This document shows, piece after piece, positions 1 through 64,000 of a stretch of DNA of 64,000 nucleotides; position 1 is the first letter of the stretch; each line of letters opens with the position of its first letter. The stretch lies in contig QPGO01000011.1 in assembly GCA_008632985.1 (NCBI GenBank), forward strand, positions 744,001 through 808,000, read 5' to 3'. The position numbers and the translations under genes were made by a program. The notes under the pieces were generated by a model. The model made no database searches. It worked only from the letters and a program-made list of their open reading frames with translations, and was not told where the DNA came from. The DNA is from Psammoneis japonica. Taxonomy: Eukaryota.

Positions 1-1329
1 CAAGGGCATGTGTAACCACACCGACGACGACTCGACGCGTCGTTCCAGGGCGAGTCCCACCCAGTTGTCATTGTTCTCCGAGTGATGCATTCGTGGGAGT
101 TCCACTTGGTCCAAGAGCGTGGCTTGCGAGAAATCCCACGCTTCCAGCATGGTGGGACGCAACAGGTACGTGACGCCTTCCAAGTGGTCCATGGCCACAA
201 TGGGGTCCTCCTCCCGTGATGATGGCTCATCACTGCCATGATTCAAAACCTTCATGTTGAGACTGCCAATACGAACAAGCGACGACGTTGCTGTTCCTTC
301 TTGAGCAACGCGGTAGGTGTGCATCGTCCCATCCAAATAGAGGTAGAGTTTTCCGTCCGAAAACATGATGCTTCCTGCTGGGTTCGTCGTCGTCGTGGTG
401 GAGGATGATTCCTGAAGAATAACATGGCGCGACACCAGTTCGTCTTGATGGAATTCCAAGAGTTCCGTCCGGGCCGGACCCGTGGAAAGCGCAAAGAGAC
501 GATCGCCCACCATGGTTGTGGACTGGATTTCGACATTGGGGATTTCCGAGAGCAGCATGCGGGGTGCGTCGTCGTCTAATTGGTGATGCGAAATCAAGGC
601 TTGTGGCGTGGCCACAATCAAGTCCTGGTTGTTGGGATCCAGGACAATGTCACGAGGTTGATACTCCAACAGATTGAGGCCCTGGAGCGAATGGCGCATA
701 CACAGTCCCTCGCGTTCCACCAGTGCCTCGGGTGCGTGTTGCGCCACCGGTGGTACCTCGGGCCAGGAGGGTCGTAGGTGTTGTGCCGGCCTCAAGACAC
801 GACGATCGTCGTCCTTGTTCTTCTTGCCTTCGCCGTCACCCCAGGGCATGAATTCACTGCCCTTGACGGCATCGGCAAACACAATCGCCACGCCAATGCC
901 TACTCCCACGGCCAAAACGGTCGGCCCGATAAAATCCAAATACCCATACGCCTCTCCGGCCCGTAACAGGCGAACACGACGAAAGTAGACATAGGCCGCG
1001 TAGCAGACCAACACCAAGGACGCAAAGGCAATGACACTCGACGTGCCGTTGTAACTGCCACTGCCCATCATGATACTCGATACTGTCAACAAGAGCAGGG
1101 ACGCACTGATCCACTGGATAAAGGTCCGTTCGTTGGCAAAGTACGTTTTGGGTTCCACCTGGACGGGCTCTTTTGAGGAAAAGTCGCCGCTGACGGTGCC
1201 CGTGCTCTCTCTCGACAGGAGAGCGGGAGAAGATTTCTTGTTCTTGTGGGCAAGCGCGATTTCAGTTGATTCACGGCTTTCATCATCTTGTTGGCGGCGG
1301 TTGTGTTGAGACTCGAGTTCGAACGACAT
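1..1329 (-). CDS. VTC1-like (DUF202, 3-TM) vacuolar transporter chaperone subunit with a long C-terminal extension; 3' end runs off the window
   Basis: Absent from the ORF track because it is open at the edge. Manual translation from ATG at 1329 (in-frame TGA just upstream at 1342-1344) gives MSFELESQ...VEPKTYFANERTFIQWISASLLLLTV, the DUF202/Vtc1 motif. Three hydrophobic segments follow, then a region homologous to the C-terminus of the + strand gene (VGDRLFA, LNMKVL, EGVTYLLR, LEAWD, WVGLALER). Confidence 0.85.
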   Translation of the reverse strand, partial: MSFELESQHNRRQQDDESRESTEIALAHKNKKSSPALLSRESTGTVSGDFSSKEPVQVEPKTYFANERTFIQWISASLLLLTVSSIMMGSGSYNGTSSVIAFASLVLVCYAAYVYFRRVRLLRAGEAYGYLDFIGPTVLAVGVGIGVAIVFADAVKGSEFMPWGDGEGKKNKDDDRRVLRPAQHLRPSWPEVPPVAQHAPEALVEREGLCMRHSLQGLNLLEYQPRDIVLDPNNQDLIVATPQALISHHQLDDDAPRMLLSEIPNVEIQSTTMVGDRLFALSTGPARTELLEFHQDELVSRHVILQESSSTTTTTNPAGSIMFSDGKLYLYLDGTMHTYRVAQEGTATSSLVRIGSLNMKVLNHGSDEPSSREEDPIVAMDHLEGVTYLLRPTMLEAWDFSQATLLDQVELPRMHHSENNDNWVGLALERRVESSSVWLHMPL

Positions 1330-1883
1330 GATACTACTCGATCAGCAGGATTATTATTTGTGAGACTAACGCTCTTTGCAGGCCTTTTCGATATGTGAGG
1401 CGAGTGAAAAGTGATGTTTAGTGTGGTGTGAACGAATGAAGAATGAACCATGCTGCCGCCGCATGCATTCGATCTCTGCGGTTCGTTGTTCGGCGTGTTT
1501 GAGATTGTTCTTGATAGCATGCCAATGCGTTGGGTGATGTCATCCGACCAAACGAACACTGACGTGGCGAAGAATGAAATGACGACTGTAGATTCTACGT
1601 AGAACTTTCAGTATTATAGAGCAAAACGGTTATCATGACGTGGTTTACCGTTAAACGTGATGCGTTACGATCAAGTAGAATGTACTCTTTTTCGATAGTC
1701 ATAATTGGATGAGTTTCGAATTCAACGGAAAAAGGGCCTTTTCCTGAAAAAATGGATCGAATTTTGAGATTAATAAGTAGGGCTTCAGAGTGATGTGAGA
1801 GCTGAGAGAACTCGACAACAACAACACAACCTTTGCATGCATTCTTCACATTCATCAATAATGAGGAGCTCAGCGAATACTAA
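1330..1883. promoter_or_regulatory. Putative bidirectional promoter between the two divergent VTC genes
   Basis: 554-bp interval between divergent ATGs. TGACGTGG occurs at 1560-1567 and 1636-1643, with other ACGT cores nearby. Confidence 0.5.
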
Positions 1884-4800
1884 ATGAGCAACAATGCCAA
1901 CTATGTGGCCTCCCTCCAGGCCAACCGGGTGCAACAAGAAATGTTGCGAAACGTCCTCCGAAACAACAACAGCAATGCCTTTGCATCGGCGTTTCAGGAT
2001 GAACTCCGCCGAATCACGGGGTTCCTAAGGAGGCAACAAGAAGATCTGGAGCGTTCCGCCAAGGCGACGTTTCTGCGAGCCAATACAATGACGAGCCAAC
2101 CTTCACCCACTATCCAACAAGGTGATTTGCACCAACTCCAACGAAGCACAAACAAAACGGTCGAGGATTGTCTAACGCTTCAAGATTTCCTTACAGACAG
2201 TCGAAAGACTCTATTGGAGATTGCCAGCAAGGTGGTGGATGACCAAAAAGTGACTGTCCATTGTTCCTCGTTGGTGAAGGAACACCTGCGGCCTCACCTC
2301 AACTCTTCGTTGGTTTGTGTTGTGAGTGATATCTACCAAGCCCTTCGATTGGCCCAAGAACAGATTCAAAACAATGCCGGAGCGACGGGTGAAACGCTCT
2401 GGGAGGCACCCTCCTCCTTCAAACGGACCACCACGAAATACTGGGTGACGGATGAACGCTTGACCAAGTTGATGATGGTGTGTGCCATGGAAGCTCCGTT
2501 GCTTGTTTATGGCAAGAAGGGACCCTTGACCTCCACCAACCCGAGGGAGTCGAAGCTATCGGAGGGAGACAAGCTGTGGGACACGCTGGCGACACGAATT
2601 ACCTCCATCTACTTTGATTCGGATGACATGAGTCTCTACCGAGAGCGATTGAAACGGGCCGAAGGTGCCCAGCTCCTCCGAGCCCGCTGGTATGGGACGA
2701 CCATGCCCACGGGTGACGGGGTCATTTTTTTGGAACTCAAGACACACCACGAAAAATGGGTGGCGCAAAAGAGCGTCAAGGAACGAGCCACAGTGTTGGA
2801 ACGAGACATGGTGGAGTTTCTTCGACCCATCCCATGGACCAGGGAGGATGCGGACCAAATGATCTTGCGCGCCCAGCCAAACATTAATGCAGAAAAGCTT
2901 GCCAAGCAAACTGGTCTGTTGCTCCGTATGCACAGTCTAGTGGTGCAACACAAGCTTAACGCTTGTGTGCGAAGTGTATATGATCGGGCTGCCTTTCAAT
3001 CGGCCAAAAGCAATGGTACGTATTCGATTTAATGTGGGTGTTGCTTGCTCTGCTGATTCACCCTACTTTAGCCATTGGAAAGTTCGTTAACGTTTGAATG
3101 TTTTTGTTTTCTTCTTTTTATCGTATGCACACAGATTTGCGACTTACCCTCGATCGAAACGTGACACTTGTCGACGAACGAGTGCAGCAACCAAGGACTG
3201 GGCGTGAGTGGTGTCTCACCGATTCGGAAGCACAAACGGCCCGTGCCAGCGTTGTTCCCTTCAATGTTTTTGAAGTCAAACTTGCAGGTGATGACCCCAT
3301 GCCCACCGGACTGGCGGACGCTGAGAGTGATTCCACCATTGTGCTGGCAACGAAATTCTCCAAGTTTCTTACCGGCGCAGCGGCATTCAATACCGTGCCC
3401 GTGCTTCCGTATTGGGCCGCACACCCCGCGTTCTATTCCTTCTTTGAACTCGACAAGCGAGGTGGTTCGTCATGGACGGCGGCTGCCAATGATGCCAATC
3501 AAGGAGACTACAGCTTGATGGACTCTTTGGACGAGATACCTTCTGGTACCCATCGCATTCCAGCAGGGATTGCGATTGCCCCCAGGAATCCGGCTCGCAT
3601 TGAACCAAAGACGTACTTTGCAAACGAAAGAACCTTTGTTCAATGGATCAGTGCTTCCATTTTGTTGCTTACCGTTGCCGGTTTCATGTTGGAAGCCGGA
3701 GCTGTCGGCGACTTTCAGACAACTTCGGCTGTCCTGGCGCTCGCGGCTTTTGCTCTCGTTGTGTACTCCACTCGCCTATACTTTATAAGGCTGAATCTCC
3801 TCAAGATCCGTCACCCCTATGGCTACTTTAACAAAGTGAACCCAATCTTTCTGACTGTAGTTGTTGGATTGGCCATATTCCTGGTTTGGGCAGACTCGGT
3901 CAAGGGAAGTGAGTTTCTGGACTTTGGCTTTTTCTCTTTTTCGGAACGAGAAGGAAGTTATCGGAGATTTCTGCGATCTCGAATCCTACAAAATGAGTAC
4001 GAAAAGTGTCCTCATGGAGTTCTCGGAACAAAACTGGGGATTCAAGAGAACCCAAGCTCTCTCCTGGTGGATCTTGAGAGGCATTCATTCCTCATGACAT
4101 CGGGTGAATCCGTTTACATTCAGCCAATGAATGGCAATGGATCTCCTTCTCCCAAGAGTGCTATTTCCCTCATTCGAATCAATCACTCTCATCTGCAGAG
4201 CCTAGAAGTTGTCGGCGACCGTCTTTTTGCGGTTTCGGATGGTCCCGAACGTACCGAGCTGATTGAAATGGCTTGGTGGGGAGCTCAGCACAGGAACGAA
4301 CGGCTGCAGATTGTTGGAAGGTGGACACTTCAAGACAGCAGAAGCCACGTTGATGGCTTTACGTTTGTGCCATACACTGATTCGACTTTGACGAGCGGTA
4401 GCTTCTTCATCCACATGAATTCTTCGGTTCACGTCTATTCGTTGCCGGGCAGACGCGACCGGGAAGACCCGGGAGAATCTGCCCGTCCAATCAGGCTGAA
4501 AATACTCAACATGAAAGTTCTCGCTCAAGGAATGACCGACGAGAGCACCGGAATCTATGAACAGCCCTCGACAATGACTACCTTTGAGGGTATCACATAC
4601 ATTTTGAGATCCGAGCAAAATGCATTAGAGGCTTGGAATCTGACGGACGGTACACTCTTCTCAGAGATTAAACTACCAGTAGCCGAAGAAGATAATGCCA
4701 TGATGAAGTGGACAGGCTTTGCACTCGAGCGAAAAATTGCAACCCGTGCCGAGACGTCAACGATTCGTGGTGGCGAAATGGAGACGACTCCACTATCGGG

Positions 4801-4912
4801 TGCGTTGTCCCTCCATTTAATGACAGACGGAGTCATTTGGACTCTCCCGGTTCGTGAAAACGAAACTGCCAATGGGCTTTTCTCCACCCCATTATGTCAA
4901 ATGAATGAATGA
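1884..4912 (+). CDS. VTC-domain polyphosphate polymerase (Vtc4-like): degenerate SPX-like N-terminus + VTC catalytic domain + DUF202 TMs + C-terminal extension; intron 3016-3134
   Basis: Motifs FKRTTTKYWV, ITSIYFD, LLRARWYG, IFLELKTH, SVKER, RAAFQ, LRLTLD, FEVKL, KFSKFLTG, EPKTYFANERTF. A GT(3016)..AG(3134) intron joins ORFs 1884..3032 and 3098..4912 in frame (KSN-D-LRLTLD). Confidence 0.9.
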
Positions 4913-5229
4913 ATTGAGGAGTTCTCTGTACAGTACAAAAATGTTGCAGCCGCTTATATCCATGTACAGCTTGGTTGCAGTCACTCGTTTAGTAGGATAG
5001 TGAGCTTTATTTAGTCTCCAGTTTGTTTCTTACTCTAGAGAATAACTACTCGGACTGAAGCAATTGGAGTTTTGTTGCAGCAACGATGCACGCTGCTCTT
5101 CTTACAGCTGCTCAAATTGTGAGGAAACACCAAAGTTGGACCTGTGGCGAAACCAATGACTAACGTTCACCTGACGTCATTCTATCCCTCAAAACACTCC
5201 CCTTGAGCCAGACTGCCCAGTTCTAGACT

Positions 5230-5760
5230 GGGCTCTAGCCAGATTGCACTTTTCAGCCAAATGTGCCACAATGATCCATTGCTCAACCAAGCAGTTTGGT
5301 CCCAGCCAGCAGACCTGCACCCACTTCAAACAAATAAAGTGGTTCAGCACCAGTTCCTGCTCCAGTTTCACAAAGAAAAGAAGGCCAACAGGTCTTGCAA
5401 TGCTGTCCAGAGACCAACTCCACCCCAGCACCAACAACTTCTGTCATTGAGGAGCGAACCAGGAGGCAGAAGACATGCAGTGGAGGAGGATCTCTTCTCC
5501 CCCTTTATCCAGGAGAACCTTTGTGAGCAGATGCAATTCATCATCATGTGCACTCGAATGATCGACATGATGCCACTCGTCCCGGGCAGATTCCTTCCAC
5601 GAAACTTCTTCCACCAGTCGGGCGCTGCCAACAACAAGAAGGAGAAAACTGCCTGTGTCTGTGGCATCACGACCAACTGCCATGACTGAGCTTGGCAGTG
5701 ATGATGACAGCAACCAAGACAACCAGACCAACCATGATGACGAGGATTGGACCACTCTCT
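5230..5760. other. Small TpA-depleted degenerate island
   Basis: Almost no TA over ~500 bp, with TA-rich flanks. Overlapping C/H/Q/W-rich ORFs show no recognisable motifs. Confidence 0.5.
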
Positions 5761-6193
5761 AGCTAGAAGCTCCCCATCCCTTGGTCTTTTGACCCGACGC
5801 GCGCTTGTCGCTTGGTCCCCACAAGTCCTAGAGTCCAACTCTGCCAACTCCATGCAAGGATCTTGTAATTATGTTTTTATCTATGAATGTAGGACAACAT
5901 GTTACGTATGTTTTGTAGGTATGCTTCTACGTCGGTATGTTTCGTTTGATTCAACAAAAAGTGCTGCCAGAAGATTTGCTCACCCCAACATTCGATAATG
6001 TTCGTTCACGAAGTAAAATCAATGCAATTCCAAAAAAGTGACGCCAGGAGCCGAGAACGAGCGGAACGACACTACGAAGACACACGGAACATTTCTGTTT
6101 GACGGCACCAAACAGCTGCAGCTGTGTTTAATCCGAAGGCAGCTAATCACCAGTCAATCTCTTTTATCCAGAAACTCTCTTGTTGTTTAGACC

Positions 6194-7090
6194 ATGCCTT
6201 ACCATCTTGCTGATGCGAGAGCTGATTCTCACGAGTTTCTGGAGCCAGCGTACCTTCGTGGCCCGAAAGAAATCGGATGTGCTCTCACCGCTTCGCTTCT
6301 CGTGAGTCCTCTGGTTTCCATGATGGATAAGGCCATGGTTCAGCCCATCACGGGAGCTGCACAGTTCATGAAGGCCATTGGCGTTGCCAGTAACGAAATG
6401 GTGACTCAACCAAAGACCTTTTTTGGTGGCCTCTCGTTTCGTCTGACAGCCATTGTCTACTTTGGTACGTATGCCGCTGCCAATTTGAGCGAACTCGCTC
6501 TGGACGTGTACAAGATTCGAGCGGAAAAGAAACGAAAGCAAATCAAGGTGGGCAACGCGTCGGTTGCTAATATCGGTTTGTTGGCGTGGAGGGATTCGAT
6601 CTTTGCTCGAGAATTCAGTGGCGGAGCCGTCAAGCCCAAGAAAACGCCCATTCGCACCATTGGCTTGTTTGCGGCGCGTGATTGCGCCACCATGATTGCA
6701 ACTTTTTATGTTGCTCCCAAGACGGGAAATTATCTCATCAAGGAACACGAAGTCAACAAGCACGTGGCCGAGGTGTCTACCGCCCTGGTTATCCCCGTGA
6801 TTGCGCAGATTTTGACAGCGCCCATTCATATTCACGCTCTTGACTTTTACAGTCGTCCCGTCGCCACCACGGCAGAGCGGATTCAGACAATCAAGGACGA
6901 GTTTGGAAAGATCTCCTTTGCTCGTGGTCTTCGTATTTTGCCAGCTTTTGGTATTGGATCCTACTCCAACAACAAGCTGCGCGAGTCCTTTATTCGTCAG
7001 CCAAACGAGGACCTCTTGCTCAGTCGCAAGGTTACCAAGCTTGTTCAGAGACAAACTGCGGTTATCAGGAGAATGACCAGACGCGAGTAA
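6194..7090 (+). CDS. Membrane protein of unknown function, possibly a divergent mitochondrial-carrier-like protein
   Basis: 298-aa ORF with several hydrophobic helices and carrier-like Pro motifs (PLVSMMDK, APIHIHALDFYSRP, RILPAFGIG); normal codon composition. Confidence 0.65.
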   Translation: MPYHLADARADSHEFLEPAYLRGPKEIGCALTASLLVSPLVSMMDKAMVQPITGAAQFMKAIGVASNEMVTQPKTFFGGLSFRLTAIVYFGTYAAANLSELALDVYKIRAEKKRKQIKVGNASVANIGLLAWRDSIFAREFSGGAVKPKKTPIRTIGLFAARDCATMIATFYVAPKTGNYLIKEHEVNKHVAEVSTALVIPVIAQILTAPIHIHALDFYSRPVATTAERIQTIKDEFGKISFARGLRILPAFGIGSYSNNKLRESFIRQPNEDLLLSRKVTKLVQRQTAVIRRMTRRE

Positions 7091-7634
7091 ACAGTGTTTG
7101 GTGGGAGTTTCATTTTAGTATGTAGGAATAGTGAGTATATAGTCTAGGAGTTCAACTTTAAGTCTAGCGATCATGATTTTGAAGAGTATGAGTGACGTTG
7201 TGGTTTCATCCGTACGTTCCACTCTGTCGGCGCATGAATAAGGAGTATTGAACAGAGAAGAGAAGCATATCGAGGAAGTTCGTTGCGTTTAGGTTTTCAC
7301 CATCGTTACTTTGTTCCTGTGTTTCATCGAACATTCAGATTTGAGCGGGAAGATTATTCCCCCTGGGCGAGAAAACAAAAATTGAAAAATTGGCTGGAAA
7401 GTGACGTTTGCCGTCCTTCCTTTTCGCGTTTCACGCGCACACGGCACGCGCGCTCAAAACAACGTCTGGCCGCTCCCCGAAGCGCCCATAAAGTCCTCAG
7501 TTTCGCGATTTTCGTTTCACTTCGCCGTTGCTGTGTCCATGACCGACACGGACCGCTCTTTTTCAGACGTAAACAAGCTCCCTTTGCATTGCAAGGCACA
7601 TAATATCCCTTATATCCTATCATAGTCTCTCACC

Positions 7635-9427
7635 ATGTCGACTGATAACGAAGAACGACCAGAGGAAGACCGTCTGAATGAAGAAGACATGGAGCGTCTC
7701 ATGATGGAGCAGGAAATGCAGCAAGAAGAAGAGGCCCTGCTTGCCGAGCAAGAGCCCGATAATATTCCGTCGATGCTCCCCCAGAAGACGAACAGCAACA
7801 ACAAGTGCCACAGCAACCAAAGCGTCGGAAGTTTCCATACACGAGCGCGTCGTTTGGTGCAGCCGTCGCGTGTGTCTGGTATGCTCTGCGCACACGCGAG
7901 CAGTGGTTCCTCGCCATGGTGTACTTGAGTTCGTCCAAGTGGGCCTATGTCGTCTTGGGCAATGCTGTTATTGCCCTTTGTACGTGGTCCTTTCACTTTA
8001 TTACCACTCTCTTTATTGACGGCCTCCGTGCCAATGAAGCAGAGGGACTTTCGGATTTCTTTCGTTGGAACGTGACCGAGACGTGTCTAGCTCTCACCAT
8101 GTTTCGATCGCAAATTACCGTAAAGACAGTGGCGCTATTTCTAGTGTTGGTTCTCGCCAAATGTCTTCATTGGATTGTAGAAACACGCCGACAGCACTTT
8201 TGCATGACAGAAGAAGCCGTCGTGCCCAACCCTTCGAGAACCAGTTGGCCCGCGATTCAATCACAGTTTGTGGGAATCTTTTTCTTTTTGCAGTTCCTCC
8301 TCATGGCAGACGTGGTTGCCATTGCTCAGTGCGCTCTAGACATAACCAAGAACGGAGCCTCCGTGTCGGTCTTTTTTGGCTTTGAGTCGGCCATTATGTT
8401 TGTCGCCGCCATGAGCAATCTGCTTCTGGCAAGCTTGCATTTTATCGATGGCTTGGTTCATTGGGCTCACGAGCACAGCTTGGCTGGCACGCGTTATCAC
8501 GCCTTGGCACATTCTGCACTACATGCGTGGAAGGATCACAAGGCTACCTTTACGTTTGCTGTTGAAGTGCAAGCGCAGGCTGCCAAGTTTTTCTTTTATA
8601 TCATGTTCTTTGGCATTGTCTTGAGCCAACATGGCATGCCCATTAACCTGTTTCGGGAAGTGTACATGAGTTTTCAGCAGCTACGTCAACGCCTCTTGGC
8701 CTTTGCCAAGTATAGGCGTTTGATGCAGTCCATGAACCGATTCGATTCAGTCGAGAGTGAAGAGGAGCTCGAAGAGGCTGGCCGGGTCTGCATCATTTGT
8801 AGGGATGCCATGACTCTAAGCGACTGCAAAAAGTTGCCGGGGTGTAATCACATCTTTCACAAGTCGTGTCTACGCGAATGGCTGATTCATCAGCAAACCT
8901 GTCCAACCTGCCGTAGTGACATTACGGTCACAGAAGCTCGCGTCCGGCGTGCTGAAGCGGACGCTGCCGCGCAACAACAAGAGCAAGACGCGGCAGAGCA
9001 ACCGCAAGGCGAACAAGGGGAGACGGAACAAGTGGCCGAGCCACAGCAAGCCGATACGCAACAGACGGAGAATGCTACAGAACCTGTCCCGGAAGAAGCA
9101 CCCGCAGCTTCTGCTCCTCCCGCACCAGCAGCAGCCGCCTCCGTATACAGGTCCCCAGAAGAAGACCCTTCCATTCCCAAGTTGTTCTTTCCGTGTCTGT
9201 ACAAGGTATCCGCTACGGATGGTGCCTACATTTTGAAAAAGCAGAGGACCGGAGGAATGGCTGGAAAGCGGAAACTTCCGCACGGTACGGTAGTTCTGGT
9301 CACTTCCATGGAATTGGTGAGAAGTGTGGATTGGAATGGCACGATTTTGAAAGTTCCAGATGGGTATGTCCTCGACGATTCCGTTGAGCGAATTCCGATA
9401 CCACTTCCGTTGAAAGAGTCTAGCTAG
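7635..9427 (+). CDS. HRD1/synoviolin-like ERAD E3 ubiquitin ligase (one apparent 1-bp frameshift near 7768)
   Basis: Multi-TM N-terminal region (ETCLALTMFR, LAKCLHW, FGFES, MPINLFR) and RING-H2 CIICRDAM..KKLPGCNHIFHKSCLREWL..QQTCPTCR. The acidic N-terminus from ATG 7635 joins if one C is added in 'attccgtc'. Confidence 0.88.
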
Positions 9428-9741
9428 CAGGAGGAGCAAAGTAGTATGAGTATCATCATGTCCGACGCTTGAGTATCACAGGGGGGGGCTACGTTTGGCA
9501 GTTTCAGTTCCTTCAATTTTCGTACGGTAGCTACAGAAGTTTGAAATAGGAGCTTTAGACTAACAGGTGCCTATAATGCAGCGTATTGTTCAATATCCTT
9601 CTTCACTACGTGAGATAAAAGTTGCTCGAATAGACTGTAGAGTAGAGAGTAGACTAGATAGATAAATAAGACTGCGACTATCGGGAAAAGCACACTCTCC
9701 TAAATCTATTATTTCGAAATGGGCCTGCCGCCTCATCCATC

Positions 9742-10908
9742 ATGCCTCGATCATCGCCCTTTCGAAAAACAAAAAACGAAGACAACGATGATACAATGAT
9801 TGTCATGAGCGGTGACAACGACGGATCTGCTGGCAGATCAAACAGCACAAAGCTGGCTCGTGCTCCGTGGGGAACGTCGCTCATAAACAAGCTGTACCTT
9901 CTGTCTCCTTGGACTTGGGCCAGTGCGCTTGAATTCATGGCCATGCCCGCTTTTTCGCCTCCGTTGGATATCAGTGCCTTAGCTCAAGGTTTTCGACACC
10001 TCTTAACCCCAATGGTGATTCTATTGCTGATTACGAATCGTTACAATGCTGTTGTATCATCTGAAGAGAGAATAAATAATTCAAGAATATTCTTGTCTAC
10101 ACTCGCATCACCGTGGAGCTTCAGTAGCGTCATCCGCGAGATAGCACCGCAGTTGCACAAAGTCACGTCACTGTGCCAGAACTACAAAAGGTTGAGAGCC
10201 CCGCCGTTGGATGACGCCTTAAGAACTTTACAGAGTCGCATAATCCTGGGTCGGGCTTATCGAACAAGACGCTACGATGTGTATTTGCCAAAAGATATCA
10301 ACTCTGGAGACAGCACGGGCTTCCTCCTCTTGCCTGGAGCGTATGTGTCTCACGAGGCGTACGCAGATGTAGCTGCACAATTATCAGACCATGGTATTGT
10401 TGTAGTGGTGGTTTCCGCCGAGCCTTTTCGAATAGCGCTCATGCTGCACCCAAAGGATTTGAAACAAATAACAAGAAGAGTAGACAGGTCTTTGCCGACA
10501 CCAGTCCGAGAATGGAATCTCGGTGGACACTCGCTTGGAGGATATGCCGCTATGAAATTTGTACCGCATTTGAAGCCATCCAAGCTTGTACTATGGGCTG
10601 CTGGACATTTAGAAGCATACAGAACCGATATTAGTCGAGAGGAAGGCTGTAACGTGTTGCTGATGGAGGCTTCGCGTGATGACTTTTGCGTTTTTACGGA
10701 CCAAGGTCGACGAGACTTTCTCAATCAGTTGCCAAACAAAGACAACGTCAGAACCAAAATAATTAAGGGTGGTGTTCACGCTGGTTTTGCATCCTATACT
10801 CCGCTGTTTGCTCCTCGCTTTGATGCGCAAATATCAAGAAGTCGACAACAGCAACTTGCGTGTTCGGAGACTGCCGAGTTTCTGAAATACTCGTACGGTG
10901 TTGATTGA
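9742..10908 (+). CDS. Alpha/beta hydrolase (Abhydrolase_5-like)
   Basis: LLPGAYV oxyanion loop, GGHSLGG nucleophile elbow, GGVHAGF catalytic His motif. Confidence 0.8.
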   Translation: MPRSSPFRKTKNEDNDDTMIVMSGDNDGSAGRSNSTKLARAPWGTSLINKLYLLSPWTWASALEFMAMPAFSPPLDISALAQGFRHLLTPMVILLLITNRYNAVVSSEERINNSRIFLSTLASPWSFSSVIREIAPQLHKVTSLCQNYKRLRAPPLDDALRTLQSRIILGRAYRTRRYDVYLPKDINSGDSTGFLLLPGAYVSHEAYADVAAQLSDHGIVVVVVSAEPFRIALMLHPKDLKQITRRVDRSLPTPVREWNLGGHSLGGYAAMKFVPHLKPSKLVLWAAGHLEAYRTDISREEGCNVLLMEASRDDFCVFTDQGRRDFLNQLPNKDNVRTKIIKGGVHAGFASYTPLFAPRFDAQISRSRQQQLACSETAEFLKYSYGVD

Positions 10909-11071
10909 ACGATCGATAATCTCTACTAAAGCATGAGCAACTCTATCCTTTAAAGAGCTCTCTATTGAGCGATATACTGAATTGGAACAATTCTCTCACG
11001 CCTCATGCCGTGATTCAACCCCTACCCTCGATCATAACCCCAAATGTGATCGTCGAGTTCTAATCATCGCT

Positions 11072-12309
11072 TCAGCATAGCTTACGAATGTCATGAATAA
11101 AGTTTGAAGCAGCACTGAGACCCATCTTCTTCGCAATCATCATTGGAACCATGGGTGAGCAAATGTGGCTCACAGTGATAATGATGCATCGACTGTCGTC
11201 CCCGCTGATTTTTCTGATTACATTGACTCCCAACAGGATTTCACTTCTGAGAATGTTGGAATCAACCGGACCCGACTCTGATGCTTGGGTCACCGCACGA
11301 GTGACAATCAGATACCCTGAGTTATTTTCTAATTCTTGCGCATGTAATAGACTGACAAATCGCATGACCTTTCTAAGCAGAGGAGGTTTGCTTTCACTTT
11401 GAACGACTTTGGTAATGCCACGGCCAAAAGGCCCATCTCTCGCCATGGTGTCCTGCAATATCAGTAGATCCTTCCTACCCAGGCTCATTTTGTTGTATTC
11501 CTGTACACGCGTACTGTCAACAAGCAGCTCCATGAGCGCTTTGGCATTCATGTTGATGATGCCAAACGCACGAACCACCGGAAGGTCACCTCCGTAGTAG
11601 CCGTGATTAAAGGAGCCATACCAAATCAATACTTCCTGTTCCGCGGCAGAGTCTCTCGCAGGAAGACACATTTGCCCTGTTGACTCATCCCAGACACAAC
11701 TTGGCCAATTTATCTGCGTGTGTGTCCGTAGCAGCTTCTCTGTCTTCTTCTCTGGAGTCCACATTGACCGATCCATGGCTGATTTGAGGCCCATTTCAGC
11801 GAGTGCCTCAACCGCAGACGGAGCAACCGGTGAATGCGAGCCCACGCCATTGTCTAGAGCTACCCAGGCTTCGTTGGATTCGCGGTCCATTCCAGGCGGT
11901 GGATTCGCCGAAGGATGGTGGTAGTTTTCGTGGATTTCATCTTTATCATTGTGAAAGCTATGACTTTCTTCTGACAATCCAAGATCCGCCGATCGCATAA
12001 AGGAGCTGATGTGCCGCTCAAAGCGCACCGGGCGCCTGATTGAAAGTTTCTTTGTCAGTGCTTTGAGTGGGCTCTTTTTCTGCACTTTTTGTGAGATTTC
12101 TGCCCGGATAGAGAGTTGCTCGAAGGAGCAGTATCATCTGTATCAAAGGATGGGCACCTCTCCCGAGATGATCCGACTGGAAACGACACGGTTCGAATTG
12201 GTACCTCCAGCTCCTTTGACGCCAACAAGGAATCCGCGCTCTGGTGGAACGTTACTGGGCCTCCTCGAGGAAAGGATCCGTGCCCAAGGGACATGCATCG
12301 TGACGACAT
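11072..12309 (-). CDS. START/SRPBCC-like lipid-binding domain protein (apparent 1-bp frameshift in an A-run near 12087)
   Basis: C-terminal START-like pattern (VVRAFGIINMNAKALMELLVDSTRVQEYN...YLIVTRAV...RSEILLGVNVIR...SPMVPMMIA). The upstream ORF joins across the homopolymer. Confidence 0.65.
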
Positions 12310-12559
12310 GACTTTCCGCTTTGACAATGATTGGACCGCTAAACAGAAAGTCCACGAGACAGTAGAGATAAGAATAGTTTAGCGAGGAAAGTGCAAACGC
12401 ACCACACTGAAACTATCAAACGAAGCGGTGCAGAATATCAGAAAGATGGTCACCAGCGATGAACTGAAGAAGAATTTCGTTGCCTCTCTTACTTTCCATT
12501 CGACAATTGAAAAAAAACTAGTCCCAAAGAATGGATTCAAGCACAAGTCGCCCCACTGG

Positions 12560-12607
12560 CAGAATAACTGAGGGAAAGCACAACAGAATAACTGATGGAA
12601 AGCACAG
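12560..12607 (+). repeat. 24-bp tandem duplication (2 copies)
   Basis: CAGAATAACTGAGGGAAAGCACAA / CAGAATAACTGATGGAAAGCACAG. Confidence 0.8.
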
Positions 12608-13271
12608 GACAAATCATCAATACCGTTTCCGAGTAAAAATCAACGCATTTGCTCTACTGGAAATCTAGTCGTGAAAGACGAAACCCAAGCAGCTCCGAGA
12701 GAGAAGAATCTCGACCGAAATCACAAAACGAAAGTCACATTCATTCGATTCAAACGAAGCTGAACTCACCGTCGCGTGCTGTATATAGAAAGAAGACTCT
12801 CTTTCTGGAAAGGTTGGGATGAGAATCTTCTCGAGCGGAGGTACCTTACCGGTAAGCGGTAAGGTTAGAGGGGTGAAAAAAATGGGAGTCCAATATTTTG
12901 TATGGAGGGAAAGATTTATACAATACATAGTATGTGAACATCTATATAAGAATCTTTTTAAAAATTTGTTAAATAGAATTTGTCATATGAGTCACATCGT
13001 GAGAAACATGTATGAGGGACATAGAAATACTGACATGCGAACGTCAGATTGCGAACTCCAGAAGAAGAAGATGTGTCGGCATTTCTGATTCGAATCATCA
13101 ATCTCCCCCACTCTTGTTTGCTGTTGCTTCTTTTGCTAAAATCTAGAGTATCTGAATGCTCCGTATGTAGCGCTAATTTCTCCTGAGTGGCACTTTCGTT
13201 ATTTCAGTATCATCGTCGAGACGAATCAGACGCCGTTGGGCAGTCAGACGGAACAACAATTGAAATATACA

Positions 13272-13962
13272 ATGAGTGAGGAAAACAATTTAGTCAATGG
13301 CGTTGTTGAAGCAGAAACACTGGTGGTAGCTGTGGGGTCCTCGAACCCTTGCAAAATTGATGCGGTTCGAGACGCGCTCGAAACGGTGGCGAATCGTGAC
13401 AGCAGAGTGGAAATCAAATTCGAGATTTGTGCTTGTCGGTTGAGTCAGGCGTCCCACATCAACCCATGGGCGACGTGGAAACTAGATTGGGGGCGAAAAA
13501 CCGTGCCAAGGCCGCGTATGAATTGCACAAGGAGCGAAATTCGTGTGCTCCAGATCTTGCAGTGGGGCTGGAAGGTGGTTTGGAAGCAATGGGCGAGAGT
13601 GACGATGAATTGTGGTGTATGGCATGGATGGCAGTTTATGGCAAGAAAAGTAATCAGTCGGTTCTTCGAGCTTTATCTGAAAAACACGTCGAGTATTTGA
13701 GGGCAGAAAATGAGCAAGACGATTTGATTTTCGGCCTTGGCAAATCAGGAGCGTTTTTGTTGCCTCCAAAAATAACAAGGTTGATTCAACAAGAGGGGAT
13801 GGAACTGGGAGATGCCGACGATCAAATATTTGGTCGCATAAGTCAAAGCATGGCGGGGGGACTGTTGGGCTCGTTACAGATGGCGTGATCGATCGTTCAC
13901 ACTACTACCAGCATGCTCTCATTCTTGCTCTTGTTCCGTGGACTCGACCTGATGCATACTAG
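13272..13962 (+). CDS. YjjX-like non-canonical purine NTP phosphatase (ITPase/XTPase); two apparent 1-bp frameshifts (~13430, ~13840)
   Basis: VAVGSSNPCKIDAV, VESGVPHQPMGDVETRLGAKNRA, VGLEGG, GMELGDADD, and after the second shift GTVGLVTDGVIDRSHYYQHALILALVPW...stop. Tyr codons are retained, so it is not hypermutated. Confidence 0.8.
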
Positions 13963-14349
13963 AGCTTGCCTGTCAGCAGTTTCAACACTGTGCTTTGTTA
14001 GATGGCTGGGTGGTTGCTTGGTATGCAGAACATGACCTTGGTGGCGAATTGTTGTCATACTGGTAAGCAAACTTTAGCATTCAGTAGTTCGTTTCTCCTA
14101 AGAGAGTCTAGAATGCAGGCACGGTCGGTAAGATGTCATCATTGATTATTACTTTGCTGGACTAGGCAAGCATGGATCGGCATAATAAATTCCATTGAGT
14201 TGAGAGAGTCAAGAGTGTTTTCGACATCGCAAAGAGGCATGAGTGATTCATAGACCAAGAATCCGCATTCTCAGTTTCATCTTGGAAGACTAGAGAATCC
14301 AATTTACTGCTGCTCACTATCTTTGCTTGCAGCTATGATATCGCCTTCT

Positions 14350-14485
14350 CTCCAGAGGTAGAGTACGTACAGTAGGAAGTTCCTACTCTCTACTCATAGG
14401 GCCCTCTACTCTAGCTCTACTCTACTCAAGAGCTAGCTACTCTCTACTCTAGCTACTACTAGCTAGAGAGTAGAGTAGAGTACAG
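14350..14485. repeat. Low-complexity CTAG/CTACT/TAGAG tract
   Basis: Repeated ctactct, ctagct and agagtag units; very TA-rich and immediately left of the TA-depleted domain. Confidence 0.7.
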
Positions 14486-14556
14486 AATGAGCACGCCGTG
14501 AAGAAGCGACTGCATGCACGCATTGTGCCTGCGATGCTGCGCACACCGCACGGAAC

Positions 14557-14789
14557 AGTCACGACTCAACGTCATTCTGGTCGCATCTCACGACTACAAC
14601 CCAGACTCAGATTTTCTCTTCGAAATAAATAGCTCATCACAAAATCGATTCAAACAGAAGCAACGACATTCGTCATAATTTTTAGACAACAACTTTGAAC
14701 AAGCGTCTGTTTACCTCTGTCGCTGTTCACATTGCTACCAACCTCCGAGGTCTTGTCCATCCTGCCCGCTGCAGGACTGCATCTCGACT
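14557..14789 (+). repeat. 5' LTR (AGT...ACT termini)
   Basis: Aligns without gaps to 21551-21783 at 213/233 identical positions. Confidence 0.95.
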
Positions 14790-14951
14790 GGTTGTGGAGA
14801 CCAACTTGCGTGTTGACGAGAGCTCCTGACCGAGTCATCATCACGGACGCTTTTGGTTTTTGATTTTGAAGCAAACCCGGGAAATAGCTGAGTCTCTCTC
14901 GCTTCTCTCGTCTTCATTCTAACAAGAACCTCCCATGCTGCACTCTCTGTC

Positions 14952-17900
14952 ATGGCCACCATCGACCCGGATGTTCTGGCGAAGGCGTTTGCCGATGCAA
15001 TGGCCGCTGACGCTGCAGCAAACGCTCCTCCGCCTCCAACCAAGCCGTCACGTGGCGGAATTCACCCAACCCACGGGGTTTACATTGGTGGTTCCAAACT
15101 CGATGACAACTGTGAACAATCCAACGACAGAACCCACCGACTCGCCTCTCAGTGCCGTCATCCCAAGGCTCTCGACTCGACAGAACGATCTCTCCGCGAT
15201 CAACAAGCTTCCGCAATGACTTCCAAGTTCAACGGTCGACTTGAGATTTCAGACGGTCCCATCAACAAGCTTGACAAGGACCATTTCGTCAAGACCATTC
15301 GAGATCCAGCAGAAGCCCACGGTCAGCAGACGTTCTGCCATGTCAAGAACAGCGACGACAAGGTTCAACACATCTTCGAACATCTCCACGAGTTTACTGT
15401 GACCGATCTCGTGAATGAATACAAGGTTGGGAAAGCAGCCTCCGATGATGCCAAGCACGACGAGATCAAGCTCGACGATGTCGGGCTCTCTCAGCCACTC
15501 GTTCACTCAAGAATCACTGACACCTTTCTCGAGAAAATCGAGACCAAGTTCAACCATCTCAAGGACCACCAAGACCACCCTGGATCTGTTCCATTCATGA
15601 TGGCTCTCGATGCTTGCAATGCCAGCGCTCCAACGGACATTGAGACAGCCAAGAAGCAGCCAGAAGACCTTGGTTTGGTTGGCCATCCCGGCGAGGATTG
15701 CACGGACTTTGCTGCCGAAGCTCTTCGCATCATGAAAATTGTGCAGACCGACCACACGCTTCCGGCGAACACAAGCTCCAAGCTGCTCCACAAGATCTCC
15801 TCTGTGTCCTCTGAATGCTTCAATCGGAGAGTCCACAACAAGCTTGACGACGTCAAGGCTGTGGAACGCAAGCACCGCCTCAACTGACATCACGTCCAAC
15901 AGTGATTGCAACACGCTCGGACCTGTCGGTGTCATTGCGTGGATTCAGGAGCAACACAATGAACTCGTGAAGGATGGGGAGTGGCCTGCTTTGGTCGCCA
16001 AGCTACCCGAGAGCAATCTTTTGACTACGGACAACCCTGGGAAGACGAAGCACTGTTGTGGTTGCGGTCTCGAGGGGTGCACCAAGAAGACGTGCCCGAA
16101 GTGCAATGCCAAACGCCGAGCAACGATCCTCCTACGAATCTGCCACCTGCAGATGACCCTTCCAAGAAGAAGCGGAGACCCATCGCTGCCTGGTGCATTG
16201 AATTTGACGGAGAAACGAAGAAGGACAAGAATGGCAAAGAACGAAAGTGGTGTGCCACGTGCACGGTGAAGGGTGCCGACAAACCTGGAATCCACCAGAA
16301 GCACTCTACCGCGGAACATGCCGCAGACCACAAGCATCCTCCCAAGGAAACCCCAGCCGGGAATCTGTCTTCCGTTGCTGATCTGGACAGTGGCGTGCCC
16401 ATGGGTCCACCAGCTCAGACCACCAAGGAACCAGAGGGAGACGAGTCCGACCCCAACGAGTTGGTTTTCACGGGAATGTGGTGCGCGGCTACGGATGCCG
16501 TTGCCGACCCGGATTTCTTTTCCGACCCTGTTGCCACTGCAGTTGTTGTTCCTCCGGCTTCTTCGGCCGAGAGGGAGAGCGACACAGTCGTCAGCACTGA
16601 GGTGCTTTGTAACGAAACGAGCCCACCTGTGCTCACCTCAGTCGTGGATCCAGTCGTGTCTCCCATCGTGGTTGAGACTGTCACTCCCGAAGACGCCGAT
16701 GACTTCTGCGAATGCTCCAATGCTTTCTCTACATTTGAAAACGAACCACCGGCTGTTGAGTTGTTTCCGGCCTCGAAGCTGTGCTCCATCAAGCATCCAG
16801 ATGAGTTCTTTGATGCTCCCGCAAATTTGATGGACATGCTGTCAGACGACACAAAGTTAGATCTCATCCTTGAACATGACGCACACTTTGAAGACGCACG
16901 CGACAACTTGCCTCCGTGTGTCACATGTCGTGGCTTCGATTTCTATGATCCAGAGATCCTGGATGCGGATGATTGTCACGAGGACGTCGAAGACGAGCCC
17001 ACTTCGCATCGATCAATCTTGGGACGGGTCAAGCCATTCACATTCTGGCTTGCCGCCATGTTTTGGGAAACGGCACTGCACTTTTGCTTTGCTCCAATCC
17101 CAAGCATCCCTCGAGCTCTACGCCGCCAGGGCAAACTCCCAACCTTGCACGGGTTTCCAGCCTCTTGGATGGTCCCATCCGTTGCAGTTGTGGCATGGTC
17201 AGCAGTTTACGCCGGTCGACAGCCCGAGCATCCATTCTCGAACGTGCCAAGCCGTTTTTCGACCGCCAGCTCTCAAGTCTACCACATTGTGGAAGAGCCA
17301 GATGACCGGATAGTGTTAGATGCGGGGTCACTGTTCGAACATCACAGGATCAAAGGCACGCAAGTGCTCACCGAGTTTGTCGCGCGCCATCCGTCACACG
17401 CACTGAGCACTCGTCTCAAGGCCTGCTGGGAGAGCCTGGAAGTAGCTGAAAGGTCTGACACGACAGACAAATCAGCCTTCTTTGATGCCCATGAGGAACT
17501 GGAACCTCTCGACGACCAGAAGCATTTCTTGGACGCTCTTGAGGACTTCAGCCCAGATTTCTTCCGGTTTGATGAGCTCTGTCTGCCCAATCACATCGTG
17601 GACACTGCTCATTTTCAAGATCCTGTGGAACTGTTGGAGGACGCACGTGTTGGGCCAGTCGTCTACAACACCTCCACCATCCAACCACTCACCGGACAAT
17701 CTCAAGCCGACCTTCTTGCATCCGATCCACAGGCACTCATCGGTCTGTCGGATGAAGCTCTGACGGTCGTCATGGATGCTGGTGCCACGTTAGCTGTTGC
17801 CCCCGATGAAGATGATTTTACGGGGCCTGTGACTGTTCCCAAGAAACCCTTGCAAATCAATGGGATTGCCAACGGTCTTGCCATCCAGGGCACTGGTCCG

Positions 17901-20900
17901 GTTGCATGGGTGTTCACCATGCCGAGTGGCGCTGCCATCCAACTGAACACCATGGCGTGCCACGTCCCTGGAGCCCGTCAACGCCTGCCATCGCCTCAAT
18001 GCCTCTTCAACGAAGAGAAGGGGGTGCGTGGGAAGTGTGAGGGCGATGAAACCACTTTCCGTTTGCACATTGACGGGACAGGCAAGTTGGTCGTGCCACA
18101 TCACCCATCAAGCCACTCACCCATTGCATCGATGACCAAGGGCGCATCTGCCGCTCCACAAGTGAATCTACAAATCCTCAACGAGGAGAATCAAAACCTC
18201 ACGGCAGGCCAAAAGCTTCTTGTCGAAATGCACACCCGTTTTGGCCATTTAAACTTTGGTTGCGTCCAAGCACTTCTCCGCACAGCTCCGTTCCTGTCGA
18301 ACTGTTTCAAGTCCGCAGCAAAGTGTGACCACCCAAGATGCGAGGCATGCGAGCATGCTAAAGGTCACAGACGCTCCCTTGGATCTACTCACAAGTCGAC
18401 AGTCCCTGAACGCGACGGGGCCCTTCGAGCTGACCATCTTCGACCGGGTCAGGCTGTCAGCGTTGATCATTTTGAGTCGCGCCTTTCAGGCCGAACCTTT
18501 GACTCATGTGGCAAAGCCATGTCCAAGCAATTCAAGGGCGGTTGTGTCTTTGTCGACCACGCCTCTGGTTGCATCCAGGTGAGCACCAACTGGGTTTCTC
18601 TGCTGTTGAGACGATGCAAGCGAAGCAAGCGTATGAGAAACATGCTTTGGACCACGGTGTCATCATCCAAGAATTTCTCACCGACAGTGGCACTTTCAAG
18701 GCCAACACTTTTGTGCAACATGTGCGAGATCATGAACAACGTCTCCGTTTTTGTGGAACCAATGCCCATCATCAGAACGGCGTCGCAGAGCGGGGTGTCC
18801 GAAGCATCTCCAACATGGCGAGAGCGATGTTGCTTCATGCATCAATCCACTGGAAAGGGGGAATTGACAGCTCCCCATGGCCCATGGCTGTTTCTCATGC
18901 CACGTGTGTCTGCGCTGTCACCCCAAATTCCAAGGGACATTGCCCAGTGGACATTTTCACCGGTTCGACAGTGCCAAGACACCGTTTGCGAGACATTCAC
19001 ACATGGGGATGTCCAGCGTGCGCACTTGATCCGACCCTCGCTTCCGGAAAGAAACTCCTGCATTGGGAACCTCGCACTCATCATGCTTTGTTCGTGGGAC
19101 TCAGTGCCATCCATTCCAGTGAGGTTCCTTTGGTCCTCAATCTACAAACTGGAAGTGTTGCTCCTCAGCGTCATGTGGTCTTTGACGATCTCTTCACTGC
19201 CGTGCCATCAATGAGAGGGAGACGGATCCACCTGATCACTGGGAGCACCTGTGTCTCAACCAATCGACATGCATCCCTCTGGAGAAGGATCAAGCAGTTC
19301 ATTTGCACAATGAGTGGCTCACCCCTCCAGAGCGTCAACGCAAAGAGCGAGAACTGGCCAGAGCAACACGCATTTGCGGCCATTTTGAGCCCACTCCATC
19401 GATTGCTGTGCCGGATTCACCCACTTCTCGCGATGACGTTGCCGATCGAGTCGCACCTGCGACTCAGCAGCCAATGCCACCAGTCCCACCAGCGACTCAA
19501 ATTCCTGCAGACTCTGCGGACTCTGCGCCAATTCAGCCACCTGAACCTCAAGTCAGTGACAAACTTCCGCCACCCGAAGTGCCGATGGAACCAACAGCTC
19601 CTCCCCCAGTCGAGACACCTCCTGTGACGAATCCAGAGGGAGTGTCAGGGCTGCGACGGTCTTCACGGTCAACCAAGGGACAGCTCAACTCTGCCAAGTT
19701 TGTGGATGAAGTCCACTTCAGTTCCGTCAAGGAAATGCCACTGCCGATCGGACACGAGGCTCAACTGGCTCATCTGGCGACTCTTGAGACAGATTTGGAC
19801 AGTGGCACCATCAACATTGGCGATCCACGAGCCTGCGCAGCTAGCAAGAAACCAAGGACCCTGGTGTGTCTTCATCACACAATCTCTGAAAGGTCCGGAC
19901 GCCGACGAATGGATTGAGTCGATGAAAATTGAAGTCAACGCACTCATGCATCTTCGAGCCTGGAAAGCAGTCGAGCGTCAGCCGCACATGAATGTGCTTC
20001 CAGGCACATGGGCACTGAGCTCAAGAGACTCCCAGATGGAACCCCTCTCAAGTGTGAGGCCCGACACTGCGTCCGCGGTGATTTGCAGAAAGAAGGAGTC
20101 GACTGCTTCAAAACCCACGCGCCGGTTGTGCAATGGTCCAGCGTCCGACTCATGCTCACTGCGGCATTAAAGGAGGGATGGACCACACGTCAGGCAGACC
20201 ACACCACAGCCTTTTGCCAAGCTGATGTCGCCGAGGAAGTTTGTGCAACACCGCCGAAGGGTTTTGCGCCGAGGTCGGGACTCAATGTGGTTCTCAAACT
20301 TTTGAAAGGACCACACGGCCTAAAACAGTCTCCCAAGGGCTTCTGCGAGAAGTTGCGAGCTGGTTTAACCGAGCGCGGATGGGTGCCTTCAACCACAGAC
20401 CCCTGTTTGCATTTCAAAGAGGGCATGATGTGTGTGGTGCACGTCGACGACACCGCATTTGCTGGAGCTTCAGCTGAAGCTCTGGAGGAAGAAATTCACA
20501 AGTTAGGAGTCTCCGACGACGAACATTGCCACGCATTTGAACTTAGAGACGAGGGAGAAGTCGGCAACTTTCTCGGCATCAAGATCGAAAAGCTCTCCGA
20601 GGGTCGATTTCTACTCACTCAACCCGGTCTAATTGACAAGGTCCTGCGCACCGCACAGATGCAGGATTGCAATGGAGCATCTGCTCCAGCTCCACCTGCG
20701 GCCATTGGTGCTGACACGGATGGCCTGCCTTTTGATGAACCCTGTGATTGTCGCTCAGTTGTTGGAATGTTGATGTGCTTGGCAGCGAACAGCCGGCCAG
20801 ACATTGCACATGCCACACATCAAGTGGCTCGATTTTGTTTGCACCCCGAGCGTCCCATGCTGCTGCAGTGAAGCGGACACTCTGGCACCTCAAAGCAACT

Positions 20901-21530
20901 GCTGCTGAAGGTCTCATTCTCAAGCCTGCGCAAGACCATCGAGTTGATTGTTGCGTTGATTCTGACTTCACGGGGTTGTTTGGTGTGGAAGATGGTCAAG
21001 ACCCAGTTTCTGTCAAGTCCAGGACTGGATGCCTCATCTGCTGCACCGGCTGCCCGCTTGTCTGGGTGTCCAAGCTGCGGACTCTTGTGGCATTGTCGAC
21101 TGTGGAAGCGGAATGTGTCACACTTTCTCAAGCCATGCGCGATCTCATCCCCATTCGTGAAGTTCTCAAGGAACTCAACCACCATGCACTCGGAAAGTCT
21201 GACCGCCAAAACCCTGTCACGACTCACTGCAAGGCTTTTGAGCTCGCAAACCAAGGCACTGATGACTCGCCTGTTGAGCAGAATGTCCCACCTGCATCCG
21301 TTGTGTGCGAAGACAACTCCGCGTGCCTCAAGTTCGCACGCATGCCTGAGTTGTCTCCACGAACCAAACACACCGGTGTCCCGCACCACTGGTTTGGGAC
21401 CAAAGTCGAACAATTGGAGATCGACATCCAACCTGTCAGCACTCCAGAGCAACTGGCCGATCAGTTCCCAAGGGGGGCTTGCGGACCGATGCGTTCCGTG
21501 TGGCTGGAAAGGCTCTTGTGGGCTGGTGAG
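14952..21530 (+). pseudogene. Degenerate gag-pol polyprotein of the copia element
   Basis: Spread over ORFs 14952, 15739, 15981, 18506, 19303, 19700, 20008 and 20748. Gag Cys/His motifs (CCGCG..CPKC; WCATC..HSTAEH) and PR, IN, RT and RH motifs are recognisable, with Tyr replaced by His/Cys. Confidence 0.9.
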
Positions 21531-21550
21531 CTCTCTCGGTTGAGAGGGAG

Positions 21551-21783
21551 AGTCACGACTCAACGTCATTCTGGTCGCATCTCACGACTGCAACCCAGAC
21601 TCAGATTTTCTCTTTGAAACAAATGGCTCATCACAAAATCGATTCAAACAGAAGCAACGGCATTTGTCACAATTTTTAGACAACGACTTTGAACAAGCAT
21701 CTGTTTGCCTCTGTCGCCACTCACATTGCTGCCAACCTCCGAGGTCTCATCCATCCCACCCGCTGTGGGACTGCATCTCGACT
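21551..21783 (+). repeat. 3' LTR
   Basis: Preceded by the PPT and followed by the TSD GGAAC. Confidence 0.95.
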
Positions 21784-21883
21784 GGAACGCACAGCCGAAG
21801 ACTGAAAGCGCAATCAGATCCTTCTCGCATCGTCCGTCATCCAGTTGTTGTTTGCATTCTTGAAGCCATGGCACAGTCTAAAC

Positions 21884-22872
21884 ATGGGTGGTTCATCATC
21901 GAAACCTGTCAAGTTCCTTCCCGAGTTTGAGAAGAATCTTCCTTCGCTCGACAGCAAAACGGTCGCCATTGCTGGCTGCACGTCGGGGACAGGTCTCATT
22001 GCCGCAAAAGTGTCAGTGCACAAAGGTGCCAAGAACGTGCTGCTTCTGAACCATCCTTCGGAGCGAGCCGAAAATGCAGAAAAAGAAGTCAAGGCCGAAA
22101 TTACGGACGGTCAGAAAACAACGGTCGAAACAATCCCGTGTGATTTGCAAGACTTTGAATCTGTAAAGAACGCAGCTGCCGAAATCAAGAAGAAATGCAG
22201 CGCTGTCGATGCACTTTGCAACAATGTGGGTGTCATGGCAATGGAAGATGAGGCCACCAAGGATGGACACGATGTGCAGATCCAGACAAATCATCTTTCC
22301 CACTTTCTTCTCACCAAGGAACTCTTTCCTCTTTTGAAGAAAGCTGCAGAATTACGTGGAGAAGCACGTGTCGTTGATCACAGCTCGATGGCTCGCAAAG
22401 GTGGTTTGCTTGAGGCTGAATGCTTTGGCAAGAATGGAGGCAACCTTGGAGGAAACTCAAACAGTCTGCATTCAAGCAAAGGCAAGTGGCAAGATGCCAC
22501 CAGTCCAAGCTCGCCAATGTGGTTTTCACCCTTGCATTGAATGATCATCTTGGAAAGGACAGTGGTGTCAAGGCATTCTGTGCTGCTCCAGGATGCTCTG
22601 TCACTGACCTGCAGACTTCGTCGCAAGGCATGGGAGGAGCAATGTGGACTCGTTTCATGGCTCAGTCCGCAGAAGACGGTGCCATGCCCCTGCTGCAGGT
22701 GTGCCATGGCCAAAATGTCGAAAGCGGGGACTTTTGGGAACCGGCAAACCGAGGAAACATGGTTGGTCCAGCAGTGAAGGTGGAGCTGACCAAGGAATGC
22801 ACAGATGAAGATTCTCGCAAGATGCTCTGGGAAGCATCAGAAGAAGCTTGTGGAGCGTTTTCTTTGGAGTGG
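21884..22872 (+). pseudogene. Short-chain dehydrogenase/reductase (retinol dehydrogenase/WWOX-like), hypermutated
   Basis: MGGSSSK N-terminus, AGCTSGTG Rossmann motif, CDLQDFESV, LCNNVGVM, QTNHLSHFLLT. The catalytic motif reads RCHQSKLAN instead of YxxSK, and the protein has no Tyr. There is a 1-bp shift near 22492 and the probable stop at 22870-22872 reads TGG. Confidence 0.85.
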
Positions 22873-23517
22873 CAATTTGGCATTTTAGAAGCAAGATGCA
22901 GGCAAGAATCTTCTCCCAAAAATGCACGCCGCACTCTGCCTGCGATGATCGCTTTGCGTGGACTTTCTTTGCAAATGCATGCGCAATTGTTTGAAAAGCT
23001 GAGAACACCTTCGGCATCATGTTGATTCCGCAGAGCTCATCTGCAATTCCTGGCCCACAGTCCTGGTGCAACGAACCAGCGCCAGAGAGCCAGCTTGGTT
23101 GTTGGACTCTGCCACATCTCAAAAAAGTTCAGCCTCAGAGAGGAACCTCCGCTTGATCACAGTCGTACCTTCAGCTATTGCTAGCTAGCTTAGCTCTGGA
23201 TGCCGGTACGACGATGCGAGCGATAGAAAAGATGATGGAGTTAGATGCGGCACCGGCAGTCGTGTAGTGAGTAGACCTCAGTTTGAACGTCCGTCCGTCA
23301 GCCCCATTATATGCCGTAGATCGCAACCGCCAAAACAGGATAGACTAATCTGCACCCTCCAACATCGCCTCAACGTCGCGTCGCGATCTCGTCGCATATA
23401 ACGCTGTCAAAGCAGCAGCCAAAGCACATCAACCATCCGTTCGGTGGCATATGCAGAGACAAAGCCATAAAATCAGCTCTTAATCTGTGTATTTCTTAGT
23501 TGGTCTAAAAAATTGGC

Positions 23518-25626
23518 ATGAAAATCTCGACGAATTCCCGAAGACAACGGCGTTCTGGCGATGGTTATGAGCGCGTTCGAGTTCGAGGTCGACCCGGTAT
23601 TTTCAGTCGACCATTCCCAAAGATAGGCTATGGCGCTCCATTGATTCCACTCGTTTGCATCTTGTGTTGTACTTATGATGCATGTATACCTTTCGGTGGA
23701 ATGGTAGAGGGCTTTGAACACCATGTCGGGGCCAAACATACCGCATATCTTTGCTATCGAGGAGGCGACCTTTCAACGCAACAAGAAGAAGACGAAAATC
23801 GTAAGCTTGATGAATACATTGAAAAGCTTGTAGCGTCAGTGGACTCATCAGAAATTGACGAGACTCAAGTAGGAGAAGAGGAGGAAGTGGAAGGAGATGA
23901 GACTTTGACTCAGGAAGAGGATAGTGAAATAGAAGAGAACGATACCGAAGTTGTTGTTGACGGTGACGAGAAAGAGCTTGAAACTGAAACGCCAGACAGC
24001 AGCAGTATAGAAAGAGACACAATGGAGGAAGAGTCCCAGCCGACTTCATTGGATTCCATTTCAATCAAAGAGATCGACATCGAGGGACAAACTCCTTCAG
24101 AAACCGTCGTCGAGGCCAAGCCAGGCACCGTCGGCGACTCGAAGCCAAAGCGAAAGCGTGCCTCCAAAAGCAAAGGAAAGAAGCGGGAAAAAATGGAAAC
24201 AAGTGGAAGCGCCTTATCTCAAAGTCAGAAAGCAGGAACAAGCACTGAGACAGCATCTGCTCCACCAGAGAAAAAAGTAGAAAAGGAACAGCAGCAATCT
24301 GACGTATCAACTCTTCGCCGTCCGAATGCATTGTATCGTTTCCTATTGGGCCAAGGTCGTGTTGGGCATGTGATTGTCATGCTGTGCGTTCTCATTGTAG
24401 AATGGGTCCAGACCTTTCTTCCAATGTTGCAAAAGATTGTCAGTGGTCTTGCACTAAAGATATTTGGTTCACCGGAGCGATACTCGTTGTTGGACGAAGA
24501 GGTAGATGATGGTATTTCTGGCGGTGTACAGTCCAAGGTCAATGCTCAATACGGTGCATTTGTATCAACGGACGGAAGTACTGTGAGAGGCAAACAACGC
24601 AAGAAACTTGTGAAACAAGCTGATCTGGTAGCTGTGGAACAGTTACGTCGCGTGGGAAGCGTCCGCGAAGCCAAGTATCGACATTTGAGTGTTAACTTTA
24701 TGAAGCGACATGGTATTGGGCCGTACGGAAAAGATAAGGACATTGTCTCAGCTGACGACAGTGCTATGGTAGTAGCCGAGCCAGAGCCAACACAAAAGGA
24801 AGAGGAAGAGAGTGACGTTGATTGGGTTGTTGAGGCATTTATGCCGGAAACCGCCGAAGCTGACAGGAGCGCATCGGAATCATCCCGCACAAAGACTTCC
24901 GTAAAGCCTTCGGTGTCATTGGGGGTTGGAAGCAGTGGTACATCTGTTGGTATCGGCGTTGAGGTTGAATTTGGTGGCCCCAAGATCAAAAAGAAGAGAA
25001 AGAAAAGCCGAAAGTCGGTACTGGAAATTGTGGCGGAAGAGCATGAGGAGTCATTCTCTAGAAAAAAGAAAAAGGCGTCAGGACCTCGTGCAAGTGATCG
25101 AGATGGTGGGGGTGGTCTCGTTGGGAGACTTCGCAGTGCGGTGGGCTCTAACATTCCAAGTAGTTTGTTGGGAGCATACCCTGGCGATGCTGTCCCTCCA
25201 GACGAAGCCGCTAGCGCTGACGGTATCATGTCGCTTGCAACAAAGTATGGCTATGGTGAATGGAGTGATGACGATGATGTTTATGGGTACAGCATCCCCG
25301 TTAGTACACACCGAAGGAAGAAACGAGTTGTTACCAAAAAACGGAGGAGCACCAAGCGTCGAAGCAGCTCCGACTTTGACGCTGTGTTTGGTGGCATGTC
25401 TCTCTCCGACGTGGGAGCTAGTGACAAGTCTAGTTTTGCTTCCACAGAAACTACAAGCCGCAATGTATCACCAAGATCTAGAAGCACAATGGAAACATTG
25501 ATTAGAACCCAAGACAGCAGCAGACGGCAAGAAATTGTAGAAGCTGAAAATCAGCTTCGGCTTCCGATGGAAAGAATAAACGAAATCCGAAGAAAACAAG
25601 AGTTGAAAGCCAGTCAAGATGATTAG
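23518..25626 (+). CDS. Hypothetical 702-aa protein, acidic/basic low-complexity with hydrophobic segments
   Basis: Long uninterrupted ORF with normal TA content; N-terminal hydrophobic stretch and LRGG-like (YRGG) motif, plus an internal TM-like segment. Confidence 0.75.
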   Translation: MKISTNSRRQRRSGDGYERVRVRGRPGIFSRPFPKIGYGAPLIPLVCILCCTYDACIPFGGMVEGFEHHVGAKHTAYLCYRGGDLSTQQEEDENRKLDEYIEKLVASVDSSEIDETQVGEEEEVEGDETLTQEEDSEIEENDTEVVVDGDEKELETETPDSSSIERDTMEEESQPTSLDSISIKEIDIEGQTPSETVVEAKPGTVGDSKPKRKRASKSKGKKREKMETSGSALSQSQKAGTSTETASAPPEKKVEKEQQQSDVSTLRRPNALYRFLLGQGRVGHVIVMLCVLIVEWVQTFLPMLQKIVSGLALKIFGSPERYSLLDEEVDDGISGGVQSKVNAQYGAFVSTDGSTVRGKQRKKLVKQADLVAVEQLRRVGSVREAKYRHLSVNFMKRHGIGPYGKDKDIVSADDSAMVVAEPEPTQKEEEESDVDWVVEAFMPETAEADRSASESSRTKTSVKPSVSLGVGSSGTSVGIGVEVEFGGPKIKKKRKKSRKSVLEIVAEEHEESFSRKKKKASGPRASDRDGGGGLVGRLRSAVGSNIPSSLLGAYPGDAVPPDEAASADGIMSLATKYGYGEWSDDDDVYGYSIPVSTHRRKKRVVTKKRRSTKRRSSSDFDAVFGGMSLSDVGASDKSSFASTETTSRNVSPRSRSTMETLIRTQDSSRRQEIVEAENQLRLPMERINEIRRKQELKASQDD

Positions 25627-26364
25627 GCGACCATACAATGATTGATATATCCAGCCGTTTAATGGTGTAAGTTAAGTAAACCAGAAACTAGGGTGTGCTA
25701 TGCTGCTCTTCGGGATAATGCCTCGTGGATTGAGAGTACCTGTGGATAAAAGGGACCCTACTCTCTTTTAGACTAAAACCTGTATGCGGTATCATACGGT
25801 ACGTACTACGTACGGTGTTCAGAAGGGAAAATAAAAAATAATCAAAAATGATGACCTCAGACATGTGTGTCGACGATTGTGTGATTACGCAAGATGCTCC
25901 TTGCAAGCATGTACACACACATGCGGCAGGGCCCTGGTCATAAAATGTCCGTTGAAGTCATGTGATGTGCAGTTCTTTAACGACATCAAATTGTGTGCTT
26001 CGACATTCTACATTAAGACATGAAAACGTCTGTTGAGATTGGTGCATCCGTTGATGCATCTCACACTTCAGTCCAAATCTCTTCCGCCACAGATGGTTCG
26101 TCACATTTTTTTGGGAACCGCTCGAGTTTTTATGCACTCATGGTTGTGCATCTCCACTCTGAACTCCCTGGCCAGCCAGACCACAGAAATGACGGTCGAC
26201 GAAGAAGAGCGAAAACGCAGAAACAGAGAGTGCCAAAAGACATTCAGGAAGAAACAAAAACGGAAAGCAAAAAAGAAGGAAGACAACCAAGCACGGTGCC
26301 CTCGGGTCAAAGAAGAAAAACAACTTCAAAACATCATGGCGACGATGCCATCAATGACTTCGAC

Positions 26365-26760
26365 GCACAATCCTTGGCGAATGGCACTGCCACTCAACCG
26401 ACTCCGGCAACGCACGTGTTGATGCCAGCGGCCGGCAGGGCAGCAACGGTGGACATTGATCAGCAGGTGCGTTTGCTTCTTGATGAGAACAAAGAGCTCA
26501 ACATTTGGGCAAAGCAATTCTGTGACAAACAAGCTGACAACATTTGGAACTTTGTCACTTCGATGCAATCCTTGGCGAATGGCACCGCCACTCAACCAAC
26601 TCCGGCAATGTGCGTGTTGATGCCAGTGGCCGGCAGGGTGGCAATGGTGGATGTTGATCAGCAGGTGCTTTTGCTTCTTGATGAGAATGAAGAGCTTGAC
26701 AGTTGGGCAAAGCTAATTTTTGACAAACAAGCTGACAACGTTCGGGACTTTGTCAAAAGT
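26365..26760 (+). repeat. 198-bp (66-codon) tandem duplication in a relic ORF
   Basis: QSLANGTATQPTPA..VLMP.AGR.A.VD.DQQV.LLLDEN.EL..WAK...DKQADN occurs twice in ORF 26020..26991. Confidence 0.85.
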
Positions 26761-29570
26761 TCCCAAGAGCAACGTGGTGAGGTGATTGCTTGTTTCAGAG
26801 AGAAGGCACAAAATGGCACCATCTGCATGATGGCTCCAAGCAAAAAGAGAAAGAATGAAGACCACATGGACGTGACCATGAATCAAGGATTGGCAGCCTG
26901 CAAAACGGCACCCACTCAGAGAGATCAAATCAAGAATGGCGCTTCACAAAACCATGATCTGTCGTTGATCAAAAAAGCATTGGATCTTTGAAAGCAATCT
27001 GATTCTCGCAATTTCAAAAACCATCCATGAGGCTGTCCATTTGCTTTGAACAGTGGCGTGTCCGGTCCTCCTTGTGTCCTTGGAGTGCCGTGAGACCACC
27101 CAGCACTGATGGACGCAACAGGTGCTTCTCCTCCCTTTGGCGTGAGCCGTTGGCAAACGCACTTGGTCACTCGTGGTGCTTCTCATGCCAAGGGTGCAAT
27201 TCCAAGCATTGACGACTCTTGAGTGCTTTCCAGTGTTGGGAGTGGATGCATTCCCAGCAAGAAGGAGAAGCACATGGCTGGCAGGTGGATTGAAGAAGAC
27301 GCAGACCACCATTCAGTGCCTCGAGTAGAAAATCATTGTCTGGAGCCCGACCCTCATCTCTGGACATGTTTGGTTTTGCACCGACACCTGTTGAAGACAG
27401 GAAACACCCATGTCTCACTGACGGCGAGATTGCCGAGTTTGATCAAAGACTCGAAAACCACTTTGTCCCCAAAGCCAACAGGCCAGTGGAACAGAAAACA
27501 ATCTTGGGTCTTGGATGGCACAATGAAGAGGAAGCCATCAAACTCATGGTTCGATTGAACAGTGAGAGCTGTCAAGGCCACGTGCTCTTGCATTCTAAAT
27601 GCACAGAGCTTTGTGACTTTCTGAATGAGATGGGGAAATGTCTTTGAGGATTGATCATCAAACAGCTCTTGTTGCATCAACACACAAGTCAACGACTGTT
27701 TTGTCACCTTCTCCTTAGAGTCGACCTTGTGTCTGACTCATGCAGCAACCGACAATGTTCTAAAAGTTCCCAAATGCCAGCATTGTCAATTGTTGAGCAT
27801 CCTGCTGTCTCTGTGAGTTTTCTGTGTCCATTGTTTTGAGACCATTTTCACAGTCCACACTGCATGCATTGAAGGTTTCATTCAAACAGACTTCGCAACA
27901 AACTGGAGCACGTGTCTCATGTCAAGGCACATTGCATTGAAGGAAACATGCTCTTGTGCGCATGGAGCGATGGGGTTGCTTTGTGAAACTCTCCTTTGGT
28001 CATGGCAAGGTTGCCGCTAAATGCAACGATTCTTGTTTCAAGGCATCTTGACGGATGCACTCTTTTAGATGTTGCAAGATTGTCCATGGGTGATTCTAAT
28101 GTGATTGCTGTCTTTGTCTGAGCAGCACTGAAGTGTTGTTCTCATTTCTTGGAGATGAGAGGTTGGACAAACACCCACACACAATGGACAAACGGGGTTC
28201 AAAACAATGTCAACATTCATGGTGTGTGAAATCCGAGAGACCGTCGTGAACAAAAACATCAAATCCGCAGAGTGATGAAGATCGGATCATGAGACTGCCA
28301 TCTTCATCACAGACTCTGCCAAGACACTTCGGATGGCAAGAAGGAAATTCCATTTTGTCAGCTTTGGTGTCACCAGGTTCCGACAGTCTCAATGGTTGGC
28401 ACATCAATTTTGAAAAGAGACGGCTTGGCCCTGGCCACCGCAAAAAGCAAAAGTCAACTCACTGCACACTTCTTCCGTCTGCACACTGAGGCAACACTGG
28501 GCCAGAGCCGCTTCTTCGTGTGACCTCACCATCTCTGTGCTCACACCTGCTCGTTTCCATCTTAAAAAAGCAAACGCATGTTGAACATTGAACCAGGAGA
28601 TGAGTCACAGAGAAAAGAGCAGAGCAGTGCAAGCACATTTGTGACTTGCGACCTGCGTGGTTGATGGCACTGGAACAAAAACTTGCATTTAGCTGACCCC
28701 CATTGTCTCTTCAATGCTTTGCAGAAGAACCTGCAAGCCACTGTGATTTGTTGTTCTCAATGAAATGCTCTCCTCTCATGCACCCATTGTCGTCTTGTCA
28801 CCTTCAAGAAAGGTTGAAGCATCGGGTGGAAGCCATGTTTGCACTGGTCAGAGTTCCAGAGATTTTTTGGCCTCAACTGCATTGAAAATTCTGTTTTGAT
28901 TGCAACTTGCCACAGCACGCCATTGTCACATTGCAACTTGTCATCTTGCTCTCTTTCAGACATTGCATTGTCAAGCCAAGCCCCTGTGACATCATCTTTG
29001 CTGTTGTCCTTGTGACATTTGTCACTTTGCTCTTTGCCCTGTTTTTCAGAGACAGCATGTCCAGCTTTTCATTTGGTCTGACCAATTGCAAGGATGCTCT
29101 TTCTTTGAATCTTCCATTGCAATGGCTCCAACAAAGATGAGCCAGTGAAATGCCCGGGCATTCACAAGCTTTGAGCAATCAAATTGGGGAGCATGGCCAC
29201 AAAAGCCACGTTGTTCCACACTCTCTTGGGCGGTGCTGCATCCCATTTGACCAGATTCTCTTCGTGGTTGGTGCTTTCTTGGTTCCCGGCAGAAGCACAA
29301 AAAGGTGCAATGCTGCAAACAAGGCATTGGACGCAGATTGAATGGGACCACCAATGTGAGTTACAAAGACTGCCTTTGTTTCATTGAGATGATCAAAAGT
29401 GTGCACAAGCAGTGAAATCAGCAGCTCAGTTCAAGTTGTTTGAGAACAAGCAAATGACCTCAAATGACCTCATCCTGCACAAATTGCCACAGATTTGTCC
29501 TGCGCTGATGCTGCATGTGCTCCCTTTGAGCAATTGCATGGGTTCTGGTGTGTTTCCACCGCATGACGTC

Positions 29571-31425
29571 GTGGTCTTCGAGCAAGTTGGCATCTGACAT
29601 CGGCTCACATTCCCTCACTCGCGTGTTGCTTGTCAGTTGTGAAAGGCATTGAAAGCACCCTGTTTGTGGTTGCAACAGCATCTGCTGGTGGGAGAATGGT
29701 GGCCAAGCCTTTCCAGAGGTGCACAGCACATTTTTTTTGCTGGCAGATCCTGTGCACACCAGCTGGTGTGTCCACAGCCTTCTTGTTGCAGCAAGCTGCA
29801 ACACGCCAGTTCCTTCCTTTTGGCATGTGCTGTTGCCATGAGTGGCTCCAGTTTGAGGATGAAACATCTTGTGTTGGCTGAGTTGCAGCCATTGCCAGAA
29901 GTCATCAGCACTGTGCAATCTTGTGATGGTGCTGTGGCTCCAGCGCGGCAACATCATGGTGTGAGTGGCCAAGAGCCGGGGGGGGGCAGTCTTGCTTGCT
30001 GGTTGCTCACAAGTGCGCACTTTGTGGGAAGAAGCCAATGTTGCTGACACATGCTCAGCAAGCAAAGCCACATTGTGCAGGTGGTGTGGAAAGGCACAAA
30101 CTCCAAAAGAGACTGAGGTTGCCAGCAGCACACGCGAGCCTCTGGGAGGCAGCAAGTGCAGCCAGTGGACTGATGGCAAATGAAGAGGCAAAAATGGATG
30201 AGACTGCAGCAAAGGAGGTGCTGAGAGACTGGCTGCACCTTTCAAATTGGTTGGACAGAGAGTCAACTTGCCACCACCTCTGGCTGCATGGCATGGCTCT
30301 TGGCTTTGCCACCAACCATCACTCCCAAAGATTCCCAGAATTTCCATGCCTGCTGTTGCACCTCAGCAGTGCTCTGTGAGACCCAACATCGTGGTCTTTG
30401 AGCAAGTTGGCATCTGACATCGGCTCACGTTCCCTCACTTGCGTGTTGCTCATCAGTTGTGAAAGGCATTGAAAGCACCTTGTTTGTGGTTGCAACAGCA
30501 TCTGCTGGTGGGAGAATGGTGGCCAAGCCTTTCCAGAGGTGCACAGCACATTTTTTTTGCTGGCAGATCCTGTGCACACCAGCTGGTGTGTCCACAGCCT
30601 TCTTGTTGCAGCAAGCTGTGCAACATGCCAGTTCCTTTTGGCATGTGCAGTTGCCATGAGTGGCTCCAGTTTGAGGATGAAACATCTTGTGTTGGCTGAG
30701 TTGCAGCCATTGCCAGAAGTCATCAGTGCTGTGCAATCTTGTGATGGTGCTGTGGCTCCAGCACAGCAACATCATGGTGTGAGCAGTGATCCTGTGCACA
30801 CCAGCTGACACGCCGGACTCCACAGCCTTCTCATTGCAGCAAGCTGCAACACGCCAGTTCCTTCCTTTTGGCATGTGCTGTTGCCATGAGTGGCTCCAGT
30901 TTGAGGACAAAACATCTTGTGGTGTTGGCTGAGTTGCAGCCATTGCCAGAAGTCATCAGCACTGTGCAATCTTGTGATGGTGCTGTGGCTCCAGCACGGC
31001 AACATCATGGTGTGAGTGGCCAAGAGACAGGGGGCAGTCTTGCTGGTTGCTCACAAGTGCGCACTTTGTGGGAAGAACCCAATGTTGCTGACACATGCTC
31101 AGCAAGCAAAGCCACATTTTGCAGGTGGTGTGGAAAGGCACAAACTCCAAAAGAGACTCAGGTTGCCAGCAGCACACATGAGCCTCTAGGAGGCTGCAAG
31201 TGCAGCCATTGGACTGATGGCAAATGAAGAGGCAAAAATGGATGAGACTGCAGCAAAGGAGGTGCTGAGAGACTGGCTGCACCTTTCAAATTGGTTGGAC
31301 AGAGAGCCAACTTGCCACCACCTCTGGCTGCATGCATGGCTCTTGGCTTTGCCACCAACCATCACTCCCAAAGATTCCCAGAATTTCTGTGCCTGCTGTT
31401 GCACCTCAGCAGTGCTCTGTGAGAC
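29571..31425 (+). repeat. Nested tandem duplication: ~820-bp unit, a truncated second copy and a 5'-truncated third copy
   Basis: The unit starting GTGGTCTT(C/T)GAGCAAGTTGG occurs at 29571 and 30391. Copy 2 breaks at ~30785 and restarts at GATCCTGTGCACACCAGCTG (equivalent to 29746), running to ~31425. Confidence 0.9.
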
Positions 31426-33154
31426 CCACCAGACCTCGAAACACGCACTCCATTGGGTGCTGCACAACCCTCCCCAGCAAAGTGTGGCAGTTCTTGACAT
31501 GGTTGTCACTTGCACCCAATCAACCCAACAAAAAAGACATCAGCAAAACACTGCTGCTGTGAAAGAAGGAGTCGTACTCCTCTCTCACAGAGCTGATGCT
31601 GCAGTGTCAGCTTGCAAAAACTTGTGAGATGCTGCCACTGCATGACTTGCAACAAACAAAATTTGCTGCCAGCTTGTGTGATGCTGTTGATGAACAGCCC
31701 CACAGCTCGCCATTCTGGCACATGCACAAGATGCAATTTTTGTGGCTGGGTTTTCTGCATGTCATGCCAGGAACTTTCTTGGCCTTGTTGTCCAAATGGA
31801 AAACATGCAAAGCTTGCTGCAGCTCCCATGTGCTGGATGTCAGCTCACAAGAGGGCACAAACCTGTGCATTTTTTGCAAAGCACATCACCAAGGAGGTGG
31901 GCACCAGCGGTCATTTGGCAAGCCTCAAACACCCAGCCCAACATGCTCAGCTGGAGGTCAGCTGTGCCAGGCATTGCCAGTGTGAAAGTCCTTGCCTTTC
32001 CTTGGCCAATGACATTGCCAGCTGCTGCTCCTTTGTCCATCATCCAGGCTCTGAGATTGCACACAGACCGGCCCATGTCCTGCTGTGAGCAGTCTTGCTT
32101 GGCACAGGACCCCTCTGTTTTCCTTGGCACATCATCAACGGCATTGCTTGGAGGGCAGTTTGTTGGCATTTGGGAGCCACCACAGCTGGAGAGAGCAAGC
32201 CCTTGTGAGATCCACAATTGTGGCATCTCATGCCCACCCCTTGTCAGTTTGGACAGCTTGCTGGGAGCAAATGGCTTGGACAACGGGCCTCCTGGCCCTG
32301 GCTGGCTGGACGGCTTGATGGTGACACAATTTGATGACATCAATGGGCAAAAAGATTGGGTGCTGTGGCTTTCCTGTTGCACAGTGTTCAGCAGCTACCT
32401 CAGCCACCCACACAACAATCAGATTTGCCACTCTCCTGAAAATCTTTGGGCTCATGAATGACAATGCTGCAATGATGGCCAGCCACATGAGAACAAATGC
32501 TCAGTTGGGAGGTGTGTGCACTGTGGGCAGGCAGTGCCAACGCATGTGATGAAAAAGTTCACAAGCCAGACTGACTTCACAGCACCAAGGTTGTCAAGTC
32601 ACATTGCTGCCACAACAATGTGACCTTGCTTGTGAGCCCACACCACAAAATTCTCATGTGTTGGGCAGACCACACTGAAGGGATGGGCAACAAAAATTGC
32701 AGCTCAGTGGTGCATCACAAGCCTCAAGTGCGCTAAAAAGGAGAGTGCCCCACCCCCGCCACACAGCTGGGGTGGCAAACCAACTGCAAAGTGGAGTGGG
32801 ATGGCACAGGGAGTGGCTGCAACAACTTGTCACCTGCTCTGATGCCAGTGTCCCATCCACCTCATGTCACAGTCACCTCCAGCACACCAGCAGCCATCTG
32901 CCAACCAATTGCTTTTGACTGATCTGGTGACTTGTCTGTGCTGCTTTTCCACATGCACCAGTGGAGCATGCTTTTTTGATGATTGCCATCACCTGAGCCC
33001 CACACTGCCCAGCACAACTGCCAGCTCATCAGGCAGGCAGATGTGTGCAACATGCACCCACTGTGACTGAGACAGTTGCCCACACCACAGCCCACAAAAA
33101 GATGTGCAGGACAACACAAGTCCACAAACAAACACCAGGATTTTCTGCACAGAA

Positions 33155-35140
33155 GGCTGGGTGCACCATCTCTCAAGCCTGTGGACAAGCCTTGTTGTGT
33201 GGCATTGTCCCCCAACATGAGCATCAACTTTGGACCACAGCAAACTGACCCTGCTGTGCTGCAACCCTGAGGAGAAGAGGAGAGTCTGCACCTCTTGCTT
33301 TCAGAGGACATGCAGTTTGGTGAAGCACTCACACACCTCATCACTCAGGTCTTCTGACCCACGTTGCTGGCGTGCCCCTGTTTCATCAAGGTTGACACTG
33401 TGCAGATGGCGGGCCATGCCACATTTGTGCGCAAGCACCAGATGTGCCAAAACTCAAAGTCAACTCCTCCTCAAGCACTGTGTGGTGCACAACAACAACC
33501 CTTCACAGCATTCTCTCTGGTGCTGCTGGTGCAGGCAGAACTGAGTCATCTCTCTGTGTTTCTGTGCTGTCAAAGAAACTGTCATCAACACTCCAAGGTT
33601 GAGCTGCAGCTTGGCTGGAGAAGCCATGATGGCCAGCATCAAAGAAGCAGGCTGTTGCAGCTGACAGCTTTTGTCAGGTCAACAACTTTCTAAATGTGAT
33701 CACGCACAGATGGACATGAAGTTGGTGAGTTGCAGCCACACTGCACGACCCAAAGAGAAAGGATCATGCACATCACATTTTTTGTCTGCTGCAAAAGGCA
33801 ACAACAAACTCTTGAGAGGTGGCTGCTGCTCCATTTTTCAAGCATTTCAATTTTGCCAAGCTTTGCAATGCTGAGAGGGAGAAGATTTGATTGCTGGAGA
33901 CTGAGCTGTGGTGGCCCAACACTGCAAGGCAAAGTGGGCCCCATGCTGTTGGCTGTGTGGCGGCATTTGGGTGCCTGACAAAAAGACATGAAACCCCATG
34001 AGCTTTGCATGGATTTCTGTGGCATTTACATGAAAAACACAGCAAGATCTCACAGAACAAACCTGCTCACAAACACACATTTGTGTTGTTCACCAATGAC
34101 TTTTGCAAGGAATTCTGTGACACTTGTGAAAAAAAAGACATGTGGAATCTTGTTGAGTCCACACATTTGCACAAATGTGCATGTTGTCAACCAGCAAACT
34201 CAGACATTTGTGTGAGATCTCAACAAAATGAGAGGAGTTCACAGAATTGTGTGCGGAACACTGCAAATCACCAATTTATCTTGCACTCTGTCAGCCTGTT
34301 CATGCTGGTCTTCTTGTGCATGTCACAGAGGAGTGCACCCTCAACACTCCATTTTGAGGAGAGATGCAAAAAAGAAGGCTGTGTGAAGAGCACACTCTGT
34401 GCAGCTGACACTCTCTTTACAGTCTGCAGCAACAAAGAGAGTGTGTCAGCATGTTTTTCACAACTGTGCTGACATTTTGTCACATGTGAGCTGGCAATGA
34501 AGTGTGGCATGGTTTGTGGTTGTCAAGCAGAGTGTCAACAGAGAGAAAGTGAAAAAATGTTCACATTTTTGGTGCTGCCGGTGGTCATTGCTGGCAGCTG
34601 CAGCACACCTGTTGCAATTGAGACAGCAGCCCTTTCTGTGGTCTGCAGCCAACAAAATGATGCCACACCTGGCATGAGAACCACACAAGTCTGCAAGCAA
34701 ACACCGGAAGGTTTTTTTGCACACACATTGAAACAACACACGCAGTCAAAAGGCCATCTAGATGGCACTCTGGCATGGATGGTGGGTGCTCCATCTCCCA
34801 AAGCTGTGGACAAGCCCCGCTGTGGCATCACATCCCAATGTGAGCATCAACTTTGGACCACAACAACAGACAGCAGCTCCTGCTGGCTGCAACCCTGAGG
34901 AGAGGAGAGGCTGTGCCTGTTGCCTTCAGAAGCTGCTCAATTTTGTCAAGCACTTGTGCACCCCATCACTCAGGTGGTCCATGCTGACACATGTTGCAGG
35001 CCTGTTCATTTCATCAAGATGGCCATCTCACCACATTTGGGTGCAAAACAAGCAGCAGCCCAACGGATGTGCAAAAACTTGGAGTGTTCTTTGTGCAGAA
35101 CTGTGTGGGGAGCACAACAGCCTCTCACAGCACTCACTCT
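33155..35140 (+). repeat. Diverged dispersed duplication (~33155-33520 vs ~34780-35140)
   Basis: Shared blocks CCATCTC..AAGC.TGTGGACAAGCC, GAGCATCAACTTTGGACCAC and GCTGCAACCCTGAGGAG. Confidence 0.7.
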
Positions 35141-35674
35141 GATGCCGCCAGTGGGCAGAGCCAAGCCAGATCACCTTTCAACACACCAGTCACGCAGTCC
35201 CTGGGCCCTTGGTTGTCCAGCCTGCTCACCAAGAGCATCTTCAGACTGTTGAGAGTGGCCGCACACTGGACTTTTCCCTTTTGTTGCTCTCCCAGGATTG
35301 CATGTCTCAAGCCACAGCTCAGGGTTCAAAGGACCACAGGACAAAGGCAAGACATTTTGGCTCCATGTTGTGGTGGGGCTCCACTCAACATTTTGGACTG
35401 GATTTGACTGCCAGTTTTTGCAGCCTTTTTCAGTGGAGTGACACTGAACTTTCCAAGTTGAAAGCCGCAGCTTGCCTGGAAGATGTGTCAGCCATCACAA
35501 AGCAGGAAGCAGGTGCCACTGCCACAGCTGACAGCTTGTCAAGACCAACTTTTTCCACTTGATTGCACACAGACAGGCACTGCATCATGTTGATGAGTTG
35601 CTTGTGGTCACATTCCAACATGGCCAAAAAAGAAGAAAAACAGAGCTGCCCGCATGGAAGCATTCTTTGCAGAG

Positions 35675-36441
35675 AATGGAGTGGCGCACTTTCCAAAAGT
35701 GCGGTGCGCAGCACTCGTCCACATGCGGACAAATGGCACCGGACTCTGCGCACCGAACACAACAAGATTTCACTCATTGCGACAACAGCAGGGAAGTCTG
35801 TCATGTCGGGCACATCGACGTTGTTGCGCTTCTTGCGCATAAAAAATACATCAATCCACTAACATTACGCATGCGAATTGGATGGGATACAGGATCTTGC
35901 AAATCTGGTGAAAAAATCGTCCCCCCGTGCTTCACCGTGTTAAAAACCCCGTGCCAATCCTCCACAATGAATGAAAATCCAACTTTTCGTCAAAATCTGT
36001 TGTCGCGTGCTCACTTCAGTGCTTCATCAATGCGATCGACCGAGAAAACACAAAATACACCCCAAAAAAAGTGAAAAACAACAGTCCCACCGCGGCCAAA
36101 ACCTCTACGTGATTTCAGTGCCAAGTTGTACGTGCCAAAAACCCTTCGTCACCAATGGCTCAACCAGCTCCCAAAACAACTCGATCATTGTCATTTGACA
36201 TTGATATCTCATTTCTTATCATATCAGTTGTTGTCTCGGTGCATCATAACCTCCCAGTCCGCTGTCGTTGTTGTGTGCGTCCATTGCCGATGTCGCGGCG
36301 TCGTTGCCGTGATGTTTGTGTGTGAAGTGTGAAGTGAATTCAAATAAACATCTCTACGAATTTTGTAGTACATTTTTACGTACGTATATTTTGTGTAGAT
36401 TAGGTATGCGCACCGAATTTTTGAAAGTACGCCACTCCATT
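35675..36441. mobile_element. Candidate MITE-like element (imperfect ~36-bp terminal inverted repeats)
   Basis: 35675-35710 AATGGAGTGGCGCACTTTCCAAAAGTGCGGTGCGCA vs the reverse complement of 36407-36441 AATGGAGTGGCGTACTTTCAAAAATTCGGTGCGCA; GAG flanks both sides. Confidence 0.45.
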
Positions 36442-36911
36442 GAGTCCCGACCAAGACTGGAAGAGAGACTCAAGACTCAAGTCGATGATGATTCTATGGA
36501 AGAACGTGCGCAGTACAAGCTAAAGAAGTGAAGTGAATCTGGAGAAGATGATTTGACAAGAACAGTTTGACAAGATCAAGAGAAAAATGAGTGGAAGTGA
36601 TTCACACAAAACAGAAGTAGAGAGAAGAGAGAAGAGAAAAGTTTTGCGTCAATTTTAGCGCTATCTGCTGGGAGTAGATAGCATCAAGTAGTTTTTTGGG
36701 TTGTCTAACAAACTTCTTCTTTGTATGCAAAAGATGCGGAGTTAAACACGAAAACATTGATTCATTCGACGAATCACGAAATGTTGACGCCGCTCGGGAC
36801 TCAAATCCATCCAAACGATGGGAGTCCTATCCTTCACTTCAAAACTTGAAGTCCTTCATCCTCGCTCTTTTCATTCTCAACAGCAGTGTCGACGACAATG
36901 GCAGTAAAACA

Positions 36912-38035
36912 ATGGCCTCTCTAATACGCCCAGGGATCATAGTTGAGTTTAAAGCCGACGGATCTAAAGCGCTATGTCTGGGAACGAATGAAGATGACCT
37001 TTTCGACCACAACGTGCTCATTAAACTGATTGAAGATCCGGGAGCGTCAGAGCCCCTGTCGGTCAAGAAAAGCGAGATTCGTTGCTGCGACGAGTTTGTA
37101 GATTTTGTATTCGATGAAGAATGGTGGATACCCGATGCAATCTTCAATTGTAATTCGTATGCGCATGAAATGGCCCGCAAAATCAATGTCAAAACCCTTT
37201 CTAGAGGAGACTCGCCCATGTGTCTTTGGATCAGTCTGTCGGATATCCGCCATGTGAGGAAGCTCAAAGGATTCGCGACAAACCAGCACGTTGTCCTGGA
37301 TGGTCTCAAAAATTCAACCGCGTTAAACGGCTGTGTTGGGAGAATCCTATCGAGTCGAAAAGGAGGTCGGTATGCAGTGAAGGTGGACGCCGGTGACGAA
37401 GATCCGGTATCCGTGAAGTGTGAGAACATTAGGCCTCTTTGTAGCCGAATGTGTTGTCATTTGCGATGCTTTGCCATCATGCACGCGTTCATTGTGGAGT
37501 TTGTTCAGTGTGCGGATGGAAAGGAATATTGTCGCATTTTCCAGGCGTACAAAGGGCGATACTCGGGTAAGGAGTGGTTGTCGAAGATGCATTGGATGGA
37601 CGAAAACGAAACAGCAGCTTTCTTCTCGGAGATGCAGAAACTGCAAGAAAAAGTGGCCGAGTTTATCAAAGACGACCTCATTGAAGAATTAATCATACCT
37701 GAAGGAGAGTCGGAAGTCGAGTGACCAAGGGATTCGCAGCGTCAATTACTGAAGCCTCATTGCAGTATGGTAGTGGAATGCTGTCAATCGGTGTTCAACC
37801 AGGGAAATGGGACACAGAATCGCTGCAAGAGTACGGCCAGAAATACGGGGGTTTGACACTCAGTAGCCAAGGAGGTGACCGAGACGTTTGCCTGTCATGG
37901 AGAGTCCAACCGTGGGCGGAAATACTCGCGATATCTGAAAGCCTTTTTGGTGGCTGTTCTCTCGATTTTCCTCTTGCCGCTCTTTGTGAGCAAGGCAGGG
38001 AATTCGCATGGAGTGAAATCAATTATACCTGCTGA
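36912..38035 (+). CDS. Hypothetical protein with an SH3-like 'GL..LNG..G..GRY.V..VK.EN' module; frame change near 37720
   Basis: ORF 36696..37724 (first plausible ATG at 36912) is overlapped by ORF 37721..38035; normal composition. Confidence 0.6.
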
Positions 38036-38109
38036 ACTCTATAAGTTCAGCAACCATGTCCGGACAGGACATAAGCTATACCCCCGAATATGTTGCAAAA
38101 TAACTCCTC

Positions 38110-38853
38110 CTAGTAAAACAAGTGTGGCAAGGGCATTACGGGATTGTAGTTCTTGACGTCGGTACAAATCGCAACCACGTTTCCATTCCGCCTGCTTTGC
38201 TTGTGGCGCCAATGCTTCAGTTCCTTCATGATGCTATCCTTGTCTGAACCATACAAGTGGCATAGATTGCGTCCCATACAACCCACACAAACCTTCTCCT
38301 GTGACGTAAAGCCGGTCTGAGCCACCAAATAATGATCATATTCGTAGTCCATATCAAATTCAACGCCACACTGCTTGCAAGGGTTCTTGTGCCTACCTCG
38401 AATGCTCTTGCATTCATAGACACAATTGTTGAACCATTCTTCCACTTTGAGATTGTCGACACCACGGCAGAAACGTGATCCATCTCTCATTCTGCAACGA
38501 GCTCGATTGTACAGCTCCAGAGCCAGCATGAAGGTAAGGTCGTCGTCAAAGCGATGCTGAACAGCTCTAGCGCGTGCCTGTAACTGACCCAATTTACCAT
38601 AAGGTGTCTTTTCTTTCTCAGTGTCGTAATCGAACAGTTCCGTCTGGTCACTGTCGTCTGATGAAGGGTCGTCCTTTGCTTCTTCAGTCTTGACGGCGAC
38701 AGCCTCCTCATCCACCCCGGCTGGGGACTTTTTGTCATTTTCGCTTGCAACCACTTTCGACTCATCAGACTCGTCAATTCGAGCACGCTTGGGAGATGAG
38801 GGTCCTTCATGGTCCTTCTCCGGGTTGACCGTTGCTGCAACGACGCCGCTCAT
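38110..38853 (-). CDS. Hypothetical protein, acidic N-terminus with NLS-like PKRAR and C-terminal CxxC pairs
   Basis: ORF from MSGVVAATV; motifs CKQC and CVGC; normal Tyr content. Confidence 0.65.
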   Translation of the reverse strand: MSGVVAATVNPEKDHEGPSSPKRARIDESDESKVVASENDKKSPAGVDEEAVAVKTEEAKDDPSSDDSDQTELFDYDTEKEKTPYGKLGQLQARARAVQHRFDDDLTFMLALELYNRARCRMRDGSRFCRGVDNLKVEEWFNNCVYECKSIRGRHKNPCKQCGVEFDMDYEYDHYLVAQTGFTSQEKVCVGCMGRNLCHLYGSDKDSIMKELKHWRHKQSRRNGNVVAICTDVKNYNPVMPLPHLFY

Positions 38854-38949
38854 GATGTCATTGCTTCGTCGACGGTTTGGAGGTTTAGGTTGCAGTACGA
38901 AAAAAAAGAAAATTCGCACCGGCGCCAAGCGCGAAGAGCGCGCCGCAAT

Positions 38950-40380
38950 GGCAAACCACAGACATGCTGACATGCAGACTTTTTGCAGCCAGCAGCTGGC
39001 AGGAGATGCGCCCCAAACTTTCTTGAGGCAATCCAGCAGAAATCCGAGCCACAAACAGGGACGAATGGCGATGACTCAAACATGGGTGATGACAAAAAAT
39101 GACCAGCAGCCAGCAGTGCACTCGAGAAACACAGTGTGTGAAAAATGGGTGCAACACATTGCTTTTTTTTTTCTCCTCAGCACAACTCTGTCTCCCGCCA
39201 ATTTTTGCTGAAACAAAGGTTCAGATGGAAGCCATCAATTGCAGCTGACTCATTGGTGCCCTAAACAATGGATTTTTTGCTGTGAAAAATGGCTTGGCTT
39301 TGCACCCGTCTTTCCATCTCACCCATCTTGTGCGCCCTCTTGCATCCTCATCATCAAACCCAAGTTTTTCAGATGGCGAAGGTGTTTTGTGCAGAGTTTT
39401 TCTTTGGGCCATCCTGTGGAGGGCAGGGTGGTAAAATGTTGTGCCCCAAATTCAACAGCCCCCCTTGTGTGTGGCTCATCTGCATCTGCTGAGTGTGGCA
39501 AGTTGCAAGACTCTTGACGACATTTTTGGCCTTTGACAATTTCAAGCGCCGCCTCAGTGGTTTTGGTTGTTGACCAGCCTCGCACGATCAAGATGAGAGT
39601 GCATGAGGAAAGAATGCAGACAGGGATCCTCATTGCACCCAAGCTTGGATTGGATGGAGACATTGATGGCCAGAGCACATGTGCCTTTTCTTTGGGATGT
39701 TGAGCCTGGTGCTGCTCAGAGCTGCTGGCAACTGAAACTTTGTTGAGTTTCTTGAGTGCAAGGGATGTTTTCCTGCTCCACTTGTGCCAGACCATCAGAG
39801 GCCTCTTCAGCCTCTTCTCACTTTTCCAGCTTTGTTGAGACAGGTTGTGACTGGCACACCAAGCAGAGCAAGCAAAGTTTGAAATCTCTTTTCTCCCACT
39901 TGCTCTCCTCCCCTGCATTTTGTTTTTTTGGGGCACGTGCTCACACACCATCCAGTTGGCCAAGGGAGCTGCCAGCGGTGTGAGCAAGCAAAGCAGCATG
40001 CTGCTGGGTCTCCTCTTTGTGCAGGAGATTGAGGGAGCGAATGGCAAAAGAACCCCTTGGCATGGTGATGTGCCGTGTTCCAAAGCATTGACCCTGCAAT
40101 GTGACATGCCATGCAGCCATCACTGTTGTGGAGCTGGTGTGGCTCAGATCATCAGCACCCAGCCAAGATGCAGAGGATTTTTCCTTTGGGCCTTCACTTC
40201 GTGCTCGATGAGGGAGACCCTCCCCCTCATCCTGCGGAAGAGCGAGTGGGGGCAGGGTAAAATGTCTTGCCCAACCCACTCCCTTGCATGACTCATCTGC
40301 ATCTGCCAAATGTGGTGAGTTGTGAGACTCTTAATGGCATCTGTCTCAGTGGTGACTGCAGCAGGCTCACAAGATCAAGA
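38950..40380. other. TpA/CpG-depleted degenerate island
   Basis: Near absence of TA over 1.4 kb between two intact genes. Confidence 0.7.
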
Positions 40381-40577
40381 CAAGTAAGTGCACGCGAACG
40401 AAGGCAGATTCAGCGACACTGCAGACGGATCCTGCGTCTGCGTGCGTGCGTGGATCTTGATGCCCTCACAATGATGGTGTTCAACGTTGTCGCTGTGATG
40501 CAAAGCCAAGCACAGATCTAAACGCAAGCATACCGCCTGATCCTTCTCATACGAACACTTTTCTTTAACTCTGTACA

Positions 40578-41393
40578 ATGTCTGGAGCAGCAGCGGCCGC
40601 GAACGGTGCTGCGTCACTTGTCATAAAGGATTTCAGCTCCTCTGTCGGCCAATATTTTGGATCCGTTCGAGTACCAGCTTCCTTTTTGGTGGGTGCTAGT
40701 TTTTCGGGGCTCTTCGCACTTCCAGTCAAGGACGACGATGATGAGCGCTATACGCCAATGGATTTGAAGCTCAGAAGTGCCTATCATTTGTCGATTGCTC
40801 TCTGCTTCTTCATGGCTGTGAACGTTGTGATTCTTTGCACGGCGGCCTTGACCAAGAACTTGGCGGGAGGATTTGACCCCATGGCTTCTTCAGGATACCG
40901 GCTACTGAACCGTGAATTTCACTACGAATTTGTCATGACGAGATGGTCCTTTTTCGTGTCACTATTTTCCTTCTTGGGGGCAGTGACGAATAGGATTCTG
41001 TTTGAGTACAAACTCTTTTCAACGCAAGGCAAATATGCCATGAGAAGAAAGCGAATCGGAATTGCTGTTTGTCTTTGGGCGTCAGCACTAGCGTTGCATC
41101 TGACTTCTTTTATCAATTCTACACTTTACTGCTGGGAGAATCTGCTACATATGACATGGGACCTCATCAAGGTAAGGAAAAGCAAACGTCTGACACGGTG
41201 GATTATAGTGGCGTTTCTCGCATGTTCTGTAGTCGTACATGTTCTCACCTGCAGCGCCTCTTCCTGCCTTTCCAAAATGATGCTAATCTAGATCATTTAC
41301 AATCGAGGATCCTTCTCACGGCCGCTGGAACCGATATCCGCAATCATGACGATTGTTGGCATTATCTACGTTGTTTCCGGATTGAATTCATAA
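40578..41393 (+). CDS. Multi-pass membrane protein of unknown function; intron 41172-41291
   Basis: 4-5 hydrophobic helices. GTAAGG donor and CTAATCTAG branch/acceptor give an in-frame last exon IIYNRGSFSRPLEP...GLNS*. Confidence 0.75.
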
Positions 41394-41810
41394 GCACAAC
41401 ACATAATATGGAGAACAACTCTACTACATCTCTCTGTTTTCATTGTCTCCTTACCGTTCGTCGAAACAAAAGTAGTAATGCAAGACCCTTACAGTATCCA
41501 CACGCAATCGCCAGAAGGAGTCGAACAAAGTAATAGGATTCGGAAACTGTAAAAATAGATTGTACAGCACCTTGAAACTAACAAAGACATAATGAAACCG
41601 GGATGTTTTAGGTGTTATAAGCTATAGAAGTCCCTGACTTCATACGGTAACACAAACATCTCTGTTTGCCCGTTCCAAAGTCAGTCATGCCATACCTAGA
41701 CTGAAGCATAAACGGGAACAGTGGACGCCGTCTGCATGAATAGTTTACAAAGCAAGTAGTAGCTTGAGCCCTGCACGCTAGGCAGCAAGTCATACCCGAG
41801 GAGCGCAATC

Positions 41811-44312
41811 TCAATAGGGACCAAACGACTCTGCAGCCTGTGGTTGAGCCGGAGGAATGCTGCCATCAAGAATAGTCTTCACGGAATCAGCGCTCATCTC
41901 TTGAAAGATTGACAGACCTCGACGGTGATTGGGCTTATCAACGGAACTAGATGGCCTCGTTTCAGGCGGAGGTGTAGCACGGTGCTGGTCGATTACCACA
42001 CAGGTTTCAGGTGGCTGAGACGAGTTCGTTGCAGATCCCACACGTGGCTTTCGTCCAGCGCCAGAGACGGTTCCATGGACATTGTCATGGTGCTTCTTGC
42101 ACATTCCCGAAAGGATTGCCTGCTTTGGACATCCTTCCACTTTGCACATTCTCTTCTTCGCCCCATGTTGAATACATTTGCCGCCTTGCACAGCCACCTT
42201 TGTACAACCTGGCGCATCGCAACGCTTCCGAGCGGGTCCGTGCGCGCTGCACATTCCAGCCTTCTTTACGTTCTTGGTACATCCCGGGTACTTGCACGTC
42301 TTTCGCTTGGCCCCGTGAGAAATACAAAGCCCGCCTTGAACCACACGGTTGGGACAGTCCGCTACTGTACACTTGCGTCGAATGCGCTTGCTTGTTCCGC
42401 CCGGAGCAAGAGTTCGAGCCCCGCCCTGCTTGGGATAAGGTTCAGCGGACGAATCGGCAGGGCGCGGAGCATTGTAAGCCACATTGTGGTGCTGGGGCGG
42501 AGGCGGAGCAGCATACCGTGGAGCAGGTTGAGGTACAAATGTTTGCGTCGATTGGCCACCAACCGACATGTTTGACTGCTGGAGGCTCTGTAGAAAAGGA
42601 TCATTTTCATCCAACCCATTGAGAAAAGACACGGAAGAAGATGTAACTCTGTGGTGAACTGGACGACCTGGAGCAGGAGGCTTACCCTCAGCTGGGGCTT
42701 CTGGAAACAAGGTATTGCTAACAATTCCACTCAAACTTGAAAAAGATGATAGCTTTCGATGGTGCCCAACAGTGGAAGGGATCGATCGAGGAGTTTCATT
42801 CATACGCTGTGGAGCCGTCGGCTGGATTGTCTTGCGGTCTTCCCCGACGCTAAGCGCAGTCACGTGCGTTTGCACTCCCGTCGTAGTCCCTCGAGGCACA
42901 GGCCTTTCCCAATGGTTCGGAGGAGGGCCCATTGGGTGAGAAGCGCTGCCCGAAGCAAACAGTCGCTCGTCAGTTTCAATCCTTTCGTTATTGGAAACTA
43001 CGCTGGGAGATGGTTGGCGCCCGCTAGATCCCGTTGGGGCTTCTCCCGACATTGGAGGTTGAGGCTTATGGTAGGGATCGTGACCGCCACTTTGAGGCTG
43101 AGCATACTGGACAGGATACGAAGTCGCCGGGCTCGGAGCTACTCCAGGGTGGTAATAGTGTGGGGGTGGGTAGTAGGGGTGCGGAGGATAGTGACCTGGA
43201 GGATATTGGTACCCCATATGAGGTGGATGTGCCGGAGGATAGTGCCCGCTATCACCTGCGGGTGGGTATGAAGCCGGAGCAGCGACAGAGTGCTGCACGG
43301 GATAATTGTAGGAACTCGAGCTTTCAGCCACCGGCGGTGAAGCGCGAGGAGTAGTGTGTCCGCTGGGATGTTGAGGCTCAGCTGGAGCCTCCCACGAAGT
43401 CGAAGGAGGACCTTGGCGACCACGTGGGCCCGCAACTCGCGCCAACTCTTCCTTCGAGACATCTTCCATCGCTGCAGCGGTGAGCATATCCAACCCTGCA
43501 GAATCTTCCCTCTGATGACGCCGACCACCATCAGCTGCCGTCCGGTTTTGCTGCGGTCCATTGTAGTGCTGTTGGTAGTATCCTCCATATCGTCGATCTA
43601 TCAGAGCGGAATTCCCAATGGAGTTAATTCGTCGATGAGCATGCGCAGGACTTTGCATATCACCAGAAAGGACGCGCTGATGCTTTGTTCCAACCTCTAC
43701 CGCCGGAGAAACCGGAGGTGGCTGATTCGCATCAATGGGTGTCGGAAGAGCTCCTTCTGAAGCCGGCGGTGCGCTTGAAGAGAAAGGCGACGGCAAGCTC
43801 GACAAGGAAGGCTGCTTCGAGTGCAGAGAAGTGGCCTGTTGAACGGGAAACGTTTCTTGGTTGGATTCCTCGGAGATCTTTGCAGCATCGAAGAAGTGTG
43901 CAGACAAGTTTCGAGAGTGAGTGCGGGGTTGTTCGACCTCTTTCGATGGCGACAATCGTTGTTCTACGCTTTGATTCGACTGATGATCGTCTTCATCCGA
44001 ACGACTTTGAGTGTCCTGGTTGCTTGATCTTGGACTCGTATCATCTTCCGGGCCTGGTTCTCCGCCCCCAGATTGTCTTGCAGGATTTTCTTCAGCGTCG
44101 AAGGATGGCTCAACGACAAAAGTACGAACGTCACCATCCGCTGTCGTTTCAACTTTGTAAAGGTCGCGACTTCTTGGCATGGACTGTGGATTCTCCTGTG
44201 GCTTGTTCTCTGCGTGAGATGGCGGCATTGCTGAGCAAGACATCATATACTCGCCTACTGGGATGAGTTGCGAATGCTTTGTCGAATTGCTAGTCGTTTT
44301 GCCTTGCTTCAC
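41811..44312 (-). CDS. WRKY19-like zinc-finger repeat protein (putative transcription factor); start codon uncertain
   Basis: Four C-x4-C-x8-C-x2-H repeats (CTVADCPNRVVQGGLCISHG etc.) after a long P/S/Q-rich disordered region. Confidence 0.85.
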   Translation of the reverse strand: MKQGKTTSNSTKHSQLIPVGEYMMSCSAMPPSHAENKPQENPQSMPRSRDLYKVETTADGDVRTFVVEPSFDAEENPARQSGGGEPGPEDDTSPRSSNQDTQSRSDEDDHQSNQSVEQRLSPSKEVEQPRTHSRNLSAHFFDAAKISEESNQETFPVQQATSLHSKQPSLSSLPSPFSSSAPPASEGALPTPIDANQPPPVSPAVEVGTKHQRVLSGDMQSPAHAHRRINSIGNSALIDRRYGGYYQQHYNGPQQNRTAADGGRRHQREDSAGLDMLTAAAMEDVSKEELARVAGPRGRQGPPSTSWEAPAEPQHPSGHTTPRASPPVAESSSSYNYPVQHSVAAPASYPPAGDSGHYPPAHPPHMGYQYPPGHYPPHPYYPPPHYYHPGVAPSPATSYPVQYAQPQSGGHDPYHKPQPPMSGEAPTGSSGRQPSPSVVSNNERIETDERLFASGSASHPMGPPPNHWERPVPRGTTTGVQTHVTALSVGEDRKTIQPTAPQRMNETPRSIPSTVGHHRKLSSFSSLSGIVSNTLFPEAPAEGKPPAPGRPVHHRVTSSSVSFLNGLDENDPFLQSLQQSNMSVGGQSTQTFVPQPAPRYAAPPPPQHHNVAYNAPRPADSSAEPYPKQGGARTLAPGGTSKRIRRKCTVADCPNRVVQGGLCISHGAKRKTCKYPGCTKNVKKAGMCSAHGPARKRCDAPGCTKVAVQGGKCIQHGAKKRMCKVEGCPKQAILSGMCKKHHDNVHGTVSGAGRKPRVGSATNSSQPPETCVVIDQHRATPPPETRPSSSVDKPNHRRGLSIFQEMSADSVKTILDGSIPPAQPQAAESFGPY

Positions 44313-45423
44313 AAGTTTTATGATCCGCCACGGAAATTATGAAAGATTTCAAGTGCTTTCTCGACAGCAGAATCAATCAATTGAATTCAAATCGAGAGAA
44401 CTCCACGCTAGTCACTGCAGAATATTATTTCGGCGACAGAAATCGTGAGCTTTGAAGCGAAATCCTGATGTTATGAGACTGTCAACGGAAATAAGAAAAT
44501 TCGGCTTTCACAATAAAGCGTGGAGAAAGGTGCTACCGATAATAAAGAATCTGTCACACATGCATCGAGCACACACAGAACGTTCGAGCTCAAGATAAAA
44601 TGTGACCGGCCTTCATTGTGCCCAAGCGTTCTCATGAAACTCCGACAGCCAACAATTGCGCCCCCGTAGAGAATATACTGAAAACTACGTGGTTGGCCAG
44701 CGCGGCAAAATATTTTCCAACGGACAAGGACCCACGTCAGCATTGCCGGCGTAGAATCTACGAAATTCAGTACTGACCACAGACGGAATCTTTCTACCGG
44801 TATGTTTGCAGCTCAGGCAAAGATTCCTTTTCTCTGCGCATCCCGTCGCGTCGATGACGAGAAGGAAGGAACGCAGAGTCTCATTCTCAACCCCAATTCC
44901 AGTCATGACAATACTCTCGTCGTTATGAATTTAGGAGACGCATCATGCTGAACTCACCTGGTGTGAAATTCTGTTTGCAAACAATGGTGCGCTCCTTGCC
45001 GTCGTCTTCTTCGATGGGCGCAAAGAATTTGCTCGATGAATGAAAAAAATGAAGGGCAGTATCAGATTTTTGTACATATAAACATATAAATTATATACAT
45101 GAAAATTCGACTCCGAACAACCGAATCGTGGGTTCGCAGCATTTAACGGCTGCCATGACCCCGGTCGTGAGCGAAAATTTTACTGTACTTTTGTTGATGA
45201 ATGAGCCCATACGATTTATTTCTTTCCCAACATGGCCAAGCTACCTACTCTCCAAATACTTCCGCTTTCTCTCTAGAGCGGTACTGCAGACCCTACTGTA
45301 TTTATTTACTCTCTAGCTCAGGCATCTTCGAATGTGACTGACTGAGTGACTGACTCTAAAATTGTAGCCATCTAATTCATTTCCAGCATTTATCAACCAA
45401 CTATTAACATGAATGGTTTATGT

Positions 45424-46617
45424 TTAGTCTTTTAACTTCGTTTGGGAAATCATAGTTCCATCTAGCAACTCTGGCATACCATTTGTTCCGCCTTGGCCAT
45501 TATTGTTCGCCATCACTATGTTCACCAATGCACGGCCGACGCTCGACAATGAAGTGGATTTTCGCCGCAGAGCCTTCCACTGAGAGTGTCTGAGTTCGGA
45601 TACATACAGCATATCCAGAAGACTTTCATTGTTTGTACGAGGAGTCAAGTTGAAGCTCGCAGAGTTCTGATTATGATCATCTTGTTCACTTGTAGAGATC
45701 TCCTTCCCAGCTTGAGGAGACTCGTCGTCCTCGTAAGCAGAAAATCGTGGAAGTGATAACAAAGATTCCTCCAATGGCGGCGACGGCAAGTAGCGTTGGT
45801 TAGCAGGAGCCTGCGTTTTTCGTTTGGCGGTCTCTTGCGAAATATTTACAGGATCATCCTCACATGTTTCCTGTGTCGTTACGGTGCCTTCATAATTACG
45901 ATTGGAAACTTGATGTCGAAACAGTCTTCGTCTGCCCTTGGGTATCAGCGATGGCTCACCGTCGTTTGATCGTTTGCGTTTCACAACTGAAAGGAATCTT
46001 TCGCCACTCTCTTGTTCACCAAGTTCATGACATTCGCTTTGCTGGGAATCATTATCCGTTTGGTCCGGGCTGCAACCTTGCGTGTTGATTGCGGGCTCGC
46101 TGCAGCTAGAATCTTCATCTTCCTCTCGAATAATCTCTTGAGAATTTGTCGGCGCCGGTTTTTTGGCAGTCTCAGGTGTTACAAGGTTCGAATTATTAAC
46201 GAATCGAAATTGAAACTTCATCCACGGCACTGATTTTGATGATTCTTGTTGAAACGAAAGTACATCGCCATAGCAAACAGGTATTCCTGAAGAGCTATGA
46301 GACGTTGACATCTCTGAAACTACAGTGCCATTTAAAAACATGCACTGGCTATTCTTCCCAATGATATGCATGCAATTGTTCTCAATCTGCACCATGGACT
46401 TGGATAGGAATTTGGCATTTGCACAAAGCGCTTGGCAATGTTGACATCTCGTCCGCCTTCGACGTCGTCCTCTGATGCGTGTGTTGCGTCGGCGATGACA
46501 GCAACTCGTTAGCCACCAAGTGACCAGCTCGACTCGACCCAAGTTTAAAGGTAAGGGTCTTCCTACGTTAGAGCCATTCGGAGTTAATGGTACCAGCTGA
46601 AGAGCAGGCGGCTTCAT
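45424..46617 (-). CDS. Hypothetical protein with a possible N-terminal FHA-like domain
   Basis: 397-aa ORF with pattern LGR...LSK...KN..FLNG...GDVLSF, followed by a disordered region. Confidence 0.6.
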   Translation of the reverse strand: MKPPALQLVPLTPNGSNVGRPLPLNLGRVELVTWWLTSCCHRRRNTRIRGRRRRRTRCQHCQALCANAKFLSKSMVQIENNCMHIIGKNSQCMFLNGTVVSEMSTSHSSSGIPVCYGDVLSFQQESSKSVPWMKFQFRFVNNSNLVTPETAKKPAPTNSQEIIREEDEDSSCSEPAINTQGCSPDQTDNDSQQSECHELGEQESGERFLSVVKRKRSNDGEPSLIPKGRRRLFRHQVSNRNYEGTVTTQETCEDDPVNISQETAKRKTQAPANQRYLPSPPLEESLLSLPRFSAYEDDESPQAGKEISTSEQDDHNQNSASFNLTPRTNNESLLDMLYVSELRHSQWKALRRKSTSLSSVGRALVNIVMANNNGQGGTNGMPELLDGTMISQTKLKD

Positions 46618-47039
46618 GCTGATTTCGCGGGGTGGAGTCTATTCGTAGCTGATGTTTCTGTGGTCGGCTTTGTACATTTAAGAAGTCGACTTTCTCGACA
46701 TCGCGTCAATCCCTCTCGTTGTCTTAGAAACGATTGAATTTACTGAGGACTCACCTTATCAACGGCTTTACGCCGCTGTTGAACATCATGGTGTGCCACA
46801 CGTTTAGACTGAGTTCGCGTTTTCGCTAAAAATCTTCGCTTCATTCGTTCATTCGTTCAGCCTCCCGCCAAAACGTCTGTCCGTCCCTCCCTATCATTTC
46901 AGAATGGACCCCTCGCCACCCTCACACAACAGTGATGAGGGGTGAGGAAAATCATCCAGATCCCGATGAAGGTGGGATCCCAGTTCTGTTTACAGAACAG
47001 TGGAAAGTAATTGCTGCTCTCCAAAGTGTGGACTAAATG

Positions 47040-47690
47040 GCAGGCAGCAACAAAACAGGGTCAAGGCTGGAGTTGGCGACAACAGGAAGAAGGTGGTGCT
47101 GCTGGGTGTCGCGGGGGGAAGCAACAAAATCGCCCCCCTCTCTCACACACAGAATTGTTGCTGTGCTCTTTTGGCTGTGTGCTGGGGTGTCATTGTGGCA
47201 TTGGCAGCATCATCCACTTGGTCCAGCCAGAGAACCATGTCTTGTTCCACCCAGCTCTGCAGCACAAAGTGCCAAACGCCAACGTGGCAGGCCTGCTGCT
47301 CTGCACCTTTTTTTGCACACAAAGGAAAGCCAGCCACCAGCAGCCAGCTGCAGCAGTGCTGCCCTTGCAAATGACCAGCACAGCCTGCATTTGAGATGCA
47401 CACAATTTGCCAAGATAAAAATGAAAGCAAAGAGGGGTTTTGCCAGATGCCAGCCACGGCGAGCTGGGCTCAGAAGCATGGTTGGCAGGCCAGGTTTTGT
47501 GCACACACACAATGAGCTCCTCCTCCTGCCAAAAACACACACAAGAAGCAAGAAGAAGAAGAAGGTGCATTGTCAAAATCTTGAGGGGCTGCTTCAGAGT
47601 GAGAATTCATTTTGGAGTCACTTGGCAGCAAACCTGCTGAGCAATGTCCGTTGAACGCGTTCTGGGGCGTGCTCTGATTGGCCGGTGGCA
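47040..47690. other. TpA/CpG-depleted degenerate island
   Basis: TG/CA-rich with almost no TA; spurious overlapping ORFs. Confidence 0.65.
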
Positions 47691-48124
47691 AGGAACACAC
47701 CCTAAAATTCCGTCCATGCTGGTAGCTTCAAAACTTCAAACACTGCTGCGTGCGTCTGAAATCGTGACAAATCGCCTGTCTGTCCCTACCTTCGCTGAAA
47801 TACCATGGGGTACCTGCCTACTACCTACTGAACCTGCCAACAAATCAACAAACAACCCAAACAGTCAGAAAAGTGAGCAGCCATGACGCGATGCAAGATG
47901 ACAGTAGCGCTCCCCGCACCCACGGTGGTGGCGTTTCGTTTCATATCCCATCGATTTTGAAAGAGAATCACTGGAGATATTTGAATGAGAAAGATCTTCT
48001 CCCTTTTAGACGACAAGGGTGTGTGCTACCGGGTGTATGAAGAATTATTTTTTCATTACGCAGTCTCGGGTCTCGATTATAGAGATCCTTGACAAGAGAA
48101 TAAAACGAAGAAAAAGCCCCAACA

Positions 48125-49569
48125 TTATACTTCAGCGATATCTTGGTTTCGTGACGAACGTCTAGTCGGCCTCTGGTCCACTTCAGCCGAGTTTTGGTTT
48201 CGCGGTGAACGCCTAGCCGTCCCTAGGTCCCAAGAGAACCCCTCGGTTTCCAACCTGTCGATTCGCTCTTGTGTGATGATGCTTTTTTGACCTTTCTTGA
48301 AAAGCTTGTATTGAGATCTCTGAGTAGAAACCCAGCGCCCTCTTCATTGGAAAGAGCATGCGAGTGAAAGAACAATTCATTTGTTGGTTAGAAATCGATC
48401 ATCATGAAAAACCATCACGCAAAGGTACGTGGAGCACGATACTTATGCCCAAACGTGGTCAAAGTTTACTTACAGTGCCTTTTGGTCCTTCCCCTTGGTA
48501 GGAACGTCGCAATTACCGTGTTTCTGTTTGTAATCAAGAAGTTCCGCAAATCGCTCCTCCCATGACACATCGCCCTTTTGCTTCGCCCAAACAAAACCCA
48601 CCTCTTCCAGGGCATTGATTTTGGCTTCAGTCAAGCTGCTCCTCTCTTCATTCTGCCAATTCTTATACTCCATGCGTTGTTTGTTGACCTGATGCAGCAT
48701 ATCAAGTCAAAGCGTGAATATGAATCGTATTGAAATGAATTTCGAAATCGCGATCAATGGTCAATACTTACCCAGATTCCCAACTGCGGATTCTTGGAAT
48801 ACTTCTGCGGCACAAGGCAGTCGCCGTGCTTGGCCTTGTACTCGGCCAACTGTTCAAGACGTTTGTACCACGTATCGAGAGCAGCCTTGGGTCGGTGCGT
48901 TTTGGCTTCCCTCAGTTCTTCGGTGCTTGGCTTCCTTGCAGGACGTTTCGCCTTTCGAGACTTCTTCTTTGCGGACGCGGCTGCCCGCTTCTTGGCAGCA
49001 GGATTGGCTGCTGGTTTGGTATCGGGATCGGACTCCTCCTCTGCTTCTATCTCTTCATTAGTGGGGAGACGTGCAACTTGCGAAAGCACGTCCGGATTCA
49101 GTGTTGCGTCCACGACACCTGCAGCATCAAACTGGTGAGGTGGCTGCTGTTCTAAAAAAAGCTGGTTTGCCAGTGCCGCTTCATTGTAGAGCGGATTGGA
49201 TGTTGCGGCGTGAGCATGAGCTCCCGAAAGAAAGAAGTTTTCGCCTTGTGGGTAACTCTGCGAGACATCAAAAGACGCTCCTTGCGAAATCGACTGCTCT
49301 CGCAGTTGGTGGTCGACCGCCATCGAAGGCATCCCGGCGAATTCGGCGGTGTCAAACGAGCGACCAGCTGTAGGAAGAAAGGCAAGTGCTTGATGAGCCA
49401 CGTAATCGCCTTGACCGGAACGCTCCTCGGAAAACGATGCAGCCGTCGGCGGTTCCGCGGAAGCGTCTCTTTCGTTGTCCCCCCTGTTATAGTCATCGGA
49501 CTCCGGCGGTTGGTAACCGTGAGGATGTTCATCATTCATCCCACTTGGCGGATAATCGTTCATTATCAT
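48125..49569 (-). CDS. Helicase-associated (HA) domain protein with two HA repeats; introns 48689-48771 and 48342-48473
   Basis: WYKRLEQLAEYKAKHGDCLVP..LGIWVNKQR..LEEVGFVW and WEERFAELLDYKQKHGNCDVP..LGRWVSTQR..LETEGFSW. Both GTAAGT..AG introns restore the frame. Confidence 0.9.
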
Positions 49570-50356
49570 GGTTGCAGTCTATTCGAAGCAACGCTAACTT
49601 GTCAACCGTGGGAGTGTGACGGTTGCAATGATCGAACCGTGTTCCGGAGGGCGGGGAGACAAATTTCAAATGCTTTGATGACGTCATGCACATGGTCCGT
49701 TGGATTCCTGATTTAGTACGTATCAACACGTACATTTGTATGCGATTTAGGAATTCGAGAAACTCGATATGTTTGCTGGCCGCCGCGAAAATTCTCCAGT
49801 TTTGTGTGTAAAGGCGCCGCTAGCGTGGACCAACACGATGTGTTAACAATTGAAACAACATGTGTTCTCTTATTCAGTAACAATTTTCGAGCGCTTTTTC
49901 CCATGTGTGAAGATAGCCGGCGAGCATTCCGAAGGCCGTTCTAGACTGATAACACATGGCGAAACTGTTCATCATCTAGTAGTAAAGAAAAAGCCCGCGC
50001 TTTCTGAAGAATGACGTTTTCCGCATCAGTCTCAAGACATCTCATCAGTTAGTATACTGTCGTTTCATGTAGATCCAAGTCAGAACGTTTTGTCGTGCAA
50101 AGATCGTTGTGTTAAGAATACATTTAAAACAGAGTTCAACATGGATTTTATACACAGTATGGATTACATTTCGATCAACGTGCTGTCTGCCATTTTCCTT
50201 TGAGCACTTCCGACGATGTCATACACGAAAGATAAATACACTAGGTAAAGCTGAGTTCCACTCTGGACTATATTGCTTCTATTCGTTGTCAAGTCGCTCC
50301 TGATTGCTTTGGCGAATCCGCAGTGTTCCCTATGAGCAAAGATGGCCGTCAAAGTT

Positions 50357-51040
50357 TCATTCTTCGAAATCTAAAAAGGCGAGGCCCACAAGATCATCTT
50401 CTTCGTACTTCATGACCCCATCGTTGTCTTCTGGAGTGAGGTACTCATTTCCGCACGAATCTTGTTGACAGGTAGCGCTGGATCCCCTACACGTAATTCC
50501 TTCCGTATTTGAGAGCCCGTCTACGAAGTCGACATAGGGCAAGCCCACAAGATCATCTTCCTCTTGTTTAAAGACAGCTACTCTTTCTTTTGGAGTAAGC
50601 CCCCATGGTGGAAAAGAATCTTGTTGATCGGCAGCTGTGGACCCCCCCCACACCATTTCCGTACTTGAAAGCCATCGTAGTCCATGAGCTTCGATTGATC
50701 GTCCGCCCGTGGACAAGGGTCGTGTGAATGGGCTGAACTCGAAAGCCTCTTGACCACACTCTTCGTCGTCGCTTTCATCATTCTCATAACTAAAAAACGC
50801 GTGACTGTCTTGTGATTGAATTTGAAGAGTGAAAGTGTCAATGTCCATACTGGATGTCGGAGAAACCGGCTCAGCGCCGGCTTCGATGGAAGAAGACAAC
50901 GCTTCCTTCCTACTCGTAGCTTTTGAAATCTTGCTACCAATCATCATCCAATACAAATGAGAAGGTGAAGAGGGAGTGTAAGAAATGACCCCCCTCAAGT
51001 ACCGAGACGGCGGTCTCTTCGCATCTGTTCTTCGAAGCAT
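50357..51040 (-). CDS. Hypothetical acidic protein; start uncertain
   Basis: 3' part of ORF 50357..51274 with the duplicated motif EEDDLVGL..DF. Confidence 0.45.
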   Translation of the reverse strand: MLRRTDAKRPPSRYLRGVISYTPSSPSHLYWMMIGSKISKATSRKEALSSSIEAGAEPVSPTSSMDIDTFTLQIQSQDSHAFFSYENDESDDEECGQEAFEFSPFTRPLSTGGRSIEAHGLRWLSSTEMVWGGSTAADQQDSFPPWGLTPKERVAVFKQEEDDLVGLPYVDFVDGLSNTEGITCRGSSATCQQDSCGNEYLTPEDNDGVMKYEEDDLVGLAFLDFEE

Positions 51041-51489
51041 CGTTTGATGAAGGGTTGGTCGCGAAAAGTTCAAGTAAACGGAATATTCGAAATAGATGTT
51101 TAACAACAATAGATGCCGTCCGTCAAGTTTCTTTTGAAATGTTACAGCAGCAAGGTGAGACACCGACACTTTGCCTGTATTTCCAACTTGCAATGAAAAT
51201 GGCCGGAGCGGGAGGCAGTGAAATTGTGCGGTACGGTATGCCAATGAAGAGCGGATGCTTTTTTCTGTTGTCAAAACAAATTTTCGAAAACCGGTATGTA
51301 ATGCCTTCGTTACTTAGAAATTTGAATCTTTTTTATTCAACTACATCGTCCATACTATTTGTTTTATCGTTCTTTTTGTGCGGCTACTCCGACTCCTAAC
51401 GGATGGAAGTCCCACTTCCCACTTCGTCTTCGACCAACGGGACATGATGTCATCAAATTCGACCAGGCTGCCGCCCCGCCCACTAGAGA

Positions 51490-53900
51490 GTCCTTTCTCT
51501 TGTTCTCTGCCTGCTCAACCAAGAACTCCATCAACGTCTCCCTGGCTGCTCTCGTGCCTCTGTCGGCTCTTGCATCGATGATGCAAAGATGCGAACGTCT
51601 TTCTCCCTCACTCTCCCTTCTTCCATGGTTCCTCGAGCGCTTTTCCACCCTTTGTGTGCTCCTTGTGGCATCAGCCACCATGACCTTTGTAAAACCATGA
51701 TTCTTGCCTCCATCACTGGTGCCAGTCCCACCCCCAACACTCTCCCTCCCTCCCGCCCACCAGGCTGTCTCAACCCCCCCTCCTGATCCCTTCCTGTGGA
51801 CATCCTCCCAGAAGGACTCTCTCTTTGCTGCTGCTCATTGGTGTTCATTCATTGTCTGGATCACCTCCAAAGCCAACCCCCTCTCTGATCACTCCCTTGC
51901 CATTGCCTTTCTTCCTGCTTTGGTGGGTGGCCTTTTGGCCTTTGGGGCCCCCAATGGCTGCTGCCATCTCTTCCTTCCTGGCTGCTCTCCTCCACTCCTT
52001 CTGCTTTCGTTGCACCCCACAGAGCACAGCTGCCATCTGGAAATGCTGCTGCTCTCCCTTGCTGCTTGGGCTGTCCTTGTCCTCCTGGAACAAGCCTTGC
52101 TCAACCCCTCACCTCTGCATGATCTTCTGCCACATTGCACCCCTGCTCTTGCCTCTGCCCCCGCCCTTTCTGCTTCTTCCTTGGCTGCTCTTGTCAAGTC
52201 TGCTGCTCTTCCTGGCCTGGCCCATCATCTCCACCATGAACATGAGCAACAAAATGTCACACTGCTGCCCTTGCTGATGCTCCCTCTGATGCTCCCTCTG
52301 ATGCACAAGTCTGTCAACCCTTGCTCTTCTCTCGGCTCACTGGCCTCCCTCTTTGCTTCTTCTCCTCCTGCCACTTCCAGAGCTCTTGCCTTGCTTTTGA
52401 TGCCTGCATTGTTGCTGCTCAATGCAAAATTTGCCTTCCCATCCTTCACCTTCCCTTGCTGGCATGCCCTGTCCCTGTGGTCATGCCACCCTTGATGTGC
52501 GCAGTGATCATGTCTTTTCTTGCCGGTGAGGTCACAAATCCAAACTCTCCAATGGTCTCTGGGATGCCTGCCTCTTCATTGTTGTGGCTCAGACCTTGGG
52601 CCTTGGTGGTTGTGGCCCCTTGCCCAGCATTGTCATTCCTCCCCAATGACGTGCACCTTGAGCCTGGTGCAAACCTGCTTTCCACCCGCCCGCTTCTCCA
52701 TCCCACTCACGTCAGCATTTCTGGCTGTGCTGCCACTCCTTCTCTTTTTCCACTCCTTCCTGGCATCACTGTGTTGTTGTTGATGTTGCCACCCCCCAAG
52801 CTCCTTCTTTTTGCCCTCCTCCTGGTCTGCCCACTCTCTCTTCTCCCATTTTAACCAAGGCACATGCCACTCAAGCACAAGACTGAAGTTCTTTGAAGAA
52901 CCTTTGGCCTCTTCTGCTGATGCATCCCTTGTTGTTCCTTCACACTGGACAATGATGATGGCATCTTCCTTTTTCCTTTTGCCATTCACCACCTTGGTGG
53001 CCTTGGCTTTTTGGCCATCGACTTCTCTTTGGCTCTTCACTCCTCTCCTCTGCCTGCTCTCAGCCCAAGGCTCCCTGGAACCCCTGCTCTGACCTGGTGT
53101 GCCACTCTGATGCCTCCTTTTCTGCCTTTCTCTGTGCTTTGGCATCTCCACATCTGCCCTTCTTTCTTCTGCCAATTTCATCTGGAACCACCTCTCCCCA
53201 GCTGCTGCTTTGGCAGCGCGCACCATTCTGCCTCTCCTTCTCAATGTGGGCCATCCAGACAATTGGCTGCAACCTTGTTTGTCATCACCTCCTCTCTCTG
53301 CACTTGTTTGTGTCATGCTCCCTCTGCCAAATGCTCTGCATCCTGAGTTCTGTGACTGTTCCACACTCTTCTGCAACTGCAGCTGCTTCCGTGCCTCCCT
53401 CTGCGCTGTTCCCTTCCGCTCTCAACAGGCTCTTTAACTCTGCATTCAGTCTAAAAATCTGTGCAGCTAGAGGCTGCAATCTGTCATTCCAGCATCCGGC
53501 ATGCATGCATGCTTCTACTCTAGATGGGCCCTGTTTCTGTGCCTGTTTTGCAGCAGCTGCTCTAGAGGGAGTCGTCAGCCAGCTCTCTCTGCTCCAAGAG
53601 TTGAGCGATCCAGGAGAGGAAAAAAGAGCATTTTGAGTTGTCAAGAGCACAGTCAGTCAACAGTGTAAGCCCTTTCCTTTAGTGCATTTAATAGATTCCA
53701 TAGTGCCACATTGAAGGGAAGTGTCAGGGCCACAAAAGTGCATCTGGAAGCACTCAATCACTTCTGAGCTTTTTCTTTGTTGCTGCTGCTTTCAAAGTGA
53801 AGAGCCTGCAGTGTGCTGTAGCTCTCTCTAGCTTTGCCGTTGTGGACCTTCTCACGAAAAACAGATGGTGAGCACCTGTCACTCCTCTCTTTTTATTCTC
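51490..53900 (-). pseudogene. TpA/CpG-depleted relic of a highly charged (E/K/R-rich) coding sequence
   Basis: Purine-rich minus strand, broken frames, almost no TA between ~51700 and 53400. Confidence 0.5.
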
Positions 53901-54191
53901 TCTCTTGCTCTCTTGAGAGTAAGGATACCTTTTCGTGCAAAACAAAGAGTACGAAGTACGAACATTCTACAGGCGATGACGCGCATCAAAGTCCAACGTG
54001 TTTGCAACCGAACAAGTAGCAAAATAAAATATACTGAAAAAGTTCCAGTGTTGAAAAAACATTCTCTATATACCTGGTAGTTCTTTTACAAAGGATTCTG
54101 CATCCAAACCGGCTTGTCATGGCATTCGCCCGAGCCCGACATACAGTAAAAGAACCGAAACCCGAAGGTTCTCAACGAAGCGAGCGCTGGT

Positions 54192-54572
54192 TTACTCGTT
54201 GTACTCCAGCTCTTCAGCATAATCGTCGTCCTCAAGAAACTCTGCCTCATCGGCAAGAAAGTCGTCGTCGTCGTAATCCATATCATCGTCGTAATCAGCA
54301 TCATCATAGTCATCAGCCGCATCAAGCATTTTTTCTTCCTGTAGAACTTCGTCGTCATCATAATCCATAACGCCATCATATTCGCTCACAAGCAAATCAT
54401 CATCAAAAGCATCATCATCCACGGCCAAGGCATCGTCCGCAGGGTATTCTTCGTACATTTTGTACTCTTCGTCCAAGTAGGGATCGTCCAATTGTCTGGC
54501 TCGGAGCTGTCCCTCTTTGGCAGCGAACGCTCCGGAAGCAACAAGGAAGAACGATAGCAGAGCGGCTTTCAT
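54192..54572 (-). CDS. Small secreted, extremely acidic Asp/Glu/Tyr-rich protein with an RXL processing motif
   Basis: Signal peptide MKAALLSFFLVASGAFA, then LRARQL, then a D/E/Y-rich tail (DDYDDADYDDDMDYDDDD). Confidence 0.85.
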   Translation of the reverse strand: MKAALLSFFLVASGAFAAKEGQLRARQLDDPYLDEEYKMYEEYPADDALAVDDDAFDDDLLVSEYDGVMDYDDDEVLQEEKMLDAADDYDDADYDDDMDYDDDDFLADEAEFLEDDDYAEELEYNE

Positions 54573-55154
54573 GGTTGTCTCTTGACTATGTCACAAACAG
54601 AATATTGCTAACCAACGATGGAGGGTCAACCAACGGGGAAACAAAGGCACAAACAGAGTGTTCTGTTCGTTCGGTCTCTCGCGGAGGTCGTCGTCAATCG
54701 CACGGCAAAACCAAAACCCAACGCTCGCACGCACGCCGATCGCCGACACTACACAGAACGAACCACGACCCACCGAAAGCCACAAAACATTTAGATCAGA
54801 CATATTTATTTAACGGAAATGTCTTTTTCTCCAAAAAGAATGACTCAATAATAAATACTCCAGATGCTACCTATACATGAAGAAAAATTTAAATTGGAAA
54901 TTTGAAAAACATCACGGTAACTCCACAAGGACGTGGAACTGTGTTTTCAGTTTGCAATCGTACTAGTTCTCCCCTAGCTCAAAAGAGAGAGAGAGAGAGA
55001 CCTCCATGCAAAGCAATTTCAATGATCCGTCCTTTTGGAAATTATCTTTCTCTAGTTCGAGGAAACAACGCAGCTTTCGAACAGGACAAGGCACTTGAGG
55101 TGTCTGTGAGACAATTATCATCACGCGACAATCCTGTTCACTCACGACCTTCGT

Positions 55155-56348
55155 TCATGGCTTCTTCTTCACCAATTCTCGAATCTTTGGTATCAGGCCA
55201 TTCGCAAACTTTTCGTTTGACTCTGCATTCCAATGAAGACACATTCCGAAATCCTCCCGAGAATTGAATTCAATCTGTGGCTCGTGTCGGTTTTCCACCA
55301 AGTGATAACCTTTCTCAGTCCCTCCCAGCTTTTCCATTACGGCCTTCCATAACCTCGTTTGTGTGTTACAAACTCGATTACGTTGCTTCTCTGTCATGAC
55401 ACAGGACACCATGCAATCCGGCGAAGGTGTTACCAAAATGATTGGGACGCAAGAACGGTGCTGACGAATCAACAAGACAAGTTCTTCAAAACCCGATGAC
55501 ATTTTGCGTTCCAAAGAGCCCCAAGATTCTTCCAAAGCCGATTGATCATTCTGACCAATGTACATTACCACTGCATCAGCCGGACCTAGGTCTTTGCTTT
55601 TGCTTTTCTTGTCCGTTGCCAAGAGACGTGGATACACGTCAAAGATATTGCTGGATCCAACGACTGAGTATTTCGCCCCAAACCCACTCCACGCTATAAT
55701 GCTATAGTCTGCATCAAATGTATCCGCCACATGACGCGCCCATGACCTGCGAACATTTGTTGCCCGACGTGTTTGCTGGTCAAACCAGGATTCAAAAAGT
55801 ATATACCGAATCAAACCCGAATATGGACCTTCATTTCCGAAACCAACAGTATCTGAATCCCCGACAAACTCTATAAAAAGCCTACGCTCATTCTTGTTGT
55901 TGGATTGATCAGTATCCACTACTTTTGCTGTGCCACCCTCATCTACTAGCAATCCTTCCACCTTGACTAGAGCCGGATCGTCACGCTTCCAAATCGAAAC
56001 GTCGTAGCTCTTGCTTGGGTTCAAATCCACCGCCAGTTTATATTCCCGCGAAAAGATCTGTTGTGTAATTAATTGTTCTTCTGGTGGTTCCGATGGAGAC
56101 CCGTCAATTACCTTTATACCGTATCCAAGGACAGAACCGGAAAGTTTTGGAATGCGGACCGCAATCGAGCTCGTTCCGGCTACCTGACGAAACTCAAGAG
56201 AAAGAGCCGGCCAATCAAACGCAATGGACCCATCTTCGTTTCGTACGTGACGTCCCATTACCTTGCAATAGGTTGCAGCATCTAAAATGTTTTTCGATGA
56301 TGGCGTCATGGTACAACAACAGAATAAACAATAACACGAAGCATCCAT
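55155..56348 (-). CDS. SGNH/GDSL esterase, CE2 (acetylxylan esterase)-like
   Basis: GRH..FDWP N-terminal domain, IEFVGDSDTVGFG, IIAWSGFG, IGQND, C-terminal LHWN. Confidence 0.8.
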   Translation of the reverse strand: MDASCYCLFCCCTMTPSSKNILDAATYCKVMGRHVRNEDGSIAFDWPALSLEFRQVAGTSSIAVRIPKLSGSVLGYGIKVIDGSPSEPPEEQLITQQIFSREYKLAVDLNPSKSYDVSIWKRDDPALVKVEGLLVDEGGTAKVVDTDQSNNKNERRLFIEFVGDSDTVGFGNEGPYSGLIRYILFESWFDQQTRRATNVRRSWARHVADTFDADYSIIAWSGFGAKYSVVGSSNIFDVYPRLLATDKKSKSKDLGPADAVVMYIGQNDQSALEESWGSLERKMSSGFEELVLLIRQHRSCVPIILVTPSPDCMVSCVMTEKQRNRVCNTQTRLWKAVMEKLGGTEKGYHLVENRHEPQIEFNSREDFGMCLHWNAESNEKFANGLIPKIRELVKKKP

Positions 56349-56638
56349 TCATGGCGTCAAGCGTCAAAGATCCAAGATCCAAGCCAAGTTTGTGAGAAAG
56401 GATATTTCGTCAAACTTTCTGCTTTCTTTAAAAATTTCGATCTTTTTTTCGAAATCTTCGATTTTTTGCACAGATACATAGAATTGATATTTTTACCCAA
56501 CGAAAATAAAAGTGGCCTTTTCTTGAATATAGACTCGACTATACAATTATAAATTTCTGTAATAAATCTCACAGCCGCTGGCACCGGATGCCAGAAGCGA
56601 ACGACAAAACACGACACCCGACGGATCGTTGCTCATGG

Positions 56639-56791
56639 NNNNNNNNNNNNNNNNNNNNNNNNNNNNNNNNNNNNNNNNNNNNNNNNNNNNNNNNNNNNNN
56701 NNNNNNNNNNNNNNNNNNNNNNNNNNNNNNNNNNNNNNNNNNNNNNNNNNNNNNNNNNNNNNNNNNNNNNNNNNNNNNNNNNNNNNNNNNN
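56639..56791. other. Assembly gap (153 N)
   Basis: Run of N. Confidence 1.
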
Positions 56792-57269
56792 TTAAGTGTC
56801 ATTTCCACTTCCATACAAAGACAGCTAAATGCTTAACGGTAGTGGTCAGATTTCAAAATCTGAGCAATACAGAAATGTCAATGATGAATAAGGATTTTAG
56901 ATTGCTTCTGCCGTAAATATCATTACGCCAATGCCACTAATGAATACACAAATGAATTTGTATTCCATCCTTTTCCTGAACTTTGATCTATCGGCATTTT
57001 CGATACGAGTACTCGACGCGATGACAACAATGAGGCATGCTTGTATGTGTCATGGCCATAAGCTGTGAGGCGTACCGTCACATTTGGATTGAACTCGGGA
57101 TCTTGATGTCGAAAGTAGCCATTTGTTTGACATTCGTGATTTTTCATCGCCCACAAACTGGGATTTCAACTGAGTCGAGTTGATGTTGGACGTGTTTCAA
57201 AGCACTGCGTTTGATGAAACAATTGAGGGCTCTGGAATTATGGCATTTTATGCCATGGAGACTTAAAAC

Positions 57270-59290
57270 AGTAAATGGGTTGACAATCAAGCAGTGATCG
57301 GGTTTGCCAACATTTCCAAAAATGTGACAACAAAAATTGCATCACTCAACAACCAACAACATCTCAAGAGATGGAAACAAGAAAAGTGACTCCTCTTTGC
57401 ACTTGAATTAAAAGAGACAACAATGCACAACAAACATTTGAGAAGGACAAGAAGCTCTTGAATGCATGGAACCAGAAGAGAGTCAATGAATCGCTCTTGT
57501 TTTGAACCTCTTGACCTGTTCTGTCCATGATGGTGGTTGGTTGAAAGGTCGGTGGTGGTTTTTTTATGTGACTTGCAGCTTGAGGCATGTTGATGCATGA
57601 ACACATGGCCCATGTGTGGTGTCACCTTTGGAAAGTGCCACTTGTGGAGCTTGAGTGGACAACTCTCTGTGCTCAAGCTTTGTCCGCCAAATGCTCCATC
57701 AAAGTCCAGATGCTGCCACATCCCACCCGACCATTGACACAAAACAGTTCTTGCAAAATGTTGTTGCCTGTTTCCCTCTTCCTCTGCAGAGCAGCCCTCT
57801 TGGTGACAGTGCTGCCCACATGCCAGAATGTGCTCAAGAATGCTTTCCATTTTGCCAGCAAAGATGCCCAACGCGGGGCTGTGTGGGCTCGAATCTCTCT
57901 CAAGACAAGCTGACATTTGTGCCTGGCACTGGCGGCAATGCTGAGCCCTCCTTCCTGTTTGACTTCCCAGGAGTGTGCCCAGATCTCCTGCGTGCTGAGT
58001 GGCTCAACCACAAGAGTCGCTGTCTTTGTCAGTTTTGTCAGCAGGATGCGCCAAGGCTGCTCTGGCCATGTGTGCGCAAGGACAGCTGCGACAGCGCTTT
58101 CTGCTGTCAGCAAAGAGTGTGAGCTGGCTGGACTGCCCAACCCCACACTTCACAGCTCCTTGGCAGTCACCCCAAATCAAGTGCCAAATTGGGGTCAACA
58201 GCACCTGGCTGGTTGCAATGCAAAGACAGCTGTGGCAGCACTTTGTGACAACAAAGAGAGTGCGAGCTGGCTGGGCTCCCAACCCCACACTTCACAGCCC
58301 CTCAGCACTGGCTCCCAATCAAATGCCAACTTGGGGCCAATGGCTGTGAAGCCATCATTGCAAATCCCTGTGCCTGCCCCCTCACACAGCTTTGCACAGG
58401 GTCAACATGTGTGGCCTTTGCAAGATGGGCCCTGGCTGGCTGCTGGCTCCTCAGCCACACGGCTTGCACAACAAGCCACCACAACACAGAGCACTGTGGG
58501 GTGAGTGCAGCACAGCCCAAACAAGCACACCATGCTGAGATCACCCAGAGTTGGCTGCTGTCCTGGGGCTCCATTCAAAGCCAAGCTGGGCTGCTTGGCT
58601 CCTTGGTGTGCAGCACATGCTTGGCATCACATTCTTGTTGCCAAGCAGCCGCATGGCATGTGCCCACCATTTGTGCCTGCAACAGCGACCCCAGCCACAA
58701 AGAAGCCAACAAAAAGTTGAACCTGGTTTTGTGGTTGAAGAGTGAAGAAACTGTGAGTGAAGTTTGGTTCAAGATTTGTTGGCAATGCCAAGTGGGCAAC
58801 CAAAGAGAGGCGCCAAAAATGGCTGTTCTTGCTCATTCCTCAAGAGGAGCTTGCACTCATGATGCAGGGTCTGAAGCAAGCACCAGCCAAGACAACAGTT
58901 TTTTCTCTCTGCCCCACTTAAAACACAGCCTTTGAGTCAATGTGGTGCTCCTTCAACAACTCACGCACACTGGGAAGAGCAGCTGGAGCCAGGGCAGCTG
59001 GCCTGGCAGGGCTTGGCTGACACCCAAGCTGGGCTGCTCAGCCTGGTGGCACACACTCAGTGCCACATTGTCACCCTCCTGCAACTGCAATGTGCCCCAC
59101 TCTTTGCACCTGCAGCAACCACCCTGGATCAAAAGAAGCCAGTGCAACTCTGGCCATGGTTGCATGGTCAATTGTGTGTGTGTGTTCAACGGTTGATTCC
59201 CCTCTTTTTTTCTCTTTTCCTTTGGCCGGCCACGAACATGAAAAAATTGCCGCTCATGGTGGTGGACGGGTCATTTCCTTTTTTCGCTTG
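57270..59290. other. TpA/CpG-depleted degenerate island with internal ~140-bp duplications
   Basis: Almost no TA. Repeats ~58077-58200 vs ~58220-58345 (GAGCTGGCTGG..CCCAACCCCACACTTCACAGC) and ~58580-58710 vs ~59020-59140. Confidence 0.75.
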
Positions 59291-59326
59291 CAACGCTAGA
59301 CGAAACGGCAATTCAGTGTCAACACG

Positions 59327-62300
59327 ATGAACTTTATAGCTCAGGTGGAGGAACACTTGCGTGATTTAGGCGCTGAAGCACGAAAGAACCATCCAGGTAT
59401 ACGATCTATAGCATCGATCGCATGTTTCGCGTCCTTCAGTATGTGGTATCTTTTTCTCGAATCTCATTCTCTTTTGCATTTTTTCCAACACTGCAGGCGT
59501 CAAGGAAGCTTCCGAACGTGCAATTTTGGTATTGAGGACCTTACAGGGCAAGTATGTGACAGAGGTACGAAAGGCCACAGCCGAGGGAGGTGCGCACCCT
59601 ACCACCGCCCTGTTTCGTTCGCAGGATTTGATTCGACCCTTTTTGCTCGCCGTCAATTATCCCAATGCGTCTGTGGAAATGCTGGATATAAGCTTTCGAG
59701 CGATACGATTGTTGATTGAAGGCAATGCCATTTGTCCCGGAGATGGGATTCATTTGATTCGCGTGTGGACGATTCAAGCACAAGTGTGTGCGGCTCAGTA
59801 CAATACAAAGAAGAACAAATCCAACGTCAATACAGCCATGGCTGCATCGACGCCTACGGCATCCTCGTCATCGTGGTTTGGTGGATTCTTGGGCGGTTCA
59901 TCGAGTAATGTAACACAAGGACCGCAGACAGCCAGAGGAAGTGGTGTAGTGTCGAGCAGTTCAGGACAGCCGGGGACTGTGACTGGCACATCGAAACAGC
60001 ACAAGCGAGATCATGATCGGTTTGCCGTGGAAATGATGGCTTGTTTGGTTATGCTTTTGGAATTACCAGACTTGAATCTGACAGAGGAACAATGGTCTGC
60101 ATCCGTGGCGCTGTGCTGCATTTTGCTGGGCATTGAAACCTCATCGATCGTGCCACAAGCGGCGACGAGTACTCTCAAGGGAGTGTTGTCCATTCTGTAT
60201 CAACAGAACCGCAATAAAAAGACAACGAGCTTGGAGCGAGCGACGTGGATGGACCTTTTACATCTCGCAACTTATCAGCAAGGGAAAAAGACAGACATTA
60301 CTCTCAAGGGCGCTTTTTGCCAATGTACTCTGAACAAGAACGTTGGTGGGTCGGGGCTTAATCCCCCGCCATCGTCAAACTTGTGTTTGGAACTGTTACA
60401 CTTGATACTGCAACAACGACCAGATTTGTTTAGCGTATCCGGAGATGCCAAAGGAGAGGCGTTCACAAGGACGGCCGTTACGCTTATGGACTTGCTACGA
60501 CAAACTCAACAATTTGGGACGTTATGGCGGTTGTTGCAACTTGCGTGTACAATTATACAAACGCAACAGGACGAGTGGACGCCAGCCTGTCGGGAACTAC
60601 TGTTAGAATTAATATATGCCCTTTCTTCTGCGACCGATGCTTGTCGAAATCATGACGACTTTGAGGACGGGTACATTTACACAACCGAGGAAGCGGGAAG
60701 CACCGAGCCAAGTTCTACTGCCACCAAGGACAAACATGGTAGCGCCGGTGTAGCTCGTCGAGGATCAAACGCTCCAATCACAATATCATCCGCCTCGTCC
60801 CCGTCATTGATTCCTGACAAGGTCCTTTGGAAAGCTGCCTTGGTGTTGGAAGTCCTGTACAAACTTTTACAAGAACAAAACAATGTTATATTCGAAAAGG
60901 AGGGAACGCTCGTCGCCTTACTATCAGAGGCTGTGAGCGACTTTTGTACAATTTGTGCAAGCTGTCGTCCCAACATTTTGCAAGTGGTGGATTGTGCCAC
61001 GAGTGGTGAATCGGAACCTCATTTGTTTCATCGTGCTGAGGAATTGGGAAAGGTGAGACAACAATAGCTTTCTCCCAACCATGTCTTTGTTAATGTTGTT
61101 GACACGTTGTTATCTGTGTTGCATTAGACGATGGAAAACGGATCTCTTGCAGACGCAATTATGAAAAGTGCAGCGAATCCAATTACTGGGGATGCCAGCA
61201 CTTCGTCTGCTACAAATGTGACCTTTCCTCCTTGTGACATTGGCGAACCGATTTGGACTGCTTTTCGCTGCATCTTGCTGATATGCCAATCATTAAAAGA
61301 CATGTCAATAACTGACGAAGGTGAAAAGCTTGAGGTCATCGCCTCTGTTATGGATGGAGCTTTTGCTCCCTCCCTTGCGGCGCTGCAACACTACCTTAAA
61401 AGATTTCCGGGCTCCGTGGTTATCGCAAAACATACGTTGCAGGGTTATTCCAATCTCTCTCATGTGGCATTACAAGTCCGTTATGGAACACCACAACAAA
61501 AACAAGCGCTTTTGTCGTCCTTGTGCAAGCTATCCTTGCCCTCGTGGGGTAAGCACGACTCGACAAGGTAAGCAAAAGGTTGTTGTCTTGAATGCCGATG
61601 CTTCTTCACTTCTTCTCATCATTTCTTTTGCTGCTTCCAACAGCCAACTCGAGGATCATCATGCATTTATTCTTCTCTGTCTCTTGAAGATCGTACATAT
61701 AAACGCGGATGACATTCTTTCGGAATGGCATGTGGTTCTTGAGACTTTAGAAGAATTGTCAACCATTAGCATTTCTTCTCCTTTGCTCACAAACGAAGGC
61801 TATCTTGCAGCCTTGGACGTGTCTCATGCTTACGCAAGAATGGCGCCACTTACAGCATGTCTCTCGGATGAATCCTTGGAGTACTTTCTTGACGCACTAG
61901 CAGCAATTTCCAAGTCATCTTCCGTGCCTTCCAGGACGGAACGAACCGCGTCTGACGGGGAGTACGTCATTCCCACGTTAGAGCGACTACCATCGCGGGA
62001 AAACGCTTACGAATCAATGACAGATCGGCGTGGATCGAAAGACGTTGATACCGGAGGTACACCCAAGGGTTCCATTGGTGGAAAACTAATGAATTTGGCC
62101 GGTAGGGCTATGGTAACGGCGGGGATTGGTTCTTCGGATCCCAACGATGATGAAACAGCCGCCGATGTGAATACGGAAGAGATCACGATACCTGTCGACC
62201 AACGAACCAGAAACAGTTTCTTTGACAATTGCAGGCATGATTTCGCGAAAAGAATGAGCGCGAGCATGCGTACAACCAACAATGACGTATTTCAACAACT

Positions 62301-64000
62301 TCCGTTCGCGCTCATTGCTCTAACTGATACGGCAATGTCGAATGTTTTTCGGTTCGATTCCTGTGGCATGCTGGTATCAAGACATTTATGTTCAATGGCG
62401 GACTTGTCGCCGGCGATCCGGTCTTATTCCATGGACACGTTGGTGTTGTTAGTCACCTCTCAAATCGCGAAAGTGAGCAGCATCCCCTCTCGATCGTCAG
62501 GCCCTCGCGTAATCGTTGGTAAAGATCCTCCTAGCAGTGGTTTGTGGGTAGTGAAAGAGACAGATGAGTCGCGTCCGGCTGGTAGCGAGATCGAAGGAGC
62601 TGAAGCGCGTCCCTCACAACATGAGGATCTTCTTTCACCGCTATGTGATTCCATTTCACAAACGAAACGAGCCGACGTTGCGGAAGCTGGTATATCAGCT
62701 CTCCACTCCGTTGTAGAGGGTGTCGGTCATCATTTAGATGGCTTGGCGTGGACTACTGTTATCGATGCAGTTGCGTCCCTCTCGGGCAGCTCACCAAGCA
62801 GTCGATCGGCACCAGAATGGTCAACTTGTTGTACGCTTGCGTTTCGCTGCGTGAAATTGATAGTTGACGATTTTCTGAACAATTTGCCCCCTCCATCTGA
62901 TTCATCATCCTCCATGGGAGCTCGTGCAGCCCTTCTTGATTGCTGCTCTTCGTTTGGAAGTTCACGGCACGACGTGAACACTTCCTTGACCGCTATTGGA
63001 ATGTTGTGGACAATCGCAGACCAGGATCCGGATCCGAAATCAATCGACGTAAGTGCCAGCAAATCTCGGGACATCGTTTCGCGTACGTCGTTCCGTCATC
63101 TAACGTGTATTCTTTGTTTCGCTATCCTAGCACGCTTTTTCAAGATTGGTTCTTCTTTCTTGCGACAGTCGCCCAGAGGTACGTTATTTTCGTAGTACCT
63201 TACACTCTTGATGCTTGATACTGGTTCTCTTATAGTTCACCTGGCTGCTTGACTTCTCTACAGGTCCGCAACTGCGCTGTGAATACACTCTTTTCTTGTA
63301 TTGTTGGTCGAGGGCAATTCTCTGCAGAACGATGGAAGTCAATATTATCCGAGACAATATTTGGTGTCTTTGATCAGATTCTTTTGCGAGGTGAAGGCGG
63401 AGTTATCGGAACCGACGACGATGCACAACATGAATCTGAGCAAAAATCACGATACAAAGTCTCCGTTCACCACTCCAGGGATTCTGCTGACAAACAGTGG
63501 GCTACAACACAGGTAATGGCTTTGCGAGGTCTGAGTCGAGTAATTCGAAGTTTCTTCCTGCAGCTGCTGGTTACAACGGAAAGCGCGAATACAATCAATA
63601 TCGATGCGAAAGATCCTTGGTTTTGGTTTGCTTGGTTGCGAATCTTAGAGTTTGGTTCTTCATCAACAGCACAAGTAGGAGGTAGAGAAACGCTCGAGGT
63701 ACGCAAAGCTGGTGTCGACTTACTCATACTCTGCAGCCAATTGTCTTGCAAAGGGGGGATCGCGGCAGCGACAACACCTGCTCGTGTGGGGACCAATATG
63801 GAAGTGGTGAATGGTGCGCTTCGAAGTGTGCGGGCTACAAATGCACCTACAACACAAGATCGAGAGAGCCATAGCATACAAACGTCTGAAGTCGTTTTGG
63901 AATGGCGTAGGAAGCTCTTTCAGGCGAGCTTCGAGTCTCTCGAGAGACTTGCAGAGCAGTTAAGAAATGCTGCTGCCCATGCCGATGAAGACGAAAGTTC
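59327..64000 (+). CDS. MON2: MON2 homolog (Sec7-family-related scaffold); 3' end runs off the window; introns 59397-59496, 61053-61127, 61568-61643, 63049-63130, 63179-63263
   Basis: N-terminal DCB-like LRDLGAEARKNHPGVKEASERAI..LIRPFLLA; Mon2_C motifs AFRCVKLIVDDFL, DVNTSLTAIGMLWTIAD and DSRPEVRNCAVNTLF. All five GT-AG introns restore the frame. Confidence 0.88.

Follow-up and report, generated by a model that had tools for sequence, protein, structure and literature searches.

Nearly every TpA in one tract of a diatom nuclear genome has been turned into CpA or TpG, in the chromosome and after the insertion of a retrotransposon. Only TpA steps were changed, by A:T>G:C transitions that fall about equally on both strands. 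What was affected is a sharp-edged domain and not a repeat as such, for a host gene lies inside it and 184 bp of the 5' LTR lie outside. We think it likely that this is in-chromosome TpA hypermutation akin to that of Bigelowiella natans, acting by adenine deamination, targeted to a domain and inactivating the element through missense change. The evidence is the footprint within one 64-kb window, the whole stretch of DNA that was analysed (Table 1).

Table 1. Features of the window, with positions counted from its first letter.
Feature	Position	Strand	Remarks
TpA-depleted (hypermutated) tract	14487..23165	.	TA obs/exp ~0.10, CA/TG 1.4-1.5, CpG 0.78
Target-site duplication GGAAC, left copy	14552..14556	+	flanks 5' LTR
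5' LTR, 233 bp, AGT...ACT	14557..14789	+	paired with 3' LTR
gag / protease / integrase N-terminal part, degenerate Ty1/copia (diatom CoDi-like)	14892..19214	+	gag_pre-integrase match
Integrase C-terminal part	18581..19216	+	other frame, frameshift near 18581
Reverse transcriptase	20017..20853	+	RVT_2 E 3.8e-27, HVDD for YVDD, no Tyr
RNase H	20841..21518	+	further frame; conserved Tyr now Cys or His
Polypurine tract GAGAGGGAG	21542..21550	+	directly adjoins 3' LTR
3' LTR	21551..21783	+	1 TpA left where 5' LTR has 7
Target-site duplication GGAAC, right copy	21784..21788	+	flanks 3' LTR
Single-copy host short-chain dehydrogenase (adh_short) gene	21884..23025	+	hypermutated, no Tyr; frame change ~22400-22490
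Second block	26016..35839	.	TA obs/exp 0.04, CpG 0.27, CA/TG 1.8-1.9
Third block	38628..40500	.	TA 0.07, CpG 0.51
Fourth block	47035..47786	.	TA 0.14, CpG 0.34
Fifth block	51398..53434	.	TA 0.06, CpG 0.23
Sixth block	57273..59296	.	TA 0.07, CpG 0.22

Between 14751 and 23150 there are 43 TpA (obs/exp 0.10), where a background of 37.7 TA/kb predicts ~317 (Poisson P ~2e-83); CpG stands at 0.78, CpA at 1.37 and TpG at 1.46. The first-pass annotation of this DNA had reported that TpA was nearly gone over ~8.7 kb while CpG was still plentiful, and that the flanks were richer in TA. Both observations are borne out, with TpA at ~0.5 outside 14487-23165, which is the genome background and already low. 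Its limits for the tract are right to the base, as the TA positions at both edges show: TA recurs every ~5 bp as far as 14481 on the left, and the TA at 22886 is followed next by the flank TA at 23166 on the right, an abrupt, ungraded boundary. The edges are thus sharp to a few bases. Products within the tract are near-symmetric (702 TG, 822 CA) and GC has risen in the mutated DNA (0.534 vs 0.488). On the plus strand TAA is down to 10 and TAG to 11 in 8.4 kb, compared with 93 and 97 in a 14-kb control. ATA/TAT was the preferred target: it accounts for 9 of the 80 surviving TA, whereas in diatom-like copia loci that escaped mutation it accounts for 1166 of 2279 (P 2e-13). This preference is based on 80 survivors, part of which may be new mutations.

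The tract holds a Ty1/copia LTR retrotransposon that inserted ~96 bp upstream of a short-chain dehydrogenase (SDR) gene. LTRs, a 5-bp target-site duplication, a polypurine tract, the gag-IN-RT-RNase H order and an RVT_2 domain identify it as such, and the copy is degenerate, with HVDD and at least three frame changes. Its gag, protease and N-terminal integrase region occupies the open reading frames 14892-15887 and 15963-19214. The element is CoDi-like, a label reportedly from Maumus et al. 2009, and Fragilaria crotonensis supplies its best named relative (60% identity). Read depth in sequencing run X1, 3000-6500 over the element against ~60 in unique DNA, corresponds to ~50-100 copies.

The direction of change can be read from the proteins. 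Tyr is retained in none of the 29 columns where relatives conserve it and accounts for 2 of 1031 aligned pol residues. Among columns conserved in 25-75 relatives, 433 of 544 are unchanged, as against 0 of 21 Tyr columns (Fisher P 6e-16), which now hold Cys (10), His (9) or Phe (2). The 111 differences at conserved columns divide into 40 TA>CA/TG, 5 other A>G/T>C, 13 CpG-type, 28 transversions and 25 multi-step changes, the transversions being expected from ~60% identity to relatives. No other G>A/C>T occurs beside the 45 A>G/T>C and 13 CpG-type single-step changes. A spectrum lacking TpA enrichment, which by the first-pass annotation would refute its reading, is not what is seen: 40 of the 45 inferred A>G/T>C changes have TpA context and 1 has ApA, in a classification that takes the TpA explanation first where several ancestral codons are possible and so favours the TpA reading somewhat. 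TG and CA products at these codons number 24 and 16 (binomial P 0.27).

Ten of twelve motif changes proposed earlier hold against 25-75 relatives. Tyr is indeed absent from the translated reverse transcriptase (19933-20871) and RNase H (20748-21617) reading frames. YVDD has become HVDD (CAC at 20440; Y in 100% of 75 relatives) and LYGLKQ has become PHGLKQ, with LY>PH through CCA at 20311 and CAC at 20314. The same comparison upholds EEVY to EEVC, Y..LMYL to C..LMCL, PDIAYA to PDIAHA, YVD.D to CVDSD, SRTGY to SRTGC, EAEY to EAEC, YEDN to CEDN and RLLSPQ to RLPSPQ. The proposed DPCLY to DPCLH holds within the family, since other run X1 copies read T at 20410 (TAT, Tyr), but not across relatives, which have Phe. 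RTKHI to RTKHT by ATA to ACA needs correcting in detail: the codon is ACC, and the T>C that produced it lies in ATC and so outside TpA.

The two LTRs date the process. They differ by 16 events in 232 bp: 6 are TA in the 5' LTR and CA/TG in the 3' LTR, 4 are CG versus CA/TG, 4 are adjacent CA/TG doubles, 2 are other transitions and none is a transversion. Because LTRs are identical at integration and these are now unlike at TA sites, the hypermutation postdates insertion and took place in the chromosome. In the 5' LTR the leading 184 bp (14557-14740) keep 7 TpA, the background density, and only the last ~50 bp look mutated; the corresponding stretch of the 3' LTR keeps 1. The first-pass annotation had missed that most of this LTR is spared. 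A copy without mutations, acting as donor in gene conversion, would leave such a spared part as well.

Also missed was that the tract runs 1.4 kb beyond the target-site duplication, into DNA that is host and not retrotransposon. This flank (21789-23165) has 5 TA in 1377 bp (obs/exp 0.059) and is as fully mutated as the element; its read depth in run X1 is that of unique DNA, 62-68, compared with 3000-6500 over the element. The gene here matches adh_short (E 5e-20). SDR membership is defined by a Rossmann TGxxxGxG and a catalytic YxxxK, and here Cys stands at the catalytic Tyr position (CHQSKLAN vs YSQSKLAN of 3rd5_A); with the change of reading frame, this makes it a dead gene. The first-pass annotation had proposed an A-to-G (T-to-C) mutator of TpA acting on chromosomal repeat DNA. 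Its specificity, regional action and chromosomal setting stand, but calling the target repeat DNA is too simple: the tract takes in a single-copy host gene and omits most of one LTR.

The bases are reproduced in contigs from sequencing reads. The locus is present in a single sequencing run, X1, which may be the assembly's own sample, so that independence is incomplete. A 1214-bp Logan contig from this run matches 22037-23250 with 0 differences and another differs once from 21756-21981 (226 bp). At 21879, in unique DNA, the window reads TA and the run CA, one difference that is no more than suggestive of de novo mutation. Other X1 copies depart from the window copy at 294 transition and 46 transversion places, with adjacent TG<>CA doubles among the 40 differences listed.

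A system of this kind was thought undescribed in the first-pass annotation, a statement now outdated by a preprint on the chlorarachniophyte Bigelowiella natans, in which integrated NCLDV and virophage DNA undergoes TpA>TpG/CpA hypermutation (Mettrop et al., bioRxiv 10.64898/2026.01.13.699255). Of the mutations in two viral regions there, 230 of 231 are A>G/T>C, all on TpA; the target is single-copy and transcriptionally silent, and RT and DDE Pfam families are enriched among TpA-depleted coding sequences (Mettrop et al.). Both cases share changes that are nearly all A>G/T>C on TpA, yielding TpG or CpA, regional action, foreign or selfish DNA as target and the possibility that the target is single-copy, and TpA-depleted, CpA+TpG-enriched clusters occur genome-wide in B. 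natans. In our locus, too, A>G/T>C stands almost alone (45 changes; no transversion in the LTR pair) and in TpA (40 of 45). By the preprint's cluster cut-offs, ten consecutive 1-kb windows (26001-35001, second block) pass; the tract at 14487..23165 has Rho TpA at or below 0.2 in 8 consecutive windows, with CpA+TpG under the species-specific B. natans cut-off of 1.52. The cases differ in lineage (Rhizaria there, Stramenopiles here), in target (here a host gene together with an LTR retrotransposon), in depth (near-saturated depletion of 0.04-0.10 here, Rho 0.45 for its NCLDV) and in evidence, with mutation-accumulation lines there and a footprint alone here. The preprint text consulted mentions neither diatoms nor stramenopiles, and full-text literature searches found no TpA hypermutation in diatoms. 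New here are the diatom lineage, the spread into a host gene, the spared promoter part of the 5' LTR, the ATA/TAT preference and CpG decay at the same place; the last three, like the sharp edges, were not found in that text.

We propose that the process is of one kind with that of B. natans, where hypermutation restricted to TpA was observed as it happened. Most likely, an enzyme would deaminate the adenine of TpA in DNA (A>I, which is read as G) and prefer ATA/TAT. Targeting may follow chromatin state, in a domain that is silenced and CpG-methylated, or a unit marked by small RNA, not DNA homology, and the 5' LTR may be shielded from mutation in its promoter part. The effect would be permanent missense inactivation of the element with no stop codons created, and the price would be the collateral loss of the gene next to it. 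Both the defence function and the deaminase are inferred.

The same regional process might instead act on thymine, modified or excised in TpA and read as C, for instance through a TET/JBP-type enzyme that makes 5-hydroxymethyluracil or through a glycosylase with error-prone refill. TpA is its own reverse complement, so A-directed and T-directed chemistry leave an identical footprint, and one chemistry on either strand gives both TG and CA, in keeping with the near-symmetric products in the tract and at conserved codons. For the same reason, the earlier argument that both outcomes mean both strands were hit carries little weight. In dinoflagellate DNA, 5-hydroxymethyluracil is enriched at TpA, but we know of no thymine-directed mutator giving clean T>C transitions. 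Mettrop et al. favour adenine deamination, with an ADAT2-like candidate, and we regard the thymine route as unlikely. Recognition of repeats by pairing, as in fungal RIP, with leakage into the flanks, would suit an element of this copy number. RIP does leak into adjoining unique DNA. However, the 184 bp left unmutated in the 5' LTR occur again in cis and in all copies, the unique flank is mutated to the full, the right edge is ungraded and the main B. natans target is single-copy, which makes homology-dependent targeting quite unlikely.

Other accounts fare worse. If, before it integrated, the retrotransposon had undergone ADAR-like editing of its RNA or deamination of its cDNA, this would explain clustered A>G changes with a 5' U/T preference on a retroelement, and should be confined to the sense strand and the element and be the same in both LTRs. 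Here the sense strand carries both TG and CA products (24 vs 16), the LTRs differ at TA sites, and single-copy host DNA beyond the target-site duplication is mutated equally. The survivors, moreover, suggest a 3' T / 5' A preference and not the 3' G of ADAR. We hold this account, with fixation by retrotransposition, to be very improbable. A sequencing or assembly artefact could be regional and context-specific, as base-calling errors on modified DNA may be, and run X1 may not be independent. Yet the X1 contigs agree with the assembly, the tract also contains frameshifts, CpG decay and coherent Tyr>His/Cys changes, and an N gap in the scaffold hints at an assembly scaffolded from reads; we give this reading almost no credence. 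No more plausible than an error is native composition, whether of a TA-avoiding family or of foreign DNA, in a genome where TpA is already low: the family does not lack TA by nature, since all 80 of the 80 related metagenomic copia loci have a whole-locus TA obs/exp of at least 0.40, relatives have normal Tyr (median 3.0% in 120 proteins), and the catalytic Tyr is lost in the SDR as well as in RT. Pol-eta-type mutagenesis at WA, a candidate in the first-pass annotation and to us just as implausible, is not seen, with ApA not depleted (AA obs/exp 1.0-1.4) and accounting for 1 of 45 A>G/T>C changes.

Among known systems, fungal RIP also makes regional, dinucleotide-specific transitions in chromosomal transposons on both strands, is tied to cytosine methylation and spills into neighbouring genes. 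It turns CpA into TpA, whereas here TpA is destroyed, GC goes up and TAA/TAG are removed. RIP is indicated by TpA/ApT >0.89 and (CpA+TpG)/(ApC+GpT) <1.03; the tract gives 0.12 and 1.48, and Tyr loss and the LTRs show the opposite direction, as the first-pass annotation had maintained. A C5-methyltransferase-like enzyme is incapable of A>G. ADAR, TadA/ADAT2 and TadA-derived base editors deaminate adenine, read as G, with preference for a 5' U/T neighbour (Mettrop et al.), but they act on RNA, or on DNA only if engineered or in isolated reports, whereas here genomic DNA was changed in place, including non-repeat DNA. APOBEC3/AID resemble the process in their clustered, context-specific, deaminase-type transitions against retroelements; they make C>U (G>A), not A>G, and APOBEC3 acts on cDNA before integration, where our LTRs and flank point to a time after it.

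Five more blocks with the same signature, missed earlier, lie in the window, and all blocks together make up 39% of it. The second block is older than the retrotransposon tract; no recognisable domain was found in it, and its internal tandem repeats differ from each other by CA/TG doubles. CpG obs/exp is 0.22-0.51 in 5 of 5 other blocks, a strong CpG loss at the same places, and at 13 of the 40 listed sites the window copy reads TG/CA where other run X1 copies have CG. This loss suggests that the blocks may be CpG-methylated. Decay of 5-methylcytosine, which also yields CA/TG, is visible across the blocks (CpG 0.22-0.78) but cannot remove TpA, and so fails on its own as an explanation, as had been argued earlier. 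The youngest block, with CpG still at 0.78, has lost nearly all of its TpA; the TpA process therefore outpaces CpG decay by far.

TpA is nearly absent from 14487-23165 of the window. In 1-kb windows its observed/expected ratio falls from about 0.4-0.75 to 0.04-0.18 across 15001-23000, with CpA and TpG elevated there to 1.3-1.6 and CpG lying at 0.64-0.93. Segmentation outlines 14751-23150, with 43 TpA (obs/exp 0.10) where about 317 are expected at the TA density outside the depleted blocks (37.7 TA/kb; Poisson P ~2e-83). Both edges of the tract are abrupt. On the left, TA recurs every ~5 bp as far as 14481; on the right, a TA at 22886 is followed by the next at 23166, 23176, 23182 and onward. 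The limits set by the first-pass annotation are therefore exact. The TpA loss it reported is confirmed and reaches further, to six blocks, a host gene and evidence from the LTRs of mutation in place. The five additional blocks, which it missed, have TpA at 0.04-0.14 and CpA/TpG at 1.5-1.9. Together the six cover 24,910 of 63,847 called bases and contain 80 TpA, against 1468 outside.

Coordinates of the copia element, the adjoining host gene and the further TpA-depleted blocks
Feature	Position	Remark
5' LTR, 233 bp	14557-14789	
3' LTR, 233 bp	21551-21783	
Target-site duplication GGAAC, perfect 5 bp	14552-14556 and 21784-21788	
Polypurine tract GAGAGGGAG		abuts 3' LTR
Short-chain dehydrogenase (SDR) gene (adh_short, E 5e-20)	ATG 21884, stop 23023-23025	3' of right target-site duplication
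TpA-depleted block 2	26016-35839	TpA/CpG obs/exp 0.04/0.27
TpA-depleted block 3	38628-40500	TpA/CpG obs/exp 0.07/0.51
TpA-depleted block 4	47035-47786	TpA/CpG obs/exp 0.14/0.34
TpA-depleted block 5	51398-53434	TpA/CpG obs/exp 0.06/0.23
TpA-depleted block 6	57273-59296	TpA/CpG obs/exp 0.07/0.22

The element in the tract is a Ty1/copia retrotransposon (Pfam: gag_pre-integrase, retroviral SH3-like domain and RVT_2, E 3.8e-27). A full-length relative aligns to it in four successive frames, so it has undergone at least three frame changes. Since the ATG of the SDR gene lies downstream of the right target-site duplication, the insertion sits ~96 bp upstream of a host gene. That gene has a frame change of its own near 22400-22490, its reading frames contain no Tyr, and the catalytic Tyr of its YxxxK motif is aligned to Cys (CHQSKLAN vs YSQSKLAN of PDB 3rd5_A).

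The direction of change was read from four pol segments aligned with 25-75 relatives from a protein search, the closest named one being from Fragilaria crotonensis (60% identity). Where 70% or more of the relatives agree, the window is unchanged in 433 of 544 columns, and in none of the 21 conserved Tyr columns, which have become Cys (10), His (9) or Phe (2; Fisher P 6e-16). With the cut-off for conservation lowered to 50%, none of 29 Tyr columns retains Tyr. Tyr content of the relatives is normal, with a median of 3.0% in 120 proteins. The 111 differences at conserved columns comprise 24 TA>TG, 16 TA>CA, 5 other A>G/T>C, 13 CpG-type changes, 28 transversions and 25 multi-step changes, in a classification that takes the TpA route first where several ancestral codons are possible and so is mildly biased toward a TpA reading. 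Eleven of the twelve motif alterations described in the first-pass annotation hold; the exception, RTKHI>RTKHT, is a T>C change in an ATC context, giving codon ACC rather than ACA. The RIP indices of the tract are inverted (TpA/ApT 0.12; (CpA+TpG)/(ApC+GpT) 1.48), the mirror image of fungal RIP.

The two LTRs of a retrotransposon are identical at integration. This pair now differs by 16 events without a single transversion: six are TA in the 5' LTR and CA or TG in the 3' LTR, four are CpG-type, four are adjacent CA/TG doubles and two are other transitions. Because only these last two, in 232 bp, are ordinary differences, the rate at TpA would be at least two orders of magnitude above the ordinary one. 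Within the first 184 bp, seven TpA remain in the 5' LTR and one in the 3' LTR. The host flank (21789-23165), whose 1377 bp contain 5 TpA (obs/exp 0.059), is as depleted as the element. In X1, the public sequencing run that contains the locus, read depth is 62-68 in this flank, 55-63 in the outer flanks and 3000-6500 in the element, corresponding to a family of about 50-100 copies. The LTR differences and the mutated, single-copy flank therefore exclude RNA editing followed by retrotransposition and editing of cDNA, as well as simple repeat recognition, against which the spared first segment of the 5' LTR (14557-14740) also speaks. Taken with the Tyr columns, the LTR pair and host flank support the earlier proposal that a TpA-specific A:T>G:C mutator acted regionally on chromosomal DNA.

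X1, the one public run in which the locus is present, was read as Logan contigs and may be the assembly's own sample; two sister runs, X2 and X3, contributed almost no matching sequence, and no RNA run was listed for the locus. A 1214-bp contig reproduces 22037-23250 without a difference, whereas over 21756-21981 a 226-bp contig departs from the window at a single place. At 21879, in unique DNA of the hypermutated host flank, the window has T (CTAA) and the only X1 contig there has C (CCAA), which may be an allelic difference or a recent event. Other X1 copies differ from the window copy at 77 A>G, 78 T>C, 67 C>T and 72 G>A places and at 46 transversion places. Contexts were taken from 40 of these 340 difference rows. 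They include four adjacent TG<>CA doubles (8 rows), 13 rows with TG or CA in the window where other copies have CG, three in which other copies retain TA and two in which the window does. Across these 40 of 340 rows, the doubles fit copies mutated independently from TA or CG ancestors.

The pattern of Pol-eta at WA, which the first-pass annotation had listed among candidate mechanisms, is not seen, as only 1 of 45 A>G/T>C changes falls at ApA and ApA is not depleted. Surviving TpA rarely lies in ATA/TAT (9 of 80, as opposed to 1166 of 2279 in unmutated diatom-like copia loci; P 2e-13); in the window background about 48% (708/1468) does so, and CTAA is the survivor context most strongly over-represented. 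TG and CA products are near balance, both at conserved columns (P 0.27) and across the tract (702 TG vs 822 CA). The value of (TG-CA)/(TG+CA) ranges from -0.07 to +0.17 in the other blocks and is -0.08 in the tract, too weak a strand asymmetry to serve as a clue to transcription coupling. Because TpA is self-complementary, strand balance does not separate A-directed from T-directed chemistry, and a thymine-directed route is equally compatible with it. We nevertheless regard thymine-directed chemistry at TpA as unlikely, and adenine deamination as the most likely activity. In the youngest block the loss of TpA is near complete with CpG still at 0.78, and CpG is at 0.22-0.51 in the other blocks; TpA loss therefore outpaces CpG decay by a wide margin, and both act in the same domains.

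We infer that this process follows a targeting signal and has a role in defence. The 70 bp between the left tract edge and the 5' LTR contain 0 TA and 16 CA/TG, and thus the spared LTR segment looks like an island within the domain. Either an open promoter that was protected or gene conversion by an unmutated copy would be compatible with this. Alternatively, the target could be a transcription unit that starts in the 5' LTR and reads through to the SDR terminator. This agrees with the spared U3, but the absence of TA from the 70 bp before the LTR counts against it, as does a target in the alga Bigelowiella natans that, in the accessible part of a recent preprint, is transcriptionally silent (bioRxiv 10.64898/2026.01.13.699255). 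GTAC occurs at both tract edges, as a target-site duplication around a larger insert would, but terminal repeats were not found. Both edges (14340-14486 and 23166-23200) also adjoin TA-rich low-complexity DNA of CTAGCT, CTACTC and GAGTAG units, with 6 of the 12 CTAGCT sites of the window. The GTAC and this low-complexity DNA are probably chance or an intergenic feature.

The same preprint, in the text accessible, provides a precedent. In mutation-accumulation lines of B. natans, two integrated viral regions mutate ~1000-fold faster than the remaining genome, and 230 of their 231 mutations are A>G/T>C, every one of those on TpA. The main target exists in one copy, the genome has 124 TpA-depleted, CpA+TpG-enriched clusters, RT and DDE domains are enriched among TpA-depleted CDS, and an ADAT2-like protein is the enzyme proposed (bioRxiv 10.64898/2026.01.13.699255). 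The remark in the first-pass annotation that no such system had been described is thus overtaken, for Bigelowiella, another supergroup lineage. Diatoms, stramenopiles, flanking bases and boundaries are not mentioned in that accessible text, and literature searches, including terms in the available portions of Maumus 2009 and the Krasovec 2019 Phaeodactylum mutation-accumulation paper, returned no report of TpA hypermutation in diatoms. New here is the same kind of TpA hypermutation in a diatom, with extra detail on targeting and context.

Before that one 2026 preprint, no natural mutator making context-specific A:T>G:C changes in chromosomal DNA was known. The saturated footprint in a diatom takes the process beyond one alga, opens a second, distant lineage to comparative enzyme searches, and adds retrotransposons to integrated viruses as targets. 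The domain edges, the spared LTR promoter and the link to CpG decay offer clues to targeting. Tentatively, TpA-specific DNA editing may be a genome-defence pathway conserved within the SAR supergroup (Rhizaria and diatoms) and not a peculiarity of Bigelowiella, aimed at chromatin or small-RNA domains, sparing an active promoter, preferring ATA/TAT, far outpacing 5mC decay and able to kill neighbouring host genes. If this is true, the enzyme would come to light when the gene sets of diatoms and chlorarachniophytes are compared. It might be a natural DNA adenine deaminase, which would also interest base-editing work.

Such tracts also matter for annotation. The + strand of the tract has 10 TAA and 11 TAG, against 93 and 97 in a 14-kb control, and this loss explains its many long overlapping ORFs on both strands. 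With TGA almost the sole stop left in the tract, the range 13000-25000 is overlapped by 45 ORFs of 100 aa or more, the majority within the tract and many in overlap with one another on both strands. The long false ORFs of hypermutated tracts would lead gene callers to over-predict; such tracts also raise local GC and can silently kill adjoining genes. Dating by LTR divergence would be badly wrong, as 14 of the 16 LTR differences here come from the TpA process or CpG decay.

Relatives in databases were searched for similar traces. Whole-locus TpA obs/exp is at least 0.40 in 80 of 80 related metagenome copia loci, and no hypermutated relative with DNA was found among these 80, for which one of two search patterns contained Tyr, a bias against mutated copies. 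None of the 240 proteins listed from two word-based searches is Tyr-free (lowest Tyr 1.36%). Their identity to the window is at most 63%, and the organism's own copies are therefore absent from that protein database. With the window RT as query, HMMER was run exhaustively over 1.84 billion cluster representatives and listed 150 proteins, 144 of them not among the earlier matches; of these 144, four are clearly and one is partially near-Tyr-free. The four, P0391, P0456, P0496 and P0429, have 0 Tyr in 381 aa, 1 in 2061, 2 in 611 and 7 in 919, with His or Cys at 4/4, 10/10, 5/6 and 8/9 conserved Tyr columns, respectively, and keep 78-87% of other conserved residues. P0400 is partly affected (Cys at 3/9). 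Five control proteins have Tyr, Phe or other residues at these columns, never His or Cys. With at most 41% identity to the query, the near-Tyr-free proteins are other copia lineages. None of the five was found in the viral and genome contigs searched, and the Atlas gives generic copia clusters only. Judged from their residues, they would be a possible wider trace of TpA hypermutation. P0400 and two related copia polyproteins, P0106 and P0109, are 61-64% identical to one another, with 0.84-1.68% Tyr, and may be a partly mutated family of another organism.

The contents of the other blocks are less distinct. Pfam searches of the 105 ORFs that reach 90 aa identified no credible family (weak matches in 4 ORFs, E 0.003-0.008), tblastn of 10 copia polyproteins against the window matched only 15000-21500, and an Atlas search with the block 2 ORF 26017-26988 had no usable match. 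Block 2 has tandem repeats at 26357-26755 and 29566-31431, with units of ~200 bp and an array whose copies are offset by ~820 and 1040 bp; copies are 87-95% identical, and most of their differences are CG vs CA/TG or adjacent CA/TG doubles. The sixth block is directly preceded by an assembly gap of 153 N (56639-56791), which may affect its left edge. A 650-bp patch at 5201-5850 (TA obs/exp 0.19, CpG 0.35) has the block signature in miniature, and no domain was found in its ORFs. Outside the blocks, TpA obs/exp is only ~0.4-0.75 across ordinary genes, which may be usual for the lineage or may reflect a low-level leak of the process.

Elsewhere in the window, the Hrd1/synoviolin gene at 7763-9427 has diatoms as its top named matches, none of them close (Seminavis 49%; Cylindrotheca, Nitzschia, Pseudo-nitzschia, Fistulifera, Epithemia and Phaeodactylum 43-46%). 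Also present are HA and WRKY19-type zinc-finger domains, both expanded in diatoms. The window thus derives from a diatom, not from Bigelowiella, and from one lacking a near relative in the protein database. Two adjacent genes on opposite strands in 1-4912, with VTC and DUF202 domains, are presumably polyphosphate-polymerase-like and unrelated to the TpA finding. Directly upstream of the tract, a gene at 13400-13888 (+) codes for a member of the NTPase_I-T (DUF84) family (E 1e-23), which we take to be the inosine/xanthosine triphosphatase family; that it lies beside a putative A>I tract is probably fortuitous.

Follow-up and report, generated by a model that had tools for sequence, protein, structure and literature searches.

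Hypermutation of DNA exclusively from TpA to TpG/CpA was observed by mutation accumulation in the chlorarachniophyte Bigelowiella natans (Rhizaria), where it falls in integrated viral regions and where TpA-poor clusters are enriched in RT/DDE domains (Mettrop et al. 2026, bioRxiv 10.64898/2026.01.13.699255). According to the available text of this preprint, the change is A>G/T>C at TpA and gives TpG or CpA depending on the strand. The footprint is a clustered TpA depletion along with CpA/TpG enrichment, and the process is confined to foreign DNA. A search of the literature on diatom hypermutation, RIP-like processes and TpA depletion retrieved no account in diatoms, and the B. natans preprint was the only relevant source.

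Fungal RIP is a transition-only, dinucleotide-context process which inactivates repeated or mobile DNA at the DNA level. It changes C to T mainly at CpA, makes TpA and AT-rich DNA, and leaks into adjacent single-copy genes. Methyl-CpG decay of silenced transposons converts CpG to TpG/CpA and leaves reciprocal TG/CA differences between duplicates. ADAR and APOBEC edit retroelements in deaminase-type transition clusters, and ADAR also prefers U before the edited A. They act on RNA or minus-strand cDNA before integration, leaving the LTRs alike and the host flanks untouched.

The window analyzed here is a stretch of 64,000 nt of Psammoneis japonica (GCA_008632985.1 QPGO01000011.1:744001-808000), one strand, 5' to 3', and all positions are numbered from its first letter. 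A Ty1/copia LTR retrotransposon spans 14557..21783. The pattern of substitutions in and around it very probably reflects one copia insertion followed by a regional, in-place change of TpA to TpG/CpA at the DNA level over about 14740-23165, including a host short-chain dehydrogenase/reductase (SDR) gene. The direction of change and the footprint are those described for B. natans. However, the host is a diatom (Stramenopiles), and the target is an LTR retrotransposon together with unidentified repeat domains in place of a giant-virus/virophage insert. A neighbouring host gene is affected, CpG decay goes on alongside (the available text of the B. natans preprint does not mention CpG), and the evidence is comparative here while it consists of de novo mutations there. 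TpA>TpG/CpA hypermutation of DNA is so far reported in B. natans alone, and the present locus adds a diatom host, an LTR element as target and damage to a host gene. Its footprint in a diatom suggests that a major group of marine primary producers harbours a genome-defence or mutational system which is widespread and has so far been overlooked.

The other known systems resemble the locus only in part. The transition-only, context-dependent inactivation of mobile DNA and the leakage into an adjacent host gene are shared with fungal RIP, but TpA is destroyed here and GC goes up. The TpA-poor domains show a TpA depletion of about 5- to 18-fold and a GC of 0.50-0.54, up from 0.478, and fungal RIP was rejected on this ground. 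Unlike in RIP, the target is not set by homology alone, since identical LTRs had different fates. Methyl-CpG decay is present as a slower component, whereas replacement of Tyr (TAY) by His or Cys and removal of TpA are beyond its reach. Editing of the ADAR/APOBEC type before integration was rejected in view of 20 LTR differences and a TA O/E of 0.06 in the host flank at 21789-23165.

The copia insertion, TpA-depleted domains and the downstream host gene

The element was assigned to Ty1/copia on the basis of paired direct LTRs, a target-site duplication and the copia domain order, in which the GAG-pre-integrase, integrase SH3 and RVT_2 domains follow each other along the + strand (Table 1). The duplication is a perfect 5-bp one, and therefore a single insertion event is indicated. 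The element lacks intact, potentially autonomous coding capacity: its pol region is divided among at least five overlapping frames, the YVDD motif reads HVDD and the reverse transcriptase is devoid of Tyr. The several frame breaks of pol and the single one of the SDR gene suggest either some age or assembly indel errors.

Table 1. Positions of the copia element, its flanking host gene and the surrounding TpA-depleted domain in the window.
Feature	Position	Strand	Remarks
Left target-site duplication GGAAC	14552..14556	+	Same pentamer directly after 3' LTR
5' LTR, 233 bp	14557..14789	+	Repeat pair; termini AGTC...GACT; 7 TpA kept
TpA-depleted domain A	14738..23165		TpA map, 200-bp bins, gap list, domain table
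Putative gag ORF, 311 aa	14952..15887	+	Without Pfam match
GAG-pre-integrase domain	18228..18362	+	PF13976, E = 6e-4, below gathering score; in long pol frame 15981-19214
Integrase C-terminal SH3-like domain	18986..19189	+	PF25597, E = 5e-5, below gathering score; frame differs from preceding segment
Ty1/copia reverse transcriptase (RVT_2)	20050..20688	+	PF07727, E = 3e-27
Putative polypurine tract	21542..21550	+	Adjoins 3' LTR on upstream side; read from sequence
3' LTR, 233 bp	21551..21783	+	Repeat pair; 1 TpA kept (21677)
Right target-site duplication GGAAC	21784..21788	+	Perfect 5-bp copy of left pentamer
Host SDR gene	21884..22872	+ (as element)	PF00106, E = 4e-20

Domain A is centred on the copia element yet takes in the host gene. 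It contains 43 TpA in 8428 bp, with TA O/E 0.095, CG O/E 0.78 and GC 0.536, against a window background of TA O/E 0.54, CG O/E 0.99, GC 0.478 and TG/CA O/E of about 1.16. The domain is offset from the element, as it begins inside the 5' LTR (about 14740) and extends 1.38 kb further than the 3' LTR. It is sharply bounded on both sides, on the right at 23166. The start inside the 5' LTR agrees with the weaker activity at the left edge proposed in the initial annotation.

Six such domains were found in the window, covering in total 24,012 of the 64,000 bp. Their TA O/E of 0.03-0.10 represents a far deeper depletion than the Rho of 0.45 which the available text of the preprint gives for the B. natans NCLDV region. 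CG O/E in the other five domains was 0.19-0.35. Per kb bin, TG/CA O/E reached about 1.3-1.5 in domain A and about 2.0 where depletion is strongest (bins at 30-35 kb), and the window thus shows the B. natans-type regional confinement of TpA depletion with CpA/TpG enrichment. In the other five domains, none of the 78 ORFs of at least 100 aa had a credible Pfam match, and neither had any of 7 ATG-ORFs. As a possible boundary motif, a CTAGCTAG-rich stretch was noticed close to each end of domain A (14400-14487 and 23176-23195); it was absent at the edges of the other five domains and was not retained as a shared motif.

The SDR gene starts 100 bp downstream of the 3' LTR and is co-oriented with the element. 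Its protein shows 77% identity to diatom transcriptome proteins, and the best homologue (330 aa) was fully covered by tblastn in two frames, with a single frame break near 22489. The codon following the last aligned residue is TGG. The protein has no Tyr, whereas 103 diatom homologues have 6.4 on average. The catalytic Tyr, invariant in 103/103 homologues, is now Cys (TGC at 22495); further changes are Y to H at 22268, Y to C at 22421 and 22196, and R to H (CGT to CAT) at 22052. The SDR gene was never reverse transcribed, and its TpA loss therefore points to a DNA-level process. The gene would have been inactivated as collateral damage of mutation centred on the element. Inactivation of a host gene by conversion of its catalytic Tyr to Cys implies a fitness cost and can shape the gene content near transposons.

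LTR divergence, conserved tyrosines and family copies

Retroelement replication uses common U3, R and U5 templates for both LTRs, which are therefore identical at insertion. Ungapped alignment of 14557-14789 with 21551-21783 (233 bp) reproduced the 20 gapless differences of the initial annotation, all 20 of them transitions, in the same context classes. The pair showed 91% identity in an independent repeat search, and the raw divergence is 8.6%. Six sites have TA in the 5' LTR and TG/CA in the 3' LTR (14596, 14626, 14631, 14676, 14713 and 14737). Four have CG against TG/CA, with the CG in the 5' LTR at 14621, 14671 and 14705 and in the 3' LTR at 14691. Four reciprocal TG/CA pairs lie at 14724-5, 14754-5, 14763-4 and 14772-3, and two differences (14666 and 14726) are in other contexts. 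A further mismatch at 14556 falls just beyond the LTR. YpR dinucleotides make up 110 of the 233 LTR positions but hold 18 of the 20 differences (binomial p = 8e-5), leaving 2 differences in 123 non-YpR positions. Transitions alone would be expected with a probability of 3e-4 if ts:tv is 2:1, and of 0.04 if the ratio of the whole family (685:121) is taken.

The unequal retention of TpA (7 against 1) and the change of AATAAA at 14624-14629 in the 5' LTR to AACAAA in the 3' LTR were also recovered. TA O/E is 0.40 in the 5' LTR and 0.06 in the 3' LTR. The 7 TpA of the 5' LTR are all found within 14595-14736, leftward of the reciprocal sites (Mann-Whitney exact p = 0.0095), which themselves occupy the right-hand 65 bp or so. 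The LTR pair represents a natural controlled experiment, with twins 7 kb apart of which one alone is mutated in its U3-like part, and it places the mutational boundary to within about 30 bp. It had been suggested that the insertion is young and that LTR dating overestimates its age. The complete absence of transversions and the 2/123 non-YpR differences make this plausible, although several frame breaks are present internally. In such genomes, dating from a raw LTR divergence like the 8.6% seen here would be badly inflated.

The direction of change was polarised by aligning the reverse transcriptase with 57 homologues and by column statistics of the 103 SDR homologues. In the reverse transcriptase, His (CAY) or Cys (TGY) has taken the place of 7/7 conserved tyrosines (TAY), among them that of the YVDD motif (HVDD at 20440), and no Tyr remains in 287 aa. 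Together with the SDR (3/3), all 10 conserved Tyr codons are now CAY/TGY, besides one 70%-conserved SDR Tyr. Single-transition replacements at conserved columns numbered 25, with 19 TpA>TpG/CpA, 4 CpG>TpG/CpA and 2 other changes. Because of this protein-level polarisation at conserved Tyr, the view that TA is ancestral and TG/CA derived, already taken in the initial annotation, is supported. The 19 polarised TpA losses split into 11 TG and 8 CA, and TG/CA counts in domain A were 687/793, so that no strand bias pointing to single-strand or R-loop targeting was seen in these two sets. Conserved CGN Arg codons were lost in 1/10 cases against 10/10 for conserved Tyr codons; across the domain, TpA loss is about ten times more complete than CpG decay. 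Protein homology will fail as a means of transposon annotation when Tyr codons and TAA/TAG stops disappear.

The origin of the reciprocal pairs was analyzed with an independence model. With TA-origin reciprocals the model fits (observed 1/6/0/8, expected 0.5/6.5/0.5/7.5, chi2 1.2), while with CG-origin reciprocals it is rejected (chi2 9.2, p = 0.002), although heterogeneity in CpG rates could mimic the latter misfit. In addition, TA is present at 14772-3 in one contig of run X2, against CA in the 5' LTR and TG in the 3' LTR. The initial explanation of each pair as one ancestral TA resolved on opposite strands is therefore favoured over an ancestral CG by the model fit, the slight CpG loss and this contig, but it is not proven.

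One read sample matched the window (share 0.40), and its contigs from runs X1 and X2 were aligned to the element. They reveal a high-copy copia family in which transitions dominate (685:121 among 806 differences). The summed depth in run X1 was about 2400-8800 across the element and 76-93 across the right flank. The contig comparison rests on the best-supported 40 of the 806 differences, and none of the 20 LTR sites was among those listed. Within these 40, changes private to the window copy against all other family contigs comprise 5 from family TA to CA/TG and 10 from family CG to TG/CA. Since the private CpG losses exceed the private TpA losses, some of the TpA loss in the internal region may not have been acquired here, having come instead from a source copy that was already mutated. 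The post-insertion, DNA-level origin asserted in the initial annotation is supported by a single target-site duplication, TpA loss extending over the SDR gene and at least 5 private TA to CA/TG sites. A 20-mer of the LTR (up to 3 mismatches) matched the two LTRs alone, and no further LTR copy was found in the 64-kb window. A metagenome scan with the same 20-mer gave 6 loci, which were discarded as chance matches as blastn found no LTR similarity beyond 20 bases. At 21879, the window has TA and a run X1 contig CA; this single difference is only suggestive as to de novo mutation.

Proposed mechanism and competing explanations

In the proposed course of events, a single Ty1/copia insertion 100 bp upstream of the co-oriented SDR gene, with GGAAC as target-site duplication, would have been followed by a regional process turning TpA into TpG or CpA through A:T to G:C transitions on either strand. 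TpA has two target adenines, and a change on the + strand would give TG and one on the - strand CA. A site changed once would carry no TpA on either strand and would be immune. Because the one-time change removes TpA from both strands, TG/CA would be the end state and CG would not be made. The LTRs, identical at insertion, would act as independent replicates. A TA changed in one LTR alone would appear as TA against TG/CA, a common TA changed on opposite strands as a reciprocal TG/CA pair, and one changed on the same strand would leave no visible difference. The left 180 bp or so of the 5' LTR would lie outside the domain and keep its TAs, whereas the identical sequence of the 3' LTR would lie inside and lose them. 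The slower parallel decay of CpG to TpG/CpA would be ordinary 5mC deamination.

The chemistry is most likely that of an enzyme deaminating the adenine of TpA in DNA, by analogy with the proposal for B. natans in the available preprint text. An enzyme behind this process, if there is one, would represent a natural DNA adenine editor specific for TpA. Targeting appears to be set by position, that is by chromatin or transcription state, and not by sequence homology alone, because identical LTR sequences 7 kb apart had different fates. As a tentative and rather doubtful extension, the hypermutated domain might correspond to the transcription unit of the element. It would start in the 5' LTR past a TATA-like sequence (14675-14685) and run through the element and the 3' LTR, where AATAAA is now AACAAA, into the SDR gene up to a terminator near 23165. 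Such a unit would explain the spared U3 of the 5' LTR, the mutated identical U3 of the 3' LTR and the sharp right edge. If true, diatoms would possess a transcript-guided genome defence with TpA-specific adenine editing on both DNA strands, which might extend across SAR algae and would offer a natural DNA adenine base editor.

TpA could also be lost in place by biased mismatch repair. In E. coli, CTAG is depleted by Vsr repair, and by analogy a T:G glycosylase or very-short-patch-like system restoring deaminated 5mC at methylated silent chromatin would over-correct replication T:G mispairs at TpA to C:G. The TpA-poor domains are indeed CpG-decaying and presumably methylated (CG O/E 0.19-0.78 against 0.99), and the lack of strand bias (11 TG, 8 CA) is what repair of duplex DNA would give. 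This origin is nevertheless unlikely. TpA loss in domain A is near complete and CpG loss slight, which shows no simple scaling with 5mC damage, and the events in B. natans come in bursts, in some lines only, at about 6e-7 per site per generation, and were read by the authors as regulated enzymatic activity (available text of bioRxiv 10.64898/2026.01.13.699255). Extremely unlikely is a methyl-CpG or RIP-like C-to-T origin, according to which every variable site began as CG (or CA/TG) and the 5' LTR acquired its TAs later. The four LTR sites with plain CG against TG/CA, the reciprocal pairs expected from CpG deamination on opposite strands and the 10 private CG>TG/CA changes (within the best-supported 40 of 806) would suit it. 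However, C-to-T change creates TpA, which is near absent in the domain (O/E 0.095) and normal outside, and the TA O/E of the 5' LTR (0.40) is not above the background of 0.54. The 10/10 Tyr codons moved to CAY/TGY require T>C or A>G, and the CG-origin model did not fit (p = 0.002).

ADAR-like A-to-I editing of the element RNA before reverse transcription, with the changes brought in at insertion, is scarcely credible as the source, in line with its exclusion in the initial annotation. The U before the edited A is an ADAR-like context, as discussed in the preprint (available text of bioRxiv 10.64898/2026.01.13.699255), and some internal TpA losses may be common to the family copies. Yet pre-integration changes are unable to make the LTRs differ, as both have common U3, R and U5 templates, and the host SDR gene with its 3' region bears the same signature. 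Both strands were changed about equally, while editing of single-stranded genomic RNA gives sense-strand A>G alone. RNA editing could at most account for a small additional share of the internal changes. Finally, the LTR asymmetry might reflect no real boundary of activity, if the left part of the 5' LTR came from a less mutated copy by gene conversion or recombination, or arose as an assembly or polishing artefact. With a high-copy family in run X1, cross-copy conversion or mis-polishing is conceivable, and other contigs carry one-base insertions relative to the window copy at 18580, 19212, 19848 and 20836. This is still very unlikely, as the intact target-site duplication speaks against inter-element recombination and 516 of the 2706 aligned contig pieces are at least 99% identical. 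Moreover, the evidence from the SDR gene is independent of the LTRs, and the kept TAs lie exactly where the regional TpA density changes, adjoining a TpA-normal unique flank.

The retrotransposon and its LTR pair

The element bounded by the two copies of a 233-bp direct repeat is a degraded Ty1/copia retrotransposon. It is flanked by a target-site duplication and has a purine run upstream of the 3' LTR. Along the + strand, a 311-aa ORF without Pfam match, GAG-pre-integrase, integrase SH3-like and RVT_2 reverse transcriptase (RT; E = 3e-27, Pfam) follow one another between the LTRs, and this domain order places the element in Ty1/copia. Its pol is broken across several overlapping frames.

Ungapped alignment of the LTRs over 233 bp revealed 20 differences, of which 20 are transitions (p = 3e-4 under a 2:1 ts:tv ratio). 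Six sites have TA in the 5' LTR against TG/CA in the 3' LTR, four have CG against TG/CA, four are reciprocal doublets with TG in one LTR and CA in the other, and two sites lie in other contexts, exactly the classes listed in the initial annotation. Pyrimidine-purine (YpR) dinucleotides span 110/233 positions and contain 18/20 differences (p = 8e-5). The 5' LTR possesses seven TpA and the 3' LTR one, and AATAAA of the former reads AACAAA in the latter. Raw divergence is 8.6%, with 0 transversions and two differences in 123 non-YpR positions; LTR dating would therefore overestimate the age several-fold, as the annotation had also anticipated. Frame breaks occur in pol and in the neighbouring short-chain dehydrogenase/reductase (SDR) gene, and other contigs of the family carry one extra base each at 18580, 19212, 19848 and 20836; these stem from assembly indel errors or indicate some age.

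TpA-poor domains

Dinucleotide ratios per kilobase and a TpA map distinguished six TpA-poor domains, together covering 24,012/64,000 bp (37.5% of the window). The one around the element, domain A, is offset from it. The left edge lies within the 5' LTR: after the final two kept TAs (14712 and 14736), TpA becomes scarce. The right edge, 1.38 kb past the 3' LTR, is sharp, with a single TpA at 22886 and dense TpA from 23166 onward. By CG O/E, domain A is the least decayed of the six. The other five show TA O/E of 0.03-0.06, CG O/E of 0.19-0.35 and TG/CA excess, and none of their 78 ORFs of at least 100 aa gave a credible Pfam match; they may derive from mutated host genes, viral inserts or old transposons.

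Features and TpA-poor domains of the window
Feature	Position	TpA count	TA O/E	CG O/E	GC	Remarks
E3 ligase gene	7916-9427					second host gene; relatives all diatom-named
5' LTR	14557-14789					233-bp direct repeat
3' LTR	21551-21783					233-bp direct repeat
Target-site duplication	14552-14556 and 21784-21788					GGAAC, perfect, 5 bp; outer flanks of both LTRs
Purine run	21542-21550
RT ORF	20008-20871					287 residues
SDR gene	21884-22872					within 1.38 kb right of element; PF00106, E = 4e-20
Domain A	~14740-23165	43	0.095	0.78	0.536	8428 bp
Further domain	26131-35840					TpA/CpG-poor
Further domain	38896-40258					TpA/CpG-poor
Further domain	47034-47703					TpA/CpG-poor
Further domain	51484-53435					TpA/CpG-poor
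Further domain	57409-59297					TpA/CpG-poor
Rest of window		1468	0.54	0.99	0.478

Repeat pairs, tandem or dispersed, within the second domain (26368-26557 vs 26566-26755; 29566-31431) likewise show CA<->TG doublets. Between the members of the first pair, the left copy has CA at all five doublets where the right copy has TG, which hints that single episodes may strike one strand of one copy. CTAG/TAGCTA-rich low-complexity stretches are situated immediately outside both edges of domain A (14400-14487 and 23176-23195), and, prior to insertion, ~170 bp separated the left one from the SDR start codon downstream of it. The other five domains have no such motif at their edges.

Direction of change in the RT and a host gene

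The direction of change was polarised by protein homology. In the alignment of the RT ORF with 57 homologues, all seven conserved Tyr columns, including the Tyr of YVDD, are replaced, four by His (CAY) and three by Cys (TGY), and no Tyr is present in the whole ORF, while 56/57 homologues carry at most one His/Cys at these columns. Among 28 replacements at conserved RT columns, 13 are explained by a single transition, and 13/13 of these are TpA>TpG/CpA.

The SDR gene is of host and not of transposon origin; its closest relatives, 76-77% identical, are diatom proteins recorded under the names Extubocellulus and Synedropsis. The organism itself is a diatom that lacks closely related sequenced species. 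By tblastn with the best homologue, 330/330 residues are covered over two frames in an intronless gene with a single frame break near 22489. Summed contig depth in sequencing run X1 is 76-93 across the SDR flank vs 2400-8800 across the element, so the gene is low-copy. It encodes no Tyr, against a mean of 6.4 in 103 full-length homologues. The catalytic Tyr, kept in 103/103 homologues, is Cys (TGC at 22495), two further conserved Tyr are replaced by His and Cys, and an Arg kept in 103/103 is His through CGT>CAT. Twelve single-transition replacements at conserved columns comprise six TpA losses, four CpG losses and two others. The codon after the final aligned residue is TGG, consistent with a one-time TAG stop. 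The gene was inactivated as collateral damage.

Tyr codons and conserved columns together indicate that TpA was destroyed via T>C or A>G with near-complete penetrance. The products at polarised sites are near-equal (11 TG vs 8 CA), so both strands were struck. CpG loss in domain A is roughly ten times less complete: of the 12 conserved Arg codons in RT and SDR, one is lost by a CGT-to-CAT change, nine keep CGN and the remaining two are AGA. The process consists of TpA-specific A:T>G:C transitions that struck both strands after insertion and within regional bounds, with slower CpG decay alongside.

In-place action, ancestral sites and mechanism

The mutation acts in place on chromosomal DNA, after insertion, because the host SDR gene is affected though never reverse transcribed, the two LTRs of a single insertion were made to differ, and this copy carries private changes. 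The latter were scored at the best 40 of 806 differences, where every other family contig departs from the window; these 40 include five with family TA vs CA/TG here, ten with family CG vs TG/CA here, three reciprocal doublets and two with window TA vs CA in other contigs. RNA editing before reverse transcription cannot yield LTR differences, SDR damage or private changes; both its exclusion and the DNA-level, post-insertion origin proposed initially are thus upheld. At 21879 the window has TA and the sole covering X1 contig CA (contig C vs window T); this TpA>CpA disagreement, with the assembly and the reads coming from the same organism, could be polymorphism or ongoing mutation.

As mutation in place destroys TpA, the six TA sites of the 5' LTR are best read as kept there and lost from the 3' LTR. 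At the four reciprocal doublets, ancestral TA is favoured over ancestral CG. Under an independence model, in which the number of both-lost sites was set to double that of visible reciprocals, TA origin agrees with independent loss (observed 1/6/0/8, expected 0.5/6.5/0.5/7.5, chi2 = 1.2) and CG origin disagrees (observed 10/3/1/8, expected 6.5/6.5/4.5/4.5, chi2 = 9.2, p = 0.002). Per-copy CpG loss elsewhere in domain A is only ~10%, so double strikes on one CpG should be rare. The reciprocal sites also lie to the right of the kept TAs of the 5' LTR (exact p = 0.0095), as predicted by a boundary at ~14740, right of which both LTRs lie within the domain. One contig of sequencing run X2 has TA at 14772-3, where the LTRs read CA and TG, and again at the next CA, common to both LTRs; the latter belongs to the hidden class predicted for two hits on the same strand. 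These four lines favour the earlier proposal that each reciprocal pair arose from one TA.

Each strand of a TpA would offer one target adenine, and a single strike would turn it into TG/CA, no longer TpA on either strand; this would explain why TG/CA accumulates and CG does not rise. Adenine in DNA is most likely deaminated by an enzyme, the chemistry also proposed for Bigelowiella natans, where the signature is identical. The main mechanistic rival, over-correction of T:G mispairs in methylated chromatin through repair bias, is considered improbable. Since LTRs identical at first were treated differently, targeting is position-dependent and not by sequence homology alone. Domain A might correspond to a transcription unit that starts in the 5' LTR, crosses the 3' LTR and ends at the terminator of the SDR gene, which has the same orientation, a tentative reading of the map that we hold as possible but doubtful.

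In mutation accumulation of B. natans, 230/231 mutations in two integrated viral regions were A>G or T>C; the GC-biased mutations were all at TpA (~6e-7 per site per generation) and confined to some lines, and an ADAT2-like candidate was put forward (bioRxiv 10.64898/2026.01.13.699255). The words diatom and CpG are absent from the text of that preprint. The context, direction, strand symmetry and regional confinement are the same, while the diatom case is known from comparative data. Fungal RIP has the opposite direction, and methyl-CpG decay and pre-integration editing by ADAR/APOBEC are distinct processes. No description of TpA hypermutation in diatoms was found in the literature searched. 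The kind of process is therefore known, though very recently described; added here are an LTR pair as built-in control, a domain boundary mapped within an LTR, the collateral inactivation of a host gene and CpG decay accompanying TpA loss. One of the 57 RT homologues (P0053, from an environmental metagenome) contains just 1.6% Tyr and has His/Cys at 4/7 conserved Tyr columns, suggesting that like TpA loss may affect related elements in other organisms.

Elsewhere in the window, two neighbouring ORFs in 1884-4912, of normal TpA content, share between them a VTC domain in two halves, plus DUF202, and are probably parts of a single polyphosphate-synthesis (VTC) gene interrupted by an intron or frame change. 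Strong strand skew was observed in 51001-54000 (GC skew -0.19 to -0.32, AT skew -0.21 to -0.39), and the domain at 51484-53435 has more TG than CA (217 vs 148), unlike other domains. An assembly gap of 153 N (56639-56791) falls within a low-GC kilobase (GC 0.34).
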